Virus record (IMG/VR): IMGVR_UViG_2862873970_000001 | Coordinates: 14,456 to 78,455 of that record | Reading direction: 5' to 3' (one strand) | Source of the DNA: a virus | Lineage: Duplodnaviria; Caudoviricetes | DNA: 64,000 nucleotides | Shown: piece after piece, positions 1 to 64,000 of the stretch | Layout of the letters: each line of letters starts with the position of its first letter | Numbering within the stretch: position 1 is the stretch's first letter | The notes under the pieces: model-generated | Told to the model about the DNA's origin: nothing | The model's input: the letters and a program-made list of their open reading frames with translations, nothing else | Database searches by the model: none | Program-made: the position numbers and the translations under genes

Positions 1-328
1 GACTTCATGGCGTTCTCCATCGCTGTCGCACAGGTGGGCATTGACTGGTTCTCCGTGCGCGACAAGCCCAAAGATCACGGCCTACAGAAGCTGATCGAGG
101 GCGCCGAGCTTGACGAGTTCGACAAAGGTCGTCCTCGTGGATGACGTGGTCTCTACTGGTGCTTCACTCATGCGCGCCTTCGATGCCGTATGGGATACCG
201 GCGCTGAGATCCTAGCCGTCATGCCTTTAGTGGACCGTGCCGGCGTGGCCGATACGTCTTTCCGCGAACGAGGGGTGCGCTATCACCCACTGTTCACCCA
301 CCATGAGTTGGGAATTGATCCGCTGTAA
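1..328 (+). pseudogene. pyrE: Orotate phosphoribosyltransferase-like (PyrE) gene, 5'-truncated by window edge, with an apparent single-base frameshift near 124-127
   Basis: Frame 1 reads ...WFSVRDKPKDHGLQKLIEGAELDEFDK (PyrE flexible loop); frame 2 continues VVLVDDVVSTGAS (PRPP-binding motif)...LVDR. The join needs removal of one A in GACAAAGGTC. Confidence 0.7.
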
Positions 329-534
329 TGGATCACAAAGAGATCGCCGAAGCCCTTCTAGGCGCCAGCGACGTGTGGGCTCATGGCGGTATCGCACCGG
401 ATGGCCGACCACAAGCCTGGCCTTCAGCCCTCACCCACGCCATCCTGGCCCTGTGTGACCGCCTGGACGCCTTGCCGGCCGTCATCGCCCTAACTGATGC
501 GGAAGAGTGCGAAGAGGGCCCAGAGGACCGATAA
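328..534 (+). CDS. Hypothetical protein (68 aa)
   Basis: Coupled to upstream stop (TAATG); its stop TAA lies in the dif-like site at 527-548. Confidence 0.65.
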   Translation: MDHKEIAEALLGASDVWAHGGIAPDGRPQAWPSALTHAILALCDRLDALPAVIALTDAEECEEGPEDR

Positions 535-548
535 GACGCCTTACGTCA
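527..548 (+). repeat. dif-like site A: ACCGATAA-gacgcc-TTACGTCA
   Basis: Two half-sites with 6-bp spacer, resembling the actinobacterial dif consensus CCGATAA-N6-TTATGTCAA as I recall it. Confidence 0.7.
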
Positions 549-707
549 GGCCTCAGGGAAGTGAACCGAGAGCTTTGCGCGCCCGTCCTGCGCGGCCTCA
601 ACGATGGCGTTCCATTCCGGCTCGGGGACGTCGTACCTGCTCCCGTCCGTGAAACGGACCTCGACATCCCCGTTTCCGCGCCCGATGGCGTAATCGAAAA
701 CCTTCAT
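546..707 (-). CDS. Cassette gene, hypothetical 53 aa (MKVFDYAIGRGNGDVEVRFTDGSRYDVPEPEW...)
   Basis: Not in ORF track; translated by hand. RBS GGGAG upstream; stop TGA within site A. Confidence 0.7.
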   Translation of the reverse strand: MKVFDYAIGRGNGDVEVRFTDGSRYDVPEPEWNAIVEAAQDGRAKLSVHFPEA

Positions 708-726
708 GTCATCTCCCTGTCGAAGT

Positions 727-752
727 GCCGATAATCAAGCGGTCTTATGTCG
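727..752 (+). repeat. dif-like site B: GCCGATAA-tcaagcggtc-TTATGTCG
   Basis: Read directly; 10-bp spacer. Confidence 0.7.
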
Positions 753-942
753 TCTGTTCGGGATGCCAGGCGGCGATGTTGGCGCGCACAGCGCGGTCAC
801 GCGCCGCCAGCGCATCGTTGTATCTCTGTCGAGCCTCATCGACTTCATGCTGCGCCGCTAGCAGGTCAATTAGGGCAGCATCGACTGCCGCATTGGCCTC
901 TAGGCGTTCACGCCAAGTGCGCTCTTTCAGTGTCTCGCTCAT
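745..942 (-). CDS. Cassette gene, hypothetical helical protein (65 aa)
   Basis: RBS AGAAGGG immediately after TTATCGGC; stop TAA is the TTA of site B. Confidence 0.75.
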   Translation of the reverse strand: MSETLKERTWRERLEANAAVDAALIDLLAAQHEVDEARQRYNDALAARDRAVRANIAAWHPEQTT

Positions 943-954
943 GTTGACCCTTCT

Positions 955-980
955 GCCGATAACTGCACGGTCTTATGTCG
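955..980 (+). repeat. dif-like site C: GCCGATAA-ctgcacggtc-TTATGTCG
   Basis: Read directly; matches site B apart from the 5 bases at 963-967. Confidence 0.7.
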
Positions 981-1236
981 GGCTCAGCGGCTTGACGTTG
1001 GGCAGCGCGTAGTACGGATATGCGTCGAACGTGTCGCAGTCGTCCAGCTCGTCATCGTCGGCGTCAAGGTACTCGCGGGACTCGTCAAACTCCCACTGGA
1101 AGATGCCGTCGTCGTTGAAATAGCCGTGGTCGGTGGCGTGCCCGGCAGAATGCTTTGTCCCGATGCGCCCGAACTTGTCCGCGAACGCGGTGCCACTGGG
1201 AATGTCCTCGAAACGGCGGTAGTCATAGTCAGCCAT
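973..1236 (-). CDS. Cassette gene, acidic hypothetical protein (87 aa)
   Basis: RBS AAGGAG; stop TAA is the TTA of site C. Confidence 0.8.
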   Translation of the reverse strand: MADYDYRRFEDIPSGTAFADKFGRIGTKHSAGHATDHGYFNDDGIFQWEFDESREYLDADDDELDDCDTFDAYPYYALPNVKPLSPT

Positions 1237-1260
1237 CTTGGTTCTCCTTGTGATTTGTTA

Positions 1261-1284
1261 GCCGATAACGTTGCGTTTATGAAA
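1261..1284 (+). repeat. dif-like site D: GCCGATAA-cgttgcgt-TTATGAAA
   Basis: Read directly; 8-bp spacer; abuts tRNA-Gln. Confidence 0.6.
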
Positions 1285-1358
1285 TCCGGTGTCGTCTAAC
1301 GGCAGGACGTCGGGCTCTGGACCCGAAGGTTGGGGTTCGAATCCTTGCACCGGAGCCA
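1285..1358 (+). tRNA. tRNA-Gln(CTG)
   Basis: Acceptor TCCGGTG/CACCGGA, anticodon arm TCGGG-CTCTGGA-CCCGA, TTCGAAT T-loop, encoded CCA; T-stem has three G-U pairs. Confidence 0.85.
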
Positions 1359-1429
1359 CCGCTGGCAGTCGGCACACGGACACCGCGCCGGCCAGTTGGG
1401 ACACCGCGGGGCTGCTACCTCCATGAGTT

Positions 1430-1618
1430 TCATTGACACATCCTTTGCACTGTCGGAATAGACATACCAATAGCTTCTGCAAGCTCTTCGTACGTGTGTC
1501 CCGATAACTTCGCTTCCTTGACCGCTTCATTGAGGCCAGCTCGGGTATACGAGGCTTTTTCAGCCTGTTGCTGCCAGATCTTCGCTAGGCGACGCACGCG
1601 GGCAAGATGATCCATCAC
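1430..1618 (-). CDS. Small helix-turn-helix DNA-binding protein
   Basis: GHTYEELAEAIGMSIPTVQRM HTH pattern; start overlaps stop of upstream gene. Confidence 0.75.
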   Translation of the reverse strand: MMDHLARVRRLAKIWQQQAEKASYTRAGLNEAVKEAKLSGHTYEELAEAIGMSIPTVQRMCQ

Positions 1619-1932
1619 TGCCCCACCAGCGTCAGCAGCGTCACGCGCTTCCACCCCATCGGCTCACACGCATACGCTGTTTCGCCGATCACCACGACAT
1701 CCCCAACCGAGAGGCTGCGGTTACCGTTCCTGCGGTATTCCTGCGCCCAGGTTGTCCCAGGATCGTCTTTGTTCAACTGACTGAATACGATCTTCAGCAG
1801 CATCTCGATATGCCCACACGCGGGCAATGAGGACTGGAAAACGATGGCCTCAGTCAGATCGTCACCAGCCGTGTACCCACGAAATGCTGCGGAGTTGTTC
1901 AGCAGAACTTTCACTGTCGCTTTGTCGCCCAT
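1615..1932 (-). CDS. YodL-like domain protein
   Basis: RSLSVGDVVVIGETAYACEPMGW resembles the YodL C-terminal motif. Confidence 0.6.
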   Translation of the reverse strand: MGDKATVKVLLNNSAAFRGYTAGDDLTEAIVFQSSLPACGHIEMLLKIVFSQLNKDDPGTTWAQEYRRNGNRSLSVGDVVVIGETAYACEPMGWKRVTLLTLVGQ

Positions 1933-2375
1933 CAGAGTCCAGCCTCCAGGATCTCCCCGGCCACCTTGGCAATCCTCTCGCCATGCTCGTCGGTGGCCTC
2001 GCAGTGCATCAGCACATAGGACAGGTAGTCCAGCTCTTGATTCATGTCGAACTCGACGCCGGCCATGCCCGCGGCGAAGATGGCGACTGAGTGAGCCTCG
2101 ACCTCATGCAGATCCTCGTTGGCCACCTTCTGCGCCAGCGCAGGTAATGCCGCCCACATCTCTTCGACCGTTTCGGGGAACTTCATGGTGTGCCCGAGCA
2201 GTATATGCGCCATCTCGTGCATGGCCACGAATTCGGGGTAACGCTCCTGCGGGTCTATCGCCACTTCTCGGCCGATGCTGTACCCGCGTGGCTCTCCTTC
2301 CATGGGTCGATAAGGGACTGGCGTGATGTCCAGCCTTTCCATGGCTTTACGGATATCCCATTTTGGTTGAGTCAT
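1932..2375 (-). CDS. Zincin-like metallopeptidase (ArdC-C/MPTase/ImmA-like)
   Basis: HEMAH (HExxH) plus downstream EVEAHSVA; RBS AAGGAGG. Confidence 0.75.
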   Translation of the reverse strand: MTQPKWDIRKAMERLDITPVPYRPMEGEPRGYSIGREVAIDPQERYPEFVAMHEMAHILLGHTMKFPETVEEMWAALPALAQKVANEDLHEVEAHSVAIFAAGMAGVEFDMNQELDYLSYVLMHCEATDEHGERIAKVAGEILEAGL

Positions 2376-2421
2376 GCTAGTCCTCCTTATACTGAGGGTT
2401 GGTAGTTTAGTGAATGACGTC

Positions 2422-2451
2422 AGCTTATCACGTGTGATAAGTGAGACACAA
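2422..2451 (-). promoter_or_regulatory. Predicted promoter TTGTGT-N18-TAAGCT overlapped by inverted repeat CTTATCAC-gt-GTGATAAG (2424-2441)
   Basis: Perfect 8-bp inverted repeat overlapping the -10 and spacer, upstream of the 2375 start. Confidence 0.5.
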
Positions 2452-2662
2452 GACTTATGCCCGACTGAAAAGTACCGACTCCAATGTTTTGCCGACTCGC
2501 CAATGCTATTCAGTTAATGCGCTGTAGCCAGAAATTTTACGGGCCAATTTTGCGCCGATAGATCCAACGATCCCCCACCCGCTGCCACTCCAGGACAGCG
2601 GCAGACAGTGCGCGGCAGCCCGCGAAATGCCACCCATCCGTACGCCTACAGTGCTGACACAT

Positions 2663-2893
2663 CTACGAAATTCCTGCCTTGGCCAATACCATCTGAATGG
2701 TGCCCACGCCGAGACCGGTGGCGTCACGCATCTCTCGAAACGATGCGCCGGCCTGCCTGGCGTCACACAGCAACTTGTTGACCTGGGCGCGCTCATCGTT
2801 GGCCGCGGCCACGGCCGAACGCCAGGTCTGGGTACGCCCACGCAACCGCGACAGAATCGCATCCACCTGGTCGAATTCGTCCGAAACGGTCAT
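2663..2893 (-). CDS. HTH DNA-binding protein (76 aa)
   Basis: GASFREMRDATGLGVGTIQMVL HTH; ATG coupled to upstream stop. Confidence 0.7.
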   Translation of the reverse strand: MTVSDEFDQVDAILSRLRGRTQTWRSAVAAANDERAQVNKLLCDARQAGASFREMRDATGLGVGTIQMVLAKAGIS

Positions 2894-3105
2894 CAGCCAC
2901 ACTCCTTGGTCACACGTCCACAGCGGACTGCTGTATGCACCCCGTGATCCGATTTGACCACATAGAAGCCGTTGCCGGTCTGCTCGACTCGCCCAAACGT
3001 GCGAACGCCATCGCGTTCCCGTACCCACGAGACGCGATCACCGCGGTAGATCCTATCCGGGCTCTCCATGCGTACAGTATACGTACGCTCGTTTGTTGTG
3101 TCCAT
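2893..3105 (-). CDS. Hypothetical protein, SH3-like (70 aa)
   Basis: GDRVSW...FGRVE beta-barrel pattern; in leftward operon. Confidence 0.6.
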   Translation of the reverse strand: MDTTNERTYTVRMESPDRIYRGDRVSWVRERDGVRTFGRVEQTGNGFYVVKSDHGVHTAVRCGRVTKECG

Positions 3106-3153
3106 ACCCTGATTTCCTAGTTGCTGTAGCGAAAATTTTTGTAGCGGAAATTT

Positions 3154-3267
3154 TTAGCCGGCCAGCTCCGACTCGGCCCTCTCCACCGCCTCCTGGTAGG
3201 TGAGGCCCAGATTGGACTGGTACATGCAGACCAGCGCGATAAAGCGTGTCGAGTCGTTCACGTCCAT
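3154..3267 (-). CDS. Hypothetical protein (37 aa, MDVNDSTRFIALVCMYQSNLG...)
   Basis: Hand-translated; RBS AAGGAG. Confidence 0.5.
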   Translation of the reverse strand: MDVNDSTRFIALVCMYQSNLGLTYQEAVERAESELAG

Positions 3268-3461
3268 AGCTCCTTAGCAATCTTCAATGCCTCACGCCGC
3301 ACTGTGGCAGGAATCGTGAGGCCCCGCGCGAGTATCCGCCACCCGCTAGGCCATAGGGACACGCTGAATTCCTCACGCCGGCCGGATTTATGCGTGGCGA
3401 CAAAATCCACACTGGGGATCGTTCCCCACTCCGCGCCGGTAACGTGCAGTGTCCAGCTCAT
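3258..3461 (-). CDS. Hypothetical protein (67 aa)
   Basis: RBS GGAGG. Confidence 0.65.
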   Translation of the reverse strand: MSWTLHVTGAEWGTIPSVDFVATHKSGRREEFSVSLWPSGWRILARGLTIPATVRREALKIAKELWT

Positions 3462-3523
3462 TTACTCACCTCCTAGTCTCAGTGGCATTAGACCGCTCAC
3501 CTGTTTAGATGAGCGATGTAATG

Positions 3524-3709
3524 TCACTCAGATGATTCAATTTTTCGTAGCTCGTAGGGCTCTACGGTGAACTGGTCTCGGCCAGATACATTCTCAACAA
3601 TGGGGAGCCCGGCATCTGGGTCAAATCCAACAAGTTCTACGGTTAGAACCTGTCCCACTTCGTAGCGCTCCGTGTCGCGCTCTGTTGCGATGAAGTGATA
3701 TAGCTTCAT
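3524..3709 (-). CDS. Hypothetical protein (61 aa)
   Basis: RBS AAGGA. Confidence 0.65.
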   Translation of the reverse strand: MKLYHFIATERDTERYEVGQVLTVELVGFDPDAGLPIVENVSGRDQFTVEPYELRKIESSE

Positions 3710-3780
3710 TTCACTGTCCTTACTACTTGTAGTGATGTAACTCCGTAAGGCTCACTAGACACGTAGTGAGCCAAGCGCAG

Positions 3781-4026
3781 TCACAAGCGCGCCACTGTGG
3801 CTATTACTTTCACGTCACCATTACGCCAGACTCTCGAATAGACGTCTCCCACGCGTTGCGGCTGATCTCCCACTAGGATCAATCCGAGACTCCGCGCATA
3901 CTCGCGCGCCAAGCCTTCTGATGCCCGTATACCAGAATTGAACGCATATTTGCTTGCCTCGCCGACTAGCTCGATTTCGTCGCCGCTGACCCGCTCAAGA
4001 GTGACATTTACAGTTGAACGTTTCAT
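3781..4026 (-). CDS. Hypothetical protein (81 aa)
   Basis: RBS AGGAGG; coupled to upstream gene. Confidence 0.65.
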   Translation of the reverse strand: MKRSTVNVTLERVSGDEIELVGEASKYAFNSGIRASEGLAREYARSLGLILVGDQPQRVGDVYSRVWRNGDVKVIATVARL

Positions 4027-4514
4027 CAGTTGTAACCTCCTACATAAGAACCGTTGTCATAGGCGTTAGGACCCGTTGCGAAGTCGGCGAACTTAGTCCG
4101 CTGCACTGCCCGGTCACTGTGGCGCTGATGTAAATGCTTACTCACGGGCAAATAGCTGCCAGGATCCTTATCCCAATCGCTTCCGTGAGGTTGACCGGAG
4201 CAATCGATCTGTCCGGTATACAGGTTGATTTCGCAGCTATCGGGATATGTGATACTTCCGTCGCCGTGACGATAGCCATCGCTAGGTTTCCATGGCTCGC
4301 ACGGCCATTCTGCGAATAGCACGCCGCCATCGTCATAGCAGCCGGCAGGAGCATGGTTGGCATTGTTCGGACCACAGACACGGTTACCGTCGTCAACGCA
4401 CGACCAGCACGGTTCATCTTCCATGCATTTAGCCGTGATGGTCCCGTGGTGGGTCGGAGCTAATCCGAGTGCTCCTACTGCCAGTGCGACACCAATTGCT
4501 TTAATCACTGTCAT
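4026..4514 (-). CDS. Putative secreted Cys-rich protein
   Basis: N-terminal hydrophobic signal; CMEDEPCWSCVDDGNRVCGP motif. Confidence 0.65.
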   Translation of the reverse strand: MTVIKAIGVALAVGALGLAPTHHGTITAKCMEDEPCWSCVDDGNRVCGPNNANHAPAGCYDDGGVLFAEWPCEPWKPSDGYRHGDGSITYPDSCEINLYTGQIDCSGQPHGSDWDKDPGSYLPVSKHLHQRHSDRAVQRTKFADFATGPNAYDNGSYVGGYN

Positions 4515-4620
4515 CTCCCGAATGTGTTTGCATCCATGCAGCGGAGTCCGAGACTTCTAACTCCGCTCCCACGTCGTCTATCAGGTAGTGATAGAACCTG
4601 CTAAGTAGCGCGGGCATGAC

Positions 4621-5025
4621 TCACCTGTACCAGTACGTCACGCCGTCATATTCGACGCTGGTGTAGTCCATTCGCAGCTCGCGCGCGGCACGTTCCCAAT
4701 CGATGCAATTGTGTGGCCACTGCTCCGCGCCGGTAATCGCCCCGATGTCCTCTGCCAACTCTTGCGCGTAGTCCTCGAAATACGAGTCGCGAATCAACGT
4801 GACCGGGTACCAGTCACCGCGCCATTGCTCATCGCCACCGTTGCCGCGCAATTCGTCTAGCAGCGCAGTAAGCTCGGCGTATTCCTCGTGATCATCTTCG
4901 TGACCCTCGTATTCCGCGCCGGCAGACCCGTCGACCACAGACCCGTTTGACGTCTCTTCCAAGTACTCGACGCGTTCGATGATGTCTCGGACATCGATGA
5001 TGTCTTCATAGTTGTCGATTCCCAT
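4621..5025 (-). CDS. ArdA-like antirestriction (DNA-mimic) protein
   Basis: Very acidic; C-terminal YAQELAED...IDWERAARELRMDY resembles ArdA domain 3; start reassigned to ATG 5025 after GAGAAGG. Confidence 0.6.
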   Translation of the reverse strand: MGIDNYEDIIDVRDIIERVEYLEETSNGSVVDGSAGAEYEGHEDDHEEYAELTALLDELRGNGGDEQWRGDWYPVTLIRDSYFEDYAQELAEDIGAITGAEQWPHNCIDWERAARELRMDYTSVEYDGVTYWYR

Positions 5026-5071
5026 TGCCTTCTCTCTTCCCTGAATTGTGTAGGTTGGTAGTCCTATCCCT

Positions 5072-5101
5072 AGTGTAAACCCGTACAGTACCCGTACGCA
5101 A
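5072..5101 (-). promoter_or_regulatory. Predicted promoter TTGCGT-N18-TACACT containing GTACGGGTACTGTAC motif
   Basis: Hexamers and shared motif read directly. Confidence 0.55.
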
Positions 5102-5109
5102 GGAGTAAT

Positions 5110-5307
5110 TTGATTCACAGCGAACCATCAGCAATCGATTGCCTAGAAAAGCGTCTGGAGCTACTAGAGCACCCGACAGGCCCGGTCAAGCTGGTACAGT
5201 TCCACCACAACAGTCCCCAATTGCAGAAGCTCCGCAGACACATCGCGGAGGCAATTGTGATTACGCTGGAATCTAACGGCTACGTGGTGAAGAAACGTGC
5301 GAAGTAA
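5110..5307 (+). CDS. Hypothetical protein (65 aa)
   Basis: AAGGAG RBS before TTG. Confidence 0.55.
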   Translation: MIHSEPSAIDCLEKRLELLEHPTGPVKLVQFHHNSPQLQKLRRHIAEAIVITLESNGYVVKKRAK

Positions 5308-5482
5308 AGACGTCCAGCTCCGCACTATCGAGGTAGCGAAGAAGCTATGCGAATACGCTGGTTGCTCTGTCTCGGCCGAACATTGCGCCGATGACACGGT
5401 TAACCTCATCATTACCGTGACAGGTACTGATGACCATGCCGGCGATCTACTACAGGCTGCGCTGGCGGCGCGGGATGCCTAG
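5297..5482 (+). CDS. Hypothetical protein (61 aa)
   Basis: Overlaps upstream gene; stop abuts convergent gene. Confidence 0.5.
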   Translation: MRSKDVQLRTIEVAKKLCEYAGCSVSAEHCADDTVNLIITVTGTDDHAGDLLQAALAARDA

Positions 5483-5770
5483 TTAAACCCGACTCTCCGC
5501 CATGCGTAGACGGTCGTCACGCTGGGTTATGCGGCGACCTACGACTAGATCGTCATATCCACGCGCGACCAGCTCGCCATGCAGTCCCGCGTATTCATAC
5601 TCGCGAGCTGGCACGGTGGTGTAGTACCAGTCTTTAGAGCATGCGCTATGCTGGCCCAAGTGCGCGTAGCAGGTCATTTCGCGGCCGTTGTATGTCGCGG
5701 CGATCTGCGGAAAGACTGCTACTACCTCGTTGGCCGCTTTGTCCTTGCGGAAGATAACTTTAGTGCTCAT
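5483..5770 (-). CDS. Hypothetical protein (95 aa)
   Basis: TCYAHLGQHS motif; GAGGAG RBS. Confidence 0.7.
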   Translation of the reverse strand: MSTKVIFRKDKAANEVVAVFPQIAATYNGREMTCYAHLGQHSACSKDWYYTTVPAREYEYAGLHGELVARGYDDLVVGRRITQRDDRLRMAESRV

Positions 5771-5883
5771 CGCGCCATACTCCTCACTGCGTTCTGCGCT
5801 GATTCCTTAGTAAAGTAGTGCTGACGTAACCGATGCCCATTCACCACTACGGCATAGACTTGTGGGCGGATCTCGATGACCAT
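5767..5883 (-). CDS. Hypothetical protein (38 aa)
   Basis: Hand-translated; coupled at both ends. Confidence 0.5.
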   Translation of the reverse strand: MVIEIRPQVYAVVVNGHRLRQHYFTKESAQNAVRSMAR

Positions 5884-6134
5884 CACATTCCCCTACCTAC
5901 GGTTACAGACTCGGTAACATCCTTTACCTCGGACCATTCCCGCTCGACAACGGAATCTGTTACTAGAGTCGCGTTACCGATTTCCCACTCAAACTCTTCC
6001 GCTAGCTGTTCGTCATCTGACGAGTCGTAGTCGCGCCCGGGGTGGACAGCGCGAAGTAGCGCTAGCACCTCTTCGCGGGAGAACTCCGAGTGTAAGACTG
6101 TGGTCAACTCGCGGCGGACTGTGAATGTCGACAT
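5883..6134 (-). CDS. Hypothetical acidic protein (83 aa)
   Basis: ORF in leftward operon with AGGGG RBS. Confidence 0.65.
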   Translation of the reverse strand: MSTFTVRRELTTVLHSEFSREEVLALLRAVHPGRDYDSSDDEQLAEEFEWEIGNATLVTDSVVEREWSEVKDVTESVTVGRGM

Positions 6135-6176
6135 GACTTACCCCTATCGCGTAATGGTTGTCTCGCTCATGCCTCT

Positions 6177-6205
6177 ATCGTACGCCTACTGTACGGCAAT
6201 GTGAA
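6177..6205 (-). promoter_or_regulatory. Predicted promoter TTCACA-N17-TACGAT containing CGTACAGTAGG
   Basis: Hexamers and shared motif. Confidence 0.55.
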
Positions 6206-6217
6206 TACCTCACGCAT

Positions 6218-6249
6218 AAAAAAGAGAGCCGGATTGCTCCGACTCTCTT
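6218..6249 (-). terminator. Intrinsic terminator
   Basis: AAGAGAG-CCGGA/TCCGA-CTCTCTT hairpin followed by U-tract on minus strand. Confidence 0.7.
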
Positions 6250-6266
6250 GGTTCCTACCTCCCTCC

Positions 6267-6500
6267 TTATCGCCCCAACTCCCGGTCTAGCCGCTCGGCT
6301 ACGGCGTTTAACCCGCACTCGTAGCAGGTGACGTAATCGTTCTCGCTGCTGTCATACCATTGGCGGTCAGTACTCGCGTCCTCTGCGCTGTCCGCGTCAT
6401 AGTTGGCGTAGTCAATATAAGGCTGCACGAAATGCTCCTCGCATAACGTCGCCTCTGACATCGCCGTGCCTTGATCCGTGATCCGTGAGTACTGTTTCAC
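6267..6500 (-). CDS. Hypothetical acidic protein with Cys pairs (77 aa)
   Basis: CEEH...CYECG; AGGA RBS. Confidence 0.65.
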   Translation of the reverse strand: MKQYSRITDQGTAMSEATLCEEHFVQPYIDYANYDADSAEDASTDRQWYDSSENDYVTCYECGLNAVAERLDRELGR

Positions 6501-6515
6501 GATTTGTCCTATCTC

Positions 6516-6674
6516 CTATCGGCTAATGGGTTCGTTGTCCAGCTGGTTTAGGTAGTCCCCTACCGCTAATGCCAGTCCGATACCAGCGTTAGCCGTGTCT
6601 AATCCGTGCGCGTCGCGGGCTTCGACGTGGTTAAACTCGCGTAATGCTTCCCGTAGCCGCCCTAATGCGTCCAT
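6516..6674 (-). CDS. Hypothetical protein (52 aa, MDALGRLREALREFNHVEARD...)
   Basis: Hand-translated; AGGAGG RBS. Confidence 0.6.
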   Translation of the reverse strand: MDALGRLREALREFNHVEARDAHGLDTANAGIGLALAVGDYLNQLDNEPISR

Positions 6675-6703
6675 GGTGCCCTCCTAGCTGGGTTGGTAAT
6701 TTC

Positions 6704-6733
6704 AGTGTACCCCTACAGTACGCACTCACACAA
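6704..6733 (-). promoter_or_regulatory. Predicted promoter TTGTGT-N18-TACACT containing GCGTACTGTAGG
   Basis: Hexamers and shared motif. Confidence 0.55.
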
Positions 6734-6876
6734 TAGGAATGTCCCCATATGCTTCCCAATGTCAACAATAGTTCCAGCACACGAGCGAAGGTATTCAAGA
6801 ACGCATCCAACACCTGGACCGGCATTCACCGATACCTAGGCGCCCGAGGGTTCGACACTTGGCGTGAGGCGATGAA

Positions 6877-7245
6877 ATGGGCCACTATCAAATTAACGCT
6901 GGTCAATTGAAGCGTCCCCCTAGACCCTGCACAGTGTGCGGACAGCCCGTATACCGACAGGCCCGTTGTCGCACCCATTACAAGCAAGCGGAGAAGCGTC
7001 GTGGGAATAGCTCCGAACGCGGATATGGGTCTCGACACGAGAGAATGTTCCGCCGTCCCGTCCTAATGCGGGATCCAATATGCGTAATGCAGGACTGCGA
7101 TGAACCATCCGTACACGCAGACCACTACCCCTACACCCGTAGGCAGCTAGTGCGTATGGGCCTAGACCCTGATGACCCACAGTACGGGCGTGGACTCTGC
7201 ACCCATCACCACAACCAGTGGACAGCTAGCCAGCCCCGTACCTAG
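6877..7245 (+). CDS. HNH endonuclease (terminase-associated, HK97 gp74-like)
   Basis: PCTVCG...C..H, RGYG, RDPIC...SVHADH...GLCTHHHN; precedes noncoding cos-like region. Confidence 0.8.
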   Translation: MGHYQINAGQLKRPPRPCTVCGQPVYRQARCRTHYKQAEKRRGNSSERGYGSRHERMFRRPVLMRDPICVMQDCDEPSVHADHYPYTRRQLVRMGLDPDDPQYGRGLCTHHHNQWTASQPRT

Positions 7246-7367
7246 AGGGTTGCATGGTGTATCTATCTGCATTACATTCCCACCACTATGAGCGGTAGAG
7301 AGCCGTCGACCACCCGCGTTGTCGTGCTGGTATGAGCTAAAGAGAGCCGCTGTCCCCCTTGACGTTT

Positions 7368-7540
7368 GGAGGGGAGGGGGTGGGTCGAAATCCCTGCAGT
7401 GTCATAAGCGGGGCGACCGTTCCGGTTCGATCCGTGTCGAAGCACGTAATCCGTTCTTGTGCAAGGGTTTTCGGAAAATAATCCAAACCCAGCTTCCCAA
7501 AAACCTCACCCCGAAACACTAAGCAGTGCAAGGGTTTTCG
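7368..7540. other. Probable cos/genome-end region
   Basis: Noncoding after HNH; G-run GGAGGGGAGGGGGTGGGTCGAAATCCCTG; 15-bp direct repeat GTGCAAGGGTTTTCG at 7459-7473 and 7526-7540. Confidence 0.5.
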
Positions 7541-7722
7541 ATTAACGCCAACCAAGGACTCCTCGACTGAAATGCGTAGACTGCGGCGTTGACCTGGAGC
7601 CGCATCAAGGGCGTGGCCGGCCGCGTAAGCGCTGCCCATCATGCTCCCCACCAGGTCGTTACTACGTTCCCACGACAAATCGCGACCAGGCAATTTGCAC
7701 CTTCTGCTCCCGGTCGTTTGAG

Positions 7723-8253
7723 GTGACGTCGCGTCGTGGTCCGATTGCTTTATATTGCTCACGCGCATGTCGCATGGCCAACCTTTACCGAAATCGCACC
7801 CCTAACAGGGAGTGTTCCCATTGCGGGGTCGTGATACCGGTTGGATCCGCTCAAAGGAGATTCTGCTCCAAGGATTGCCACAACGCTTCGATGCGAAAGG
7901 GCTATCCGGTCACGAACTGCGAGACCTGCGGCATAAAGATCATCTCGGGAAGTTCGCAGCCCATCCGTTTCTGCGATGCCCACAGGCCGCCCGACTCGGC
8001 ATATTCCCAAAGACGCCGCGACTTGATTAAGGGCGGCGAGCGCATCGATCCTGTCGAGGTGTTCGAATCCGACGACTGGACGTGTGGCGTCTGCGCCGGC
8101 CCGGTCGATCCGGAGCTTAAGTTCCCCGACCCCATGGCCGCGAGCCTCGATCACATCATCCCCCTATCCCGGGGTGGCGAACATGTCAGGTCAAATGTCC
8201 AGTGCGCTCACTGGATCTGCAACTGCCGGAAGTCCGCAAAGGTTGCAGCCTGA
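7723..8253 (+). CDS. HNH endonuclease with N-terminal Cys/zinc-finger repeats
   Basis: CGVC...SLDHIIPLSRGGEHVRSNVQCAHWICN; reading frame is open upstream to 7546. Confidence 0.85.
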   Translation: MTSRRGPIALYCSRACRMANLYRNRTPNRECSHCGVVIPVGSAQRRFCSKDCHNASMRKGYPVTNCETCGIKIISGSSQPIRFCDAHRPPDSAYSQRRRDLIKGGERIDPVEVFESDDWTCGVCAGPVDPELKFPDPMAASLDHIIPLSRGGEHVRSNVQCAHWICNCRKSAKVAA

Positions 8254-8257
8254 TCAG

Positions 8258-8407
8258 TCACGACACAGCGTCCCGCGGTAGCTGCTCTTCCTTGTAGCCG
8301 CAATGGCCACAAGTCACCATAATGAGGTCTGCAGCGCTGTCGTAACTGGCCTTATGGGATCTGCTCTCACACTTGGGACAGAGCCACCAGCTCGAATACA
8401 TCTCCAT
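8258..8407 (-). CDS. Zinc-ribbon protein (49 aa)
   Basis: Hand-translated MEMYSSWWLCPKC...TCGHCGY. Confidence 0.55.
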   Translation of the reverse strand: MEMYSSWWLCPKCESRSHKASYDSAADLIMVTCGHCGYKEEQLPRDAVS

Positions 8408-8413
8408 CGCTTT

Positions 8414-8433
8414 GGTAAATCCGCCTTATGTCG
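8414..8433 (+). repeat. Degenerate dif-like site E: GGTAA-atccgcc-TTATGTCG
   Basis: Right half identical to sites B and C and carries the stop of the 8426 gene. Confidence 0.5.
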
Positions 8434-8683
8434 CCTTAGATTGCTTGATTTCGAGTGCTTGACGTAGCCGCCAGGCGTTCGCCAAGTGCCGCGCCGACAG
8501 ACCATCCTGGTAGGCGATCTGGCGCTCTAGCTGATCCTGTGGCCACTCGGCCATACCCTCGATAACCTTGCGCTCAAAGGCGCACTGCTCGTCATCGCAG
8601 TCATAGGCGGGACCGGGCACTGACACCTGACACGATGTGCCGTCGATGTCGATAACGTGGCTGTGGAAGTCAATCTTGCTCAT
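8426..8683 (-). CDS. Cassette gene, hypothetical (85 aa)
   Basis: TTATCGGC-AGAGAGG-acacc-ATG upstream; stop in TTATGTCG. Confidence 0.75.
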   Translation of the reverse strand: MSKIDFHSHVIDIDGTSCQVSVPGPAYDCDDEQCAFERKVIEGMAEWPQDQLERQIAYQDGLSARHLANAWRLRQALEIKQSKAT

Positions 8684-8695
8684 GGTGTCCTCTCT

Positions 8696-8715
8696 GCCGA
8701 TAACGTTGCGAAATC
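8696..8715 (+). repeat. dif-like half-site F: GCCGATAACGTTGCG-AAATC
   Basis: 15-bp identity with site D. Confidence 0.6.
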
Positions 8716-8719
8716 GACA

Positions 8720-8944
8720 TCACGCCAGCACCGCTGTCCTGACCTGATGAACCCCACCACAGCTCCACCCATCCCGCTCATACCGCCATCCCCGCTGCCG
8801 CACGACCGCGTCCGCGTCTTCCTCACAGACTGCGTCGACCACCTGCACATGTGTACATGGCTGCGCCACCTCCCCGCGATGGCCGCGTCGACTCACGGTC
8901 TTGTCGCAGGTGTAGAGGTATCTGTTGATGACTTGTCTGGGCAT
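8720..8944 (-). CDS. Hypothetical Cys-containing protein (74 aa)
   Basis: Start reassigned to ATG 8944 after AAGGAAAAG. Confidence 0.6.
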   Translation of the reverse strand: MPRQVINRYLYTCDKTVSRRGHRGEVAQPCTHVQVVDAVCEEDADAVVRQRGWRYERDGWSCGGVHQVRTAVLA

Positions 8945-8953
8945 TCTTTTCCT

Positions 8954-9026
8954 TGGCGTGTAGCTCAATGGGCAGAGCAGCGGATTGTTAATCCGCCGGT
9001 TGGAGGTTCGAATCCTCCCGCGCCAG
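8954..9026 (+). tRNA. tRNA-Asn(GTT)
   Basis: Acceptor TGGCGTG/CGCGCCA, D arm GCTC/GAGC, anticodon arm GCGGA-TTGTTAA-TCCGC, T arm GGAGG-TTCGAAT-CCTCC; no encoded CCA. Confidence 0.92.
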
Positions 9027-9236
9027 CCTGTAGCCGTCGAGATAGGGCTCCAGTGGCATTGAGAACTTGAGATGGACGACGCCGAGGTAATTGCCGACTT
9101 CGTCATAGACCTCGCAGAAGCTGTACATGCCGTCGAGGTGGTCGAATTCCACCCACCCGTCCGGATAGTCCCCAGGGCATAGCCCATGGATCTTCGGCCG
9201 CGGATTCTGCCGCTGCGGTAGGTCGCTTAACTGCAT
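8988..9236 (-). CDS. Hypothetical protein (82 aa); 3' end overlaps tRNA-Asn antisense
   Basis: ATG 9236 after GAAGGA. Confidence 0.6.
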   Translation of the reverse strand: MQLSDLPQRQNPRPKIHGLCPGDYPDGWVEFDHLDGMYSFCEVYDEVGNYLGVVHLKFSMPLEPYLDGYRLAREDSNLQPAD

Positions 9237-9246
9237 GATAGATCCT

Positions 9247-9456
9247 TCACGCCAGTCCCCACTCAAAGTCGGATATGCGTCGCTTGAGGCGCCAGTTCCA
9301 CCACCGCACGGGCGTCCAGAATGACGTGGGCGGCGCACAGCCGTCAGTGTCGAATGCGTACAGGTACCGGCCGCACTCGCAGAGCCATATGCTCCCCAGC
9401 GGACGGTCGGGCGGATCGCAACGATGCCTCTTGCCCGCTACGTACACGTCAGTCAT
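9247..9456 (-). CDS. Hypothetical protein (69 aa)
   Basis: HRC...WLCECG; coupled ATGA. Confidence 0.65.
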   Translation of the reverse strand: MTDVYVAGKRHRCDPPDRPLGSIWLCECGRYLYAFDTDGCAPPTSFWTPVRWWNWRLKRRISDFEWGLA

Positions 9457-9725
9457 ACGTACTCGGCCTCTCGCAGTGCTTCGAAGACCCGATCAGCGTC
9501 GGGAACCACCAGCTCGTTCAGTAGGGTGAGGATGCGCTCGTTGATGGGCGGGGCGTCGGCCGGCCAATGGTCGGTGGCGTTCTCCATCAGGGCCTCGTAG
9601 ATGGTCTGCCACGCAGGATCGTCCTGATATTCGGACAGCTCCTCACTGGCGTCTCTCCTCTCGGCTAGACGGCTCTGCCAGTCCCCCAGGCCCCACCATT
9701 GCGGATTTGGGACGATATCGCCCAT
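9453..9725 (-). CDS. Hypothetical protein (90 aa)
   Basis: GGGAGGG RBS. Confidence 0.7.
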   Translation of the reverse strand: MGDIVPNPQWWGLGDWQSRLAERRDASEELSEYQDDPAWQTIYEALMENATDHWPADAPPINERILTLLNELVVPDADRVFEALREAEYV

Positions 9726-9778
9726 AATCCCTCCCTAACCTCACTAAACTCGGCGCAAAGCGCCCTAAACCCCCCCGA

Positions 9779-9808
9779 ATCCTACTGTACCCGTACGCAG
9801 GGTGTCCA
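9779..9808 (-). promoter_or_regulatory. Predicted promoter TGGACA-N18-TAGGAT containing TGCGTACGGGTACAGTAGG
   Basis: 19-bp exact match to motif at 51281-51299. Confidence 0.65.
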
Positions 9809-9814
9809 TAGCCT

Positions 9815-10441
9815 CTACGCTGACTGTTCTAGTTCGCGTGAGGGATCGTGGTTGTGAATTCCGTAGTCACGCAGCATGGAGGACATGGCCAGGTAGCGTC
9901 TGGCGTCACGGAACTGCCGAGCACACGGCTTGGCGAGCCTGTCGTCACACCAGTAGGCGACGACCCGGGCGTACTGGGTGCGAAAGCCCTTGGTGCCGAT
10001 GATGGTCTGGCCCTCGGCGGCGACCACGGCGACGACATGCTGGGCGCTGTCGCCGTACTGCTTGTTGAGGCATTCGAGGGACAGTGTGGCGTAGATGCCA
10101 CAGTGGCAACCCTCGCCTGGGGCTTCGTGTTCACCAAGGTGATTCAGCGCCTTTATCAGTGCTGATACCGACTGCGGATCGTCCACGCACTCGGCTTTGC
10201 AAGTCCCGTCAGCCCAATGCGATCCCGGCATGGTTACCGAGCACAGGGTCAGTGGATCCGCGGGATTGTCCGCAAATGGATCCCAGGGCTCGGTGCCGAA
10301 CAGGATGTCGAGCCTTGTGAATGAATTAAAGAATCCCCACCGGTTGCCCGCATCCACCTGACTGGCGGGCAGCGCCCTGAATGTACGGAGCCCGTACCGG
10401 GCTACCTCCAGGTCAACCTTTTCCCCAGAGTAGTCACTCAT
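9815..10441 (-). CDS. Conserved-looking phage protein with HEAP...CHCGIYA motif (208 aa)
   Basis: Long ORF coupled (ATGA) to upstream peptide gene. Confidence 0.75.
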   Translation of the reverse strand: MSDYSGEKVDLEVARYGLRTFRALPASQVDAGNRWGFFNSFTRLDILFGTEPWDPFADNPADPLTLCSVTMPGSHWADGTCKAECVDDPQSVSALIKALNHLGEHEAPGEGCHCGIYATLSLECLNKQYGDSAQHVVAVVAAEGQTIIGTKGFRTQYARVVAYWCDDRLAKPCARQFRDARRYLAMSSMLRDYGIHNHDPSRELEQSA

Positions 10442-10566
10442 GCCGGCACCGGCTCCTTCTCTGGAACCTTCACGGGTGAAGGTGCGGGTTCGGGTGCTGG
10501 TTGCCGAACAGGCTTGGTCGCGGGGAGGACTTCTACCCTGCGTGGATTGGTGCCGATGTCGCCCAT
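10438..10566 (-). CDS. Pro/Glu-rich peptide (42 aa, MGDIGTNPRRVEVLPATKPVRQPAPEPAPSPVKVPEKEPVPA)
   Basis: Hand-translated; AGGAG RBS; stop overlaps next start. Confidence 0.65.
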   Translation of the reverse strand: MGDIGTNPRRVEVLPATKPVRQPAPEPAPSPVKVPEKEPVPA

Positions 10567-10610
10567 TTACGCTCCTAAGTTTTAGTCGGGCTCAATTCCC
10601 GTTAATCGTT

Positions 10611-10639
10611 ATCCTACTGTACCTGTACGGAGGTGTCTA
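10611..10639 (-). promoter_or_regulatory. Predicted promoter TAGACA-N17-TAGGAT containing CGTACAGGTACAGTAGG
   Basis: Hexamers and motif; overlaps terS RBS on opposite strand. Confidence 0.6.
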
Positions 10640-10643
10640 TATT

Positions 10644-11120
10644 ATGGGCCAACGTGGACCCAAACCGCGGCCAACTCACCTGAAGGTGGTGGCCGGCGAG
10701 CAGGAGTCGCGCATCAACCGTGATGAGCCATTACCCACCGAGGGCGAAGTTGTCGCCCCTGAGGGCATGTCAGAGGCCGCAAGGGCTATCTGGGATGAAC
10801 TGGCTCCAGACCTGATCGACAAGGGCTGCCTCACGCCGTGGGACGTCTACACGTTCGAAGCGTTCTGTCAGGCCGTCGCCCTCTACCGAGAGTGCCGCGA
10901 CCTGCTGTACGAAGGCCAGTCGGAGTACGGCCGGTTTGTGGAACGCGGTGCGGCCGGCGGTGTTATCAAGTCCCCCTACCACCAGATGATGAGGGACCAC
11001 GTCGAGACGATGGCCAAGCTGGGATCCCGCTTCGGCTTCACCCCGGGTGATCGTGCCAACCTCCGACTCGACGCCAGTGATAACGGGCCCGCACAGGGCG
11101 CCGAGAGGCTACTTAGTTAG
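10644..11120 (+). CDS. terS: Terminase small subunit (P27 family)
   Basis: MGQRGPKPRPTHLKVVAG N-terminus, FGFTPGDRA C-terminus; GGAGG RBS. Confidence 0.9.
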   Translation: MGQRGPKPRPTHLKVVAGEQESRINRDEPLPTEGEVVAPEGMSEAARAIWDELAPDLIDKGCLTPWDVYTFEAFCQAVALYRECRDLLYEGQSEYGRFVERGAAGGVIKSPYHQMMRDHVETMAKLGSRFGFTPGDRANLRLDASDNGPAQGAERLLS

Positions 11121-11293
11121 TGGCCACCTACCGCTTAGAGGCGTGGCTCAGCCACCCCGAGGGGGACATGGAAGACGAGTTGCAGGATCGCGTCGCGATG
11201 GCCATTCGTGGTGCCCAGGTCGGCATCAAAGAGGGTCCGGTGATCTTCCGCATCTACCCCTACGACCCGTCTGACACCGCCGCGTCGCTCTAG
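11120..11293 (+). CDS. Hypothetical protein (57 aa)
   Basis: Hand-translated; GTG coupled to terS stop. Confidence 0.5.
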   Translation: MATYRLEAWLSHPEGDMEDELQDRVAMAIRGAQVGIKEGPVIFRIYPYDPSDTAASL

Positions 11294-11306
11294 CGCCGAG
11301 TACACC

Positions 11307-11501
11307 CTACGTAAGGCTGCGAGCGCGATCCACAGCAGCGAAGTGGTTGTTTGCCTTGACAGTCTCGCGCCATTCGGCAGATGGATTGTGAAACAGTCCA
11401 AACTGAACATGCTCCTCGCACAGGCCGCATCGCGTGCAGCGCCGCAGGCTGTACCCATCCCATTCCCACGAATGGAACCACGATCCTTTGTTGTGGGCCA
11501 C
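11307..11501 (-). CDS. Cassette gene, hypothetical (64 aa, MAHNKGSWFHSWEW...RRCTRCG...RSLT)
   Basis: TTATCGGC-ATAGGAG-acaca-GTG upstream; stop in CTACGTAAGG half-site. Confidence 0.65.
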   Translation of the reverse strand: MAHNKGSWFHSWEWDGYSLRRCTRCGLCEEHVQFGLFHNPSAEWRETVKANNHFAAVDRARSLT

Positions 11502-11513
11502 TGTGTCTCCTAT

Positions 11514-11535
11514 GCCGATAACGGGCGCTATGAAA
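11514..11535 (+). repeat. dif-like site G: GCCGATAA-cgggcg-CTATGAAA
   Basis: 6-bp spacer; right half resembles site D. Confidence 0.6.
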
Positions 11536-11595
11536 GCTTCCCTACCCGCACAGTACCCGAACTGTGAACATCCATCAACACCCCGAAAGGTGAAT

Positions 11596-11802
11596 ATGTC
11601 CGTAAACATTGAACAGATCGTCAAGGACATCGAGGACGCGGTTGCCAAGGGCGTCATTGACGTTAAGGCTGTCGAGCCCCTGGTGAACAAGGCTCTTGAC
11701 ATCCTGACCCTGGCCGAGCCCCTGGTCCCCCAGATCGCGCCGGTCGTGACCGTGGTTCGGCAGGTCGAAAACCTGGTGAACGAGGCCATCGCCAAGCTGT
11801 AA
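11596..11802 (+). CDS. Hypothetical amphipathic protein (68 aa)
   Basis: GAAAGG RBS; strongly biased codon usage. Confidence 0.7.
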   Translation: MSVNIEQIVKDIEDAVAKGVIDVKAVEPLVNKALDILTLAEPLVPQIAPVVTVVRQVENLVNEAIAKL

Positions 11803-12011
11803 TGGCTGGCCCCTCAAACCGCATCATCCATAAACGCCTGAAAGAACGATTTCTCCAGCATCGCGAAAAGCTGGACCTCCATAAACAGCGAGGTCCAGCT
11901 TTCGCTGCTGCAGTCGAAAGGCTTGAGCAGACGATATTCCCAGAGGGGGTGCCGTGCGACGAAGAAAGTACCCTGAGTGCGGATACACCCTCGACGGAGT
12001 CACCTGCGTAG
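11802..12011 (+). CDS. Hypothetical protein (69 aa)
   Basis: Coupled TAATG. Confidence 0.55.
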   Translation: MAGPSNRIIHKRLKERFLQHREKLDLHKQRGPAFAAAVERLEQTIFPEGVPCDEESTLSADTPSTESPA

Positions 12012-13654
12012 AGAAGGGCGAACACTTCTGTGTTCCCCGCGCTAATCGCGTCCAGAGGTTCTTTGAGGAACTTTTAGTACACACCAAGGGTCGTTACGCC
12101 CGCAAGAAGTTCATCCTCGCCAAATGGCAGCGTGACGACATTATCCGGCCGCTCTTCGGCAGGGTGGTGTGGTCGGATGAATTCGAATGCTACAAGCGAC
12201 GCTACGAAATCGCCTGGATCGAGCTGGCCCGTAAGAACGGCAAGACCGAACTCCTGGCCGGCGTCATGCTCTACCTGCTCTGCGCAGACGATGAAGAGGC
12301 TGGCGAGATCTACGGTGTGGCCCGCGACATTAAGCAGGCCCAACTCGCCTTCGACGTCGCCGCACAGATGGTCCTCTTCTCCCCCGTGCTGTCTAAGCGC
12401 CTGAAGGTCAGCGACTACAAGAAACGAATCTACGATGTCAAAACCCGGTCTTTTTACCAAGTTATCGCGGCTGACGCTAAGTCTGCTCTTGGTAGTAACC
12501 CTTCAGGTGTCGGGGCAGACGAAATCCTCGCCTGGCAGTCAGGTGATATGTGGGACTCCCTCCGCACCGGTATGGGTTCAGGAGCGCGTCTACAACCTCT
12601 AATGATGGCCAGCACCACCGCTGGTAACGATCCAGAGGGCTTCGCCGGCCAGATGCACAAGAAGATGGAAGCGGCGCTAGAACATCCAGACCTTGAAGAA
12701 CACCGCCACGTCTTCGTTTATCTGAAGAACACCCCAGAACAGGCCGACCCCTGGAAAGAGGAGAACTGGCCGCTGGCCAACCCCGCGCTGGGTGACTTCC
12801 TCACCCTGGAGGGCTTGCGCAAGCAGGCTCATGAGGCACGCACCAACCCCATTGCGGAGATGGCCTTCCGTCAGTATCGCCTCAATCAGTGGCAGTCCTC
12901 GACGGTGCGCTGGATGAACATGTTCCTCTGGGACAAGGCGTCCAACCGCGACATCGTCTATCCGGACAATGACTCACTGCTGAACTCTTTCGCCGGCTGC
13001 GATTGCTACTTCGGCCTTGACCTTGCAGCGAAGCAGGATCTCTGCTCTATCTGCTACCTGTTCCCCTGTGCCGATCCCTCCTATGGCGTGGACGTTGTCT
13101 GGCGCCACTGGATCTGTGAGGCCGGCTTAGAGAAGCTGGACCGCCTCAATAAGGGTCGCTTCACCCACGAATTCGTGGAAGGCAAGTGGCTCACCGTCAC
13201 TCCCGGTGACGTTCTGGACTTCGAACAGCTCTACGCCGATATCAAGGCTGACTCTCTCCGGTTCACGTTCCTTGGCGGGGACGTCGACAAGCACATGTCC
13301 GAACCCGTCATTCAGCGGATCCGGCTGGAAACCGGTATCGGCGTGGAGGATATCTACGCCTACGACAACCAGTTCGCGACGATGTCAGACGGTATGCACC
13401 GCGTCTACGACATGGTGACCGATGGCATCTTCCGCCATCACAACAATCCACTGGCGCGATTCTGCTTTGACGCCTGTGAAGCTAAATACAAGTCTTCGGA
13501 CCCCGACTTGATCATGCCCGAGAAGCCGAATCGAATGCGAGCATCTAAGCGAATCGACGCTGTACCAGCGGCAATCATGGCGACAAATGCCTGGTGGACG
13601 AGGGACGGTGCCGTCTATTCGATTTACAACGAGAGGGATGTTCTGGTCCTATGA
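11954..13654 (+). CDS. terL: Terminase large subunit
   Basis: Walker A ARKNGKTE, Walker B ADEI, STTAG, GLDLA, KRIDAVPA nuclease motifs. Confidence 0.96.
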   Translation: MRRRKYPECGYTLDGVTCVEKGEHFCVPRANRVQRFFEELLVHTKGRYARKKFILAKWQRDDIIRPLFGRVVWSDEFECYKRRYEIAWIELARKNGKTELLAGVMLYLLCADDEEAGEIYGVARDIKQAQLAFDVAAQMVLFSPVLSKRLKVSDYKKRIYDVKTRSFYQVIAADAKSALGSNPSGVGADEILAWQSGDMWDSLRTGMGSGARLQPLMMASTTAGNDPEGFAGQMHKKMEAALEHPDLEEHRHVFVYLKNTPEQADPWKEENWPLANPALGDFLTLEGLRKQAHEARTNPIAEMAFRQYRLNQWQSSTVRWMNMFLWDKASNRDIVYPDNDSLLNSFAGCDCYFGLDLAAKQDLCSICYLFPCADPSYGVDVVWRHWICEAGLEKLDRLNKGRFTHEFVEGKWLTVTPGDVLDFEQLYADIKADSLRFTFLGGDVDKHMSEPVIQRIRLETGIGVEDIYAYDNQFATMSDGMHRVYDMVTDGIFRHHNNPLARFCFDACEAKYKSSDPDLIMPEKPNRMRASKRIDAVPAAIMATNAWWTRDGAVYSIYNERDVLVL

Positions 13655-14107
13655 GACGGCGGCCAATCGTTCCTGTCGCACGATACGGCTGATATTGGAT
13701 TGGTTAACGCCATACTCGTCGGCCAGCGCATACTGCCGCTCACCCGCTTCGTAGCGTTCACGGATTTCGCGCACCTGGCTATCGGTCAGCTTATTATGGC
13801 CACCCGGTCGGCGTGGGGCATTGCGCCCCTTGGCTGCGCGGTCCTTGTTGTTGCCCCCTATGGTTCCGACCCTTAGGTGACCAGGGTTCACGCATGGCGG
13901 GTTATCGCACAGATGCAGGATGACCAAGCCCGTGGGGATATCGCCCCTATACAGACGGTAGGAAATTCTGGCGGCGACCTGCTCTCCGAGTAGCCGCATT
14001 CTTCCATAGCCCTGACGGTCACGGTATCCGCGCCATTCCCAGCATTCGTCGGGCTCGCCCCGCACGTACTTGGCCTCAAACCTGGCCCGTAACTTTTCCA
14101 ACTCCAC
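13649..14107 (-). CDS. HNH homing endonuclease with C-terminal HTH
   Basis: CWEW.G...GYG...ILHLCDNPPCVNPGHL; KLTDSQVREIR...LADEYGV. Confidence 0.88.
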   Translation of the reverse strand: MELEKLRARFEAKYVRGEPDECWEWRGYRDRQGYGRMRLLGEQVAARISYRLYRGDIPTGLVILHLCDNPPCVNPGHLRVGTIGGNNKDRAAKGRNAPRRPGGHNKLTDSQVREIRERYEAGERQYALADEYGVNQSNISRIVRQERLAAVS

Positions 14108-14155
14108 CCCGACAGCATACCACTACTGTACGGGTATCGCACCCTGGAGGGGTAT

Positions 14156-14386
14156 TTGAAAAATTTAATACACAAAAAGCTCCGCGAACGCTTCCATGTC
14201 ACCCCTCGGGTGGGAATGCAGTTCTCGGGTGTACTCTTATCCGAGGATCGCACTTATGCCGTCTTTGGTGACGTTATCGCCTATCCTGACGATGCTACGC
14301 CCGAAAAGGCCGATGGCGACTTATATATTCGCCACGAAAATGTCGCCTACGTCCAAACCGTTCCGGTGAGACATGCGGACGAGTAA
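14156..14386 (+). CDS. Hypothetical protein (Sm-like fold possible)
   Basis: GGAGGGG RBS; precedes portal. Confidence 0.65.
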   Translation: MKNLIHKKLRERFHVTPRVGMQFSGVLLSEDRTYAVFGDVIAYPDDATPEKADGDLYIRHENVAYVQTVPVRHADE

Positions 14387-16031
14387 GGGCAAAAACCTAC
14401 CTGTTCGTGTCAGTGGTGGTTCTGTCCCGATTGCCCCCGAGGCGCTTGCTGAACTTCAGCCCATTATCCCCCAAAGCTATTACTACGCAGACTATTTGGG
14501 GATGGAGCTGGAGTACCGCTACGCCCTGTACGGCGAGATCTATCAGCGGTCTCCCTGGGTGCATGTCGTTATCGACAAGCGAGCAAACGCTCTTGCCCGC
14601 CTCCCCGTCAATGTCTGGGATGTCAACGGGGATACGCGAGAGCTAGACACCCGTTCGCAGTACGCACAACTCATCGCCAACCCGTGCTTGGAGATTGAGG
14701 GCGCTCCATACCTGGACCCCTTCCGCTTCTGGCACTGGATACAGACCACCATCGACATCTACGGCGAGGCCTACCTGGCTATTGCCCGCGATGGAAATGA
14801 CGTGCCTATCGGATTCATGCCGATGCACCCCTCACGCGTGGCGATCCGTCGTAACGCCAAGGACGGTAGCTACGACTACTACTTCCAGGCCGGCTCGGGC
14901 ATCAACACCGAACTGGTGCATTTCCCCCAGCGTGACGTCGTCCCCTTCCGGCTGTACAACCCCGGCAAGCTTGAGCGCGGTATGTCCAAGATGGAGGCGA
15001 TTCGCCAGACCATCTTTGCCGAGGATTCCTCACGCAACGCCGTGTCTTCCATGTGGAAGAACGGTGCGCGCCCCAACCTCATTCTGCAGACGCCCAATCG
15101 ACTGACGGACGTCGGCGCCAAGCGGCTCAAGATCGCCTTCGATCAGGCGCACGCCGGCTCATCGAACGTCGGTCAGACCCTGGTCCTAGAGGATGGCGTC
15201 GAGGCCAAGGAGTTCCAGATCTCTGCAGTGGATCTGCAGTTGGTCGAATGCCGCAAGATGAACCGCGAGGAGATCGCGGCCGTCTATGACGTTGCTCCGA
15301 CCCTTATCGGAATCCTTGAGCACGCAACGTTTTCCAACATCACCGAGCAGATGCGCGGCTTCTACCGCGACACGATGGCCCCGGTCATCGAGTTCATCCA
15401 GAGCGTCATGGACACCTACGTCGGATCGTTCTGGTCCCGCAAGAACATCATGCGGTTCGCCACCGACGAGGTGATGCGTGGTGACTTTGAGATGCGTATG
15501 GAGGCTGCCCACAAGGGTGTCTCTGTTGCAGCCATCACGCCCAATGAAGCACGAGAACTGTTGGGCTACAACAGATATGACGATCCTAAGGCGGACAAGC
15601 TCTATTGCAACTCTGCGATTCAGGAACTCGGCACGCCCGGCGAGGTTATCCGCATGAACACTGAAGCGACCGGGGTTACGCCAGATGGCATCCACCTAGA
15701 CCCTGGCCCCCAGACCACCCCCGTGCCAGCCCTCGCTCAGGGCAACAGCAGCAAGCCAGGCAAGCCACACTCGATACCCAAGAAGCCACCGACGCCCATT
15801 CCGGCCGGTGGTCAATCGGGTGGGCCGCAGCCAAGAAACCAGAACCCCTCATCCACACGCCCCAAGCACTTCCGCGAAGTGAACGCCCAAGTGGGCCGTG
15901 GCAGAACCCCCGAAGAACTCAAGGCTTTCGCCCTTGATCTGGCGGGCAAGTACCCCGACGAACTTGAGGACATTCTCGAATCGGTGCGTATGGCTATCGC
16001 CGAGCGCGATAAGAAAGGCAAGACAACTTAA
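14373..16031 (+). CDS. Portal protein (HK97 family) with Pro-rich C-terminal extension
   Basis: YGEAY, HPSRV, LEDG, REEIAAVYDV, TFSNI, ITPNEARELLG. Confidence 0.93.
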   Translation: MRTSKGKNLPVRVSGGSVPIAPEALAELQPIIPQSYYYADYLGMELEYRYALYGEIYQRSPWVHVVIDKRANALARLPVNVWDVNGDTRELDTRSQYAQLIANPCLEIEGAPYLDPFRFWHWIQTTIDIYGEAYLAIARDGNDVPIGFMPMHPSRVAIRRNAKDGSYDYYFQAGSGINTELVHFPQRDVVPFRLYNPGKLERGMSKMEAIRQTIFAEDSSRNAVSSMWKNGARPNLILQTPNRLTDVGAKRLKIAFDQAHAGSSNVGQTLVLEDGVEAKEFQISAVDLQLVECRKMNREEIAAVYDVAPTLIGILEHATFSNITEQMRGFYRDTMAPVIEFIQSVMDTYVGSFWSRKNIMRFATDEVMRGDFEMRMEAAHKGVSVAAITPNEARELLGYNRYDDPKADKLYCNSAIQELGTPGEVIRMNTEATGVTPDGIHLDPGPQTTPVPALAQGNSSKPGKPHSIPKKPPTPIPAGGQSGGPQPRNQNPSSTRPKHFREVNAQVGRGRTPEELKAFALDLAGKYPDELEDILESVRMAIAERDKKGKTT

Positions 16032-16033
16032 TA

Positions 16034-17236
16034 ATGCAGGTCTACAGCAAGGCCTTCGCCTCTATCGAAGAGGTTGCAGAGAAGGACTACGGTCCTAACG
16101 GCGGTTTCACTGCCATTCTCTCCACCCCCTCCGAGGACCGCGACGGCGACGAACTGTTCCAGGAGGAGTGGAAGGACTTTACGTTCGACCGCTACCCGCT
16201 GGACATGGACCACGGCATGTCCGTGGCCGAGACTGTCGGCTCCTTCACGCCGTACTTCGACGGCCAGAAGATGATGATGGACGCCTACTTTTCGTCCATC
16301 CCGCGGGCCCAAGAGGTCCGCACCCTCGTGGACGAGGGTCACATCCGCACCGTCTCTGTGGCTTTCATGGTCGACAAGACGAAGAAGAGCGGTGAGAAGA
16401 AGCGCGAACTGCTGAATGCCGGCATTGTTGCGATCCCTTCCAACCGGGATGCGGTAATCCTCGCATCCAAGGCCGCCAGCGCCCTCAAGGACGCGTTTTC
16501 TGACGCCACCGAGGGTGATGTGCCCGACGAGGTCAAGAAGGCCGTCCTGGACGCTCTGGGCGTCAAAGAGGCTGCGGCTCCCAAGGACTCCGAGGGTGAA
16601 GCCAAGGCCGCTGTCTACGTTGACGTTCTCCCCCGAATCGATATGGATCAGTGGGAGAAGTCCATCAACGAGGCCGTCACCAAGGCCGGCGCCACCGCAA
16701 GTGGCATCGGCAGCGACGGCGCCCTCGTGCAGGCCATCCACGACGCATCCAGCCACCTGGGTGCCGCATGCCCGGTGATCGAGGTCGCCGACCCCGGCAC
16801 GGGCGCCAGCGATGGTGCCAACAAGAGCACCGACGACGTCGAGACCAAGGATGTCGACGCCCACCAGGTCGTCGCTGGCCTGGACGCCATTATCGATGAG
16901 GCCGTTGACCTTTCGGCCACGGCTGACCGCTCCACGCTGCCCGAGCCCGTTGGGCAGGCACTGGACCTGTTGGTTGGGGCGAAGGAGGCTGTCGCCTCGC
17001 TCATGGAAATGCTCGGCATTTTCGACCCAGACGGAGACAAGTCCGTCGATCCCGCAGAGGCTTTCGCGAAAGCCCTGGATGAAGTTTTAACGCCAGACGA
17101 ATCACCCGCCGAGGCCGCTGCCGCTTCCGATAAGGAACCCGCACCCGCCGATGACGCCGCTGAGACCAAGAAGGCGCAACGAGAAAGAACCGCGCAGCGA
17201 TACGAACTGCTTGCGCGCACCAAAATCAATTCCTAA
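16034..17236 (+). CDS. Capsid maturation protease with acidic C-terminal extension
   Basis: DRDGD, MDH, TVSVAF, IVAIPSNRDA (HK97-type protease). Confidence 0.85.
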   Translation: MQVYSKAFASIEEVAEKDYGPNGGFTAILSTPSEDRDGDELFQEEWKDFTFDRYPLDMDHGMSVAETVGSFTPYFDGQKMMMDAYFSSIPRAQEVRTLVDEGHIRTVSVAFMVDKTKKSGEKKRELLNAGIVAIPSNRDAVILASKAASALKDAFSDATEGDVPDEVKKAVLDALGVKEAAAPKDSEGEAKAAVYVDVLPRIDMDQWEKSINEAVTKAGATASGIGSDGALVQAIHDASSHLGAACPVIEVADPGTGASDGANKSTDDVETKDVDAHQVVAGLDAIIDEAVDLSATADRSTLPEPVGQALDLLVGAKEAVASLMEMLGIFDPDGDKSVDPAEAFAKALDEVLTPDESPAEAAAASDKEPAPADDAAETKKAQRERTAQRYELLARTKINS

Positions 17237-17256
17237 TAGAAGGACCATAAAAGAAT

Positions 17257-18789
17257 ATGCCTACTAAGGCAGAACTGGACCACAAGGGTCGGGAACTCAC
17301 CGACCGCTTGAAGAATTTCGCCACCGAATTTGAGGCGAATGACTCCATTACCGAGGACGAGAAGGAAACCGCGTGGAAGGCCCTTGAGGGCGAGTTCAAG
17401 GCGTGGGAATCCAACATGTCTCGTTGCGAATCCGCTTCGGAGATGGCCGCGAAGCTGGCCAACTGCGGTGAGGCTCTGGACGCCAAGTCCGGCAAGAGCG
17501 TTACCAAGTTTGAGGTCGCCAGCCCGATGAGCCGCGCCGGCATCAAGGCCCTGGCGCGCGAGGCCGCGAGCCACGAAGAGTTCGCCGAGGTCTTCGGCTT
17601 CAAGGACGGCTTCCGCAAGAAGCTGGACGTCAACGTCATGCTGGGCATGAAGAGCCTGTCGAACGACGCCACCGAGGCCCACAACCTGATGGGTGAAGGC
17701 CTGGACGGTAACGCTGGCATCGCCGCGGCTGCCGCGGGTCAGACCCCGTTCCTGGGCGGTACTTTCGGTCAGGGCATTCAGCCCGACTGGCGCCCGGGCA
17801 TTGTGGAGCAACTGTTCTACCAGTTGACCATTCCGGACCTGATCAGCTCGTTCGCGACGACCGCTCCGAACATCTCGTACCTGACTGAGTCTTCGGACAA
17901 CATGCAGGCCACGAGCGTGGCTGAGGGTGGGACCTTCCCGTTCTCCAGCATCGAAATCGCTCGCGAGTACGCGCAGATCGGCAAGATTGCCAACGCTCTG
18001 ACGATCACCGACGAGGCCGTGTCCGACGCGGCCACCCTGTACAACTTCGTCCAGGGTCGCCTGCTGCTGGGCCTGCAGCGTCAGGAAGAGGTTCAGATCC
18101 TGGCTGGTACCGGTTACCCCGGTGTCGGCGGTCTGCTGAGCTTCGCTTCGAACTTCACCAAGTCTTCGGCTGGTTCGATCTACGGCGACACCCACGCGAC
18201 GGCTGGTTCCGCTCTCGTGTTCCCGCCGGCTGGCACCTACGGTGCTGGCGCGCAGGCGATCTCGCTTTCGAGCCTGCCGCTGGGTCGCGTCGTGACCGGT
18301 GCGGCCGGCACCTCGGGCGACACCGCGGGCAAGTACCCCGACCCGCTGACGGTGTCGCTGAACCTGAAGGACGTTGCGGTCGATATCGAGTTGGCCGTCT
18401 TCCAGTCCCCGACCGCGCACATCATGAACCCGCGCGACTGGCAGTTGCTGGAAACTGCTCAGGACAATAACGGTCAGTTCATGAACACCTCGTACTTCGG
18501 TAACGTTTACGGTGTTTCGCGTACCCCGGTCAAGAGCCTGTGGAACATTCCCGTCGTGACGACCCCGCTTATGCCGAAGGGTCTGATCCTGACCGGTTGG
18601 TTCGACGCGCAGTCCGTCCAGACGGCTCGCCGTCAGGGCGTTCAGATGCAGATGACGAACTCGAACGAGTCTGACTTCATCGAAGGCAAGATCACCGTTC
18701 GTGCTGACGAGCGTCTGGGTCTGCTCTGCTACCGTCCGACCGCCTTCCAGTTGACGCAACTGGTCAAGGGCGCTAACTACAGCGGTTAG
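17257..18789 (+). CDS. Major capsid protein (HK97 fold, N-terminal delta domain)
   Basis: VAEGG, KIANALTITDE, IMNPRDW, LWNIPVV, VRADERLG. Confidence 0.93.
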   Translation: MPTKAELDHKGRELTDRLKNFATEFEANDSITEDEKETAWKALEGEFKAWESNMSRCESASEMAAKLANCGEALDAKSGKSVTKFEVASPMSRAGIKALAREAASHEEFAEVFGFKDGFRKKLDVNVMLGMKSLSNDATEAHNLMGEGLDGNAGIAAAAAGQTPFLGGTFGQGIQPDWRPGIVEQLFYQLTIPDLISSFATTAPNISYLTESSDNMQATSVAEGGTFPFSSIEIAREYAQIGKIANALTITDEAVSDAATLYNFVQGRLLLGLQRQEEVQILAGTGYPGVGGLLSFASNFTKSSAGSIYGDTHATAGSALVFPPAGTYGAGAQAISLSSLPLGRVVTGAAGTSGDTAGKYPDPLTVSLNLKDVAVDIELAVFQSPTAHIMNPRDWQLLETAQDNNGQFMNTSYFGNVYGVSRTPVKSLWNIPVVTTPLMPKGLILTGWFDAQSVQTARRQGVQMQMTNSNESDFIEGKITVRADERLGLLCYRPTAFQLTQLVKGANYSG

Positions 18790-18794
18790 TCAAT

Positions 18795-18852
18795 TGGCCC
18801 CCGGATGCCCACTTTATTTGGCGTATACCAACTTTGGTGGGCTCCGGGGCCA
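18795..18852 (+). other. Long GC-rich hairpin after capsid gene
   Basis: TGGCCCCCGGA.GCCCAC...GTGGGCTCCGGGGCCA arms. Confidence 0.5.
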
Positions 18853-18876
18853 CCGAAAGGAGAGCATTTACCCAAA

Positions 18877-19137
18877 ATGATTACCATAGGCACTACCGCT
18901 ACCACCCTTGTCACGGCCAGCACCGGCCTGCCGATTATCGTTCGAAATAATGGCCCGTTCACCATCTTCATCGGGGCATCCACAGTCACGGCGGATAATT
19001 CGCCCACTGGGGGGTTCCAGCTTCATCCCGGAGAGAGTTACCAGACACCCGTGGTACAAACACCATTCTCGCTGTACGCGGTGACGGCCACCGGGAACTC
19101 TTACGCCTCCACCCTGGACGGAGATTCCCTAGCATGA
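18877..19137 (+). CDS. Hypothetical beta-rich virion protein
   Basis: IIVRNNG..TIFIG; AAAGGAG RBS. Confidence 0.65.
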   Translation: MITIGTTATTLVTASTGLPIIVRNNGPFTIFIGASTVTADNSPTGGFQLHPGESYQTPVVQTPFSLYAVTATGNSYASTLDGDSLA

Positions 19138-19370
19138 GCTACCCCATCACCCGCGTAGTGGTGAAGGATAACCCGCCACCGAAACGGCCGGTTATCTCGG
19201 TTGGGCGTATCTACCCCACCGTAATCAGCCCCGAGCCCGAGACCGTTTTCAGCACCGTGCGCCGCGAAGAGGACAGCGAGGCCGAGAAGTCGGCTGAGAC
19301 TGAGACCAAGGTGGTTCGTGGTCGGCGTCGGCCGGCGCCGAAGGCTAACGAGGCCGCGGAGTCTAAGTGA
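19134..19370 (+). CDS. Hypothetical protein (78 aa)
   Basis: Coupled at both ends. Confidence 0.7.
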   Translation: MSYPITRVVVKDNPPPKRPVISVGRIYPTVISPEPETVFSTVRREEDSEAEKSAETETKVVRGRRRPAPKANEAAESK

Positions 19371-19975
19371 CGTTCGCAACCCAACTCGCTGAGGCGTTCA
19401 CCCCCATCGGCGGTGTCTACGACGAGGCCAGCATTTCGCAGGCACTGAGTTGGGCGCAGTCCTTCATTGAGGAGTACTGCAACCGCGGCGACAACGGATT
19501 CGATGTAGTCGAGGACGATACCGTCTTCATTGACCCCAAGCCGTATCGCCAGGCGCTCCTGCCCGAGATCCCGGTTGTAAACGTCAGTGAAGTCCAGGCG
19601 CTCCTGCCGAGCCAGACTGGTGGCGGAATGGTGTGGACAACCCTCACCAATTACGCCTATGTCAATGACACCGGATTGATCTACGACACCACCGGAGAAC
19701 CCGGTGTGATGCAGAGTTTCGGACCCACCTGGCCTTGGCTTCCCGGCAGCCTGAAAGTCACCTACGACCACGGCTATGAAACCGTCCCGAAGTCCCTCAT
19801 CAACGCTGCCGTGCGCTTTGCGCAACAGTACCTGGAGAACCCAACCCTGAAGCTGCAGCGCAGCATTGGTGACGTTAACGACCGCTTCGCCGGCAACACT
19901 GGCGGCGTCGGCATCGTGATCGATGCGTTCGATGAGCGCATCCTGGACCGCTACACGCTGATATCTATCGCGTGA
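19367..19975 (+). CDS. Head-to-tail adaptor
   Basis: IEEYC...VTYDHGY..VP...ILDRY; position. Confidence 0.8.
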   Translation: MTFATQLAEAFTPIGGVYDEASISQALSWAQSFIEEYCNRGDNGFDVVEDDTVFIDPKPYRQALLPEIPVVNVSEVQALLPSQTGGGMVWTTLTNYAYVNDTGLIYDTTGEPGVMQSFGPTWPWLPGSLKVTYDHGYETVPKSLINAAVRFAQQYLENPTLKLQRSIGDVNDRFAGNTGGVGIVIDAFDERILDRYTLISIA

Positions 19976-20095
19976 GCGAGGTGTTCTTCTGCGACGTGTG
20001 TGGGATCAGCTACGAGAAGGACTATCCACACGACCACCGCACTCTCGGGACCTTGAGTCCTGAAGAGGCGCTTGCGTATTGGAATGGGAGAAAGA

Positions 20096-20440
20096 ATGCC
20101 CCAGAATCCCGGCGCACTCGCGATCACGTTTAACCCCCCCGGCGATTTCGTCGTAGACAAGTACCACACCGTGCCGGCGTCCGAAGGCGCATCCCCCTTT
20201 ACCCAGGTGGGTTGCACCAAGCAGCCCATCTCGGTGAGGGACAAGATCGACAACACCGCGTACTCCGAGGCCACACACAAGATCTACACGCCGTACAACA
20301 CCAATACGGCCCAGATCTCGGCTGAGTGGACGGCGGTCTACAACGGTATCTCCTACCGCGTCATGGGCATTGAGATCACCCCGGATGACTGGGGCCGGAT
20401 CGACTTCTGCCGATTCATCTGCAAACAGCAGGAGGGCTAA
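20096..20440 (+). CDS. Head-to-tail stopper
   Basis: Position and size; YNGISYRVMG. Confidence 0.65.
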   Translation: MPQNPGALAITFNPPGDFVVDKYHTVPASEGASPFTQVGCTKQPISVRDKIDNTAYSEATHKIYTPYNTNTAQISAEWTAVYNGISYRVMGIEITPDDWGRIDFCRFICKQQEG

Positions 20441-20898
20441 TGGCTACACAGCCACGCGATGACCGCGGGCGCTTCATGTCCAAGGCGGCTTTCATGGCCG
20501 AACTGGAAGCTTGTGGAGTTCACGCGGCCGACCTTGAGGGCTGGATCGTTGCATCCGCAATCGTGCAGGCCGCCAAGAGGGCCAAGGCCGAAGAGGTCAA
20601 GGAATACTGGAAGTCCATCGCCCCCGAGCGCGGCGACAAACCCACACACGGACGCGACGACGGACCAACGGCCTATGGGACGAACTGGCCCGAGGACTAC
20701 CTCGAATCCATTCAGGTCCATGAGGATCCAGACGGTGTGATCACCGTTGGCTCAGACCTCATCCCGCTAGCCGACTGGCTGGAATACGGATCCATCCACA
20801 ACCCCGAGCACGGGTATGGAATCCGAGTGCTACAGCACTTTGGAGGTGGCCCCGTTGACGAAGGCGCCCGCATCACCAATGCGTTGTTTATTGGATGA
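20440..20898 (+). CDS. Tail completion protein (HK97 gp10-like)
   Basis: WKSIAP...YLESI...WLEYGS. Confidence 0.7.
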   Translation: MATQPRDDRGRFMSKAAFMAELEACGVHAADLEGWIVASAIVQAAKRAKAEEVKEYWKSIAPERGDKPTHGRDDGPTAYGTNWPEDYLESIQVHEDPDGVITVGSDLIPLADWLEYGSIHNPEHGYGIRVLQHFGGGPVDEGARITNALFIG

Positions 20899-21290
20899 TC
20901 GCCGCCGACGCTGAGGAACTTGTAGTCGCCTATCTCGCCCAATCATTTGCGAACGTCGGCCTAGACATGCCTAATACGCCCCCGCTGCCCTTCTATCTAG
21001 TGAACCGCCTCCCCAGTCCCAGTGACTGGATCACGGATCATGCATTGATATCGGTACACGCCTTCGCGGCCACCCGTACCGCAGCGGCCGAGGCGGCAAG
21101 GCAACTGGACGCCGTGATGAACCCTTGGGTGCTTACCCCCAAGCTGTCGTTCAATTTGAGCAATGGCCCAGCCTCCATAGACCGCATGTGCGTCTTGGAG
21201 CGGCCGGCTTGGCACAACTACGAGAACCCTAATCTTCAACGATACTGCGGTCGTTACCGCATCGAACTGAGGATGAATCAATCCTCTTGA
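20895..21290 (+). CDS. Tail terminator
   Basis: DAEELVVAYL...ISVHAFA...RYCGRY; precedes major tail. Confidence 0.75.
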   Translation: MIAADAEELVVAYLAQSFANVGLDMPNTPPLPFYLVNRLPSPSDWITDHALISVHAFAATRTAAAEAARQLDAVMNPWVLTPKLSFNLSNGPASIDRMCVLERPAWHNYENPNLQRYCGRYRIELRMNQSS

Positions 21291-21319
21291 TAACTTAATA
21301 TTTAAGGACACAACTTAAT

Positions 21320-22327
21320 ATGACCACAGGTGAATTGTGGACAGCATTTAATGAGGTCGACAGCAACAACATTCGTAAGTGGCTGTATGGCTCTGTGCTG
21401 GTCCGCGACTGGGACCCCTCAGGTACCACCTCCCTAGAGGGCTTCACGCCCTTCGAAACTGACGGCAGCCTGAAGTCGACCCTGTTCGACGCTGACAACC
21501 CCGGCGGCCCCTGGTTCGACATCGGCGCCATTGACGTCAACGGTGTGGACTTCACGCCGCGATACAAGACGTCCGACACTGACATCTGGCAGAACCGTTT
21601 CCCGCAGCGTACTGACGTTGACAGCGACGGTGAAGACATCCAGGTCGTCTGCGCCGAGACCAACGAGGTTGCGCTGGCGCTGTACAACAACCTGCCCCTG
21701 GTGGACGTGCCCGGTACCGGTGCCAAGTCCATCCTGAGTTCGGTTGGTGCCGCGGACTTCCGCGCCACCTACTCGCTCATTCCGCAGATCATCTACCGCC
21801 AGATGCTGATCCTCGGTGTCGACGGTGAGCTGTCCAACCCGATCTATGTTGCCGAGCTTCGCCCGCGCATCTCAATCACCAAGCTGGACAAGCGTCAGTT
21901 CAACGCCAAGAAGGCGGATGAATTCGGTCTTTCGTTCGGCACCTACCCTGACCCCGCCTCGGGCTTCGTCAAGGACGCCGTCTATGGCGGGCCGGCCTGG
22001 CTGGCGCTGGGTGGTCCGGTGACCCTTCCGACCGTCAAGACCGTTACGGCTACCGCCGTTGCGGGTGGCAAGGCGACCCTGGTGTTCGCTCAGCCGACGT
22101 CGAAGAACTCGCCCTTCACCTACTCGGTGAGCCAGACCACCAGCTCCACGACGACCGCAGTGTCGGATTCGGATCTGACCACGTCGGTTGCTTCTGACGG
22201 GACGGTCACCCTGACCGTTTCCGGTCTGACCGCCACCGATGAATACACCTTCACGGTGACCGCGACTGGCGCCAACCTGACGACCGCCGAATACACGGTG
22301 TCGAACAGCGTTACCGCCCTTTCGTAA
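21320..22327 (+). CDS. Major tail protein with C-terminal Fn3/Ig-like domain
   Basis: DIGAIDVNGV, WQ, ETN motifs; LTVSGLT..EYTFTVTA. Confidence 0.85.
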   Translation: MTTGELWTAFNEVDSNNIRKWLYGSVLVRDWDPSGTTSLEGFTPFETDGSLKSTLFDADNPGGPWFDIGAIDVNGVDFTPRYKTSDTDIWQNRFPQRTDVDSDGEDIQVVCAETNEVALALYNNLPLVDVPGTGAKSILSSVGAADFRATYSLIPQIIYRQMLILGVDGELSNPIYVAELRPRISITKLDKRQFNAKKADEFGLSFGTYPDPASGFVKDAVYGGPAWLALGGPVTLPTVKTVTATAVAGGKATLVFAQPTSKNSPFTYSVSQTTSSTTTAVSDSDLTTSVASDGTVTLTVSGLTATDEYTFTVTATGANLTTAEYTVSNSVTALS

Positions 22328-22336
22328 CAACCCATG

Positions 22337-22398
22337 AGAAAGGCCCCGCAATGTGTGCGGAACCGTATCAACGGAAGAGCACACACCGGGGCCTTTCT
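22337..22398 (+). terminator. Long bulged hairpin/terminator after major tail gene
   Basis: AGAAAGGCCCCG / TGTGTGC / CCGT-atca-ACGG / GCACACA / CGGGGCCTTTCT. Confidence 0.6.
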
Positions 22399-22420
22399 TC
22401 TATCCACATAGGAGAACTAC

Positions 22421-22837
22421 ATGGCCGAACGGCCGCAGAATTCACTTGCAGAACGTCGCCAAATGGGCCTGGAAGAGTTTCGACAGCAAGTCATCGAAGC
22501 TCAATCACAGCTCGCCTCCATTCGCTTGGAAATGCCCAATGAAGAGGTGTTCGAAATCCCCCACCCCATGCTGATCTCTGACGACGCGCAGAAGCGCCTG
22601 GAGATCGTGCAGTCCTTCCAGGATCTGGATAGGGACCGTAAGAATCAGATTGTGGACCCTCCACAGATCGATGGAAAGCCCGCTGAGCCGTTGCAGATCC
22701 GCATCGCCAGGGCACTCCTGGGTGAGGAACAGCACGAGAAGTTCATCGCGGCCGGCGGTCACTCCAATGATGTGACCCTCGCCTGGCAGTACCTGTCCCA
22801 GGAGCACCGGGCAAGGGCTGAAGCTGACCCAAAATAG
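22421..22837 (+). CDS. Tail assembly chaperone (G)
   Basis: Between MTP and TMP; ends at slippery CCCAAAA. Confidence 0.85.
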   Translation: MAERPQNSLAERRQMGLEEFRQQVIEAQSQLASIRLEMPNEEVFEIPHPMLISDDAQKRLEIVQSFQDLDRDRKNQIVDPPQIDGKPAEPLQIRIARALLGEEQHEKFIAAGGHSNDVTLAWQYLSQEHRARAEADPK

Positions 22838-23223
22838 TCGAAGCCGTTATCTACATGCGGCACTTCCCCCGAGAGATTGAGGCAGACTTACTCTTTCGGG
22901 GGATCGACATCTTCGACTGGCATCAAGGCCGGATGTCCAGTCGCCGGCTCCTGGTGCTTATCCGCGCACTGGAAGCCGATCACAAATCCACCTATTGGCG
23001 TGAACGCAACGATTGGGACTGGAACGAGGAGGAATACCTCCGCGCAGCCATTGTCAATGAGATAAGACTGCTGCGAGCCGATCAGGCTGCCATCCATGCC
23101 CAGCATGACATGAAAATCGACATGGTTTCCTCACCCGCTCAGAGGAAGGCCGAAATGGACCTGGCTGAGCGCACGCGTCAAGTTCGCGAACACATCATGA
23201 AACAACTGAATCCAACTAAATAA
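22421..23223 (+). CDS. Tail assembly chaperone G-T fusion via -1 frameshift at CCCAAAA (22828-22834)
   Basis: XXXYYYZ heptamer just before stop; -1 frame is open into the 22855-23223 ORF. Confidence 0.8.
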
Positions 23224-23232
23224 GGAGCGCCG

Positions 23233-26200
23233 ATGGCCGAGGGCGGCATCTTTCTTGACATTTTGGCCAGACTCAACATGGCCTCTGTCGACCGCGTCCT
23301 CGCTGATGTCAGAACCATCATGCGCGACGCAGGTGCCAAAAGTGCCCGCGCCTTCGAAGAGGGTTTCAGGCTAGACGCGGCCACCAGCCAGTTCAAGGAA
23401 CTAAGCGCTGCAGCCGATTTGGCTTATCGGGATATGCAGCGTGGCCTAGCCGATCTGCAGATCCAAGAAGCCCGAGTCAACGAGCTTCGCGCCCGTAACT
23501 TCAAGGCCAGCACTGACGCCATGATCTCGGCCCAGCGGGACCTGGATGCTGCCATTGCCAACTCGATGAAGCTCATGGAGACGGCGAATGCCCGTGCTGC
23601 AGAGCAGCGAGCGGCGGCGGTGACAGCGGTTCCGACCCGCGGGCGCTCCGGTGAAGAACCTGAACGCCGCGGGCGTAGTCAGGCCATCCCAATGTCGCGT
23701 GGTGCCAACATTATTGGTGCCGGCGCGGCGATTGGTACGGCAGTGGGCGTGGCCGAGGGTGCCCGGGTCTCTGCAGACACCTCACGGAATATGCAGCAGG
23801 TCAGGGCATTCCACCAGGACCCCACCCACACCCAGGACTACATAAACCGACAAACCCAGTCGATCTACCAGATGTCCACCCAGGTGCCGTATTCGCCGCA
23901 GGAGTTGTCGAAGGTCTATCAGGACATCGAGAACCACGGCTACACCGGCCAGGCCGCCCTGGACCTTTTGAGTACGGCGGCGAAAACCGCTGTGTCCACC
24001 CAGGCGGATCTAAAGGACACGACGGACGGTTTGATGACCACCGTCAAGGACTTCGGGGTACAGGCGCAACTTCAGAGCACCAATCTGGATGAGTACAAGA
24101 AGGGCCTGGAAGACCTGAACCAGATGGCCGGCCAGCTTGTCGGTACATTCGGTCAGCTCAAGGGTGTCAACCCCGATGAGTTCTTCCGGTCACTCGGTAG
24201 TGTTGAGCCGACAGCCATGAAGTACATGGCGAACCTGTCGGGCCCCGCGGCTTCCGCTCAGGTGAACTCGGCACTATCCCTCTTGGCTCAGGTCGGTATC
24301 GGCCCAGAGCAGGGCTCCCACAACGTTTCTCGGATCATGGCCCAGTTGGGATCCATCCCTCCGGGTAGCAAGATTTACAACATGCTCGGGCAGTTGGGCG
24401 TCAAGCCCGAGGATATCGTCACCACCACTCGTGATAAGGGTATCTTCGCCCCGCTGCAGATGATTCAGGGTGCCATCGCGTCCAGAACTAACGACGCTGG
24501 CATGGTCAACATCGGCTGGCGGTACAACAACCAGCAGGTGTCTGAGCTGGAGCAGCAGGGCTACCAGAACCTGAGCCCCGAGGGTAAGGCGTTTGTCGAC
24601 TCCCACCCGGAGATCAGGCAGGGCCTGGCATCGAAGATGTCACTGCGCAAGGCGCTCAAGGGTACAGACCTTGGTGCCGGCGAAATCGGCGATATCTCCA
24701 CCCTGGCCCAGTGGTACTCAATGTCCAACGGCCCCAACAAGTTCACCAAGCAGGGTGAGCCCACCGAGGTCACCCCAGGGCAGGTCTACCAGATTCTGTT
24801 CGGTACCGGTGACATCGCCCGTACCGGTGCGATCCTGGGTAACAGTGCCCAGGAAGGCCAGCAGGTCGCAGACCAGCTCACCAAGACTGGTTCAGATGCC
24901 CTGAAGAACGCCTTCAAGGACATGATGTCCCAGCTTCCCGAGCAGTGGAAGCAGTTGGGGGCGTCGCTACAGTCCCTGGCGGGTCAGATGGGTCAACACC
25001 TGCTGCCGGCCCTCACTCGCTTTGTGGGTGATCTGAACGGCGTTGCCGACTGGCTGGATCGCCACAAGACGGCCGAGGAAGCCCTAGTGGGCACCGTGGG
25101 TGCCATCGCGACGGCGTGGGGCGCAGCGAAGATCGTCAATATCTTCAGCGACCTGGCCGGTCCACTCGGCAAGCTTAAAGATGCCGCGAACACACTCGGC
25201 GGGATCATGAGTGACCGTCTGCCGACCCAAGTCGGGGGCCTGGGTACCGCCGCCGAGACGACGGCGGGCGAAATCAGAAAATCCGGCATCGGCTCTGCCC
25301 TGAGGGGCGCCGCCGCTAACGTCTCCGCCGCCTTCTCAAGGGGTGCATTGACGTTGGCGATTGCCCAGACTGTTGGTGGCGCTCTTGATGCCTCTGGCCT
25401 CCCTACGCCCGGTGAAATAACCCAACACCATCCCGGTGCGTCTACTAACCCTGTCCCATCGTGGCTTCAGGACCCCAAGTGGCTGCAGGGAATTGGAAAG
25501 TTTTTCGGAATGTATGACGGTCAGGGCGGCAAGGCACACGGCGGCATCGTCGGCTTCGATGACGGCGGTGTAACCAATCCCTACTCACAGCCGCTAATGA
25601 GCGTGCCCGACAAGGGTATTGACACAGTTCTCGGCATGTTGCCCAACGGAACCCCGGTCGGGTTGCGCGGTGGGGAGGGCATCCTCACCCCAGAGGCCGT
25701 GAATAAGCTCGGCGGCAAGGGTGCCATCGATGCGCTCAACAACCCTTGGGCCGACCCACTCAAGGTGGGTGCGACCTTCTACGGTTCATTCGCCAAGGGT
25801 GTGGCCAAGTACTCCCCATTCGGTAAGTACCTCACGGCCACGAGTCAGACCATTGACTCCCTAGTTGATGAGTTTGAGAAATCCAACGAGGCTCACGAGG
25901 CTGGCCACGGCCGTCACCACCGCAAGGGGCTGCCGAGCGAAATCGAGGGACTATTGTCCTCTGGGCTGTCGCCCGAGGAAGTTATGCAAAAGCTCGGCGT
26001 CAAGGCCGGAAAGCGCGGTGGGCTTGAGCTTCCAAGCGGACAGTACCTGTCCAACGAGGACCGTGCGCTATTGGGGCTCCCCGCGGCGAAGAGTCGCGGT
26101 GGCGGTGGCCCATCCTCGGGCGGCTTGATACCCGCCCTGCGGAGGGCCGGCATTGACCCGAGCATGTACCCGCTGCTTCAGGGGTTCGCAAAAACGGAGG

Positions 26201-27663
26201 GGGATAACCCCTCTGGCGTACCCACCCTGGGCTTCACCGACTCCCAGGCCGGCAGCTCGTTGGATGAGCATGCGCAAGCTTTGGCAAATCAGATCCGCAA
26301 TCGTCAGTCAGTGGCGGGACCGTTCCCGGCCAATGGCAGCCCTCAGGAGCAAGCGTCCTGGATGGCTACTGTCGTGGGCCAGAACGGAGTGCAGAGCGAC
26401 TGGCAGGGCAATGCCCAACCTTCCCGGCAGGATTACGTCAACCGTGTTGCGAGCGGTTTTGGCCCCAAGTATTGGTTCTCCCAGGGTGGCCAAATTCCCA
26501 CCGGGGATCTCGGCCCCCTTTATGGGACCAGCCCTGGCCCCACGCCGGGTGGCCCTGGTAGTCAACTGTATCCAGGACCGGGTAGCGGTGGGATTAACAG
26601 CACCTGGGTTCCAGACTGGTGGAATAAGGCATTACGCAAAGGCTCTGGCCAGCATCCGTGGTGGCAGGCGCCCTATAACGGAAGTCCTCCCCCGCCAGCG
26701 AATGATCAGGGACCGCATCGACCGCCCGTTGATGATAATACGGAGCCGTTCGGATATTCGACCGGTGGCATTGTCGGTTTCGACGGCGGCGGCTTCGTGC
26801 CCACACCAAGCCAGCCCGGTGTTGGTGCAGCACAGGCATCTACAAACATCACCACCGCAGCACAGGCTCGGGGTATTGCACCCCAGGATGGCGGAAAGGC
26901 GCCCGATATCGCGCCTAAGGACATGCCGAATCATGTTCCGGCCCCCGGTAACACAAGCACCCCACCGCAACAGCTAAAGAATCAACCGCCACCCCCGGCC
27001 ACACCCGACAGACGGCCTCCGGGCTCGGACAAGGGGCCCGACAAGGCCAAGATGCCACAGTTCACCGCCCCTGGCGGCAAGCCGGGTGACTACACAACTC
27101 CGGAAGACACCCGCAACCTGAACAACAACCCATCACGCGAGCCGGGTATCAACAACACCTCTAAGGGATTTGGGGTCAGTGGCGGCTTAATTGGCACGGC
27201 CGAGGGCGCTGCGGAGATGGCGGCGTCAACAGCCGCTAACGCATTCGCTCCCGGCTCTGGGGCTGCGGCCAGTCAGGCGATGAACATCGGGTTCCAGTTG
27301 GCCAACCGTGCGATGGGCTATGCAGGCCAATTGGCCGGCATCGGCATCGAAGGCATCATGGAAACCTTCCTGCCAAACGACTCAGCGCTGGGTGACCCGA
27401 CCAACAACATCCTAGGCAAGATGGCCATGGGTATTGCTGGTGCCCACCCAAGTCCCAAGAACACCGCGGGTAATTCAGCAATGAAGCTGGACCCGAAGGA
27501 GAACTTGGACGCGGGTGCGATGGCTGGAAAGCAGCAGGCGCCGATCCATATCGAGAATGTTCATAATCATGGCCAACAGAGCTGGGAGGGCTTAGAGGCC
27601 GCTCAAAAGAAGGCGGTCTTCCAGGGGACCATGGGTAATTTAAATGGGGCTAGTTACCGCTAG
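23233..27663 (+). CDS. Tape measure protein
   Basis: 1476 aa Ala/Gly-rich, after TAC; repeated F/Y-x-x-GG motifs. Confidence 0.92.
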   Translation: MAEGGIFLDILARLNMASVDRVLADVRTIMRDAGAKSARAFEEGFRLDAATSQFKELSAAADLAYRDMQRGLADLQIQEARVNELRARNFKASTDAMISAQRDLDAAIANSMKLMETANARAAEQRAAAVTAVPTRGRSGEEPERRGRSQAIPMSRGANIIGAGAAIGTAVGVAEGARVSADTSRNMQQVRAFHQDPTHTQDYINRQTQSIYQMSTQVPYSPQELSKVYQDIENHGYTGQAALDLLSTAAKTAVSTQADLKDTTDGLMTTVKDFGVQAQLQSTNLDEYKKGLEDLNQMAGQLVGTFGQLKGVNPDEFFRSLGSVEPTAMKYMANLSGPAASAQVNSALSLLAQVGIGPEQGSHNVSRIMAQLGSIPPGSKIYNMLGQLGVKPEDIVTTTRDKGIFAPLQMIQGAIASRTNDAGMVNIGWRYNNQQVSELEQQGYQNLSPEGKAFVDSHPEIRQGLASKMSLRKALKGTDLGAGEIGDISTLAQWYSMSNGPNKFTKQGEPTEVTPGQVYQILFGTGDIARTGAILGNSAQEGQQVADQLTKTGSDALKNAFKDMMSQLPEQWKQLGASLQSLAGQMGQHLLPALTRFVGDLNGVADWLDRHKTAEEALVGTVGAIATAWGAAKIVNIFSDLAGPLGKLKDAANTLGGIMSDRLPTQVGGLGTAAETTAGEIRKSGIGSALRGAAANVSAAFSRGALTLAIAQTVGGALDASGLPTPGEITQHHPGASTNPVPSWLQDPKWLQGIGKFFGMYDGQGGKAHGGIVGFDDGGVTNPYSQPLMSVPDKGIDTVLGMLPNGTPVGLRGGEGILTPEAVNKLGGKGAIDALNNPWADPLKVGATFYGSFAKGVAKYSPFGKYLTATSQTIDSLVDEFEKSNEAHEAGHGRHHRKGLPSEIEGLLSSGLSPEEVMQKLGVKAGKRGGLELPSGQYLSNEDRALLGLPAAKSRGGGGPSSGGLIPALRRAGIDPSMYPLLQGFAKTEGDNPSGVPTLGFTDSQAGSSLDEHAQALANQIRNRQSVAGPFPANGSPQEQASWMATVVGQNGVQSDWQGNAQPSRQDYVNRVASGFGPKYWFSQGGQIPTGDLGPLYGTSPGPTPGGPGSQLYPGPGSGGINSTWVPDWWNKALRKGSGQHPWWQAPYNGSPPPPANDQGPHRPPVDDNTEPFGYSTGGIVGFDGGGFVPTPSQPGVGAAQASTNITTAAQARGIAPQDGGKAPDIAPKDMPNHVPAPGNTSTPPQQLKNQPPPPATPDRRPPGSDKGPDKAKMPQFTAPGGKPGDYTTPEDTRNLNNNPSREPGINNTSKGFGVSGGLIGTAEGAAEMAASTAANAFAPGSGAAASQAMNIGFQLANRAMGYAGQLAGIGIEGIMETFLPNDSALGDPTNNILGKMAMGIAGAHPSPKNTAGNSAMKLDPKENLDAGAMAGKQQAPIHIENVHNHGQQSWEGLEAAQKKAVFQGTMGNLNGASYR

Positions 27664-28454
27664 TTGATGGGTTCGGGTACGGCGTCGAAGGGGATCTTTG
27701 CCCAAGTCTTCGAGTCGCCACCACACCCGCTGCCCTCCACCGTATTGGTCTGCATGCCGGCAAACGTTCCATCGGGTCGCGGGGTGAACACCCACTTAAT
27801 GGTGAACTCCCCCGTAGTCCCATCCCCACAGTCGACAGACAGGTGGGGCGGAATGTTCTGCCACCCCCCATCAATGAATTGCAGTGTCGTATTAGTTGGA
27901 CCCTTCGGAGCGTTCAGCGGCAGTGGATGGTCGGGGTCGGTCACTGCGGTCCCCACTGCGGTGCATACCCCATTGTCCGAGCAGGACGAATGAAATTCCC
28001 AGAGCCCGGATGTATCTGAGAGTCCCAGCGGGTTATTGCCATCACTGGTCGTCTCGCGACTGAAGTGCATCTGCAGTCGATAGACGCCATTGAAGGTGGG
28101 CCAATGCGGAGCTGGCGGGGACGGCCGCACAGTTGAGGGCGGTGGCGCTGGTGTCGGTGTTGACGTGGGAGCTGGGGCTGTGCGCCCCCCGTGCCACAGG
28201 ACCCAGGAAAGCCAGCCCACTGCCGCCAAGGCCGCCACCAGCGCTATAGCGACGGGGATCCACCACATACCGCGAGGGCTCGACTCTGCCCACGCCTGCG
28301 TATCCGGCTCCTCCCGGGACCAGGCCAGTGCGGGCTCGATGGCCACCCCGGTCGGGGGATAGTCCTCCACTATCACCTCAGTGGGGAACACGAGCCCCAT
28401 CTCCGTGGGTGGCAATTCTTCGGCTACAGCAGCCGTATCCCGTAACTCAGCCAT
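27660..28454 (-). CDS. Single-pass membrane protein with mycobacterial extracellular domain (PknI-sensor/Rv2253-like)
   Basis: Acidic N-terminus, TM helix WWIPVAIALVAALAAVGWLSWVLW, Pro linker, Cys/Trp beta domain; likely leaderless (TATTGT 6 nt upstream of ATG). Confidence 0.7.
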   Translation of the reverse strand: MAELRDTAAVAEELPPTEMGLVFPTEVIVEDYPPTGVAIEPALAWSREEPDTQAWAESSPRGMWWIPVAIALVAALAAVGWLSWVLWHGGRTAPAPTSTPTPAPPPSTVRPSPPAPHWPTFNGVYRLQMHFSRETTSDGNNPLGLSDTSGLWEFHSSCSDNGVCTAVGTAVTDPDHPLPLNAPKGPTNTTLQFIDGGWQNIPPHLSVDCGDGTTGEFTIKWVFTPRPDGTFAGMQTNTVEGSGCGGDSKTWAKIPFDAVPEPIN

Positions 28455-28483
28455 ACGCAAACAATAGCCCAAGGAAGGCTTCT

Positions 28484-30163
28484 TTGACCAGTCCCTTTGT
28501 CTATCCACCGGGCCAGATTTCTCAGTGGGGTATAAACCAGGCTCTCACTAACGAGAATACCTGGATCTCCTATATCGGCGCCGATGGAACGATCTTCTAT
28601 CTCGCCGGCCCACTAGCCCCCGTAGCAGGGGCCCAGGATGGCGTGGTCCTCCTTAAGCACATGGGCTTGATGTCTCCGTTCCAGAACCTGGATCAGAGAG
28701 GCGCACGGCAAGACGGCGCCACCTGGAATGCGACCGTCTACGACCCGGGCGAGATCATGCTCGGTGTTGAGGCCTCTGGCCTTGCGCCGCAGAACATTCG
28801 GGATGTCATCCGGCACTGGATTAGCGCCTGGAAGCCGCGGGCCACCGGCATCTTCTCCGTCTTCACTCCCGACATGGGTGAGTGGTGGTGCCCGGTGCGC
28901 CTCGGTAAGCACATCAGCGACGAGTTCACCAAGGACTACACCTACTCGGGGCGCCAGGTCTTCACCTGGGAGGCCATCAACTATGACGCCTTTTGGTACT
29001 CCGTGGATTCGGTGTCTTCTTTCGGCGCCAACATCGTCACTAACACGGTTAATTTCACCCAGTTGCCCAATGCAACGACACTGCCCAACACCTTCACCAG
29101 TTTCATCACCCCAAGTACAGACGACGGAACTCAGGGAATCCAGAACGGCGCTGCCGTACTAATCCCCACCAACGGCCAGGTCTTTGAGGCCCAGAACATC
29201 TACAACACGGCGACGGACACTGATGACCAAATCGTCTCCATCACTTTTGCCGGCGCGACGCTGGCACACCTCTTCGATGTCTACGACCCGTTCTGCTATG
29301 TCGACGTCTGGGCCCGCTGCAGCAGTGACGGTAAGAACGGGATCCGCCTGCGCCTCTCAATGCTGACGCATGAGATCGCCGCGTTTGTCGACGGGGCGAT
29401 GGTTTGGGAAGAAGTCCTAATCAACGTCGAACCGCCGCTATGGGGTGAGACTTTCACCCTTATCGCTGGTACCTCCACAAGCCCATACAACATCATGGCG
29501 CTTCGCGATGGCTTCACCTACTTCAATGTGCAGGACAACGCTCATCTATCCGCACTGGGTGAGGATTATCGACTCACCGGCTTCGGTATGACGTCGTCCA
29601 TCTATCTGGGCCTCTACTTCAATCCTCAGCCCATCGCCGTGTTCTCCATGGGGGACAACACGACAATCACCCAGTCGGGCACCGTGCCCCTGACGAACAT
29701 CGGTGATGAGGACGCGTGGCCAAGGTATTTGGTATACGGCCCAGGCACTTTCAGCTTCTCTAACGGCCCCGGTAGCCAGAGCATGATCACCTTCGGGCCA
29801 CTTGAGGCGGGGCAGGTAGCCCTTGTGTGTACCGACCCGATGTTACGAACGATCACCGACCTAACACCCGGGCAGCCACCGCCTCCGACCGCGGCTCAGC
29901 AGAGCCTACTCACGGCCCTGCTCTCCTTCGCCCAAAACAACAACACCCCACCCTTCCTTGCGCAGTATCAGTCCGTCTTTGGCGCTGTCCCGCCGCAGGG
30001 AAACCTCTCCGCACTGGTCAGTGGCAGATTCACCAATCCGCTTCCAGGGGCGGTGTATGGCATCGCACCCAAGGAGCAGCACTTCAACGTGACTATCACT
30101 AATGGTGGACCCACAAGCAAGGTGGTGGCGGCTGTCACGCCCATGCGGCGATGGCCACTCTAA
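28484..30163 (+). CDS. Minor tail protein (distal tail-like)
   Basis: TTG start after AAGGAAGG; RQDGAT...NIGDEDAWPRY; follows TMP. Confidence 0.85.
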   Translation: MTSPFVYPPGQISQWGINQALTNENTWISYIGADGTIFYLAGPLAPVAGAQDGVVLLKHMGLMSPFQNLDQRGARQDGATWNATVYDPGEIMLGVEASGLAPQNIRDVIRHWISAWKPRATGIFSVFTPDMGEWWCPVRLGKHISDEFTKDYTYSGRQVFTWEAINYDAFWYSVDSVSSFGANIVTNTVNFTQLPNATTLPNTFTSFITPSTDDGTQGIQNGAAVLIPTNGQVFEAQNIYNTATDTDDQIVSITFAGATLAHLFDVYDPFCYVDVWARCSSDGKNGIRLRLSMLTHEIAAFVDGAMVWEEVLINVEPPLWGETFTLIAGTSTSPYNIMALRDGFTYFNVQDNAHLSALGEDYRLTGFGMTSSIYLGLYFNPQPIAVFSMGDNTTITQSGTVPLTNIGDEDAWPRYLVYGPGTFSFSNGPGSQSMITFGPLEAGQVALVCTDPMLRTITDLTPGQPPPPTAAQQSLLTALLSFAQNNNTPPFLAQYQSVFGAVPPQGNLSALVSGRFTNPLPGAVYGIAPKEQHFNVTITNGGPTSKVVAAVTPMRRWPL

Positions 30164-31902
30164 GCCGAGCAGAAGACTGGACTAACCCAACAAACTTACT
30201 TCCCGCACTTACATCTGGATCCCCAGAGCTGGCTTCGGCCGCATCATGGACCGCGGCGCTGGCCAATCAAGAGCCGGCCACGGATATCAGCGTGACGTTC
30301 TACACGTACACGTATGAATTCCTGGCGACCTGTGATTCCTATATCTCGCTGGAAGTCGAGTCTAAACGCAATGATATGGGCACGGCCACCCTTGTTCTCA
30401 AGGCCGATGACCCCTGCGTACAGATTGCCATGCAATGCACGACCACCGTCGTGCCAGTGGTTATCCAGTTAAATAACATCCGGTGGAGTGGACGCGTCAA
30501 TTCGTACTCCAATGCGCTAAACAATCGCCTGCGTACATGCACCATTGAACTAATCGATGACTTCGCTTGGTTCTCCAGGATGCTCGTGTGGCCGAACTTT
30601 GAATTGCCCATTGAGATCCAGGTGCCTTCGAATGCCGTGTACGTTGGCCCCGCCATTAGCTGCGTCCTTACCATGATCGCCGAGCAGGCTTTTCGCCTGC
30701 AGTCGGGCATTTGGAACTTCATCAACGATCCCATTGTCTCGGTGTTGTCGCTTCCTGTCGCATGGCAGGACTTCTTGCAGAGATGGAATATGGCCGGCGG
30801 CAACCTGCTGCAATACTTGGCCGCCCCCATTTGCGTCATGTTCCAGAACCCGATATTCGACACCTCTCCGTGGGTGGCGCTTACCGGGCGCATGGACAAG
30901 ATCTACGACCTGATCAAAGACACGCTGATGGATTATGGCCTGGCACTGCAGATCAACCTGTGGCTGCCCGGTGACCCACAGCCCGGTACCGAGGCACTGA
31001 TGGCCTCCATGCTGCCGCTGGTGACCGAACTTACCGGCCCTACGCTGGTGGTTACCTGTGTCGACCGCCGTGGCGTGACGGGGCCCACGGGCACGTTTAT
31101 CGACGGCCTCGTGGAGGACGTTGTCGACCTGGAGCACAGCCTCCTGGGCAACACCCTTTCTCCATTCCTGAATCCCAACAACGAGTACTACCCAGCCAAC
31201 CTCGGTATCAATATTGCGCCGACATTGGGTGTGAACTTCGTGCCGTCCTGGGTCCTATTCAATGGCGACGATCCTAAATTCAGCGGACTCGATTCATTCA
31301 AGCTGACTGGTTATCACCCCCTCGCGCACACCGTGGTGGGCGGCGGCAAGAGCCCTAAGTGGTTAGATGACCTAATTAACGCTACTCTGGAATTTCTCAT
31401 CGATGCCATCGAAATTACGGTGGGCTTCACTGGTATTCCGGACACGTTGCTGAATGGAACCTTTGACGACATCCTCTTGGCATTCCAGGAGCAGATCAAC
31501 TACGAGCGCCGGCTTCAGCTAGGGCCATTCGGATTCCCCGAATACTTCATGAAAACCGGGGCATCTGCATACACCCTGGACGAATGGTTCGCCTTGATGC
31601 AGGGGATGTTTGATAGTCAAGGCTATACCTGTATTCAGCTTACTTGGCAGGATGGACGACCGTACGAGATTGGTCGGGATGTATTCCTGGGCGGACTTGT
31701 CTCTTTTGTGCTGGACGGTCTTCTCTACACGGACTATGTCTACTCCTTCAAGATTAAAGATGATCGTAAGACTCGCGCTCTAGTCGAAATCGTTGTCGGC
31801 GATGGAAAGCGTGAAGTTAACCCAATCCTGCGCGTGGTTCGCATGCTCACCGGTCTTGAACAAGTCGTGAACGTGGTGACGATGAGTCCCGCTGGCAACT
31901 AA
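30151..31902 (+). CDS. Minor tail protein (Gp37-like hub)
   Basis: RWSGRV, DTSPW, VVGGGKSPKW, DILLAFQ motifs typical of mycobacteriophage tails. Confidence 0.88.
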   Translation: MATLSRAEDWTNPTNLLPALTSGSPELASAASWTAALANQEPATDISVTFYTYTYEFLATCDSYISLEVESKRNDMGTATLVLKADDPCVQIAMQCTTTVVPVVIQLNNIRWSGRVNSYSNALNNRLRTCTIELIDDFAWFSRMLVWPNFELPIEIQVPSNAVYVGPAISCVLTMIAEQAFRLQSGIWNFINDPIVSVLSLPVAWQDFLQRWNMAGGNLLQYLAAPICVMFQNPIFDTSPWVALTGRMDKIYDLIKDTLMDYGLALQINLWLPGDPQPGTEALMASMLPLVTELTGPTLVVTCVDRRGVTGPTGTFIDGLVEDVVDLEHSLLGNTLSPFLNPNNEYYPANLGINIAPTLGVNFVPSWVLFNGDDPKFSGLDSFKLTGYHPLAHTVVGGGKSPKWLDDLINATLEFLIDAIEITVGFTGIPDTLLNGTFDDILLAFQEQINYERRLQLGPFGFPEYFMKTGASAYTLDEWFALMQGMFDSQGYTCIQLTWQDGRPYEIGRDVFLGGLVSFVLDGLLYTDYVYSFKIKDDRKTRALVEIVVGDGKREVNPILRVVRMLTGLEQVVNVVTMSPAGN

Positions 31903-31922
31903 TTAAATAGGGAATTTATCAA

Positions 31923-32771
31923 GTGGCAATTACTGTCGACGGCAATAACCTCGTCTTTGAGGGTACTGTCACAATCACCAATTTCAATGCAACTCCAACC
32001 ACTGGTGTTTGCACGCTGACCCTTACCCCCAGCGGCGGGGTGGGGTCTTTCCCGGCGTTGGCACCGGGCCTCCCCGGCATGGCGCCAATTCTGACCAAAG
32101 GCACCGTCACCACCCTGGCCGCGGGACAGCAGGCCACTTTCGACCTCGTTCAGACCAGCCCCGGCGGTGCCGGTGTGGCGTCGGAGTACACAGTCAATCT
32201 GGGCCTGCCCCAGGGCGCTGACGGAACCTCCGGAACCACCACGATTGGCACGGCCAGTGACGTCAGTGGCACGCCGGCCGCAGGTGATTTCATCTCGGTG
32301 TCGGGGGTTAATGGCGGCACTCCGTCATTCGAGTATGTCTCCTTCCCGTGGGGAAACGTCTACAACGCAACGTCATTCGACACGGTCAGCGAGAGCGGAA
32401 ATACGCAGGGCACCCTGGGGACGATCAATATTCCGGCGCAGACGGCCGACTACTACCCAATCGTTTACGCGACGGCCATCGTCAATGGCACCGCCAACAC
32501 CGTGGTGGAACTCCTAGCCTTGATTAATAGTCCGACCACGGGCCAGGTCGTGGCGCAGGTTCCGGGCTTGTCTGGCACTGCAAATCAGCGCCTGGTGATG
32601 ATCCCCGGGTTTGGTGCGCTCATTGGTGCGTCCGGCTATGGCAAGGTGTCCGCGGGCGAGACTGTCGAGATCTACCTGGTGGCCCGTCAGACGGCCAGCG
32701 TTTCTGATAGCTGGGCGATTGAGGCCTCGACGGTCACGTTCACAGTCGAAACGCGCCCGGTGGCTTCGTGA
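31923..32771 (+). CDS. Minor tail protein
   Basis: Gly/Thr-rich, LGLPQG motif; position. Confidence 0.8.
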   Translation: MAITVDGNNLVFEGTVTITNFNATPTTGVCTLTLTPSGGVGSFPALAPGLPGMAPILTKGTVTTLAAGQQATFDLVQTSPGGAGVASEYTVNLGLPQGADGTSGTTTIGTASDVSGTPAAGDFISVSGVNGGTPSFEYVSFPWGNVYNATSFDTVSESGNTQGTLGTINIPAQTADYYPIVYATAIVNGTANTVVELLALINSPTTGQVVAQVPGLSGTANQRLVMIPGFGALIGASGYGKVSAGETVEIYLVARQTASVSDSWAIEASTVTFTVETRPVAS

Positions 32772-35700
32772 CGTCCCCAATCACGCCAGACCCCTCAATC
32801 CACAACGACCCCACCACCCCGCAGCAGCTCCCCAGCTTCAACCTTCAGCCACTGCTGAAGATGTTCGCCGACATCCCAGCCGAGATTATCGAGCTGATTG
32901 TCAACGCAGTCCTCAGCGCCTTTGGCCTAGGCAGGATTACAGGCTCGGTCGATGACCTAGTCAATCAACTGGAGAACGCCCTGCTGGATATCCCGCAGGG
33001 CAACATTGCGGGCCTAGTCGAGGCTTTGGCGCAGGCTGGCAGCGACATCATTGACGCCATCGTGGGCGCCCTTGGGGGTCCGACTTCAGGCAACGGGATT
33101 GCCGACCTCATCAAGTATGTCTCAGCGCTGCCCGAGGACATCTTCAACACCATCACCAGCATCCTGCAGGGAATTCCGGTTGTCGGGAATCTCATCACCT
33201 TTGGTGAATCCCTGATCGGTGGCCTGGTGAGCTGGGTGGCCAGTCTCCTCGGCTTGTTGGGGCATCCCATTATGACGTCGGGTGGCTCTGGTGCCACCAC
33301 GAGCACTGGCGAGACACTGACGCAGAGTCAGGCCCTGAGCACGCTGTTGGGCCTGCTGCCTACCAACCAGCCCGTCCCCACCAATGTGTGGGCGGCACTG
33401 GCGCCGGCAGCAAGTCCGAACATCTACACCAGCCCAGCGTCTCAGTTCCTCAGCGGCGCTGGAATTCAGGGCCAAGGGCTTTGGATGTGGGATGGCTGGG
33501 TCGGTACGGGTGCCCCCAACGGGCCCATGGGCTCAATCGCTACCAGACGCCCCGGTCTGATCACCGTCTATGTCGCCCCCGGCACGCCTGGTGGCATCTT
33601 CACGCCAGCGTTCAAGTCTGGCGTGTTCATGGACTATCTACAGGACCCCGACACGGCCCACCTAGCCCTCGGATACCTCTTCAATCAGCTTGACCCTGAG
33701 TACTTCGAAGTCGTCTACGTTCCGTATCCCACCACGGGAACGATGTCCACTGCCGTTCAGCAGGGCATCAACTGGATGATCAACACGATAAACACGACTC
33801 CCGGTCCTTTCATTCTGGTTGGGCAGGGGCAGGGCACGCTCATCATGTCGGGCGTCTATGACCAAATCCGTTATGGGCAACTGACATCGAGGGACAATGA
33901 CCTGCTGGCTGGTGTCATGTTCGGCAACATGCGCCGCGAGGAGGGTGCCGGCTTCCCTGGCTACACTCCCCCGGTTGGCACCTCGGGTGCTGTCGTGGAT
34001 TGTGCAGCCATTGGGCCCTACGCGAATCAGGGCGACCCGACCAACCCGGCCGGCGGAAACCTGATCGACACCGAGCCGCGGTGGTGGGAGATGGCCGCTC
34101 CTGGTGACTATCTCAGTTGCTGCCCCGTCAAGGGAAGTGCCACGCAGGTCGGCATGCCGTTTGATCTCGCGAACGCGCCGGGGCCGGATCAGCCCATGTC
34201 TCCCGAACTCACTGGTGTTATCGATGCGATTGTCGAGCTGGGTCTGCTCATCGAGCCCACACCTGGCTTTACCCTTGGTATCTCGGGTCCCATGGGCTAC
34301 TACTACAAGTCCTACGGATCTGGTGTAACCCTGGATGGTTTCCAGCGATTAGGTTCTGTCACTAAGGGATTCACCGCCACGGCAATCCTTATTGCAGTGG
34401 ACGAGGGGCTCCTGACCCTGGACGACACCCTGGACACCTACGTCTCGGGCGTCGCCAACGGTGACAAGATCACCATTCGCCAGATGCTAATGCAGACCTC
34501 TGGTGTCTATGACACTGAGCAGGACGCGCTGGCATCGATTGGCTTCCTTATCAATCCCGCAGAGGGCATTGACGAGTACACCATGCTGGGGATCATCCGC
34601 GGCGGGACACCCAATTCGGAGCCGGGAACCGTTTGGTACTACACGGAATCCAACTTCATCCTACTGGGATTCATTCTTGAGGCGATCTACCCCGGGAAGA
34701 CCGCAGGCGAAGTCATCACTGAGAAGGTGTGTGAGCCACTGGGTCTTACGGCCGAATTCCTCAAGGGTGTCGCAGCCGTCCCCTCGCCCGCCAACACCAC
34801 CTATGTCCCGGTAATCCTTGACTACCTCGGCCTGCCCTTCGGCGACCAGGTGCAGGGCGCCGTGAATATGGACTACTGGTGGACCGCTGGTGCCATGGCC
34901 GGAACCATCTACGACCTGGTCAAGTTCGCAACCGCCTCTGGCGCGGGAACACTGCTCAGCGCGGAGACGCAGCTAGAACGGTTGAATACGTTCACTTCAC
35001 CAACTGTTACTCCCATGGAAGTGTGGGCGGGGGCTACGGGCTCGGCCACCTATCAGGAGTGGGGACTGGGCTGGTTCCAGGTCGGCTCTTGGGTTGGCAA
35101 CGACGGCTCCATCCCCGGCAACGACTGCTGCTGCATGTACGAGCCGGTGACTGGTACCACCATCGCCGCGATGGAGAACGTTGAGACCACCGCGCCGTAT
35201 GTCCTTGCGGCCCTTAGTCTTCATTGGTACAACATCGCGTCCTACCTACTCCCCGGTTCCACCAACCAGCCCGGCTACTCCCCCGGGTCGCAAGAGGGAT
35301 CTCTGAATCTTGTTGACGGTGGACAGTTCCGAAACTTCTTCCACTGGGTCATGCAGACCTATGCGGGCGGAACGCTAGGGGCGCCAGCCGGCGATACCCA
35401 ATCTCTGACGCTAGAGAACTATTACATCGGCAATGTCGATAGCCCGCAGAGCGCCTACTTTCTCGGCCAGCCGTTGCTCGGGAAGGGTGATGGACGGTCC
35501 TACGCCCAGATTGCGGTGGACTACATCAACTCCTTTGCGGGTGGGGCGCATCCAGATGGCACGCCAATCACGGCACCGCCAGTCGAGGGGATTCGGCATC
35601 AGTTAATCCCCGGCCAGCCCGTCGCAGCCAAGCCCGGGCAGGTGATTCGTGCCGGTGCTTCGGTGATATGGAACAACATTGGGACGAACGGCGCATCAAT

Positions 35701-38572
35701 CATTGTGGCCGTTAATGCCTACGATATCGACGGCAATCTCATCGGAACCATCACCGCCCCGCAGGCCACGCTGAGCGTTAGCTCACCGTCGAGTGGCTGG
35801 CTCTGGAAAGAGCTAGAAGCCGACTTCGTAATGCCCCCTGGTACATACAATGCCTGCCTGGTATTCGACGTCGAGGACTTGGCGATGACCACCGGCAAGG
35901 TGTGGTTCGCAGCGCCGATATTCGAAGTCACCAACCTGATTGATGGAAGCCTGATTGACCAGACCACCATCAACCAACTATCCGGCCTCCAGGTCACTGG
36001 TCCGCAAGGCATCGCCGACGTGGCGACAGCCTTCCAGAACATGTTTGACTCTATCGCGTCTGGAACGACTCAAACCGACCAGACGGGAACGGATTACGCC
36101 GCTGCCATGCAGGCCTTGGCGCAGTCGGTTATGCAGGCCCAGTTGGGTTATAACCTCGGCGTCGCCAACAACACCGTCCTGAGTAACCCGGCCACACAGC
36201 CTGGCTACAACGCCATCTCCCCGAGCGCGCAAGCCACCTTCCCCTACACGAGCCTGACGACGGGGACGCTGAATAAGATCACGGTTACGGCCGGCACAAG
36301 CGTTGTCGGGCATATCAACTGCAATCAGGCGCTGACCCTTGGCTTCGTCAGATTCGTAGCCACCGCAAGCGCGACAGTGAGCGGTGTTTATGTCAACGTC
36401 TACACGCTGGATTCCACCGGCACGTACACCAATAAGTGGTCATCTGGCGACATCGGGTCTTCCATCCCTGATGGATTTGAGGGCTGGGTCAGCGTCAATA
36501 TCCCTGGCACAAGCCAGTTCGACATTGTCGCTGGCCAGTGGATCGCCATAGAGGTTGTTTCAGCCACCAACAACATCAGCATCATCGGGGAGACCTGGAC
36601 CGTACCTAACCAACTCGGTTCTGTTCCGACCAACCTGGGTGCGGTACGCACACTGTCCAATACTGGTGGAAACACTCCCGCGACACTGACGGAATCGGAC
36701 CTGACCTACAGTGGTCAGCTCGCCTACCTGTCATTCGACGTCTCCACGCTGCCGCCGGACTACCAGGCCCCACAGGGATGGAGTAAGACCTCCCACGGGA
36801 CCTACACCTACACAATCCCCGAGTGGGTGCAGGACGGCGACTTCCTCGACGTCGTCTTGTGTGGAAGTGGCGGTTCGGGTGGTGACGCTGATGGGACGCT
36901 GTCCATCTTTGGCACCTACACCTCGGGTGGCAACGGACAGGGTGCAACCGGTGGTATTTGGCAAGCGCAAACATTCACCTATGGAACCGACATTCCGGAC
37001 GGCACGACGAGCCTGACCGTCATCGTCGCTCCTGGCCCTCAGGCCATTAGCGCTGACGGCGCTACCTCCACGGTGGGTACCGGATTTGCTTCGGCACCCC
37101 TGTTCGACGCCAAGGGTATCGGAGCGTCGGGAGCGGGGACGTCCCTCACGGACAATATCACCGTCGCCGACAAGGCTTGTGTGATCGCCGCAGTCAATAC
37201 CGGCTATGGCACGTTCAATGTCACCTGCGGTGGCAAGACTATGCATCCGCTTGGCCTTGTCTACAACGGCAATGCCGGATCCGGTGGCGCTACCGCACTC
37301 TACTGGTTGAATAACGTTTCCGCGGGTGACGTGGAGGTGGTGGCTACCTTCGCCACATCTACCTACGCCACCCTGGAAACGATCAGCTTCACTGGAGTTT
37401 CCTCGGCCGGATTGGTCACCTCAGTCTATGGCGTTTCCAACTCCCTGTCGCAGGAAGTTGTATGCGGCGAGAACCAGGTCATTGTCCAGTGTTTCGGTGC
37501 GCTATCAGCTCAGTTGGGTGAGTTCAGTGGTGGAACCAAAGAACTCTACGACTACACGCAGATCGCCTCTGGCGGCACGACGCAATTCCGTCAAGGGTTG
37601 TCGGTGTCCTACGCAACTGAGACCACAACGTTTAGTGCCACGGCGAACGTGGCCGACGACTGGGGTGGCATCTCTGTCGCGCTGAATGGTGCGCTCACCC
37701 CGCTGCTTGCTGCAGCCGGCGGTGCGGCCGGCGGCCCGGGTGGTGCTGGAAACTTCAACCCCGCCAACACTAACCAGACGTCGACAGGCAAGGGCCCAGG
37801 CAATATTGTCTGGCAGGGCCAGCTCCATGTGGGCGGACCCGACACTATATCGCTAGACCTTCCCGGCAACGCGCCCGGTGGTGGTAGCGCTGGTGGGGAT
37901 TCCTCTGCTCCTACGCCGCAGTTTGGTGCTGATGGTGCAGCGTATATCACTGCCCGACAGGGGATTAAGTCCTCTGGCGGCGCTGCGGTGCAACCACCCG
38001 TGGTGGCCACCTATGAAACACCGGGAACTTACACATACGAGATCCCGGATTGGGCGGTGTATCTGGACTTCATTCTGCTGGGTGGCGCCTCTGGTGGCAC
38101 TCCCGGTAGCAACGTTCAGGGTAATACCGGCAGTGGCGTTGGTGGTGTTCCCGGCTCATGGACGACGGCCACTATATCCACAACCTCTGGATGGCCCTCC
38201 GGTGGAACTATCACCGTCACGGTGGGATCTGGTGGTGCTCAATCCAATACCCAGGGTGTGAATAACAACGGCGCTGCCTCGACTGTTTCATCTCCTGGGA
38301 TGACTACTTATACCGGCGCTGCCGGTGTGGGTGTTAATACTGGCACCGCCGATGGCGTCGGCCCTGGGGATCGGTCGTATAACGGATTCACCTTCGATGG
38401 CGGGGCTACAGTGCCTGCGCCCCCGCCGCCAACAAGCACCTCAAGCAATGCTCAAATCGATGGCAATGCCCCTGGTGGTGCCGGCGCGGGTGGTACATCC
38501 GATGGTGCCTTTTATTACTTCGGTGGTGCTGGCGCCGCTGGCGCTGTCTGGATCATAGCGAGGGCATCGTGA
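32768..38572 (+). CDS. Large minor tail protein with cutinase-like and beta-lactamase/DD-peptidase-like domains and glycine-rich C-terminus
   Basis: FILVGQGQG, GSVTK, ITIRQML..TSG, YYTESN, GGGGSG repeats. Confidence 0.88.
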   Translation: MTSPITPDPSIHNDPTTPQQLPSFNLQPLLKMFADIPAEIIELIVNAVLSAFGLGRITGSVDDLVNQLENALLDIPQGNIAGLVEALAQAGSDIIDAIVGALGGPTSGNGIADLIKYVSALPEDIFNTITSILQGIPVVGNLITFGESLIGGLVSWVASLLGLLGHPIMTSGGSGATTSTGETLTQSQALSTLLGLLPTNQPVPTNVWAALAPAASPNIYTSPASQFLSGAGIQGQGLWMWDGWVGTGAPNGPMGSIATRRPGLITVYVAPGTPGGIFTPAFKSGVFMDYLQDPDTAHLALGYLFNQLDPEYFEVVYVPYPTTGTMSTAVQQGINWMINTINTTPGPFILVGQGQGTLIMSGVYDQIRYGQLTSRDNDLLAGVMFGNMRREEGAGFPGYTPPVGTSGAVVDCAAIGPYANQGDPTNPAGGNLIDTEPRWWEMAAPGDYLSCCPVKGSATQVGMPFDLANAPGPDQPMSPELTGVIDAIVELGLLIEPTPGFTLGISGPMGYYYKSYGSGVTLDGFQRLGSVTKGFTATAILIAVDEGLLTLDDTLDTYVSGVANGDKITIRQMLMQTSGVYDTEQDALASIGFLINPAEGIDEYTMLGIIRGGTPNSEPGTVWYYTESNFILLGFILEAIYPGKTAGEVITEKVCEPLGLTAEFLKGVAAVPSPANTTYVPVILDYLGLPFGDQVQGAVNMDYWWTAGAMAGTIYDLVKFATASGAGTLLSAETQLERLNTFTSPTVTPMEVWAGATGSATYQEWGLGWFQVGSWVGNDGSIPGNDCCCMYEPVTGTTIAAMENVETTAPYVLAALSLHWYNIASYLLPGSTNQPGYSPGSQEGSLNLVDGGQFRNFFHWVMQTYAGGTLGAPAGDTQSLTLENYYIGNVDSPQSAYFLGQPLLGKGDGRSYAQIAVDYINSFAGGAHPDGTPITAPPVEGIRHQLIPGQPVAAKPGQVIRAGASVIWNNIGTNGASIIVAVNAYDIDGNLIGTITAPQATLSVSSPSSGWLWKELEADFVMPPGTYNACLVFDVEDLAMTTGKVWFAAPIFEVTNLIDGSLIDQTTINQLSGLQVTGPQGIADVATAFQNMFDSIASGTTQTDQTGTDYAAAMQALAQSVMQAQLGYNLGVANNTVLSNPATQPGYNAISPSAQATFPYTSLTTGTLNKITVTAGTSVVGHINCNQALTLGFVRFVATASATVSGVYVNVYTLDSTGTYTNKWSSGDIGSSIPDGFEGWVSVNIPGTSQFDIVAGQWIAIEVVSATNNISIIGETWTVPNQLGSVPTNLGAVRTLSNTGGNTPATLTESDLTYSGQLAYLSFDVSTLPPDYQAPQGWSKTSHGTYTYTIPEWVQDGDFLDVVLCGSGGSGGDADGTLSIFGTYTSGGNGQGATGGIWQAQTFTYGTDIPDGTTSLTVIVAPGPQAISADGATSTVGTGFASAPLFDAKGIGASGAGTSLTDNITVADKACVIAAVNTGYGTFNVTCGGKTMHPLGLVYNGNAGSGGATALYWLNNVSAGDVEVVATFATSTYATLETISFTGVSSAGLVTSVYGVSNSLSQEVVCGENQVIVQCFGALSAQLGEFSGGTKELYDYTQIASGGTTQFRQGLSVSYATETTTFSATANVADDWGGISVALNGALTPLLAAAGGAAGGPGGAGNFNPANTNQTSTGKGPGNIVWQGQLHVGGPDTISLDLPGNAPGGGSAGGDSSAPTPQFGADGAAYITARQGIKSSGGAAVQPPVVATYETPGTYTYEIPDWAVYLDFILLGGASGGTPGSNVQGNTGSGVGGVPGSWTTATISTTSGWPSGGTITVTVGSGGAQSNTQGVNNNGAASTVSSPGMTTYTGAAGVGVNTGTADGVGPGDRSYNGFTFDGGATVPAPPPPTSTSSNAQIDGNAPGGAGAGGTSDGAFYYFGGAGAAGAVWIIARAS

Positions 38573-38949
38573 TACTCACTACTGCTGGGCCTGCTGCGGC
38601 CGGAATCAACTGGCAGGCCGTCATTCTCACCAAGATGGGGCTCTTGGTTGAGCCGGATATCGTGATCAGAAATGATCCCCAAACCGGCTTCAACCTCGGC
38701 CTCCCCCCCAGCATTCAGATGCTGCCGCCGCAGGGCATGAGCCTGCAGCTTTCCTCTGGCATCAAGATGGTGTTCGGGACGGTTGGGACTGCCGGCTTCA
38801 ACGTCGACGCCCCAATTTCTATTGGTGTCAACACCATTCCGAAAACCGCTCTCGATGTCCGCATTGAGCTTGGCATGTCCATGGAAGCGGTTCCGATCAC
38901 TCCAGGGCGTCAGAACAATACCGCGGTTCAGCGAGCATCTACTTTCTAA
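38569..38949 (+). CDS. Minor tail/hypothetical protein
   Basis: Coupled GTGA. Confidence 0.65.
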   Translation: MILTTAGPAAAGINWQAVILTKMGLLVEPDIVIRNDPQTGFNLGLPPSIQMLPPQGMSLQLSSGIKMVFGTVGTAGFNVDAPISIGVNTIPKTALDVRIELGMSMEAVPITPGRQNNTAVQRASTF

Positions 38950-38973
38950 AGCGTTTAGGAGAAACAACAAAAT

Positions 38974-39474
38974 ATGTCAGCCAGGCTTTATGTCGCCTAT
39001 AACGCCGTTACCACGGCGCTGACCGCCCCCATGGCTGCGACTGCCACATCCGCCAGTACTAGCACTCCGAAGACCATCCTTCAGATCGCCCCCGGGTCAC
39101 ACATCCAGGTTATCGAGGCGGGTTACATGTTCACCTCGGTGCCATCAGCCCCGGTGACCATGGAGTTAATCGAGACGGGTTCGGTCTTTGCCACCGTTAC
39201 GGCGGGAAGTATCTCGAATTACAACGCCCCTACAGGTCAAGCCTCCGCGGCGACCACGGGCACTTCGGCAACGGGTTTCAACGCAACAAATGAGGGGAGC
39301 ATCACCGCCACGCGCCTCCTGGCCATGACGGTGGATCAGTCGTTCTATCAGAAGCAACAGTTCCCGCTGGATCGGGAGCCAGAGGTGGAGAGCGGCAAGT
39401 CACTTCGCATCAGGGCTACCCCCGGCAGCGCTGCCGCCGTAAACGTCATTTGCTACGTCATCTGGGCTGAGTAA
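38974..39474 (+). CDS. Minor tail/hypothetical protein
   Basis: AGGAG RBS; Thr/Ala-rich. Confidence 0.75.
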   Translation: MSARLYVAYNAVTTALTAPMAATATSASTSTPKTILQIAPGSHIQVIEAGYMFTSVPSAPVTMELIETGSVFATVTAGSISNYNAPTGQASAATTGTSATGFNATNEGSITATRLLAMTVDQSFYQKQQFPLDREPEVESGKSLRIRATPGSAAAVNVICYVIWAE

Positions 39475-40122
39475 ATGGGGGCCCGTTCGGGACGTGCTTA
39501 TCCCTTGCCGTTATTGAGGCCGATACCCGTACCCCCGGTCGCCTATAACGCAAAGGGGACAGGTGCCACAACTGGGGTTGCCACCAGCATCAGTTGGTCA
39601 CATACCGCAACCGCAGGGGCATACGTGCTCGCCGCTTTCGTGAGCACCACCGCCGGGTCAACGCTATCTAATGTCAAATACGGCACCGCGAACATGGCGC
39701 TGGTCGGCAGCCAGAATATGGGCACCAACGGTCCGCTCTACATCTACGGGCTAGCGAACGCACCATCGGGTGCCCAAACCATCTCGGCCACTGCATCCAC
39801 CAGCACAGTCATGAACGGATGCTCAGTGTCTTACCTTAATGTATCGGCCATTGGAACGCCAGTCGTTACATCGGGCAGTAACGCATCACCGTCGCAATCC
39901 GCGACAGGACCGCTTAACGGCATCGTATTCCAAGCATTCGGCTGCTATAACGCCTCGGTGACCAGCTACTCGGGAGGAACCCCGAGGTATAACGCGATAG
40001 ATTCCACTGGATTCGCAGCACTCGCTATTCAGGATTCAGCAGCCAATAACCCATCGTTCAGTGCAGTCCTCAGTGGTTCCACCCCCTGGGCTGGTGTGGC
40101 TGTTCCGCTACTACCAATCTGA
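39475..40122 (+). CDS. Minor tail protein (beta-rich; resembles an internal segment of 32768-38572)
   Basis: AKGTG...SWSHT...SVSY..V...FQAFG. Confidence 0.75.
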   Translation: MGARSGRAYPLPLLRPIPVPPVAYNAKGTGATTGVATSISWSHTATAGAYVLAAFVSTTAGSTLSNVKYGTANMALVGSQNMGTNGPLYIYGLANAPSGAQTISATASTSTVMNGCSVSYLNVSAIGTPVVTSGSNASPSQSATGPLNGIVFQAFGCYNASVTSYSGGTPRYNAIDSTGFAALAIQDSAANNPSFSAVLSGSTPWAGVAVPLLPI

Positions 40123-40149
40123 CCACTTCGAAGACTCGCGGTGGGCGGT

Positions 40150-40302
40150 TTAGCCCGTAGCGCATCCGTCGCAGCGCACACCGTCGCCCTGCAATCTCCA
40201 TCCCGGCGGCAGGCACTCCCGGATGCGCCTATCCGAATCGACGGGGTGGGACTTATCGGTGGCGCCGCAATTATCGCAACGCCACATCAGCAAAGCGCTC
40301 AT
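40150..40302 (-). CDS. Small zinc-ribbon protein (50 aa)
   Basis: CDNCG...PPGW...CDGC; TAGAAT 8 nt upstream of ATG. Confidence 0.55.
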   Translation of the reverse strand: MSALLMWRCDNCGATDKSHPVDSDRRIRECLPPGWRLQGDGVRCDGCATG

Positions 40303-40401
40303 GCCAGCGCATTCTAGCCGCTCACGAAAGGGAAGCCAACCCCCAGTTAGGCCGCGCTTCACCATCCGCTCAAAAGTTTTAAAAGGAAACAACAACTAAA
40401 T

Positions 40402-41073
40402 ATGGGTATTCCAAACACAACTCATCAAGTGGCGTCCAATGCCATTGCTGCCGAGGGTAACTGGATCTCCCTCCACCAAGGTGCAGGTGCTGGTACCACG
40501 GGCGCTAATGAAGCCTCGGGTGGCGGGTATAACCGTGTGCAAACCACATGGGCTCCTGATGGCGTAGGTGACAATAACGGCTCGCAGGTCAACATTCCTT
40601 GCGCCGCAGGCACTTACACCGAGGGTGGCATCTTCTCCACCCAGATCCTGACGCTTCTTCCCGCACCCTCCGGTCTTACCATTTCCGCCGCTAGTGGCGG
40701 AAGCCTAGTATCTGGGACCACTTACTACGTCACCGTCACTGCCGTTAACTTTGCCGGCGAGACGACCGTGAGCAATGAGCAGTCGATCACGCCGAGTGGA
40801 AGCAACCTATCGGCGTCCATCCACTGGTCGGCAGTCACGGGGGCGGCCTCTTACAACGTCTACCTGGGAACATCCGCTGGCGGCGAAAACGTCCGCATAG
40901 CCAACGTAACTGGCACCAGCTACACAATTTCTGCCACCACCGGCACCTCGGCCACCCCGCCCAACTCCAACACGGCATCCACCTTTGTGGGGTCCGCGGC
41001 CTTTACCGGCGGTTCGGTGACCGTCACCGGAACTGGTGCCTCAATCAACGTCACTCCATCCATTACGGCTTAA
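40402..41073 (+). CDS. Minor tail protein with Fn3 insert
   Basis: ISLH..AGTTGANEASGGGY; YYVTVTAVN..GE, WSAVTGAASYNVY. Confidence 0.8.
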   Translation: MGIPNTTHQVASNAIAAEGNWISLHQGAGAGTTGANEASGGGYNRVQTTWAPDGVGDNNGSQVNIPCAAGTYTEGGIFSTQILTLLPAPSGLTISAASGGSLVSGTTYYVTVTAVNFAGETTVSNEQSITPSGSNLSASIHWSAVTGAASYNVYLGTSAGGENVRIANVTGTSYTISATTGTSATPPNSNTASTFVGSAAFTGGSVTVTGTGASINVTPSITA

Positions 41074-41384
41074 TGAGAATCAAGGAACTAAAAGTAGAAG
41101 CAGACGCGCAGGACTATCAGATAGTCATCAACGGCCTTGAGCGCATGGTCCTCATCAATAACAGGACCGGGCGAGCCGAAGCGGTAGCCGAACGAACCGG
41201 TGGACACACGTGGGTTGTCCAGTCCGTCAATGGCGACCAACCTTCTGTCACCACCGCCGACCGCTCCGACGCGGTCACAGCCATCAATGACATGGCTACC
41301 GCCAACGCCGGCCGTGGCGTCGCCATCTGGGAACCGATCATCAAGTTCAACGATGAGCTAACCCCATTGCGCCAGTTGCCGTGA
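41073..41384 (+). CDS. Hypothetical protein
   Basis: Coupled TAATG. Confidence 0.7.
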   Translation: MRIKELKVEADAQDYQIVINGLERMVLINNRTGRAEAVAERTGGHTWVVQSVNGDQPSVTTADRSDAVTAINDMATANAGRGVAIWEPIIKFNDELTPLRQLP

Positions 41385-41387
41385 GCC

Positions 41388-42296
41388 ATGCCCGGATTCA
41401 ATCGGAGAAACGCCCTTAAGTTTCTCGGCCTGGCTACCGCGCTGGGCCTGATGACGAAAACCCCAACTTCACAGGGAGAAACATTGAACTACCGGCTCGG
41501 TAAGCACCCGGCGACTCCACACTACGGCCTGAAGCTGAGCGATTATGTGCGCCACTCCGACCTGCCATCGCTGCCGGAAGAGTTCGGTCACGGAAACCTG
41601 GTCTCCGACTGGGGAATGCTGGGAAACGACACTGTCGGTGACTGCGCAATCGCGGGGCCCTTCCACGCCGAAATGTTGTGGTGTACCGAGGGTGACAAGC
41701 CATTCAAGATCAACACCGAATGCACGCTTGAGATGTATTCGGCGATCACCGGATACGATCCGTCTGCCTATAACTGGTGGACCAACTCCAATCCCACGGA
41801 CAACGGGTCCAACGTCCAGGACGTCGCCGAGTACTGGCGCACGACCGGACTGAAGGACGCTGCAGGAAACATCCACAAGATCCAGTGCTACATGGCGCTG
41901 GAGCCCGGTAATGTCGAGCAGCTTTTCCAGGCCATCTACCTGTTCGGCGCCGTAGGCATCGGGGTAGAGCTACCCGCCGAGTTCCAAGATGCGTTCAACC
42001 GCGGCGAGGTCTGGGATGCGTTGGAAGACCCGCATATTGAAGGTGGTCACTACATCCTCGGGGTGGGCAAGCGCGCCGGAAACATCGAGATCGTCACCTG
42101 GGGTCAAACCTGCCAGCTCACCCCTGCTGCATACGAGCAGTTCAATGACGAGACGTTCGTCTATTTCAACGAGGAAATGCTCGTCAAGGGCAAGAGTCTT
42201 GAAGGCTTCGACGCTGACCAGCTCATGGCCGACCTGGCCGACATCCACAACGAGACCGGTGGTGAGGATCCCGCGCCACAGTTATGCGGCAAGTGA
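41388..42296 (+). CDS. Papain-like cysteine peptidase with Tat-type signal
   Basis: NRRNALKFLG signal; GDCAIAG, GGHYILGVG, VTWG. Confidence 0.7.
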   Translation: MPGFNRRNALKFLGLATALGLMTKTPTSQGETLNYRLGKHPATPHYGLKLSDYVRHSDLPSLPEEFGHGNLVSDWGMLGNDTVGDCAIAGPFHAEMLWCTEGDKPFKINTECTLEMYSAITGYDPSAYNWWTNSNPTDNGSNVQDVAEYWRTTGLKDAAGNIHKIQCYMALEPGNVEQLFQAIYLFGAVGIGVELPAEFQDAFNRGEVWDALEDPHIEGGHYILGVGKRAGNIEIVTWGQTCQLTPAAYEQFNDETFVYFNEEMLVKGKSLEGFDADQLMADLADIHNETGGEDPAPQLCGK

Positions 42297-42610
42297 TGTC
42301 GGACAGATTGCTTGATCGATTCGCGGCCTGGTTCGCATCAGCCAGGGGCGTGTGGCAGACCCTAGTCGTCACACTGGCTGTCGTTGCCTTCGAGGTGATC
42401 CACCCCACTGCGGATCCCCAGATGCTCATCCTGATGGCGATATTGACCATCTACTCCGCGATCACCCAGCCAGCCCTGGCCTACGTCGGATGGCAGGCGG
42501 GTGTGCGAACAGACGCACTCCTCAACGAGGAATTGAAACTCATCAAAGAAGAACTACAACTATTGCGCCAGCTCACTGGCGACGACGAGGTGGAGGTGGG
42601 AAAAGAATGA
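42296..42610 (+). CDS. Two-TM membrane protein (DUF1003-like; holin candidate)
   Basis: Two hydrophobic helices with DP between; directly upstream of lysin A. Confidence 0.65.
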   Translation: MSDRLLDRFAAWFASARGVWQTLVVTLAVVAFEVIHPTADPQMLILMAILTIYSAITQPALAYVGWQAGVRTDALLNEELKLIKEELQLLRQLTGDDEVEVGKE

Positions 42611-44127
42611 CTGTCCTCCAAAGCAGTATCAACTGGGTAATCACCAATTTCGAAGAGCGCCTTGGGGATCCGTATGTGTACGGCGGGGTGTACTCCAATG
42701 GCAATGTCAGGCAGGGCTGTGACTGTTCAGGTTGCGCCGGCTGGGTGCTAGAAGCCCTCACCAAGACCCCCGCGAATATGAGCTGGGCCCATAACGTTTC
42801 GACCGAGAGCTGGCCCTACGACTACAATACCAACACGCCGGCAGCGCCTGGCACCGTTGGTCCGTACGGGACCATCTCTGTGGGATCCAACCCGGCCGCA
42901 CTGCCGGCCGATGCCGCCCTGTGGGTGAACATCATGCACGGCGGCGGTGGCGAAGACTCGCACATGAACACCATGCTGCCCAATGGATTCATCATGGAAT
43001 CCAACGGGGACGACGGCACATGCACCAATGGCACTGGCGGGGCGGATCAGAACAACCCCGAGTGGACCGACCACTGGTACCTCCCTGGCCCGGTCACTGC
43101 AGATGTTACCCCGGTCACCCCGGTCACACCGCCTCCGGTTACCCCGGTCCTGTTTGGAATCGACATATCCAACAACAACTTTGGTGGACCCACCAGCCCC
43201 AACCTTGGGGCCATTCCAGGGTTCGTGGCCGAGGTTGTCAAAGAGGGCTTCTCGTGGATCGAGGCCAAGGCCAGTGAGGGCAGCACCTTCGCTGACCCCA
43301 CCTTCCCCGCGATCTACCAAGCCTGCCTCGCTAACGACATCCCCGTAGTGGCATACCACTACGTGGACACCAGCAATCCCGATTCCCAGGCCAGTAACTG
43401 CAAGGCCGCACTCAATGGGGCCGACGTCGGAATCATGCTCGACTGGGAAACCAACGGCGGTGACTTCAGCAATTACGAAGCCGTCTGGCATGCCTTCACC
43501 AACGCCGGCTTGACCATCGTCCTGGAATACATCCCCCAGTGGTACTGGGAGAGTCAGGGCTCACCCGACCTGTCGGCGGTGAGCGTCAAGGGCATGGTCT
43601 CGTCCAACTGGGTCAACGGATCCGGCTACGCCTACAACCTTTACCCGGGTGATTCCTGGGGCGGTTGGGCGTCTTATGGCGGGGTCACCCCGGTGATCCT
43701 GCAATTCACGAGCCAGGCCCAGGTAGCCGGCATGTCCCTGGACGCCGACGCCTTCCGCGGCTCACTGGCCGACCTCAAGGCACTTCTCGGAACTACACCA
43801 TCACAAGGAGATGACCCTCTCATGGCACTTTCATCGGCGCAGCAGGAGGACATGTACAACATGCTTCTGTTCCTGACGCAGAGCGTGACCGGAGACCTTA
43901 ATCCGTCGATTACCCAGTTCCTACTGCCGGGTTCACCTACCCCGGTGGGCGCCGACTGGGGCACGCAGCCAAACGTGGGCGATCAAATCGCAACCGTCGC
44001 TAAGGCTGTCGCCGATCTGACCACTGCAGTCACCGCTTTGAGTGCTGACTTCGCGACTACGTCCACCGGCCTGGCCGTGCTCCAGAAGCTGGCCGACCTC
44101 AATTCGATCCTTCAAGGAACCAAATGA
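42607..44127 (+). CDS. lysA: Lysin A (N-terminal cysteine peptidase + GH25 muramidase)
   Basis: YVYGG...DCSG...SH; FGIDIS, KASEG, AYHY, LDWE, ILQFTS, DAD. Confidence 0.9.
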   Translation: MTVLQSSINWVITNFEERLGDPYVYGGVYSNGNVRQGCDCSGCAGWVLEALTKTPANMSWAHNVSTESWPYDYNTNTPAAPGTVGPYGTISVGSNPAALPADAALWVNIMHGGGGEDSHMNTMLPNGFIMESNGDDGTCTNGTGGADQNNPEWTDHWYLPGPVTADVTPVTPVTPPPVTPVLFGIDISNNNFGGPTSPNLGAIPGFVAEVVKEGFSWIEAKASEGSTFADPTFPAIYQACLANDIPVVAYHYVDTSNPDSQASNCKAALNGADVGIMLDWETNGGDFSNYEAVWHAFTNAGLTIVLEYIPQWYWESQGSPDLSAVSVKGMVSSNWVNGSGYAYNLYPGDSWGGWASYGGVTPVILQFTSQAQVAGMSLDADAFRGSLADLKALLGTTPSQGDDPLMALSSAQQEDMYNMLLFLTQSVTGDLNPSITQFLLPGSPTPVGADWGTQPNVGDQIATVAKAVADLTTAVTALSADFATTSTGLAVLQKLADLNSILQGTK

Positions 44128-44477
44128 CAGATCCCAATGTAAACGCGACCGCAGAATCGGTTTCGGACAAGATCGACGGCATTGACGGCGATGGCAACCA
44201 GCTCTCGTACCGCAAGGTGGCGATGTTCTATGACTCGCACCTGTTCGGTCGGGCTGTTGATTACGCCTTTCCGGAGGGCGCCAACGTGTCATCGTCTATG
44301 TGTGACCACGCCGCCAGTGAGGCGAAGCTGTGGACCAGAACGCGAAAGATGAGCGACGGAAACGATTACGACGCCCATGATGCGCTGTATACGTTGCTCA
44401 AGATCGCGCTCCAGGCCAACCCGCACATCAATGACGACGAGCCGCTGAGCGTCAACTACAAAGCCCCGGCGACGTGA
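44124..44477 (+). CDS. Hypothetical protein
   Basis: Coupled ATGA. Confidence 0.7.
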   Translation: MTDPNVNATAESVSDKIDGIDGDGNQLSYRKVAMFYDSHLFGRAVDYAFPEGANVSSSMCDHAASEAKLWTRTRKMSDGNDYDAHDALYTLLKIALQANPHINDDEPLSVNYKAPAT

Positions 44478-44992
44478 CGGAGCAGTGGCGAGCCGTCATC
44501 GGATACGAGGGCTCCTATGAGGTGTCTGATCTAGGCAACGTTAGATCAAGAAGGCGTGTTGTGCACTGCGCAGATGAGACCATTCGGATAGTGCCCGAGC
44601 GCCAACTCAAGCCAATAACGGCAGCACCCTCTGGCTACAAGTCCGTAGTTCTAGCTAAGGGTGGACGTACAAAAATGTTTCGCGTCCATCGTCTAGTGCT
44701 AGAGGCGTTCGTTGGGGGACGCCCTGAAGGCATGGAATGCCGCCACTTAAATGACATTCCCTGTGACAACCGACTAGAAAATCTGGCGTGGGGAACCTCA
44801 TCTGAGAACAAATTGGACATTGTCCGTAATGGTAATCACCACTACGCCAAGCGCACCCACTGCGCCAAGGGGCATGAGTTCACGGTCGAAAACACCTTAG
44901 CCCGCAACGAAGTGCCTAGTGGTCGACGTTGCCGTACGTGCAAGAACGAGCGGGAACGGATCCGCTATCACAGGGAGAAGGCGTCCGCATGA
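44474..44992 (+). CDS. NUMOD4-HNH homing endonuclease
   Basis: EQWRAVIGYEGSYEVSDLGNVRS; VHRLVLEAF...CRHLND..DNRLENL. Confidence 0.92.
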   Translation: MTEQWRAVIGYEGSYEVSDLGNVRSRRRVVHCADETIRIVPERQLKPITAAPSGYKSVVLAKGGRTKMFRVHRLVLEAFVGGRPEGMECRHLNDIPCDNRLENLAWGTSSENKLDIVRNGNHHYAKRTHCAKGHEFTVENTLARNEVPSGRRCRTCKNERERIRYHREKASA

Positions 44993-45888
44993 CAAGGCCG
45001 GTAATCATAACTTGCAATGGCACAGGTGATCCGGACCCCGCGGATACCACCGGATTTGCCGGAATGCTGGGCGCGATGGTCGGCGGGGTCAACCCCTGGC
45101 AGATCGTCGCCGACAAGCTGGATGGGCTAATACCCTCGCAGCCCCCGTGGCGCTGGCAGCCCATCGGCTATCCGGCCGCGGTGTTCCCGATGACCCCGAG
45201 CGTGCAGAATGCCCGCAAGCAGATCATTGCAGCGTTGGGTGGGCCGGCGTTTCCGGACTACCAGGCCCCGGTCTACGACTCTGGGCCGTTCTCCCTGGCG
45301 GGTTATTCGCAGGGCGCCTTGGCCACTGACATTGTCTGGGTCAATGACATCCTCGCCGAGGACGGTGTGCTGCATCACCGGCTGCCAGATTGCTATGCGG
45401 TGGTGAACTTCGGTGACCCGATGCGTACCCCTGGAATCTCCAATGGCAATACCTACCAAGGAATTCCAGTACCCGGGACGCAGGATGGTGAGGTCACTGG
45501 CGGTATCGCTGGCGCGCAGGATCTCACCGAGGAACAAACCAACTACCCCAATCCCCTGGGGAAGCCCACGGTGATGTCCTTCAACCTGCCTGGCGATCTC
45601 TACGGCAGTGCTCCGGTCGGTCCCCACCCTCAAACGGATGAGGCCGGCCCGGGCAAGATCGGCACCGCGATATACGACTTCGTGGAATCCGGATCCATCG
45701 TGGACTTCTTGAAGATTCCGGTGTCATGGTTCCGGCTAATCTCGGCGTTTGAAGAGGGCTGGAATGCCGCATCATTCTTCGCCGCCGGCACTAACGCAGC
45801 TCACTGGCAGTACGCCAACCAGGGCTGTGTAGCCGCGGCCGCGAGTTACCTGCTTGACATCGCCAACGCCCTGGGGGTGGCAGCATGA
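44989..45888 (+). CDS. lysB: Lysin B (cutinase-like esterase)
   Basis: GYPA, GYSQG nucleophile, FGDPMR, PGDLY, AHWQY. Confidence 0.9.
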   Translation: MTRPVIITCNGTGDPDPADTTGFAGMLGAMVGGVNPWQIVADKLDGLIPSQPPWRWQPIGYPAAVFPMTPSVQNARKQIIAALGGPAFPDYQAPVYDSGPFSLAGYSQGALATDIVWVNDILAEDGVLHHRLPDCYAVVNFGDPMRTPGISNGNTYQGIPVPGTQDGEVTGGIAGAQDLTEEQTNYPNPLGKPTVMSFNLPGDLYGSAPVGPHPQTDEAGPGKIGTAIYDFVESGSIVDFLKIPVSWFRLISAFEEGWNAASFFAAGTNAAHWQYANQGCVAAAASYLLDIANALGVAA

Positions 45889-46280
45889 CCCCAGGGCCCT
45901 CGGATGGCACCTTCTGGTCGCACGTCCCCCACTGGATGTGGCCTATTCTCATGGCCGGCGTGCTGGGTCTGTTCCTCTATGAGCTGATCAAGACGTCGGA
46001 AACGGTGGCCCGCATCTTCGGTAAGGCCGGCCGTGCTGTCTATGACCGTGTGAACGCACCGCGGCGCACGCTTCGGCGCGTCGAGCACATCGAAGAGCTT
46101 CTATCCCAGACCAGCGACAAGCTGGAGTGCGCCACCACCTACCTGGTGATTGATGCCGACTATCACCACCAGGAGGACATCATCCTTGCCGAGAATTGCC
46201 CCGGCGTCTTTCGACTACTGCCCAAGCGAATTCCCTTCACGGAGTTCTCGCGTAAATGGCAGGAGGGATGGCGCCCTTGA
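45885..46280 (+). CDS. Membrane-anchored protein (lysis accessory candidate)
   Basis: N-terminal TM; coupled to lysB. Confidence 0.7.
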   Translation: MTPGPSDGTFWSHVPHWMWPILMAGVLGLFLYELIKTSETVARIFGKAGRAVYDRVNAPRRTLRRVEHIEELLSQTSDKLECATTYLVIDADYHHQEDIILAENCPGVFRLLPKRIPFTEFSRKWQEGWRP

Positions 46281-46555
46281 TCGTCAAGCTCTACAGCCTG
46301 CCGGGGTCACAGTGCCCCGGATGTAAGGCCACCAAGCGGGAGTTCTCCCACCCGAAGAAACGCCATATCCCCTATGAGGAGATCCGCCTCGACACGACGC
46401 CGGGGGCGGTGGACTACGTGAAGTCCCTAGGCTATGTCCAGTCACCCGTTGTGGTGGTCGATTATGGCGACGGCGTCACCCTGAGCTGGTCAGGCCACCA
46501 GCCTACGAAGATCGATCAACTGAGAGCGACGCTGAGCGAGACGCTGAGCGATTAA
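46268..46555 (+). CDS. nrdH: NrdH-like glutaredoxin
   Basis: CPGCKATK, LGYVQSPVVV, WSG. Confidence 0.85.
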   Translation: MAPLIVKLYSLPGSQCPGCKATKREFSHPKKRHIPYEEIRLDTTPGAVDYVKSLGYVQSPVVVVDYGDGVTLSWSGHQPTKIDQLRATLSETLSD

Positions 46556-46620
46556 CGCTAGCTGGGTAGGGTAACTACACCCGAGAGGCCAGTTCTTCGC
46601 TCTACGATCCACACACACAT

Positions 46621-46663
46621 GAAAAAGCCCGATACCTCAATTCCTGGGGTGTCGGGCTTTTTC
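46621..46663. terminator. Bidirectional intrinsic terminator
   Basis: GAAAAAGCCCGATACC...GGTGTCGGGCTTTTTC between convergent operons. Confidence 0.8.
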
Positions 46664-46897
46664 GGTTTTCAGGGAGTTGGACGCGTCCCCACGGGGGTTG
46701 ACGGGGATGTGCAGCGCCCCCGCGGGAACGTGATGCCTACCGTACCGGTACGAGATTACGTTGGCAAGCGCCGATAGGGCGCCTTGCGTAAGCCCGACTT
46801 CAGCCAAGGGGCTTCGTGCAAGTTTCCGGCGCAACAGTAGTGTATGGGGCAGCGTGAGCCAGTAGCAAAGCCAGTAATACCAGGGCCATTCGTCCAT
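46637..46897 (-). CDS. Hypothetical protein (MDEWPWYYWLC...), possibly read through an ancestral stop at 46784-46786
   Basis: ORF crosses a dif-like site and stops inside the terminator. Confidence 0.45.
   Translation of the reverse strand: MDEWPWYYWLCYWLTLPHTLLLRRKLARSPLAEVGLTQGALSALANVISYRYGRHHVPAGALHIPVNPRGDASNSLKTEKARHPRN
46770..46791 (+). repeat. dif-like site: GCCGATAG-ggcgcc-TTGCGTAA
   Basis: One mismatch per arm; 6-bp spacer ending cgcc like site A. Confidence 0.5.
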
Positions 46898-46917
46898 GGC
46901 GCTTTTGTGATGGGGTT

Positions 46918-47082
46918 TCATTTCCGCCCTTCCGATGCGCATTTTGTACAGCGGACAACGACCCAGAGTCGGCGAACGCCGCCTTCGTTCATGGTTGTGA
47001 TTGGGTAGATCAGCAGTGATGGGAGTTGGCAGGTATCGCACCATCCCGCCGTGGGTGTTCCGTGATCTATTGTGAGGATCAC
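46918..47082 (-). CDS. Zinc-ribbon hypothetical protein (54 aa)
   Basis: GTATCGGC-GAAAGGAAGG upstream of GTG; CDTC...CTKC. Confidence 0.6.
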   Translation of the reverse strand: MILTIDHGTPTAGWCDTCQLPSLLIYPITTMNEGGVRRLWVVVRCTKCASEGRK

Positions 47083-47217
47083 TGGCACCTTCCTTTCGCC
47101 GATACGACCGCCAGAATGGGCGAGAGCCGGGACCGCTGTCGACAATTTGGGGCGCGATCCCGGCTCTCCTACCAACCCTCACAATGGAAGGTGAGGTCAG
47201 CATAGCACCCCTATATA

Positions 47218-47463
47218 TCACTTGCCAAGGTTTACCAGCCAGGAAACAATCGTCGCCCTTTTATGCCTCGGACCAGTACGTTCCTGCAATTTCACATCGG
47301 TGATCTTCTGGAAGGTATATCGCCGGCCCTCTTCAATTGTCCCATCACGGCGGTAATCGATAGCAACCATGTGCTGACCACACACCAAGGTGTCCCGTCG
47401 AAACTCCTGATGGCAATCCCAATGGAACATCTGGGCGTGCTCGCGAATACCGACCGTGCTCAC
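47218..47463 (-). CDS. Hypothetical protein (81 aa)
   Basis: GGGAGG RBS; follows lsr2. Confidence 0.65.
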   Translation of the reverse strand: MSTVGIREHAQMFHWDCHQEFRRDTLVCGQHMVAIDYRRDGTIEEGRRYTFQKITDVKLQERTGPRHKRATIVSWLVNLGK

Positions 47464-47465
47464 TG

Positions 47466-47840
47466 CTACCTCCCAGCACCCTCTTCAAAGGCCTGCAGAA
47501 TAGCCAAGGGGATCCTTCCCCTGTCCGACACCTCATGGCCGTTACGTCGGGCCCATGACCGAATCTCGGCCAACTGCTCGGAGCTGTATCCAGATGACAT
47601 AGGAGTCTGGACGCTGGGTGAGCGCGGCTTACGTGTCACGCGCCTGTTCCCACTATCAATCAAGCGGGCGTGCTCAATCCACGGCTTCAACTGACCGTCG
47701 AGCTTGGTGGCATTCTTCTTGCAAAGGTCGATCTCGTACTGTCGTCCCTGATAGCCGAAGATAACCGTGCCGGCGTCGGCCTCGATCTCTTCACCCTCTG
47801 CCATGTCATCGAACAGTAGATGGATAGTCTTTCTACTCAC
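47466..47840 (-). CDS. lsr2: Lsr2-like nucleoid-associated protein
   Basis: YEIDL dimerisation domain; [21 protein letters not shown]-hook domain. Confidence 0.93.
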
Positions 47841-47901
47841 TGTGCTCTCCCGATCTCATGATTCTTGAGTATTGATATATTAGCAGAATACATAGCCAAA
47901 G

Positions 47902-48477
47902 CTATGCCGCGGTCGCTCGTAGTGGCTTCCGATAGGCCCATGTATCTGACAATCCTACGTCCGCACCCGACTCATCTTCACCGGTTATGTGGCCAGCTCC
48001 GTATATGGCACGCAACTTGTCACATATATTAGCGATAGGTGGGGAGCTTAACGCCAAGCCGCGGTGACGACACTCTTCAGTATGCCGAGATCCATGACAG
48101 CATGAGAGAATTGGCACATTTTCAAGCCTGTTATAGATCGGATGCTCACGGTTGATGGCACGAGACTCGGCAACCTCGGCCTGCCGGCGCGTACGGAACA
48201 TATTATCCACTGACACAAAGCTCACATCACCCCACCACTTGCGGTGCCGATGACCGAGGGTGCACCGAAGACGCAAGTCCTTGGTGACACCAACATAGAG
48301 GAGCGATCCATCGCAACTAAAGAACCGATACACGACATGACCGGTGGTGTGCTTGCTGAAGTTTGTGATCGGCCGGCCACTAAAGTGTGACAGGACTGGA
48401 AGATCTAATCCGCACAGGTGGTGCACTGTCCATGTCGCATCCCTGCTGTTTGATGAGTTTGCAATGGACAAGATCAC
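47902..48477 (-). CDS. GIY-YIG nuclease family protein
   Basis: VVYRFF...LLYVGVT...R...E..AI..EHPIYN; start uncertain. Confidence 0.75.
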   Translation of the reverse strand: MILSIANSSNSRDATWTVHHLCGLDLPVLSHFSGRPITNFSKHTTGHVVYRFFSCDGSLLYVGVTKDLRLRCTLGHRHRKWWGDVSFVSVDNMFRTRRQAEVAESRAINREHPIYNRLENVPILSCCHGSRHTEECRHRGLALSSPPIANICDKLRAIYGAGHITGEDESGADVGLSDTWAYRKPLRATAA

Positions 48478-48668
48478 TGATTTACTCAGGTTCAGTACCC
48501 TCCCGGTTTTGGATATACCTATCTCACGGCAGGAGAACGCATGTTGAAAGCGCTGTATTGACGTCCCCAGATGTTGAATCGCGTACCCTGACGGCTGGGG
48601 GGAGATACAGAGGCTGAATCAACACTCCCTGGAAGATACTACTGGCGAGTGATGGGACCGTCTACCAT

Positions 48669-49490
48669 TTACCCTGATTTATTTTTGTCACGATCACCAT
48701 TTGGCGGGTCAGACCACGAAAGGCCCCCTGACCAGGTCACATGCTTGGTGAAGCTGCGCAGTCGAGTAATCCAGGAGAGGCCGGCCGCGTAGGCGAAAGT
48801 ACAGATTGCGACCCCGGCAGGTATGGCCATGAGTGTCAGTACAGTAGGGGTATCCCACTGGGGTATGACCGCGGTAAGTATTCGCATGCCTAGACAGATC
48901 ACCGCCGAGTAGCAACCCGCCAGATAGAGGTTGCACAACAAGCGTGTCTCGTCGTCTTTCAGGTCATGGAAAGCGCGTATCCCATGGTAAAGTAGATAAA
49001 TCAGCATCAAGCTGAGCACGATCCAGTAGGCCGTCAGGTATGGATACCGGCCGTCGCTGGGATACGTGCCGAGGTTATACATGGGGTGCCTGTTAGCATC
49101 GCTGTTTGCGAAGAGGGCGGTGATGATGAGGGTGCCGATTGCGGTGGGGGTCTGGATCCATTTGAAGAACCATGAGTGAAACGTTTCGGTGCTGTGTCGG
49201 CGCGGTCGATCCAGCTTGGATACCGCGTTGTAGACGACAGCGCACATTGCACCCAGGGCGCAGAGATGCCCCAGCCAAAATTGGAGATTCCACACATGGG
49301 TGATGTGGTGGAGCTTGCACCCGACGAATGTACTTACGGGCGTCGAGGAGAGCATCAACACCGCGACAGCTAGAAGGCAGATACTGGTAGTACTGGCCGT
49401 TTCCCACTTGACACGCCAGGTATGACGCCTGGTCCAGAGCGCCCACGCGAGCACCCCCGCCGTTATTAACGAGATCGTGAAAGCCATCAC
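48669..49490 (-). CDS. Multi-pass membrane protein (MAB_1171c-like)
   Basis: About 7 hydrophobic helices; WE.A.T, WN...LGH, YW motifs. Confidence 0.7.
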   Translation of the reverse strand: MMAFTISLITAGVLAWALWTRRHTWRVKWETASTTSICLLAVAVLMLSSTPVSTFVGCKLHHITHVWNLQFWLGHLCALGAMCAVVYNAVSKLDRPRRHSTETFHSWFFKWIQTPTAIGTLIITALFANSDANRHPMYNLGTYPSDGRYPYLTAYWIVLSLMLIYLLYHGIRAFHDLKDDETRLLCNLYLAGCYSAVICLGMRILTAVIPQWDTPTVLTLMAIPAGVAICTFAYAAGLSWITRLRSFTKHVTWSGGLSWSDPPNGDRDKNKSG

Positions 49491-49626
49491 TGTGTCGACT
49501 ACATCCGTTTACGTTCCGGTGCTGGAGCGGAACCTTCGGGATGCACCCCCCTTTCTCCGACCGACCTGTTGTCAACTTTAAGGCTCGATGGTACTTGGGG
49601 TCTACTGCGCAGCCTAAAAATGCAGG

Positions 49627-50025
49627 TTACGGCGGTGGAGCGCCAGCCTTTCGCTTACGTCGGCTAAGCATCTTCGTCCTCGGGATCGCTATCGTCGTCG
49701 TCCCCGGACGTCGTGTAGGAAAAACCGGCGGGACGCCCCCGCCCTGCTCGACGTACTGACGTAGCCCGTCCTCATCCAAAAGCTGCAGCACGTCGGTGTC
49801 GAGGTATCCAAACGCAATCTGCAGCGCACGGGCGGACAGGTTGAAGTGGTTGCCGAACTGGTCCAGTTCCTCGAATGAGGGAAAGTCATCTGCGTCTTTG
49901 CGTCGGCTGTAGTTGGTGGGTGGGATGTCAAGTGCTAGGGCCAACTCCGAGTCTGTGAGGCGCCGCTGGCAAAGCCATTCGAGTACCAGCTTGACGTCTT
50001 TTCCGTCTTGGTTCGTTCGTGGCAT
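49627..50025 (-). CDS. HTH repressor-like protein
   Basis: ELALALDIPPTNYSRR...FPSFEEL...LQIAFG, resembling mycobacteriophage repressors. Confidence 0.7.
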   Translation of the reverse strand: MPRTNQDGKDVKLVLEWLCQRRLTDSELALALDIPPTNYSRRKDADDFPSFEELDQFGNHFNLSARALQIAFGYLDTDVLQLLDEDGLRQYVEQGGGVPPVFPTRRPGTTTIAIPRTKMLSRRKRKAGAPPP

Positions 50026-50274
50026 TACCGCAGCCTATCACCACGCTGGGCTGCCTTAAACCCCGTGCGGAATGAATCTTTCGTTACAAGATCTACACTT
50101 TCACCAGCGAAAACACCCACACGCTGGGGGTATGGCCACTCCGTATCTGGAAGAACGCTTCCACAACCGGGATGCTCGGGTGTATCCTTCATCACAGCAG
50201 GTTATTTGACACGGGCCCAGCTAACGAGCGCCGGTCACGCAACTAGCTACTACCAACCCGAGGGGAGATGGGGC

Positions 50275-51306
50275 ATGATACTGCCCAAATGTGATGTGCC
50301 AGTAGGCGATCTGACCAGCGCTAATCCGCTGATGATCTATGAAGCCGGTCCCAGCGCCGCAGCAAGACTATTGACAAAAACGACTCGATTGTGCTTGCGG
50401 AACACCTTGACGGCCGGATGCCGCGCCGCAGCCCTACCCTGGCCCTACGGGGCAATCGAGAAAGCCGCGAGTCTTGTTCCAAGTGTCGCCAGGCGCGCGG
50501 CCGTCCGTCTTCCCCATGTGACGGCTCAGCTTATCTGCGCACCTGGCGTCGTTGACCAGGGCGAACGCGTCATCCTTTACTGCCACGGCGGCGCCTTCCT
50601 GGTCTGTGGTCCCAACACGCATGGAGACCTGATTACCCGGTTGTCCCGAGTTTCAAACGGACCAATTTTGGCGCCCGACTACCGGATGTTGCCCAAGCAC
50701 TCCATCGGCGATGCCGTGGCCGACTGCATGGATGCGTACCACCATCTACGGGAGACTTACGAGCCGCACCAGATCACGCTGGCCGGCGATTCGGCGGGGG
50801 GATATCTCGCCCTCACCGTGGCCGACCTGATCGCGACGTTCCTTTGCGAGACGCCCGCGGCGCTGGTGATGTTCTCCCCGCTCTTGGAACTCGATCCGGC
50901 CGGCAAGAAGGCCCATCCCAACATCGCGTGCGACGCCATGTTCGGCTCGGAGGCCTTCGATGCCCTGCACTTCTTGATCCGACGTTCCACCAAGGGCGGT
51001 GTCCTACATGAGCCCCTGGAGAGCTTGTCGCCCTATCTCCCGCCCGTCTTGATCCACGTCTCGGGGCAAGAGGCTTTGCTGCACGACACATTCCTTGCCT
51101 CCAGTCGACTGGCCGATGTCGGGGTGCCAGTGGAGGTGCATGTGTGGCCCGGGCAGATCCATGTCTTTCAGATTGCCGCGTCCTTTGTGCCCGAGGCGAG
51201 AAGGTCGTTGTCGCAGGTGGGGCGCTTCATCAAGGCCAAAACCACTGAATCTCGGAAATGTCACGAACATAACTTGACATTGCGTACGGGTACAGTAGGG
51301 TACTAA
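50275..51306 (+). CDS. Alpha/beta hydrolase, hormone-sensitive lipase family esterase
   Basis: HGGAF oxyanion motif, DYR, GDSAGG nucleophile, GQIHVFQ; start reassigned to ATG 50275. Confidence 0.9.
   Translation: MILPKCDVPVGDLTSANPLMIYEAGPSAAARLLTKTTRLCLRNTLTAGCRAAALPWPYGAIEKAASLVPSVARRAAVRLPHVTAQLICAPGVVDQGERVILYCHGGAFLVCGPNTHGDLITRLSRVSNGPILAPDYRMLPKHSIGDAVADCMDAYHHLRETYEPHQITLAGDSAGGYLALTVADLIATFLCETPAALVMFSPLLELDPAGKKAHPNIACDAMFGSEAFDALHFLIRRSTKGGVLHEPLESLSPYLPPVLIHVSGQEALLHDTFLASSRLADVGVPVEVHVWPGQIHVFQIAASFVPEARRSLSQVGRFIKAKTTESRKCHEHNLTLRTGTVGY
51274..51301 (+). promoter_or_regulatory. Predicted rightward promoter TTGACA-N16-TAGGGT containing TGCGTACGGGTACAGTAGG
   Basis: Consensus -35; motif identical to reverse complement of 9781-9799; heads the recA operon. 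Confidence 0.65.
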
Positions 51307-51546
51307 CCAGAAGCCAATCGGTCGAGCCGGACTCGCGCAGTGATCATGAGATATTGCTGGCAGGCTTACAGCGACAGTGAAAAGCTGTATAGGGATATAC
51401 CCACGGTATATCGCCCATGGACCCACCGCTTAGGTGGAGGCGAGACTTTGAAACTGTCAATGCACACCTCCTGTTTTTGATGGACAGCCGTGTTTGAGTC
51501 GGGCGTGTGCGCGCAAGCCCCTCTGGAATTGGGAGACATATTCCAC

Positions 51547-51747
51547 ATGCGTCGTATCAAGACCCTCGCAGATCTAACCGATGAGGAACGGGGAATCATC
51601 GCTCAGGTGATATCACTGATGCACAAATTACCCGATGAGCCAATCATCTATCTCCGCGCCATTGGCATGATGCGCGAAAAAGAGTTTGGGGTAGCCGGCC
51701 GCGGCCGTGGTGCGGTACCCAAGGGCTATATCAGGCCCAGGAAATGA
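51547..51747 (+). CDS. Hypothetical protein (66 aa)
   Basis: GGGAG RBS. Confidence 0.6.
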   Translation: MRRIKTLADLTDEERGIIAQVISLMHKLPDEPIIYLRAIGMMREKEFGVAGRGRGAVPKGYIRPRK

Positions 51748-51760
51748 CGGGAGATATCCA

Positions 51761-52138
51761 ATGAGGAATATTGCACTCCTTGAGGCGACACTGGCCAAGA
51801 TCCAGGACCACCCCGAGCTGCATGACCAAAGCCTGGTGTTCCAGCGCAACGAATGCGGTACCGCCGCCTGTTTCATGGGCTGGGCCTGCATGCTCGCGGG
51901 CTACACCCCCGTGCTGACGGGGAGCTTCTTCGGACCCCACACCACCGGATCTGTTGTCGCGGACGCCCGTGGTCGACGGCACATCGCCCTCCTGACCGCC
52001 TATGACTTACTCGGCCTCACCACTGATGAGGGAGCGAAACTTGCCGCCCCCTACAACACCGTTCGCCAGCTTGAGCTGATGGTCAAGGCTCTGGTCAACG
52101 GTGAAGAGCTGGGTCACCCAGACGAATACAAGGACTAA
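51761..52138 (+). CDS. Hypothetical phage protein (CGTAACFMGWA motif)
   Basis: GGGAG RBS. Confidence 0.75.
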   Translation: MRNIALLEATLAKIQDHPELHDQSLVFQRNECGTAACFMGWACMLAGYTPVLTGSFFGPHTTGSVVADARGRRHIALLTAYDLLGLTTDEGAKLAAPYNTVRQLELMVKALVNGEELGHPDEYKD

Positions 52139-53131
52139 ATGATCGACCTAGATTCGGCCCTGTCCCAAATCGAGAAGGACTTCGGGCCCAATACCGTGAT
52201 GCGCTTGGGTGATTCTCCCCGCCAGCAGGTAGACGTGATACCCACCGGATCCCTCGCCCTGGACAGGGCACTGGGTATTGGCGGCCTACCGCGCGGACGC
52301 ATCGTGGAAATCTTCGGCCCCGAGTCATCGGGTAAGTCCACCCTGTGCCTCCATGCCATCGCTAACGCCCAACGCGCGGGCGGGACAGTCGCATACATCG
52401 ATACCGAGCACGCCGTCGACCCCATATACGCCAAGAACTTAGGCGTGGACATCGACAACATGCTCATCTCCCAGCCCGATACGGCCGAGCACGCCCTTGA
52501 GGTGGCCGACGTCCTAGTGCGCACCGGCAAGATCACCACCCTGGTGATTGACTCGGTGGCCGCCCTCGCGACGCGCGCCGAGATTGAGGGTGACTATGGG
52601 GACAGCCATGTTGGCCTCTTGGCCAGGCTAATGAGCCAGGCAATGCGCAAGCTGACCGGGACATTGAGCAACACCAACACCTTGGCCATCTTCGTCAACC
52701 AGCTCCGCGACGTCATCGGCGGATTCGGGTATGGCCCGAAGGAAACCACCACGGGTGGACGCGCCCTGCGCTTCTACTCCTCCGTGCGCCTCGATGTGCG
52801 CCGGATCGAGACCGAGAAGTCGGGCGACGAGGCCACTGGTAACCGGGTGCGCGTCAAGGTCGTGAAGAACAAACTCGCCGCCCCGTTCAAGCAGGCGGAA
52901 TTCTCCATCGTCTATGGCCAGGGGATCTCCCGTGAGGCTGAGCTGATTGATATCGGTACGAAGCTGGGCATCGTGAAGAAATCCGGTGCCTGGTTCTCCG
53001 TGCCGGATGGGGATGAATCGATTCGACTTGGCCAAGGTAAAGAGCAGTCCCGGCTCACGCTAGCCGGCGACCCCGCCCTGGCAGACAATATCGAACAAAG
53101 GATTAGAGACACATGGAACACCCCGTTCTAG
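52139..53131 (+). CDS. recA: RecA recombinase
   Basis: [49 protein letters not shown]. Confidence 0.97.
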
Positions 53132-53273
53132 TTGGGCAGCGTGGATAAATGCCGCTGCGGGCACTCCCAGTTTAGCCACGAAGGTTACAGCCAACGCTGC
53201 CTCGTTTGTGGATGCCCCGAGTTTCGACTACTCGAAACCGTGGACTCATTAGTCCTCGCGGGAACGACGGGAA

Positions 53274-53483
53274 TTGCCTCGTAGGGCCTATCGCGAACAC
53301 CTCGTTAACCGGGCGTATTTACTGCGTCAGAAATTCACACTGACACAAGACGTCGGCTATGCGCGTCAGGTTATTGACGACTTTGAGCATGTTCGCGAAG
53401 CACTGATTGAGAACTATGGGATCGTTCTAGATCCATTAGAGACTTCTGGGCAGGGTGCCCGGCAGGGAAAGGAAGTCCCATGA
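53274..53483 (+). CDS. Hypothetical protein
   Basis: Coupled to next gene. Confidence 0.55.
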   Translation: MPRRAYREHLVNRAYLLRQKFTLTQDVGYARQVIDDFEHVREALIENYGIVLDPLETSGQGARQGKEVP

Positions 53484-53890
53484 GCGAGATGGGACAGAAG
53501 ATCATCGCGGAAGTTCGCAAGATCGCGGCAGAACGCCCCAACTTCGTTTACCCGCGCCTGAATTGTGCGTACCTGGATGAGTATGGTTGCCCGAGCTGCA
53601 TCATCGGCCACGCCCTGTTCCGGCTAGAGGTCATCCCGAGCGTGCATTTGATTGAGGGGAAACCGGCATCCTTCACCCTGTCCGATCTTGGGATTGATTT
53701 GGACCACGACGAGGCCCGATGGCTAGATGAAGTACAGGCCGCCCAAGACGGTCGTGCCGGCCCACCTCCCCCGCGACCGGGGCTCTCCCCCGAGGAATTC
53801 AAGTCCAAGTGGGCAGAACATCCCGGCCGTTACCCCTGGGGTGAGGCAGTGAAGCACGCCGACAACATGGTGCCCGCGCTCGCGGCGTAA
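53480..53890 (+). CDS. Hypothetical protein, paralog of 61809-62198
   Basis: MSEMGQK...CAY...PSCIIGHAL...AAQD...PWG. Confidence 0.75.
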   Translation: MSEMGQKIIAEVRKIAAERPNFVYPRLNCAYLDEYGCPSCIIGHALFRLEVIPSVHLIEGKPASFTLSDLGIDLDHDEARWLDEVQAAQDGRAGPPPPRPGLSPEEFKSKWAEHPGRYPWGEAVKHADNMVPALAA

Positions 53891-53900
53891 CCATCCATTT

Positions 53901-53932
53901 GACCCCACGGCCTAATCGTCGTGGGGTCTTTT
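53901..53932 (+). terminator. Intrinsic terminator
   Basis: GACCCCACGG...TCGTGGGGTC followed by TTTT. Confidence 0.75.
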
Positions 53933-53958
53933 GTGTCTGACATTAATTCGAGGAAACA

Positions 53959-54270
53959 ATGGACACCGAAGCCAGAATCAAGCACATCGAGGATCAGGTT
54001 GCCGCACTGCGCCGCGACCTTCGTAAAGAGAAAGAACTCCCCGTAGGGTCGGTGATCGCTCCAGGGAACCGTTCAACCGGTATCGCCTATCGGGTTGGAC
54101 GTATCCACGGAGATGCGGGATCGGACGGACGCCAGCCCACCACCGAACCCGGGTGGGTCACCGTATTTAGTGACTTCTCCGGGTCTTACTACCGCTCTCT
54201 GCGCGAATTGCAGGATCGCATCAACGTCTTTCGGACCTACCGGGTACTCCGCAAGGGGTTCGACCAATGA
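53959..54270 (+). CDS. Hypothetical protein
   Basis: GAGGA RBS. Confidence 0.7.
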   Translation: MDTEARIKHIEDQVAALRRDLRKEKELPVGSVIAPGNRSTGIAYRVGRIHGDAGSDGRQPTTEPGWVTVFSDFSGSYYRSLRELQDRINVFRTYRVLRKGFDQ

Positions 54271-54434
54271 GCATCGGTGTCATTCTTACCATTATCTTCA
54301 TGGTGCTTAAGCTCACCCATTTCATCGCGTGGGCATGGTGGCAGGTGCTGATCCCGCTCTTTATTGAGGTCGGCTTTGACATCCTCTTGTTTACCGGCGG
54401 CCTCGCCCTGGTACTGAAAGTGCTCAAAGACTGA
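54267..54434 (+). CDS. Small membrane protein (55 aa)
   Basis: Hand-translated LTIIFMVLKLTHFIAWAWWQVLIPL; coupled ATGA. Confidence 0.65.
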   Translation: MSIGVILTIIFMVLKLTHFIAWAWWQVLIPLFIEVGFDILLFTGGLALVLKVLKD

Positions 54435-54478
54435 CCGACTACTCCCTGAAGCGCAACTATTTCCAGCAGGTTCTGGTT

Positions 54479-55399
54479 ATGCCACCGGATGCTGAACCCC
54501 TTGATGGCACATGGGTCACATCCAAGGATGGCAAGGACTACTTCCGCCCGTGCGATGCCCATAAGAAGCTAGCGATGGCTTATGGCCGCACCAGCAAGGC
54601 CGGCGAACACCTCAAGGGGGGTGGCGACGGCCTGGCCAACTGGAAAGCTTCCATGGCCGCCTTGGGTGTGCTCATGTCGGATAGTGCGCGCAGCGAAATC
54701 GTCAACCTCATCAACGAATACGACGGTGATCCGTACTATGCCGGCGATGACGGTGGATTCAAGTCCGGTAAGAAGCGCCTCCTGGAGGCTGTCGAACTAG
54801 CCTGCAAGGTTGCGGGATCGGACACTGCCTCGTCACGAGGCACCGAATTCCACAAACTGGGGGAGATGGTCAATAAGGGCCGCATCCCCCGCGTGGTCCA
54901 GGACCACCTCGTTGATTTCCTGGAGCATTACAAGCAGCGGGTGAAGCCGATCCATTTCCTGGCGCAAGAGATCCTGATCATTAACGACGAGATCCAGCGC
55001 GCCGGCTCCATCGATTACCTGATGGAGCTTCCGGCCGGTATCACCACACCGGACGGCATCACGCACGACGAGCCACTGGTGGTGGCTGGCGACCTCAAGA
55101 CGGGAAAGTGGGACATTGATTACCCGGGTGGTGTTAGTGCCCAACTCGCTGGCTACGGTCTCGGATTCCGTTACGACCAAGCAACGAATACTCGGTATCC
55201 CCTGCATCCTCGATCTAGCGATAGATGGGCAGTCATTGTTCATTTTCCAATCGCGGAGAGGGACGCCGAAGTCTCCTTCTACTGGGTAGACATGCACGTC
55301 GGTTTGCAGGCTGCACACCTGAACAACCGGCTGGACCGCATGATTGCCCACTACAAGTCAGTGAAAGGTAAACCTATCAAATTCGAGTTGGCGGCTTAG
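54479..55399 (+). CDS. PD-(D/E)xK exonuclease (RecB/Cas4-like)
   Basis: RGTEFH, AGSID, GDLKTG, QLAGY. Confidence 0.85.
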   Translation: MPPDAEPLDGTWVTSKDGKDYFRPCDAHKKLAMAYGRTSKAGEHLKGGGDGLANWKASMAALGVLMSDSARSEIVNLINEYDGDPYYAGDDGGFKSGKKRLLEAVELACKVAGSDTASSRGTEFHKLGEMVNKGRIPRVVQDHLVDFLEHYKQRVKPIHFLAQEILIINDEIQRAGSIDYLMELPAGITTPDGITHDEPLVVAGDLKTGKWDIDYPGGVSAQLAGYGLGFRYDQATNTRYPLHPRSSDRWAVIVHFPIAERDAEVSFYWVDMHVGLQAAHLNNRLDRMIAHYKSVKGKPIKFELAA

Positions 55400-55962
55400 T
55401 GGTAAATAAGCCGAACCTGGATGACTACTGCGACGTCCGCGAACGCATGGCTGAGTTCTTCGCCAAGCACCCCGAGGGCGTCTTCCAGTCTGAATGCCAG
55501 TTCATTCAGACCGATGGTAGATCCGCCGTGGTGGTCAAGGCCTACGCCTACCGTCACCCCGATGATCCCAAGCCTGGCACTGGCCTGGCCTACGAGTTCA
55601 TCCCGGGTAAAACGCCATACACCAAGGACTCTGAGCTACAGAACGCTGAGACCGCGGCATGGGGCCGCGCCGTAATGGCTGTGGGTGCGGGGGATTCCAA
55701 GAAGCCCATCGCCACACGCGAAGAGGTCCGCAACCGCACCGCCGAGCCCGAAGACAACGTCATTGACAACATGGAGGGCCGCGGTGAACTCCGCAAGGTC
55801 TGCGAGGACCAGGGCCTGAACCCCAAAGAGGTGGCCCGCCGCTTCCAGCAGGAGTTCGGCTACGACCCCAAGACGGCCACCAATGACGTGCTGATCTCAT
55901 TCGTGAACATGATCAAGGGCGGCGTGATCACCTTCGGCGATTCGGAGCCCGCCCCGGCGTGA
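55399..55962 (+). CDS. Single-strand annealing protein (Rad52/ERF-like)
   Basis: YCDVRER...NAETAAWGRA...IATREEV; follows exonuclease. Confidence 0.7.
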   Translation: MVNKPNLDDYCDVRERMAEFFAKHPEGVFQSECQFIQTDGRSAVVVKAYAYRHPDDPKPGTGLAYEFIPGKTPYTKDSELQNAETAAWGRAVMAVGAGDSKKPIATREEVRNRTAEPEDNVIDNMEGRGELRKVCEDQGLNPKEVARRFQQEFGYDPKTATNDVLISFVNMIKGGVITFGDSEPAPA

Positions 55963-56261
55963 GCACGTTAGTAGACGACGAGATTGATCAGCACAAGGGC
56001 CCGGGTACCGGCACGATGGACCCCGAATGGGAATCCTGGCTGGCCATGGACATCCCCTGTGTTGTCGAGGGCTGCGACGAGAAGGTCGAATGGATGGGCA
56101 ACCAGCATGGTTGCCTCAAGGCATTCTCCTGCGATGCCCACACGATTCGGTTCGTGACCTTCATCCGTGCTGACATCTCCCGCCAGGGCTACACGGTGTG
56201 CAACTACTGCAAGAAGAGCTTTGACACCCTGGAGTCCTTCTTCAAGGCGGTGCGCGTATGA
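55959..56261 (+). CDS. Cys-rich hypothetical protein
   Basis: Coupled; multiple CxxC/H. Confidence 0.7.
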   Translation: MSTLVDDEIDQHKGPGTGTMDPEWESWLAMDIPCVVEGCDEKVEWMGNQHGCLKAFSCDAHTIRFVTFIRADISRQGYTVCNYCKKSFDTLESFFKAVRV

Positions 56262-56413
56262 GTCACCTAAGCTTTGAGGCCCAGGCGAATGCCCTCTCTA
56301 AGGCCATTGAGCTAATGGAGGTGCGTGCAGGTAAGGGAATCCCAGCAAGTGTCACAGAACTCTTGCTGGCCAACATTGCGATCAGCCTCCTCATGGGCCT
56401 GGAGATGGCGTGA
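56258..56413 (+). CDS. Hypothetical protein (51 aa)
   Basis: Hand-translated; coupled at both ends. Confidence 0.5.
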   Translation: MSHLSFEAQANALSKAIELMEVRAGKGIPASVTELLLANIAISLLMGLEMA

Positions 56414-56763
56414 GCGACTGGAATCCAGCCACCGTCGAGGCGGCAATTCACGAATGCTCACAGCGAATTGCCAACGGCGTCATGAAAGCCGACGCGGCCT
56501 ACCGGAAGTTCCTAGACTCCGACCACGCATACGATCTGGCCTTCGCCCGTGCCTACCTGGATGCTGATGGCCCCGCCCATGCGAAGAAGTACATGGCCGA
56601 GATCGCAACTGAGGCAGAACGTAAGGCGCGCAACGTAGCTGACGCTGCGTACAAGCTGATGGACCGGAACATGAAGGCCATCCAAAGCGAGCTTGATGCC
56701 CTGCGTTCCATCGGGACGTCGGTGCGCCAGGCCTACGCAGTCGCCGGCCGCGGTGAGTACTGA
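56410..56763 (+). CDS. Helical hypothetical protein
   Basis: GGAG RBS; coupled. Confidence 0.75.
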   Translation: MSDWNPATVEAAIHECSQRIANGVMKADAAYRKFLDSDHAYDLAFARAYLDADGPAHAKKYMAEIATEAERKARNVADAAYKLMDRNMKAIQSELDALRSIGTSVRQAYAVAGRGEY

Positions 56764-57112
56764 GAAGGAATGCCGCCGCACCATCGCCGAGCGGGCCCAG
56801 GGCTTCTGTGAGAGATGCGGACGCTGCGGACCACTAACCCTTCACCATCGCAAGAAAAAGGGTCAGGGCGGCGCCTGGGATCCAACCAACTGCGTACTGG
56901 TGGATGGTCATGGCACAACGGGCTGTCACGGCTGGATAGAAAGCCATCCCAACGCTGCTGAGGCTGAGGGATTCCACGTCCGGCCCTGGCGCGATCCCGC
57001 TGAGATACCAATCCTCTACCGCGGCGAGTGGGGATACCTCACTGCCGATGGGAAGGTGAGAATTGAACGAGAAGAAGTGGCCCCCGAAAGCGGGGACCTA
57101 CCGCCAAGATGA
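56753..57112 (+). CDS. HNH endonuclease
   Basis: CERCG...HHRK...GG...N...CHGWIESHP. Confidence 0.8.
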   Translation: MSTEKECRRTIAERAQGFCERCGRCGPLTLHHRKKKGQGGAWDPTNCVLVDGHGTTGCHGWIESHPNAAEAEGFHVRPWRDPAEIPILYRGEWGYLTADGKVRIEREEVAPESGDLPPR

Positions 57113-57317
57113 TGAAGACGATTACCGCCCGCGCTGCCGTCACCGCGGTACGCCGGCCGAGCCGTACGCCCACGAGGGACAATACGGACGCATCAACCGT
57201 GTAACCCCGGGCGAGCGTGGAGTTCCCGCGCAAGCCTTTGTCGACTGGGGTGATGGATTACTTACCTGGGAGCGTCTGACAGACCTCCTCCCACTGAGGG
57301 ATCAGAGTGGAACCTAA
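57063..57317 (+). CDS. Hypothetical protein
   Basis: AFVDWGDG SH3-like pattern. Confidence 0.5.
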   Translation: MNEKKWPPKAGTYRQDDEDDYRPRCRHRGTPAEPYAHEGQYGRINRVTPGERGVPAQAFVDWGDGLLTWERLTDLLPLRDQSGT

Positions 57318-57501
57318 AACCGAAAAGGAATACCAGGACAACAAACTCCCCTTCGTGAAAACCCAGTACGGGGTGTTCGACCCGAGCACGGGCAAGGTTG
57401 TGCCCTGCAAGAGTCGCGAATACGCCCACGGTATTGGTGGCCGGTTCATTCCCATGGTGCGCCATGTCAGCGAATGGCTGGAAGACAAGGGTGGTGAGTG
57501 A
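57307..57501 (+). CDS. Hypothetical protein
   Basis: Coupled to dnaB. Confidence 0.6.
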   Translation: MEPKTEKEYQDNKLPFVKTQYGVFDPSTGKVVPCKSREYAHGIGGRFIPMVRHVSEWLEDKGGE

Positions 57502-58736
57502 CTGACCAACCAGCGAGCGACGCGCGCGCGGAGGAATCGGTCCTCGGTTCGATCCTGCACAATCCCGCGACCTTCTCCCAGATTGGTCAGCTAAGCACCG
57601 AACACTTCTTCTTCCCGCAGAATGCCCTGCTCTTCACCACACTGCAGGAGATGCACGTCGCGGGGGAAGATATTGACTCCGTCACGGTGTTCGCCAAGCT
57701 GCGGGAGCGCGGGGAGTTGCGCCGCGTGGGCGCACCCTACCTCAGCGAGCTGCTGCAGGCATTCAAGTCGATTGACAATGTCGGAACCTACGCTAAGATC
57801 ATCATTGATCGCTGGAAGATCCGCACTATCAACCAACTTGGGGAACGATTCCGGCAGATCCACGACTCCGCGGAGGACATTCCCGCGGCACTGGAAGAGG
57901 CCCGCAGCTTCCTGGATGAAGTCGTTATCGACTCCGATAGTGTTGAAGACTTCGACTCGGCCTACGAGTCATGGGTTGACTGGTATAACACCGACACCGT
58001 CGTGATACCCACCCCATGGGCGGGTCTTAACAACATCTGCATGGGTGGTCTGCACAAGGGTCGGCTCTACACCTTCACGGGTAGACCGGGATCCGGCAAA
58101 AGTGCGTTGTGTCTCAATGCTCTAGCGGCCAGTGCGCGAGCTGGCTACCGGGGAATCATCTACTCCCTGGAGATGCCCAGCTCCGAATGCTTGTCCAGGA
58201 TCCTTGCGGCCGGCGCCAACGTGCCACTGAAACACATCTTCCAGCACCAACTCGCCTCCGATGAGCGGCAACGCATCAAGGAGTTCGCGTCACAGCCGTG
58301 GCGCACCCGCATGATGATCGATGACAAGCCCACGCAAACCATCGCCAGCATCACCGCGGATGCCCGCTGCCGTCAGCGCGCCGGGGGCCTGGACCTGGTG
58401 GCCATTGACCACTCGCTACTCCTGGATCCCACGGATAGAAACGCTTCCGAAATCCAGCACATCAACACCGTGTCGCGGGGCGCCAAGATGCTGGCCCGCC
58501 GCCTGGACGTGGCGGTGGTGTTGCTCCATCAAATGAATAGAGAGAAAGAGGCAAATGGGCATCGTAAGCCCCAGATGCGCGACCTTTACGGCGGCGGGGA
58601 GAAGGATGCCGACGTCATCATCGCTCTCGACAGGGACCACGAACACATCGTGGCCTACCCGCTGAAGAATCGAATGGGCCCAACAAAGACGGCCGCCACC
58701 ATGGTGGATGAGCTGGCCTATGGACGGCTCGGGTGA
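57498..58736 (+). CDS. dnaB: DnaB-like replicative helicase
   Basis: AEESVLGSIL, GRPGSGKS, SLEM, IDH, LHQMNRE, DAD, KNRMGP. Confidence 0.93.
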   Translation: MTDQPASDARAEESVLGSILHNPATFSQIGQLSTEHFFFPQNALLFTTLQEMHVAGEDIDSVTVFAKLRERGELRRVGAPYLSELLQAFKSIDNVGTYAKIIIDRWKIRTINQLGERFRQIHDSAEDIPAALEEARSFLDEVVIDSDSVEDFDSAYESWVDWYNTDTVVIPTPWAGLNNICMGGLHKGRLYTFTGRPGSGKSALCLNALAASARAGYRGIIYSLEMPSSECLSRILAAGANVPLKHIFQHQLASDERQRIKEFASQPWRTRMMIDDKPTQTIASITADARCRQRAGGLDLVAIDHSLLLDPTDRNASEIQHINTVSRGAKMLARRLDVAVVLLHQMNREKEANGHRKPQMRDLYGGGEKDADVIIALDRDHEHIVAYPLKNRMGPTKTAATMVDELAYGRLG

Positions 58737-59002
58737 CGGAGGACGAGGAGAGTTACTGGGAGCACGCAGCCAGGGCACTCGTCGGCCCCATTCGGGACAC
58801 CTACGAGGGCGACTGGATGGACGCGGCGAACTGCCAGGTGGAACGCGTTGACGACAACCGGTTCCTCCGCAAGCCCCTCCCCGCTGAATCCCTGATATGG
58901 GAGGGGATCTGCAAACAATGCCCCGTCTCTTTGCAGTGCATGGAGTGGGCAGATAAGCACGAAGTCCGCGGAGTTTTCGCAGCAGGAGAGTGGCGAGAGT
59001 GA
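58733..59002 (+). CDS. whiB: WhiB family transcription factor
   Basis: W...AANC...ICKQCPV...C...GVFAA. Confidence 0.8.
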   Translation: MTEDEESYWEHAARALVGPIRDTYEGDWMDAANCQVERVDDNRFLRKPLPAESLIWEGICKQCPVSLQCMEWADKHEVRGVFAAGEWRE

Positions 59003-59610
59003 AGTACAACCTACTGGCGGGGATTAGGTGGGACGACCTTGACATGGACGCGGTGCTGGACAATTCCTACCGCGATTTCCACGTCAAGGGATTCGACTAC
59101 CTGTGTCTACACCGCACCGATGACCTCACCATCAAGGCCTACTTCATCACCGATGCCATCCAGGATCTACCCGAGGTAGTCAACCCCCACGACCACCGCT
59201 ACGACTTCCAGACCGAATGCCTTTCCGGCATGATCCGGAACAAGTGGTACACCAGGGAATTGAAGACACTACGCCCGGGCAAGATGTTCTCCGCATTCCT
59301 GTGGGACACCCCGCTCAATGGTGGTGAGGGCTTCCGCTACTCCAATCGGGCCATGTTGTGGCAGAACGGCATCTTCACTGCCGGCCCCGGCCGCGGCTAC
59401 TCGATGCGCCACGACGAGATCCACACCATTCAGGTGCTCAAGCCCGAGACCTGCATCGTCTTGGCCCAGCACAAAGACAAGGTGCCGGTGGGCATGCCTA
59501 CCCGTACCTATATCGATGGCGACGCCCCACCGATCAACGATCTCTACAACACCTTTACCGCCGACCAGGCGATGAAACGAATTGAACTACTAAAGGACCT
59601 TATTTCTTAA
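58990..59610 (+). CDS. Cupin-like metal-binding hypothetical protein
   Basis: PHDHRYDF...EIHTI (HxH...H). Confidence 0.65.
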   Translation: MARVKYNLLAGIRWDDLDMDAVLDNSYRDFHVKGFDYLCLHRTDDLTIKAYFITDAIQDLPEVVNPHDHRYDFQTECLSGMIRNKWYTRELKTLRPGKMFSAFLWDTPLNGGEGFRYSNRAMLWQNGIFTAGPGRGYSMRHDEIHTIQVLKPETCIVLAQHKDKVPVGMPTRTYIDGDAPPINDLYNTFTADQAMKRIELLKDLIS

Positions 59611-59843
59611 TGGACTATTCCTTCGCACTACATGCTCTGCAACTAGGCCATGCCGTTGCTCGTATCGACTGGGACGGCGACGGGCTCCTGCAGCTTCAGC
59701 TTCCCGACGAGGATTCCAAGATGACGCTGCCCTACGTCTACATCACCACCGCCAATGGTGAGCGCGTGCCTTGGTCCCCCAGTCAGGCCGACCTGCTGGC
59801 TGACGACTGGTACACCATCGATCTCCCCCTGGCGCCGTTCTGA
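59610..59843 (+). CDS. DUF2829 / Tad2-like protein
   Basis: FAL.AL..G..VAR..W...PY.YI.T..G..VPWSPSQADLLADDW. Confidence 0.8.
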   Translation: MDYSFALHALQLGHAVARIDWDGDGLLQLQLPDEDSKMTLPYVYITTANGERVPWSPSQADLLADDWYTIDLPLAPF

Positions 59844-60061
59844 TGTTCAAGAGCGACAAGGCCAAGAGCGTCGAGACCATCACAGCGAAGCTGGCTGACA
59901 CCGTCAACGAGCTTGAGCGTCACGCCGACGAGCAATTGGAGAAGGCCGCAGCCCAGAAGGCCGCCGCATACGCTGCCGAGGCCGCACATGCAGCGCACAA
60001 GGCAGAACACCATCTAGCCAACGCCGTGGCATCCAACATCAGGGCATTGCTTGAGCCGTAG
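59843..60061 (+). CDS. Coiled-coil hypothetical protein
   Basis: Coupled TGATG. Confidence 0.7.
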   Translation: MFKSDKAKSVETITAKLADTVNELERHADEQLEKAAAQKAAAYAAEAAHAAHKAEHHLANAVASNIRALLEP

Positions 60062-60410
60062 CCAACAAAAAGGCACCTCCTTCGAGACCCTTATTGCCAA
60101 AGGCCTGGCCGAGGCTTTGGATGACGACCGCATAGAGCGCCGAGCACGTAACGGCGTGAAGGACCGCGGGGATATCGGCGGCGTCCGACTCCGCGGCCAG
60201 CGTGTCGTCATCGAATGCAAGAACGAAGCCACCGGCAAGGTTTTCAAACTGCCCGAATGGGTGCAAGAGGCCCATGACGAGGCCGGAAATGACGACGCTC
60301 TTGTTGGCGTCGTGGTTCACAAGCGTTCAGGCACTACTGATCCCATGAAGCAATGGGTGAGCTGTACCGTCGCCGATTTCGTGGCGATTCTCACCGGAGA
60401 AAGGCAGTAA
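60051..60410 (+). CDS. Holliday junction resolvase (PD-(D/E)xK type)
   Basis: KGTSFE...DRGDI...VIECKN...VVVHKR. Confidence 0.8.
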   Translation: MSRSQQKGTSFETLIAKGLAEALDDDRIERRARNGVKDRGDIGGVRLRGQRVVIECKNEATGKVFKLPEWVQEAHDEAGNDDALVGVVVHKRSGTTDPMKQWVSCTVADFVAILTGERQ

Positions 60411-60414
60411 GAAA

Positions 60415-60603
60415 ATGTGGCAGCGCGGCGTAGCGAAACTTCTCGGCATAACCCGGGAAGGTGTGACGGTGGAATGTCCGTTCTGTTCGGAACGGCACAT
60501 CCACTCCAAGCTATCTCTCGGCAGTAAAGAGGTCGTGGCCGGCTGCCACGTCGGCGGGGATCGCTGCCGCTCCTACGCAATTCCACGCAGGCGCTCCCGG
60601 TGA
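60415..60603 (+). CDS. Small zinc-finger protein
   Basis: CPFCSERHIH. Confidence 0.6.
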   Translation: MWQRGVAKLLGITREGVTVECPFCSERHIHSKLSLGSKEVVAGCHVGGDRCRSYAIPRRRSR

Positions 60604-60693
60604 GTGACTGGTGGACCGCCCTAATGACATTGCCGTGGCTGATTCCCATTGGCCTGTGCGTTGCCGTATTTCTTGAAGAGACTGGAAGACATA

Positions 60694-61605
60694 GTGGTCA
60701 AGCTAACCTGCATGCGTGGTTACTCGGGCAGTGGGAAATCCACAAAGGCACGGCAGATAGCCCAGGATACCGGGGCGGTAGTGGTCTGTCGGGACAACCT
60801 ACGGAAGATGCTCTTAGGCGAGTACTGGACTGGCCGGCGCGAGGATGAAGATCGAGTTTCGATTGCCGAGGAAGCGCAGGTGCTCGCTCTCCTTGGAGCG
60901 GGGGTCCCTGTCGTGGTGGACGCGACCCATTTGGTACCTCAGTTTCTACGTCGATGGGCCCGAATCGCCACACGTCACGGTGTGGACTTTGAGGTGGTTG
61001 ACGTTCACTGCGATCCTGCTGATTGCAAGCGTAATGACCATGGTCGGATGCTGGCCGGTGGTCGTTACGTGGGTGACCGGGTTATTGACGAGCAGGTGCG
61101 GAAGCATCCTGTAGAAAAGTGGCCGGTGATCACTGCGACGCCTTTCACGGTGGATCCCTACAGGCCCCCCATGATCAAGGGGTCAAAGCCCCCGGCCATC
61201 CTCGTGGATATCGACGGAACACTTGCGCACATGCAGGGGCGCTCACCGTACGACTACGACAAGGTGGGCACGGACGCTATTGATCCCGTCATCCGCGACC
61301 TGGTTAATGAGTGGAAGTATAAAGACCCCCGGAATCGCAATGTCATTGTGCTTTCCGGCCGTGACGGTAAGTGCTTCTACGACACGCGCCGCTGGCTGTG
61401 GAGATTCGGGGTTGATTACGACGCCCTGATCATGCGCGAGCGGGACGATAACCGTCCCGACTATCTCGTCAAGTACGAACTGTTCAATAAGTACATCCGC
61501 GACAACTACGACGTGAAATTCGTTCTCGATGATCGTCAACAAGTAGTGGACATGTGGCGGAAGCTGGGGCTGAAATGCCTCCAGGTAGCTGAAGGGAATT
61601 TCTGA
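60694..61605 (+). CDS. pnk: Polynucleotide kinase/phosphatase (Pnk)
   Basis: GYSGSGKST kinase P-loop, RD; HAD DIDGT, SGR, K, DDR. Confidence 0.9.
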   Translation: MVKLTCMRGYSGSGKSTKARQIAQDTGAVVVCRDNLRKMLLGEYWTGRREDEDRVSIAEEAQVLALLGAGVPVVVDATHLVPQFLRRWARIATRHGVDFEVVDVHCDPADCKRNDHGRMLAGGRYVGDRVIDEQVRKHPVEKWPVITATPFTVDPYRPPMIKGSKPPAILVDIDGTLAHMQGRSPYDYDKVGTDAIDPVIRDLVNEWKYKDPRNRNVIVLSGRDGKCFYDTRRWLWRFGVDYDALIMRERDDNRPDYLVKYELFNKYIRDNYDVKFVLDDRQQVVDMWRKLGLKCLQVAEGNF

Positions 61606-61606
61606 G

Positions 61607-61816
61607 ATGCGCCGCTTAATACGTAAGTGGTGGGAGCGTCGCGGGCTGGAGCCTGGCGATCCCGCAACTACGGAATGGCGCGAGTACCGGCGAGAGTGCA
61701 GAAAAGTTGTCCGATTTAATGCGGGGCCCGGTGGTTACAGGGGTGCTCCTATGCCCCCGGGAATGAAACTGCCGCCTATCCCGGCGGCCTGGAGACGAAG
61801 GGCAGACGATGAGTGA
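61607..61816 (+). CDS. Hypothetical basic protein
   Basis: Fills gap; overlaps next start. Confidence 0.5.
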   Translation: MRRLIRKWWERRGLEPGDPATTEWREYRRECRKVVRFNAGPGGYRGAPMPPGMKLPPIPAAWRRRADDE

Positions 61817-62198
61817 GATAGGCCAGAAGCTTATCGAGGAAACCCGCAAGGTTGCGGCCGAGTATCCCGACTTTATATTCAAGGACATCTGTCGGTATGT
61901 AAATGACGGCAAGCCGGGGTGCATCGTGGGCCACGCTCTATGGAATCTAGGCATGGTTGATGAGACCACCGAAGGTAAAGGCTTCAACGATGACGGAATT
62001 TGGGGTCTGGATAAATACCTGAACCTCAACCTCGATCCGTACGAATACACCTGGTTGCGTGCCGCCCAGGATGAACAAGACACCGGCGCTCCCTGGGGTA
62101 AGGCGGTAGCGGCGGCTGACGAGGTTGCCGCACGGGAAGACTTATACACACGGGATCTACTCGATTGCGAGCGCCGTGATTGCGAGCACGATGAATGA
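61809..62198 (+). CDS. Hypothetical protein, paralog of 53480-53890
   Basis: MSEIGQK...CRY...PGCIVGHAL...AAQ..QD...PWG. Confidence 0.75.
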   Translation: MSEIGQKLIEETRKVAAEYPDFIFKDICRYVNDGKPGCIVGHALWNLGMVDETTEGKGFNDDGIWGLDKYLNLNLDPYEYTWLRAAQDEQDTGAPWGKAVAAADEVAAREDLYTRDLLDCERRDCEHDE

Positions 62199-62451
62199 GT
62201 TGCCTTCCTGCCCAGCCGGCCCGCACACCCACAGCCTTTCCGAGGCATGCATTCTCATCGGCTGTGAAAGCGAGGATTGGTTAGTCGACCGGGTGCGTAA
62301 CGGCACCTTCCCCGCGCGCAAGATCGTCCGTCAACTGCGATTCAGTGACGACGACATTGCCCGCATCATTGAGACCTGTGCAGTACCGGTGAAAATGCAG
62401 GGCACGCCTTTACCCACGCCCACCTCGCGCAGTCGTAGGAACGTGGCGTAG
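62191..62451 (+). CDS. Excisionase-like winged-HTH protein
   Basis: SLSEAC..IG...WL...VRNGTFPARKI...RF; near integrase. Confidence 0.7.
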   Translation: MNELPSCPAGPHTHSLSEACILIGCESEDWLVDRVRNGTFPARKIVRQLRFSDDDIARIIETCAVPVKMQGTPLPTPTSRSRRNVA

Positions 62452-62455
62452 GGGC

Positions 62456-62665
62456 ATGAGAGAGCCGGATTGCGGCGGTTGTAAAAGCCAAGGCGCGCAC
62501 TCTCGGCGTTGTCGCACAAATCCTGGTTGGTTCTGGTACCGATTAGAAGATATGGCCGAAGAGTTGGGTGACACCATCGGGGGTAATGATCCCGAATCGG
62601 CAAATATGGCCTACACGATTCAGGCGCGCATGAAGGCACGGGCTATCGCCAAGAGCGTGGCTTAA
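62456..62665 (+). CDS. Hypothetical protein (69 aa)
   Basis: CGGC...H...C. Confidence 0.6.
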   Translation: MREPDCGGCKSQGAHSRRCRTNPGWFWYRLEDMAEELGDTIGGNDPESANMAYTIQARMKARAIAKSVA

Positions 62666-62677
62666 CTTTCCGCGAGG

Positions 62678-62685
62678 TTATCGGT
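62678..62685 (-). repeat. dif-like half-site (TTATCGGT on + strand)
   Basis: Directly upstream of RBS AAAGGG and ATG 62705. Confidence 0.5.
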
Positions 62686-62704
62686 ACGAAAGAAAGGGAA
62701 CGTC

Positions 62705-62905
62705 ATGGATCAGATGGGTGCGGTAGACCCAATGGACCGCTACAGATTCGTAACCGATGATGGTGATGAAGTGGTGATCGAGCGAGCTTATGGGGGTTTC
62801 GTAGTAGGCGTCACTCCCGGATGGAGTAGCCTCTCAGCTCGGCGGCCGGTGGCATTTGAACTGACCAAGGCCGAGGCCGCAGATTTAGCGGCACACCTTA
62901 CGTAA
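62705..62905 (+). CDS. Cassette gene, hypothetical (66 aa)
   Basis: Ends CTT ACG TAA within dif-like site. Confidence 0.7.
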   Translation: MDQMGAVDPMDRYRFVTDDGDEVVIERAYGGFVVGVTPGWSSLSARRPVAFELTKAEAADLAAHLT

Positions 62906-62919
62906 GGCGATTTATAGGT
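62896..62919 (-). repeat. dif-like site: ACCTATAA-atcgcc-TTACGTAAGG (minus strand)
   Basis: 6-bp spacer; arms contain the stops of the cassette gene and of the integrase. Confidence 0.6.
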
Positions 62920-64000
62920 CGTCTAGAGCCGCGAGGATCCGTTCCTCGACGTCAGCCGCGGAATGCCCATAGATCGACAGGGTTGTTGTCACGTCACTGT
63001 GACCAAGGCGCTCCTGGATTGCATGCGGGGGCAAGCCCTTGTCGAAGAGCCAGCTTGCATGGCTGTGGCGAAGGTCGTGAATGGTCGGGCGCCGATGCTT
63101 CGGCAGTCCGCTCTTGGCCATTGCCGGCACCCAGACGTCTGACCGGAAGCTGTCCGCGTGGATGCGATTGCCCCGCTTATTGACGAACACATACTCGCCC
63201 GACAGATCGAGTTGGTCGAGAACTCGCTGCGGCACGGCAACTTCCCGGTCAGATCTCACAGTCTTCGTGGTGCCCAGTTGCCCCTTGCTGAAGCTCTTGC
63301 AGAAGTGAACCTTTCCGGTCTTCAGATTCACGTCGGCCGGCGTCAGGGCGAGCGCTTCACCGAGTCGACATCCGGTCTCCGCGATGAACTCCACCAGCGT
63401 CCGATGGCATTCGGGCACTGACTTCAACACCAGCGGGTACTCGTCGCGCCGATCCAGGAATACCGGTGGCTTCCTGCCGGCCAGTGTGCGTGGGATTCGA
63501 ATCCCTTCAGAGAGCGTGCGCGTCGCCTTCTGTGCGGGGTTGGTGCGGATCTCGCCACGCCGGAAGGCAACCTCCAGTGACGAGAACAACAGGGCCCACG
63601 CTAGGTGGGTCGTGGAGGAACTGCACGTCCTCTCATTCACCCAGCTCTGGATCAGTTCTGGTGTCAATCGATTGATGCGGACGTCACCCAGCGTTGGGTT
63701 GATGTGAGTCTTGGCGCGACCGCGGTAGGTCTTCCTCGTGTTCTTGTTCGGCTTCTGCTCGATGTACCTCTCGATGCACTCGCGGACGGTGGGGCCACTG
63801 GCCACGCGCTTCGGCTCCATCGATTGGCCGATCATCCTCAGTGCTTCGACCGCCCCATAGTCCCCCACCATGCGGACGAATAGTTCGGCCTGGGCCTTGT
63901 CGGGGAAGGTGGTGGCGCCGGCACTCCCATCCGGAAACCGGTAGCGGGCCTTGTGCCCCTCGGGGAACCGCTTACTGGGGTGGGGATGAACTGATGCCAT
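62912..64000 (-). CDS. int: Tyrosine integrase
   Basis: TGCRLGE, TKT, HDLRHSHAS, LGHS, Y catalytic residues; ATG is at the window edge. Confidence 0.95.
   Translation of the reverse strand: MASVHPHPSKRFPEGHKARYRFPDGSAGATTFPDKAQAELFVRMVGDYGAVEALRMIGQSMEPKRVASGPTVRECIERYIEQKPNKNTRKTYRGRAKTHINPTLGDVRINRLTPELIQSWVNERTCSSSTTHLAWALLFSSLEVAFRRGEIRTNPAQKATRTLSEGIRIPRTLAGRKPPVFLDRRDEYPLVLKSVPECHRTLVEFIAETGCRLGEALALTPADVNLKTGKVHFCKSFSKGQLGTTKTVRSDREVAVPQRVLDQLDLSGEYVFVNKRGNRIHADSFRSDVWVPAMAKSGLPKHRRPTIHDLRHSHASWLFDKGLPPHAIQERLGHSDVTTTLSIYGHSAADVEERILAALDDL

Follow-up and report, generated by a model that had tools for sequence, protein, structure and literature searches.

The array and its prophage

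The DNA analysed here, a window of 64,000 nucleotides, is part of a Cluster-E-like prophage, 78.7 kb in length, in a Mycobacterium with 67.7% GC and a genome of 5.47 Mb. In comparison with Cluster E, TerL of the prophage was 68.8% identical and most other backbone genes were 30-67% identical, and the prophage also has counterparts of the exonuclease and UvsX-like recombinase genes of that cluster. We predicted 139 prophage genes with a purpose-written codon-usage script. The integrase gene at 62912-64000 is the sole tyrosine recombinase found in the prophage by a TIGR02225 search, and it lies 62 kb from the array of small genes with which this analysis began.

This array consists of three small minus-strand open reading frames, which a first-pass annotation had described as mutually unrelated genes whose stop codons lie inside the sites that separate them. 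The three reading frames do exist and score as coding in the codon-usage model, all-against-all BLASTP confirmed that they are unrelated, and their stops were found within the right half-sites; the gaps between the array reading frames are 37, 30 and 21 nt. Two short sequences recur around such genes, namely a start element, (G)TTATCGG(C/T), located 12-24 nt 5' of the start codon and always followed on its 3' side by a purine-rich ribosome-binding site, and an end element, ACR-TAR-G (in its longer form ACR-TAR-GRCS), which gives a threonine codon and the stop.

546..707, minus strand: framed gene c1, 53 aa; start element 19 nt 5' of ATG; ends GCC TGA within CCTGACGTAAGG
745..942, minus strand: framed gene c2, 65 aa; start element 12 nt 5' of ATG; ends ACG ACA TAA G
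973..1236, minus strand: framed gene c3, 87 aa, acidic; start element 24 nt 5' of ATG; ends CCG ACA TAA G
524..551 (core 527-548), plus strand: composite site A, AGGACCGATAA-GACGCC-TTACGTCAGGC, 11-6-11, with core ACCGATAA-GACGCC-TTACGTCA; the right half holds the stop of c1; the left half, start-like (TTATCGGT, minus sense), is an orphan that no gene follows
724..755 (core 727-752), plus strand: junction B, AGTGCCGATAA-TCAAGCGGTC-TTATGTCGTCT, 10-bp gap, with core GCCGATAA-N10-TTATGTCG; c2 end element and c1 start element
952..983 (core 955-980), plus strand: junction C, TCTGCCGATAA-CTGCACGGTC-TTATGTCGGGC, 10-bp gap; the arms are those of B around a different N10; c3 end element and c2 start element
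1258..1287 (core 1261-1284), plus strand: junction D, TTAGCCGATAA-CGTTGCGT-TTATGAAATCC, 8-bp gap, with core GCCGATAA-N8-TTATGAAA; c3 start element, and an outer half TTTCATAA (minus sense) that extends over the first bases of tRNA-Gln and is not the end of any gene

The four sites are junctions of two half-elements between single-gene modules. Their letters and coordinates had been given exactly in the first-pass annotation and their recurrence is far beyond chance, and all four are on the plus strand, as direct repeats, in agreement with the single orientation claimed for them. The pattern CCGATAA-N4-14-TTAYG, which was set up after the sites had been seen, has 4 matches in the window vs. 0.06 expected from dinucleotide-preserving shuffles, with none of 100 shuffles reaching 4, and its five matches in the whole 5.47 Mb genome are A-D plus the chromosomal dif at C80:78813. 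Site A falls in a sub-family marked by a right half of the CCTTACGTAAGG type and a spacer of 6 bp, and its left half also contains the TAA of the convergent ORF 328-534; the right half of D is a poor match. The tRNA-Gln gene at 1285-1358 abuts site D, and an Rfam scan found two tRNAs and no further RNA family. A tRNA-leader origin of the sites was ruled out, given that the upstream sequences of three tRNAs differ.

Regarding the gene products, c1 and c2 had no match in Pfam, PHROG or a phage tblastn, while c3 has homologues that include three metagenomic proteins (P0002-P0004) and one in prophiT49-3, where the homologue is frameless and overlaps its neighbour genes. One of the metagenomic homologues is 74% identical to c3 and has the ...SLT tail in common with it.

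A start and end frame on six prophage genes

The start element occurs on 6 of the 139 predicted prophage genes, the three of the array and those at 8426-8683, 11307-11501 and 62705-62905, which, together with their sites and one further composite site, are the following:

8408..8436, plus strand: site E, the gF end element (GCG ACA TAA G) and a degenerate outer half TTTGGTAA, 7-bp gap
8426..8683, minus strand: framed gene gF, 85 aa; start element 12 nt 5' of ATG; ends GCG ACA TAA G
8693..8720, plus strand: site F, containing the gF start element
11292..11318, plus strand: 3' site of gG, between convergent genes; end element CTT ACG TAG G within CCCTACGTAAGG, then an orphan start-like half TACTCGGC (6/8), gap 4
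11307..11501, minus strand: framed gene gG, 64 aa, phrog_7164; start element 12 nt 5' of GTG
11511..11538, plus strand: site G, TATGCCGATAA-CGGGCG-CTATGAAAGCT, 6-bp gap; contains the gG start element
46767..46794, plus strand: composite site, AGCGCCGATAG-GGCGCC-TTGCGTAAGCC, 11-6-11; a start-like half CTATCGGC follows
62677..62685, plus strand: gI start element GTTATCGGT, in gene sense, 19 nt 5' of ATG
62705..62905, plus strand: framed gene gI, 66 aa, adjoining the integrase gene; ends CTT ACG TAA G
62895..62922, minus strand: composite site, ACGACCTATAA-ATCGCC-TTACGTAAGGT, 11-6-11; perfect palindrome CCTTACGTAAGG and gI stop

The two elements go together on the same genes, since an ACR-TAR-G ending was found on 5 of the 6 genes with a start element vs. 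0 of the 133 others (Fisher p=1.5e-8), and they are restricted to the prophage, the full frame being confined to these five prophage genes among the 171 copies of TTATCGG in the 5.47 Mb genome. Likewise, TTATCGGCA occurs 4 times in the 82 kb island vs. 7 times in the remaining 5.39 Mb, and CGACATAAG 3 vs. 4 times. In a motif search made without reference to dif, GTTATCGG and TTATCGGC were among the prophage 8-mers most enriched at gene boundaries. Five of the six GTTATCGG copies lie 12-24 nt 5' of a start codon in gene sense, one of these on the opposite DNA strand. The copy at 1501-1508 is intragenic, within an HTH gene at 1430-1654 that the codon-usage gene calling overlooked, so that five and not six of the six copies are at gene boundaries. 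The 5' and 3' elements are 2-5 nt apart, both where one module adjoins another and at the end of a module.

Several halves stand without a gene. Among the five end elements with no gene behind them, four still have a start-like half (at least 6/8 bases), for a background of 6.3% per site (binomial P=7.5e-5), and three of these gene-less end junctions share the 11-6-11 geometry of dif. The orphan start-like half TTATAGGT at 62895..62922 supplies the stop of the convergent integrase gene, and at 46767..46794 a small minus-strand ORF reads through, with CAA in place of the TAA of the other modules. The outer half of site G, TTTCATAG, resembles that of D, and both (TTTCATAR) end no gene. The gene gG itself is antisense, between the terS and terL genes. 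For gF and gI, tblastn gave no phage homologue.

Likeness to the host dif site

The dif site of the host is AACGCCGATAA-GCGACA-TTATGTCAAGT at C80:78813. The arm pattern CCGATAA-N6-TTATGTCAAGT was found in 19 of 41 genomes, G000 included (18 of the 40 relatives), once in 18 of them and twice in one, with no matches for the reversed control, and it sits mid-chromosome in three complete genomes. The host encodes XerD (TIGR02225, 341 bits, over the cut-off, C118) and an XerC-like paralogue (266 bits, C55).

The dif likeness claimed in the first-pass annotation holds for the inner arms, which match the host dif in the right order, and fails for the outer arm bases. Thus, GCCGATAA has 8/8 of the inner XerC-arm bases and TTATGTC 7/7 of the inner XerD-arm bases, so that the bases kept are the inner 8/11 on the XerC side and 7-8/11 on the XerD side, while the outer 3-4 mismatch dif and are not conserved. 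Both elements, which were defined independently, each match an inner dif arm, the chance of the 8-mer alone being ~6e-5 by our own estimate. The central regions depart from dif as well. The spacers of A, B, C and D measure 6, 10, 10 and 8 bp, and the gaps elsewhere 6 bp (G, 46767, 62895), 7 bp (E), 4 bp (11292) and 12 bp (upstream of gI), giving a range of 4-12 bp vs. the 6-bp centre of dif-type sites; the central region of plasmid Xer sites reaches up to 8 bp. No two central regions are identical, and those of B and C have just CGGTC in common. In the available excerpt of a study of mycobacterial dif, the central region is given as 6 bp, and sites with heterologous central regions are said to recombine poorly (10.1101/758037).

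The first-pass annotation had also named the phage's own recombinase as a possible actor, and this option is not supported, given that the integrase att core, of 23 bp, is unrelated in sequence to the dif-like sites; that these are the integrase's own sites was rejected on this ground.

Relocation of a gene body and search for relatives

Homologues of the gG protein, at 80.6% identity, are encoded by 51 Cluster E phages; there the gene follows directly on that for polynucleotide kinase, at a different locus, and is frameless. The backbone, at the identities given above, is much more divergent than gG. The nucleotide alignment of gG with Porky begins at the start codon and ends 3 codons short of the stop, so that the homology stops at the inner frame edges, within the frame rather than in the spacers. 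In 401 genomes of the genus, the gG protein had one weak match and the c3 protein was found in its own genome only.

All the frame evidence derives from one genome, and no relative with differing gene content at the sites was found in our searches of phages, plasmids, genus genomes, viral contigs and metagenomes. Searching phages for the region by megablast and blastn gave nothing useful, the sole match being 177 nt of c3 in prophiT49-3, and the plasmid search of the region gave no match. The DNA of window positions 300-1450 searched against 61 genus genomes, and of 1-9000 against 401, gave short weak matches only. Viral contigs searched with c3, the zincin gene and alignment A1, and metagenome contigs searched with alignment A1 and the c3 homologue P0002, gave nothing, and the exact B/C pattern was not found in viral and genome contigs. 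The arms-only pattern GCCGATAA-N10-TTATGTCG had 89 single matches in scattered phyla among 185,579 species genomes, which is the level of chance. The frame was also rejected as a conserved Cluster E trait, the leftward block of Pumpkin being without such a motif.

Origin of the frames

We suggest, tentatively, that the frames may be recombination-defined cassette boundaries, derived from a dif-like site of an Xer-type tyrosine recombinase, through which small genes have been placed at four places in the prophage. A module is a small accessory gene held in a conserved frame, with (G)TTATCGG(C/T) on its 5' side, then a ribosome-binding site, and ACR-TAR-GRCS on its 3' side, and the abutting 3' and 5' elements, read on the other strand, resemble the dif core of inner XerC arm, gap and inner XerD arm. 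The shared dif-like frame suggests that six unrelated genes were slotted in as cassettes, and the integron-like cassette claim of the first-pass annotation is supported in part: the boundaries are cassette-like, the frame is present on three more genes, its elements recur and co-occur, the inner arms are dif-like and the body of gG has been relocated, whereas the spacers are unequal and non-identical and the outer arms are lost. That a recombinase acts or acted on the frames, and that this recombinase was XerCD, we infer from these features. The unequal gaps of 6-10 bp and the non-identical centres of the present array indicate that it probably represents a relic, or else a non-canonical substrate, and not an actively shuffling XerCD array. 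Further observations count against the cassette reading, namely the frameless c3 homologue of prophiT49-3, the similarity of c2 and gF, which runs into the first codons, and the exact 12-nt spacing in three genes, the last two of which fit an expression signal equally.

A possible but rather unlikely alternative is, accordingly, that the start element and a preferred stop context are expression signals, read by a phage or host factor so that a set of small accessory genes is regulated together, a role like that proposed for the Cluster K SAS/ESAS repeats; the dif likeness would then be coincidental. The direction of the start element tracks the gene and not a fixed DNA strand, its distance from the start codon is exactly 12 nt in 3 of the 6 genes with the ribosome-binding site always next, and the element of site G, being downstream of the promoter-like motif TACTGT, is probably in a 5' leader. 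There is also a precedent, given that the Cluster K ESAS are described, in the available part of PMC3203893, as imperfect inverted repeats whose spacer varies from 4 to 13 bp, located just 5' of the starts of non-structural genes, and are considered by their authors to be protein-binding sites. As far as that account goes, the likeness extends to an asymmetric, gene-oriented repeat 5' of starts in the non-structural region that is rare in the host, all of which we found here. The differences, on the same account, are that the Shine-Dalgarno sequence is part of the SAS, which are found 3-7 nt from the start, vs. 12-24 nt and a separate ribosome-binding site here, and that SAS/ESAS have neither a paired end element on the same genes nor a likeness to dif. 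Identity with the Cluster K ESAS is ruled out, since the ESAS of TM4, GTGTTGACA...TCAACA, has a different sequence. Against expression signals in general stand the start-like halves behind four of the five terminal end elements with no following gene, the outer halves of D and G, and the match of two independent elements to the inner dif arms in the right order. Also, folding the junctions (as RNA only) gave no structure beyond shuffles (z-scores -1.2 to +1.4), no complementarity of at least 6 nt was found between 16S rRNA and the start element, and a scan of 300-2800 found no sigma-70-type promoter on the gene strand and no terminator at the junctions. The real prophage terminator, at 46622-46663, and the TACTGT motif are both unlike the frame sequences.

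Returning to recombination-defined boundaries, a fuller version, which we regard as unlikely, is an Xer/dif-derived cassette system of mini-circles in a mycobacteriophage lineage, each with one dif-like site formed by the joined 3' and 5' elements, which host XerCD or another tyrosine recombinase would insert at primary (11-6-11) and secondary phage sites. In such a system any captured ORF would be expressed, because both its ribosome-binding region and its stop codon would come from the frame.

It is also conceivable, but quite unlikely, that the frame was re-used without any dedicated enzyme, being duplicated in the phage, after which the bodies were swapped by recombination, either illegitimate or over short homologies, perhaps by means of the phage recombination genes, of which the exonuclease and UvsX-like homologues noted above could be candidates; the repeats would then be scars or linkers with no present function. 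The irregular spacing agrees with this, as do the resemblances among sites: site F and the c2 start region (C) share 31 nt at 84%, extending into the first codons, site F corresponds to D minus TTTATG (a 6-bp deletion) and has the 15-mer GCCGATAACGTTGCG identical in D, and B and C are 81% identical across 27 nt. Such re-use leaves unexplained why both halves match dif and why three terminal sites have the 11-6-11 geometry, and elements of 8-13 nt would be short for homologous exchange.

The full claim of the first-pass annotation, in which host XerCD currently inserts, excises and shuffles cassettes in an integron-like manner through canonical strand exchange in the spacer, appears improbable. 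The direct repetition of A-D, the dif-like inner arms, the XerD and XerC-like genes of the host and the three sites with 11-6-11 geometry all speak for it. They are opposed by the 10-bp gaps of B and C and the 8-bp gap of D, by centres that all differ when, going by the same excerpt (10.1101/758037), identity is needed for strand exchange, by outer arm bases that are not conserved, and by the breaks of the gG-Porky homology, which fall inside the frame and not in the spacers. Finally, chance similarity is very unlikely given the shuffle controls, the genome-wide uniqueness and the Fisher and binomial values above, even though TAA stop codons and AT-rich gene junctions would help it, ATAA and TTAT contain stop codons, two orphan halves provide the stops of convergent genes, and ACG-TAA-GG is present at ordinary gene junctions of Pumpkin.

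Comparison with known systems

In pdif modules, neighbouring sites alternate in orientation, whereas A-D share one orientation and the sites are direct relative to the genes. According to the available portions of three papers, the pdif modules of Acinetobacter plasmids are accessory genes bounded by dif-like sites, several per replicon (PMC6449649, PMC7399989, PMC12907356). The likeness lies in one or a few accessory genes placed between short sites resembling the chromosomal dif. Here, however, the replicon is an actinobacterial prophage, the gaps are of 4-12 bp instead of a fixed 6, the inner arm bases alone match dif, and the stop codon and the ribosome-binding region form part of the frame. 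Moreover, pdif modules are recognised by the same module recurring across replicons with its sites, while the body of gG recurs in the 51 Cluster E phages without them.

With integrons the array shares promoterless single-gene units that run head to tail, with unrelated bodies and a boundary split between the neighbouring 3' and 5' ends, but the prophage has no integron integrase of the IntI type beside an attI and promoter, the TIGR02225 search having found the phage integrase alone, the boundaries lack attC-like hairpin folding, and the units are also scattered singly. Another group of elements that depend on Xer recombination is that of the IMEX (CTXphi, VGJphi, TLCphi and the gonococcal genetic island), each of which has a dif-like site, one arm good and the other poor, and relies on host XerCD; these integrate at the chromosomal dif, whereas the present sites are inside a phage that integrates elsewhere via its own integrase. 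Morons are promoter-gene-terminator units in phage genomes, and the single accessory genes between, or against, the backbone flow, such as gG between terS and terL, are like them, but the scan of 300-2800 found in the frames neither the promoter-like signal (on the gene strand) nor the terminator-like one that a moron would carry. The stoperators of Cluster A are asymmetric repressor sites of ~13 bp, located in short intergenic gaps, oriented with transcription and numbering at least 20 per genome. The present sites are likewise short, asymmetric, oriented with transcription and placed in small intergenic gaps, but they number 6-11 and are paired with gene ends; the available part of PMC3203893 mentions stoperators as known from Cluster A mycobacteriophages.

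Biological significance

We found no account of such sites in the titles and abstract openings of the literature on mycobacteriophages and dif, XerC and prophages, or dif-like sequences. The mosaicism of actinobacteriophages is usually ascribed to rare illegitimate recombination. If the frames do mark cassettes, their shared mimicry of dif would offer a first indication of site-specific exchange of single genes in these phages, an exchange that would resemble that of pdif modules or integron cassettes, and if the mini-circle system were true, actinophage mosaicism would gain a site-specific component. If the elements are expression signals instead, they would add a second kind to the start-associated repeats known from mycobacteriophages, marking co-regulated accessory genes. 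The site-specific route is directly testable in M. smegmatis with the existing Xer-cise tools.

A recurrent frame around six small prophage genes

The four dif-like sites of the window, A (527-548), B (727-752), C (955-980) and D (1261-1284), were recovered exactly, in letters and in positions, as the first-pass annotation had given them, and the three ORFs of the array were present with their stop codons within the right half-sites, short intergenic gaps (37, 30 and 21 nt) and mutually unrelated proteins. The pattern CCGATAA-N4-14-TTAYG matched four times in the window, against 0.06 expected from shuffles, and five times genome-wide. Sites A to D resolve into two separable elements: a start element, (G)TTATCGG(C/T), found in gene sense in all six of the genes listed below, at 12, 12, 12, 19, 19 and 24 nt ahead of the start codon, and an end element, ACR-TAR-G, which provides the last Thr codon and the stop for five of them, the exception being c1, where TGA comes two bases earlier within the end element. 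The original observation is confirmed, and is widened from three genes to six.

Framed small genes (window coordinates; all with a start element upstream; gI on the strand opposite to that of the other five)
c1, 546-707, array gene, end element CCTTACGTAAGG-like
c2, 745-942, array gene, end element CGACATAAGRCSG
c3, 973-1236, array gene, end element CGACATAAGRCSG
gF, 8426-8683, end element CGACATAAGRCSG
gG, 11307-11501, end element CCTTACGTAAGG-like
gI, 62705-62905, end element CCTTACGTAAGG-like

All results given here come from a single genome and use our own gene predictions. The start element is carried by 6 of the 139 predicted prophage genes, and the ACR-TAR-G ending is found in five of these six vs. 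none of the 133 others (Fisher p = 1.5e-8). Among the 171 copies of TTATCGG genome-wide, the complete frame occurs at only these five prophage genes. The island holding the window has four copies of TTATCGGCA and three of CGACATAAG, with seven and four, respectively, in the remaining 5.39 Mb.

Likeness to the host dif

The fifth genome-wide match, AACGCCGATAA-GCGACA-TTATGTCAAGT (C80:78809-78836), is the chromosomal dif of the host, which has genes for XerD and a XerC-like protein. Its arm pattern was found in 19 of the 41 genomes searched, the host included (18 of the 40 relatives), once in 18 genomes and twice in one; a reversed-pattern control in this search gave no matches, and the position of dif in three complete genomes is close to mid-chromosome. 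The sites match the inner part of both host dif arms, in the correct order and orientation: GCCGATAA is identical to the innermost 8 bases on the XerC side and TTATGTC to the innermost 7 on the XerD side. Farther out, three or four bases per arm do not match.

An ORF for a tyrosine recombinase of 372 aa (Pfam Phage_integrase; L003:3086-4204) begins some 250 bp rightward of dif. The GC content there, at about 79-86.5 kb, is slightly reduced (60-65%), and this may be an element integrated next to dif. At C11:3957, on the minus strand, there is an exact 11-base dif XerD arm without a recognisable XerC arm, and this may be the half-site remnant of a dif-targeting element.

Composite and orphan sites

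At B and C, where modules abut, 5 nt separate one end element from the next start element; this region is the annotated 10-bp spacer. Four of the five end elements that have no following gene nonetheless have a start-like half behind them, so that, at a per-site chance background of 6.3%, P = 7.5e-5.

Orphan start-like halves (window coordinates)
Site A, TTATCGGT
46767-46794, CTATCGGC
62895-62922, TTATAGGT
11292-11318, TACTCGGC

The first three have equal spacing and are readable as 11-6-11 dif-like sites, and the orphan halves at A and at 62895-62922 supply the stop codons of the convergent ORF 328-534 and of the convergent integrase gene, respectively. TTTCATAR stands upstream of the c3 and gG start elements and terminates no gene; in single-gene cases, conservation is good in the halves facing the gene and poorer in the outer ones. 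In the small minus-strand ORF 46637-46896, CTT ACG CAA GG is read through where other modules have CTT ACG TAA GG, which looks like an end element with a mutated stop; the change would lengthen the ORF to the canonical terminator hairpin (46622-46663).

The prophage and its surroundings

The window corresponds to C58:39341-103340 of a 5.47 Mb host genome (146 contigs, 67.7% GC) and lies in a low-GC island (57-61% GC) with a 23-bp direct repeat at both ends (C58:24728-24750 and 103415-103437, the right copy 75 nt past the window end); the island is therefore a 78.7 kb prophage. Its TerL shares 68.8% identity with the TerL of Cluster E mycobacteriophages such as Pumpkin and Porky, and about 45 of the 139 predicted genes have Pumpkin homologues (26-69% identity) in largely kept order. 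The array lies where the rightward early genes converge with the leftward small-gene block, almost all of whose genes have no Pumpkin homologue. The prophage integrase is a tyrosine recombinase, and its att core has no likeness to dif.

Homologues of two Cluster E genes, for polynucleotide kinase and for RNA ligase, flank the integrase gene here; in Pumpkin the integrase is mid-genome, and the integration module has therefore moved. This kinase-ligase interval is variable across Cluster E, with a gG homologue in 51 records (Porky NC_011055 53316-53513 and 50 more from Cluster E), other small genes in Pumpkin, and the integrase plus gI in this prophage. Three prophage tRNA genes were found (Gln-CTG, Asn-GTT and Gln-TTG; window 1285-1358 and 8954-9028, and L001:12814-12885), with Gln-CTG on the + strand within the leftward block, immediately adjoining site D. 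A phosphoribosyltransferase-like gene is seemingly split into two overlapping + strand ORFs (window -239..144, already running at the window start, and 110-328, with the PRTase motif, Pfam E=4e-5), which may reflect a frameshift or a programmed shift.

Comparative evidence

The comparative evidence is thin overall. gG is a member of phrog_7164, with homologues in 51 Cluster E phages at 80.6% identity; these are always encoded on the forward strand, immediately behind the gene for polynucleotide kinase, and overlap their neighbours. In the prophage, gG is antisense, between terS and terL. The nucleotide alignment of gG with Porky runs from the start codon to three codons short of the stop; neither the 5' element and ribosome-binding region on one side nor the Ser-Leu-Thr-stop tail on the other is shared. 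The c3 homologue of prophiT49-3 (53% identical) sits amid overlapping genes without a frame, and similarity stops about ten codons short of the stop; a metagenomic c3 homologue (74% identical) has the tail in common, ending in SLT. Searches with the exact B/C pattern (viral and genome contigs) and an arms-only N10 pattern found no genome with the elements around other genes.

Readings of the frame

That the frames are expression signals is a doubtful reading. Against a pure expression signal stand the facts that no gene lies behind the orphan halves, and that the junctions contain no RNA structure, no match to an Rfam family, no 16S rRNA complementarity and no sigma-70-type promoter or terminator. 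The phage's own signals are, moreover, quite unlike the frames: a promoter-like motif, GTAC(A/T)GTAGG with a TACNGT -10, stands 45-55 nt upstream of several leftward genes, and the canonical terminator is at 46622-46663. A promoter-like repeat of about CCGTAC(A/T)GTA(C/G)CCGTACG with a TACNGT -10-like core (window 2637, 3068, 5079, 6177, 6704, 9778, 10605-10633 and 11544), likewise 45-55 nt upstream of several leftward genes and often followed by a leader with TACCAACC, is probably the early promoter family of the phage. GAGAGCC(G) is a further boundary-enriched repeat (6224, 7298, 7342, 47122-47175 and 62460), two copies of which form a long inverted repeat at 47122-47175, GAGAGCCGGGA ... TCCCGGCTCTC.

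Re-use of the frame without a dedicated enzyme is unlikely. An active canonical XerCD system at these sites is more unlikely again, and putative canonical Xer catalysis at most junctions is likewise unlikely: the array gaps are 6, 10, 10 and 8 bp and those of other sites 4 to 12 bp, all centres differ from one another, and a conserved 5 nt (CGSYC) adjoins the XerD-like half, unlike a free central region. Mycobacterial dif has 28 bp with a 6-bp centre, and recombination does not occur between sites whose centres differ at the borders (bioRxiv 10.1101/758037). Chance similarity is scarcely credible. The 8-mer that matches the XerC arm came from an enrichment run without any reference to dif, and its chance identity with one of the four possible arm readings would therefore be about 6e-5 by our own estimate.

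The nearest systems in architecture are integron cassettes and the pdif modules of Acinetobacter plasmids, and the nearest within mycobacteriophages are the Cluster K SAS/ESAS repeats, described as start-associated, gene-oriented, including inverted repeats with variable spacers, and of unknown function (PMC3203893). Cluster K SAS/ESAS differ from the prophage elements in sequence and have no paired end element. The feature departs from a canonical Xer site in spacer length and spacer identity, from an integron in the integrase and the folded attC, and from SAS in sequence and distance to the start; it is therefore assigned to none of these families.

Of the initial proposal of integron-like gene cassettes shuffled through Xer sites, the cassette part has partial support. 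In the leading reading, which falls somewhat short of an even chance, the frames of this prophage would be recombination-defined cassette boundaries of Xer-type origin.
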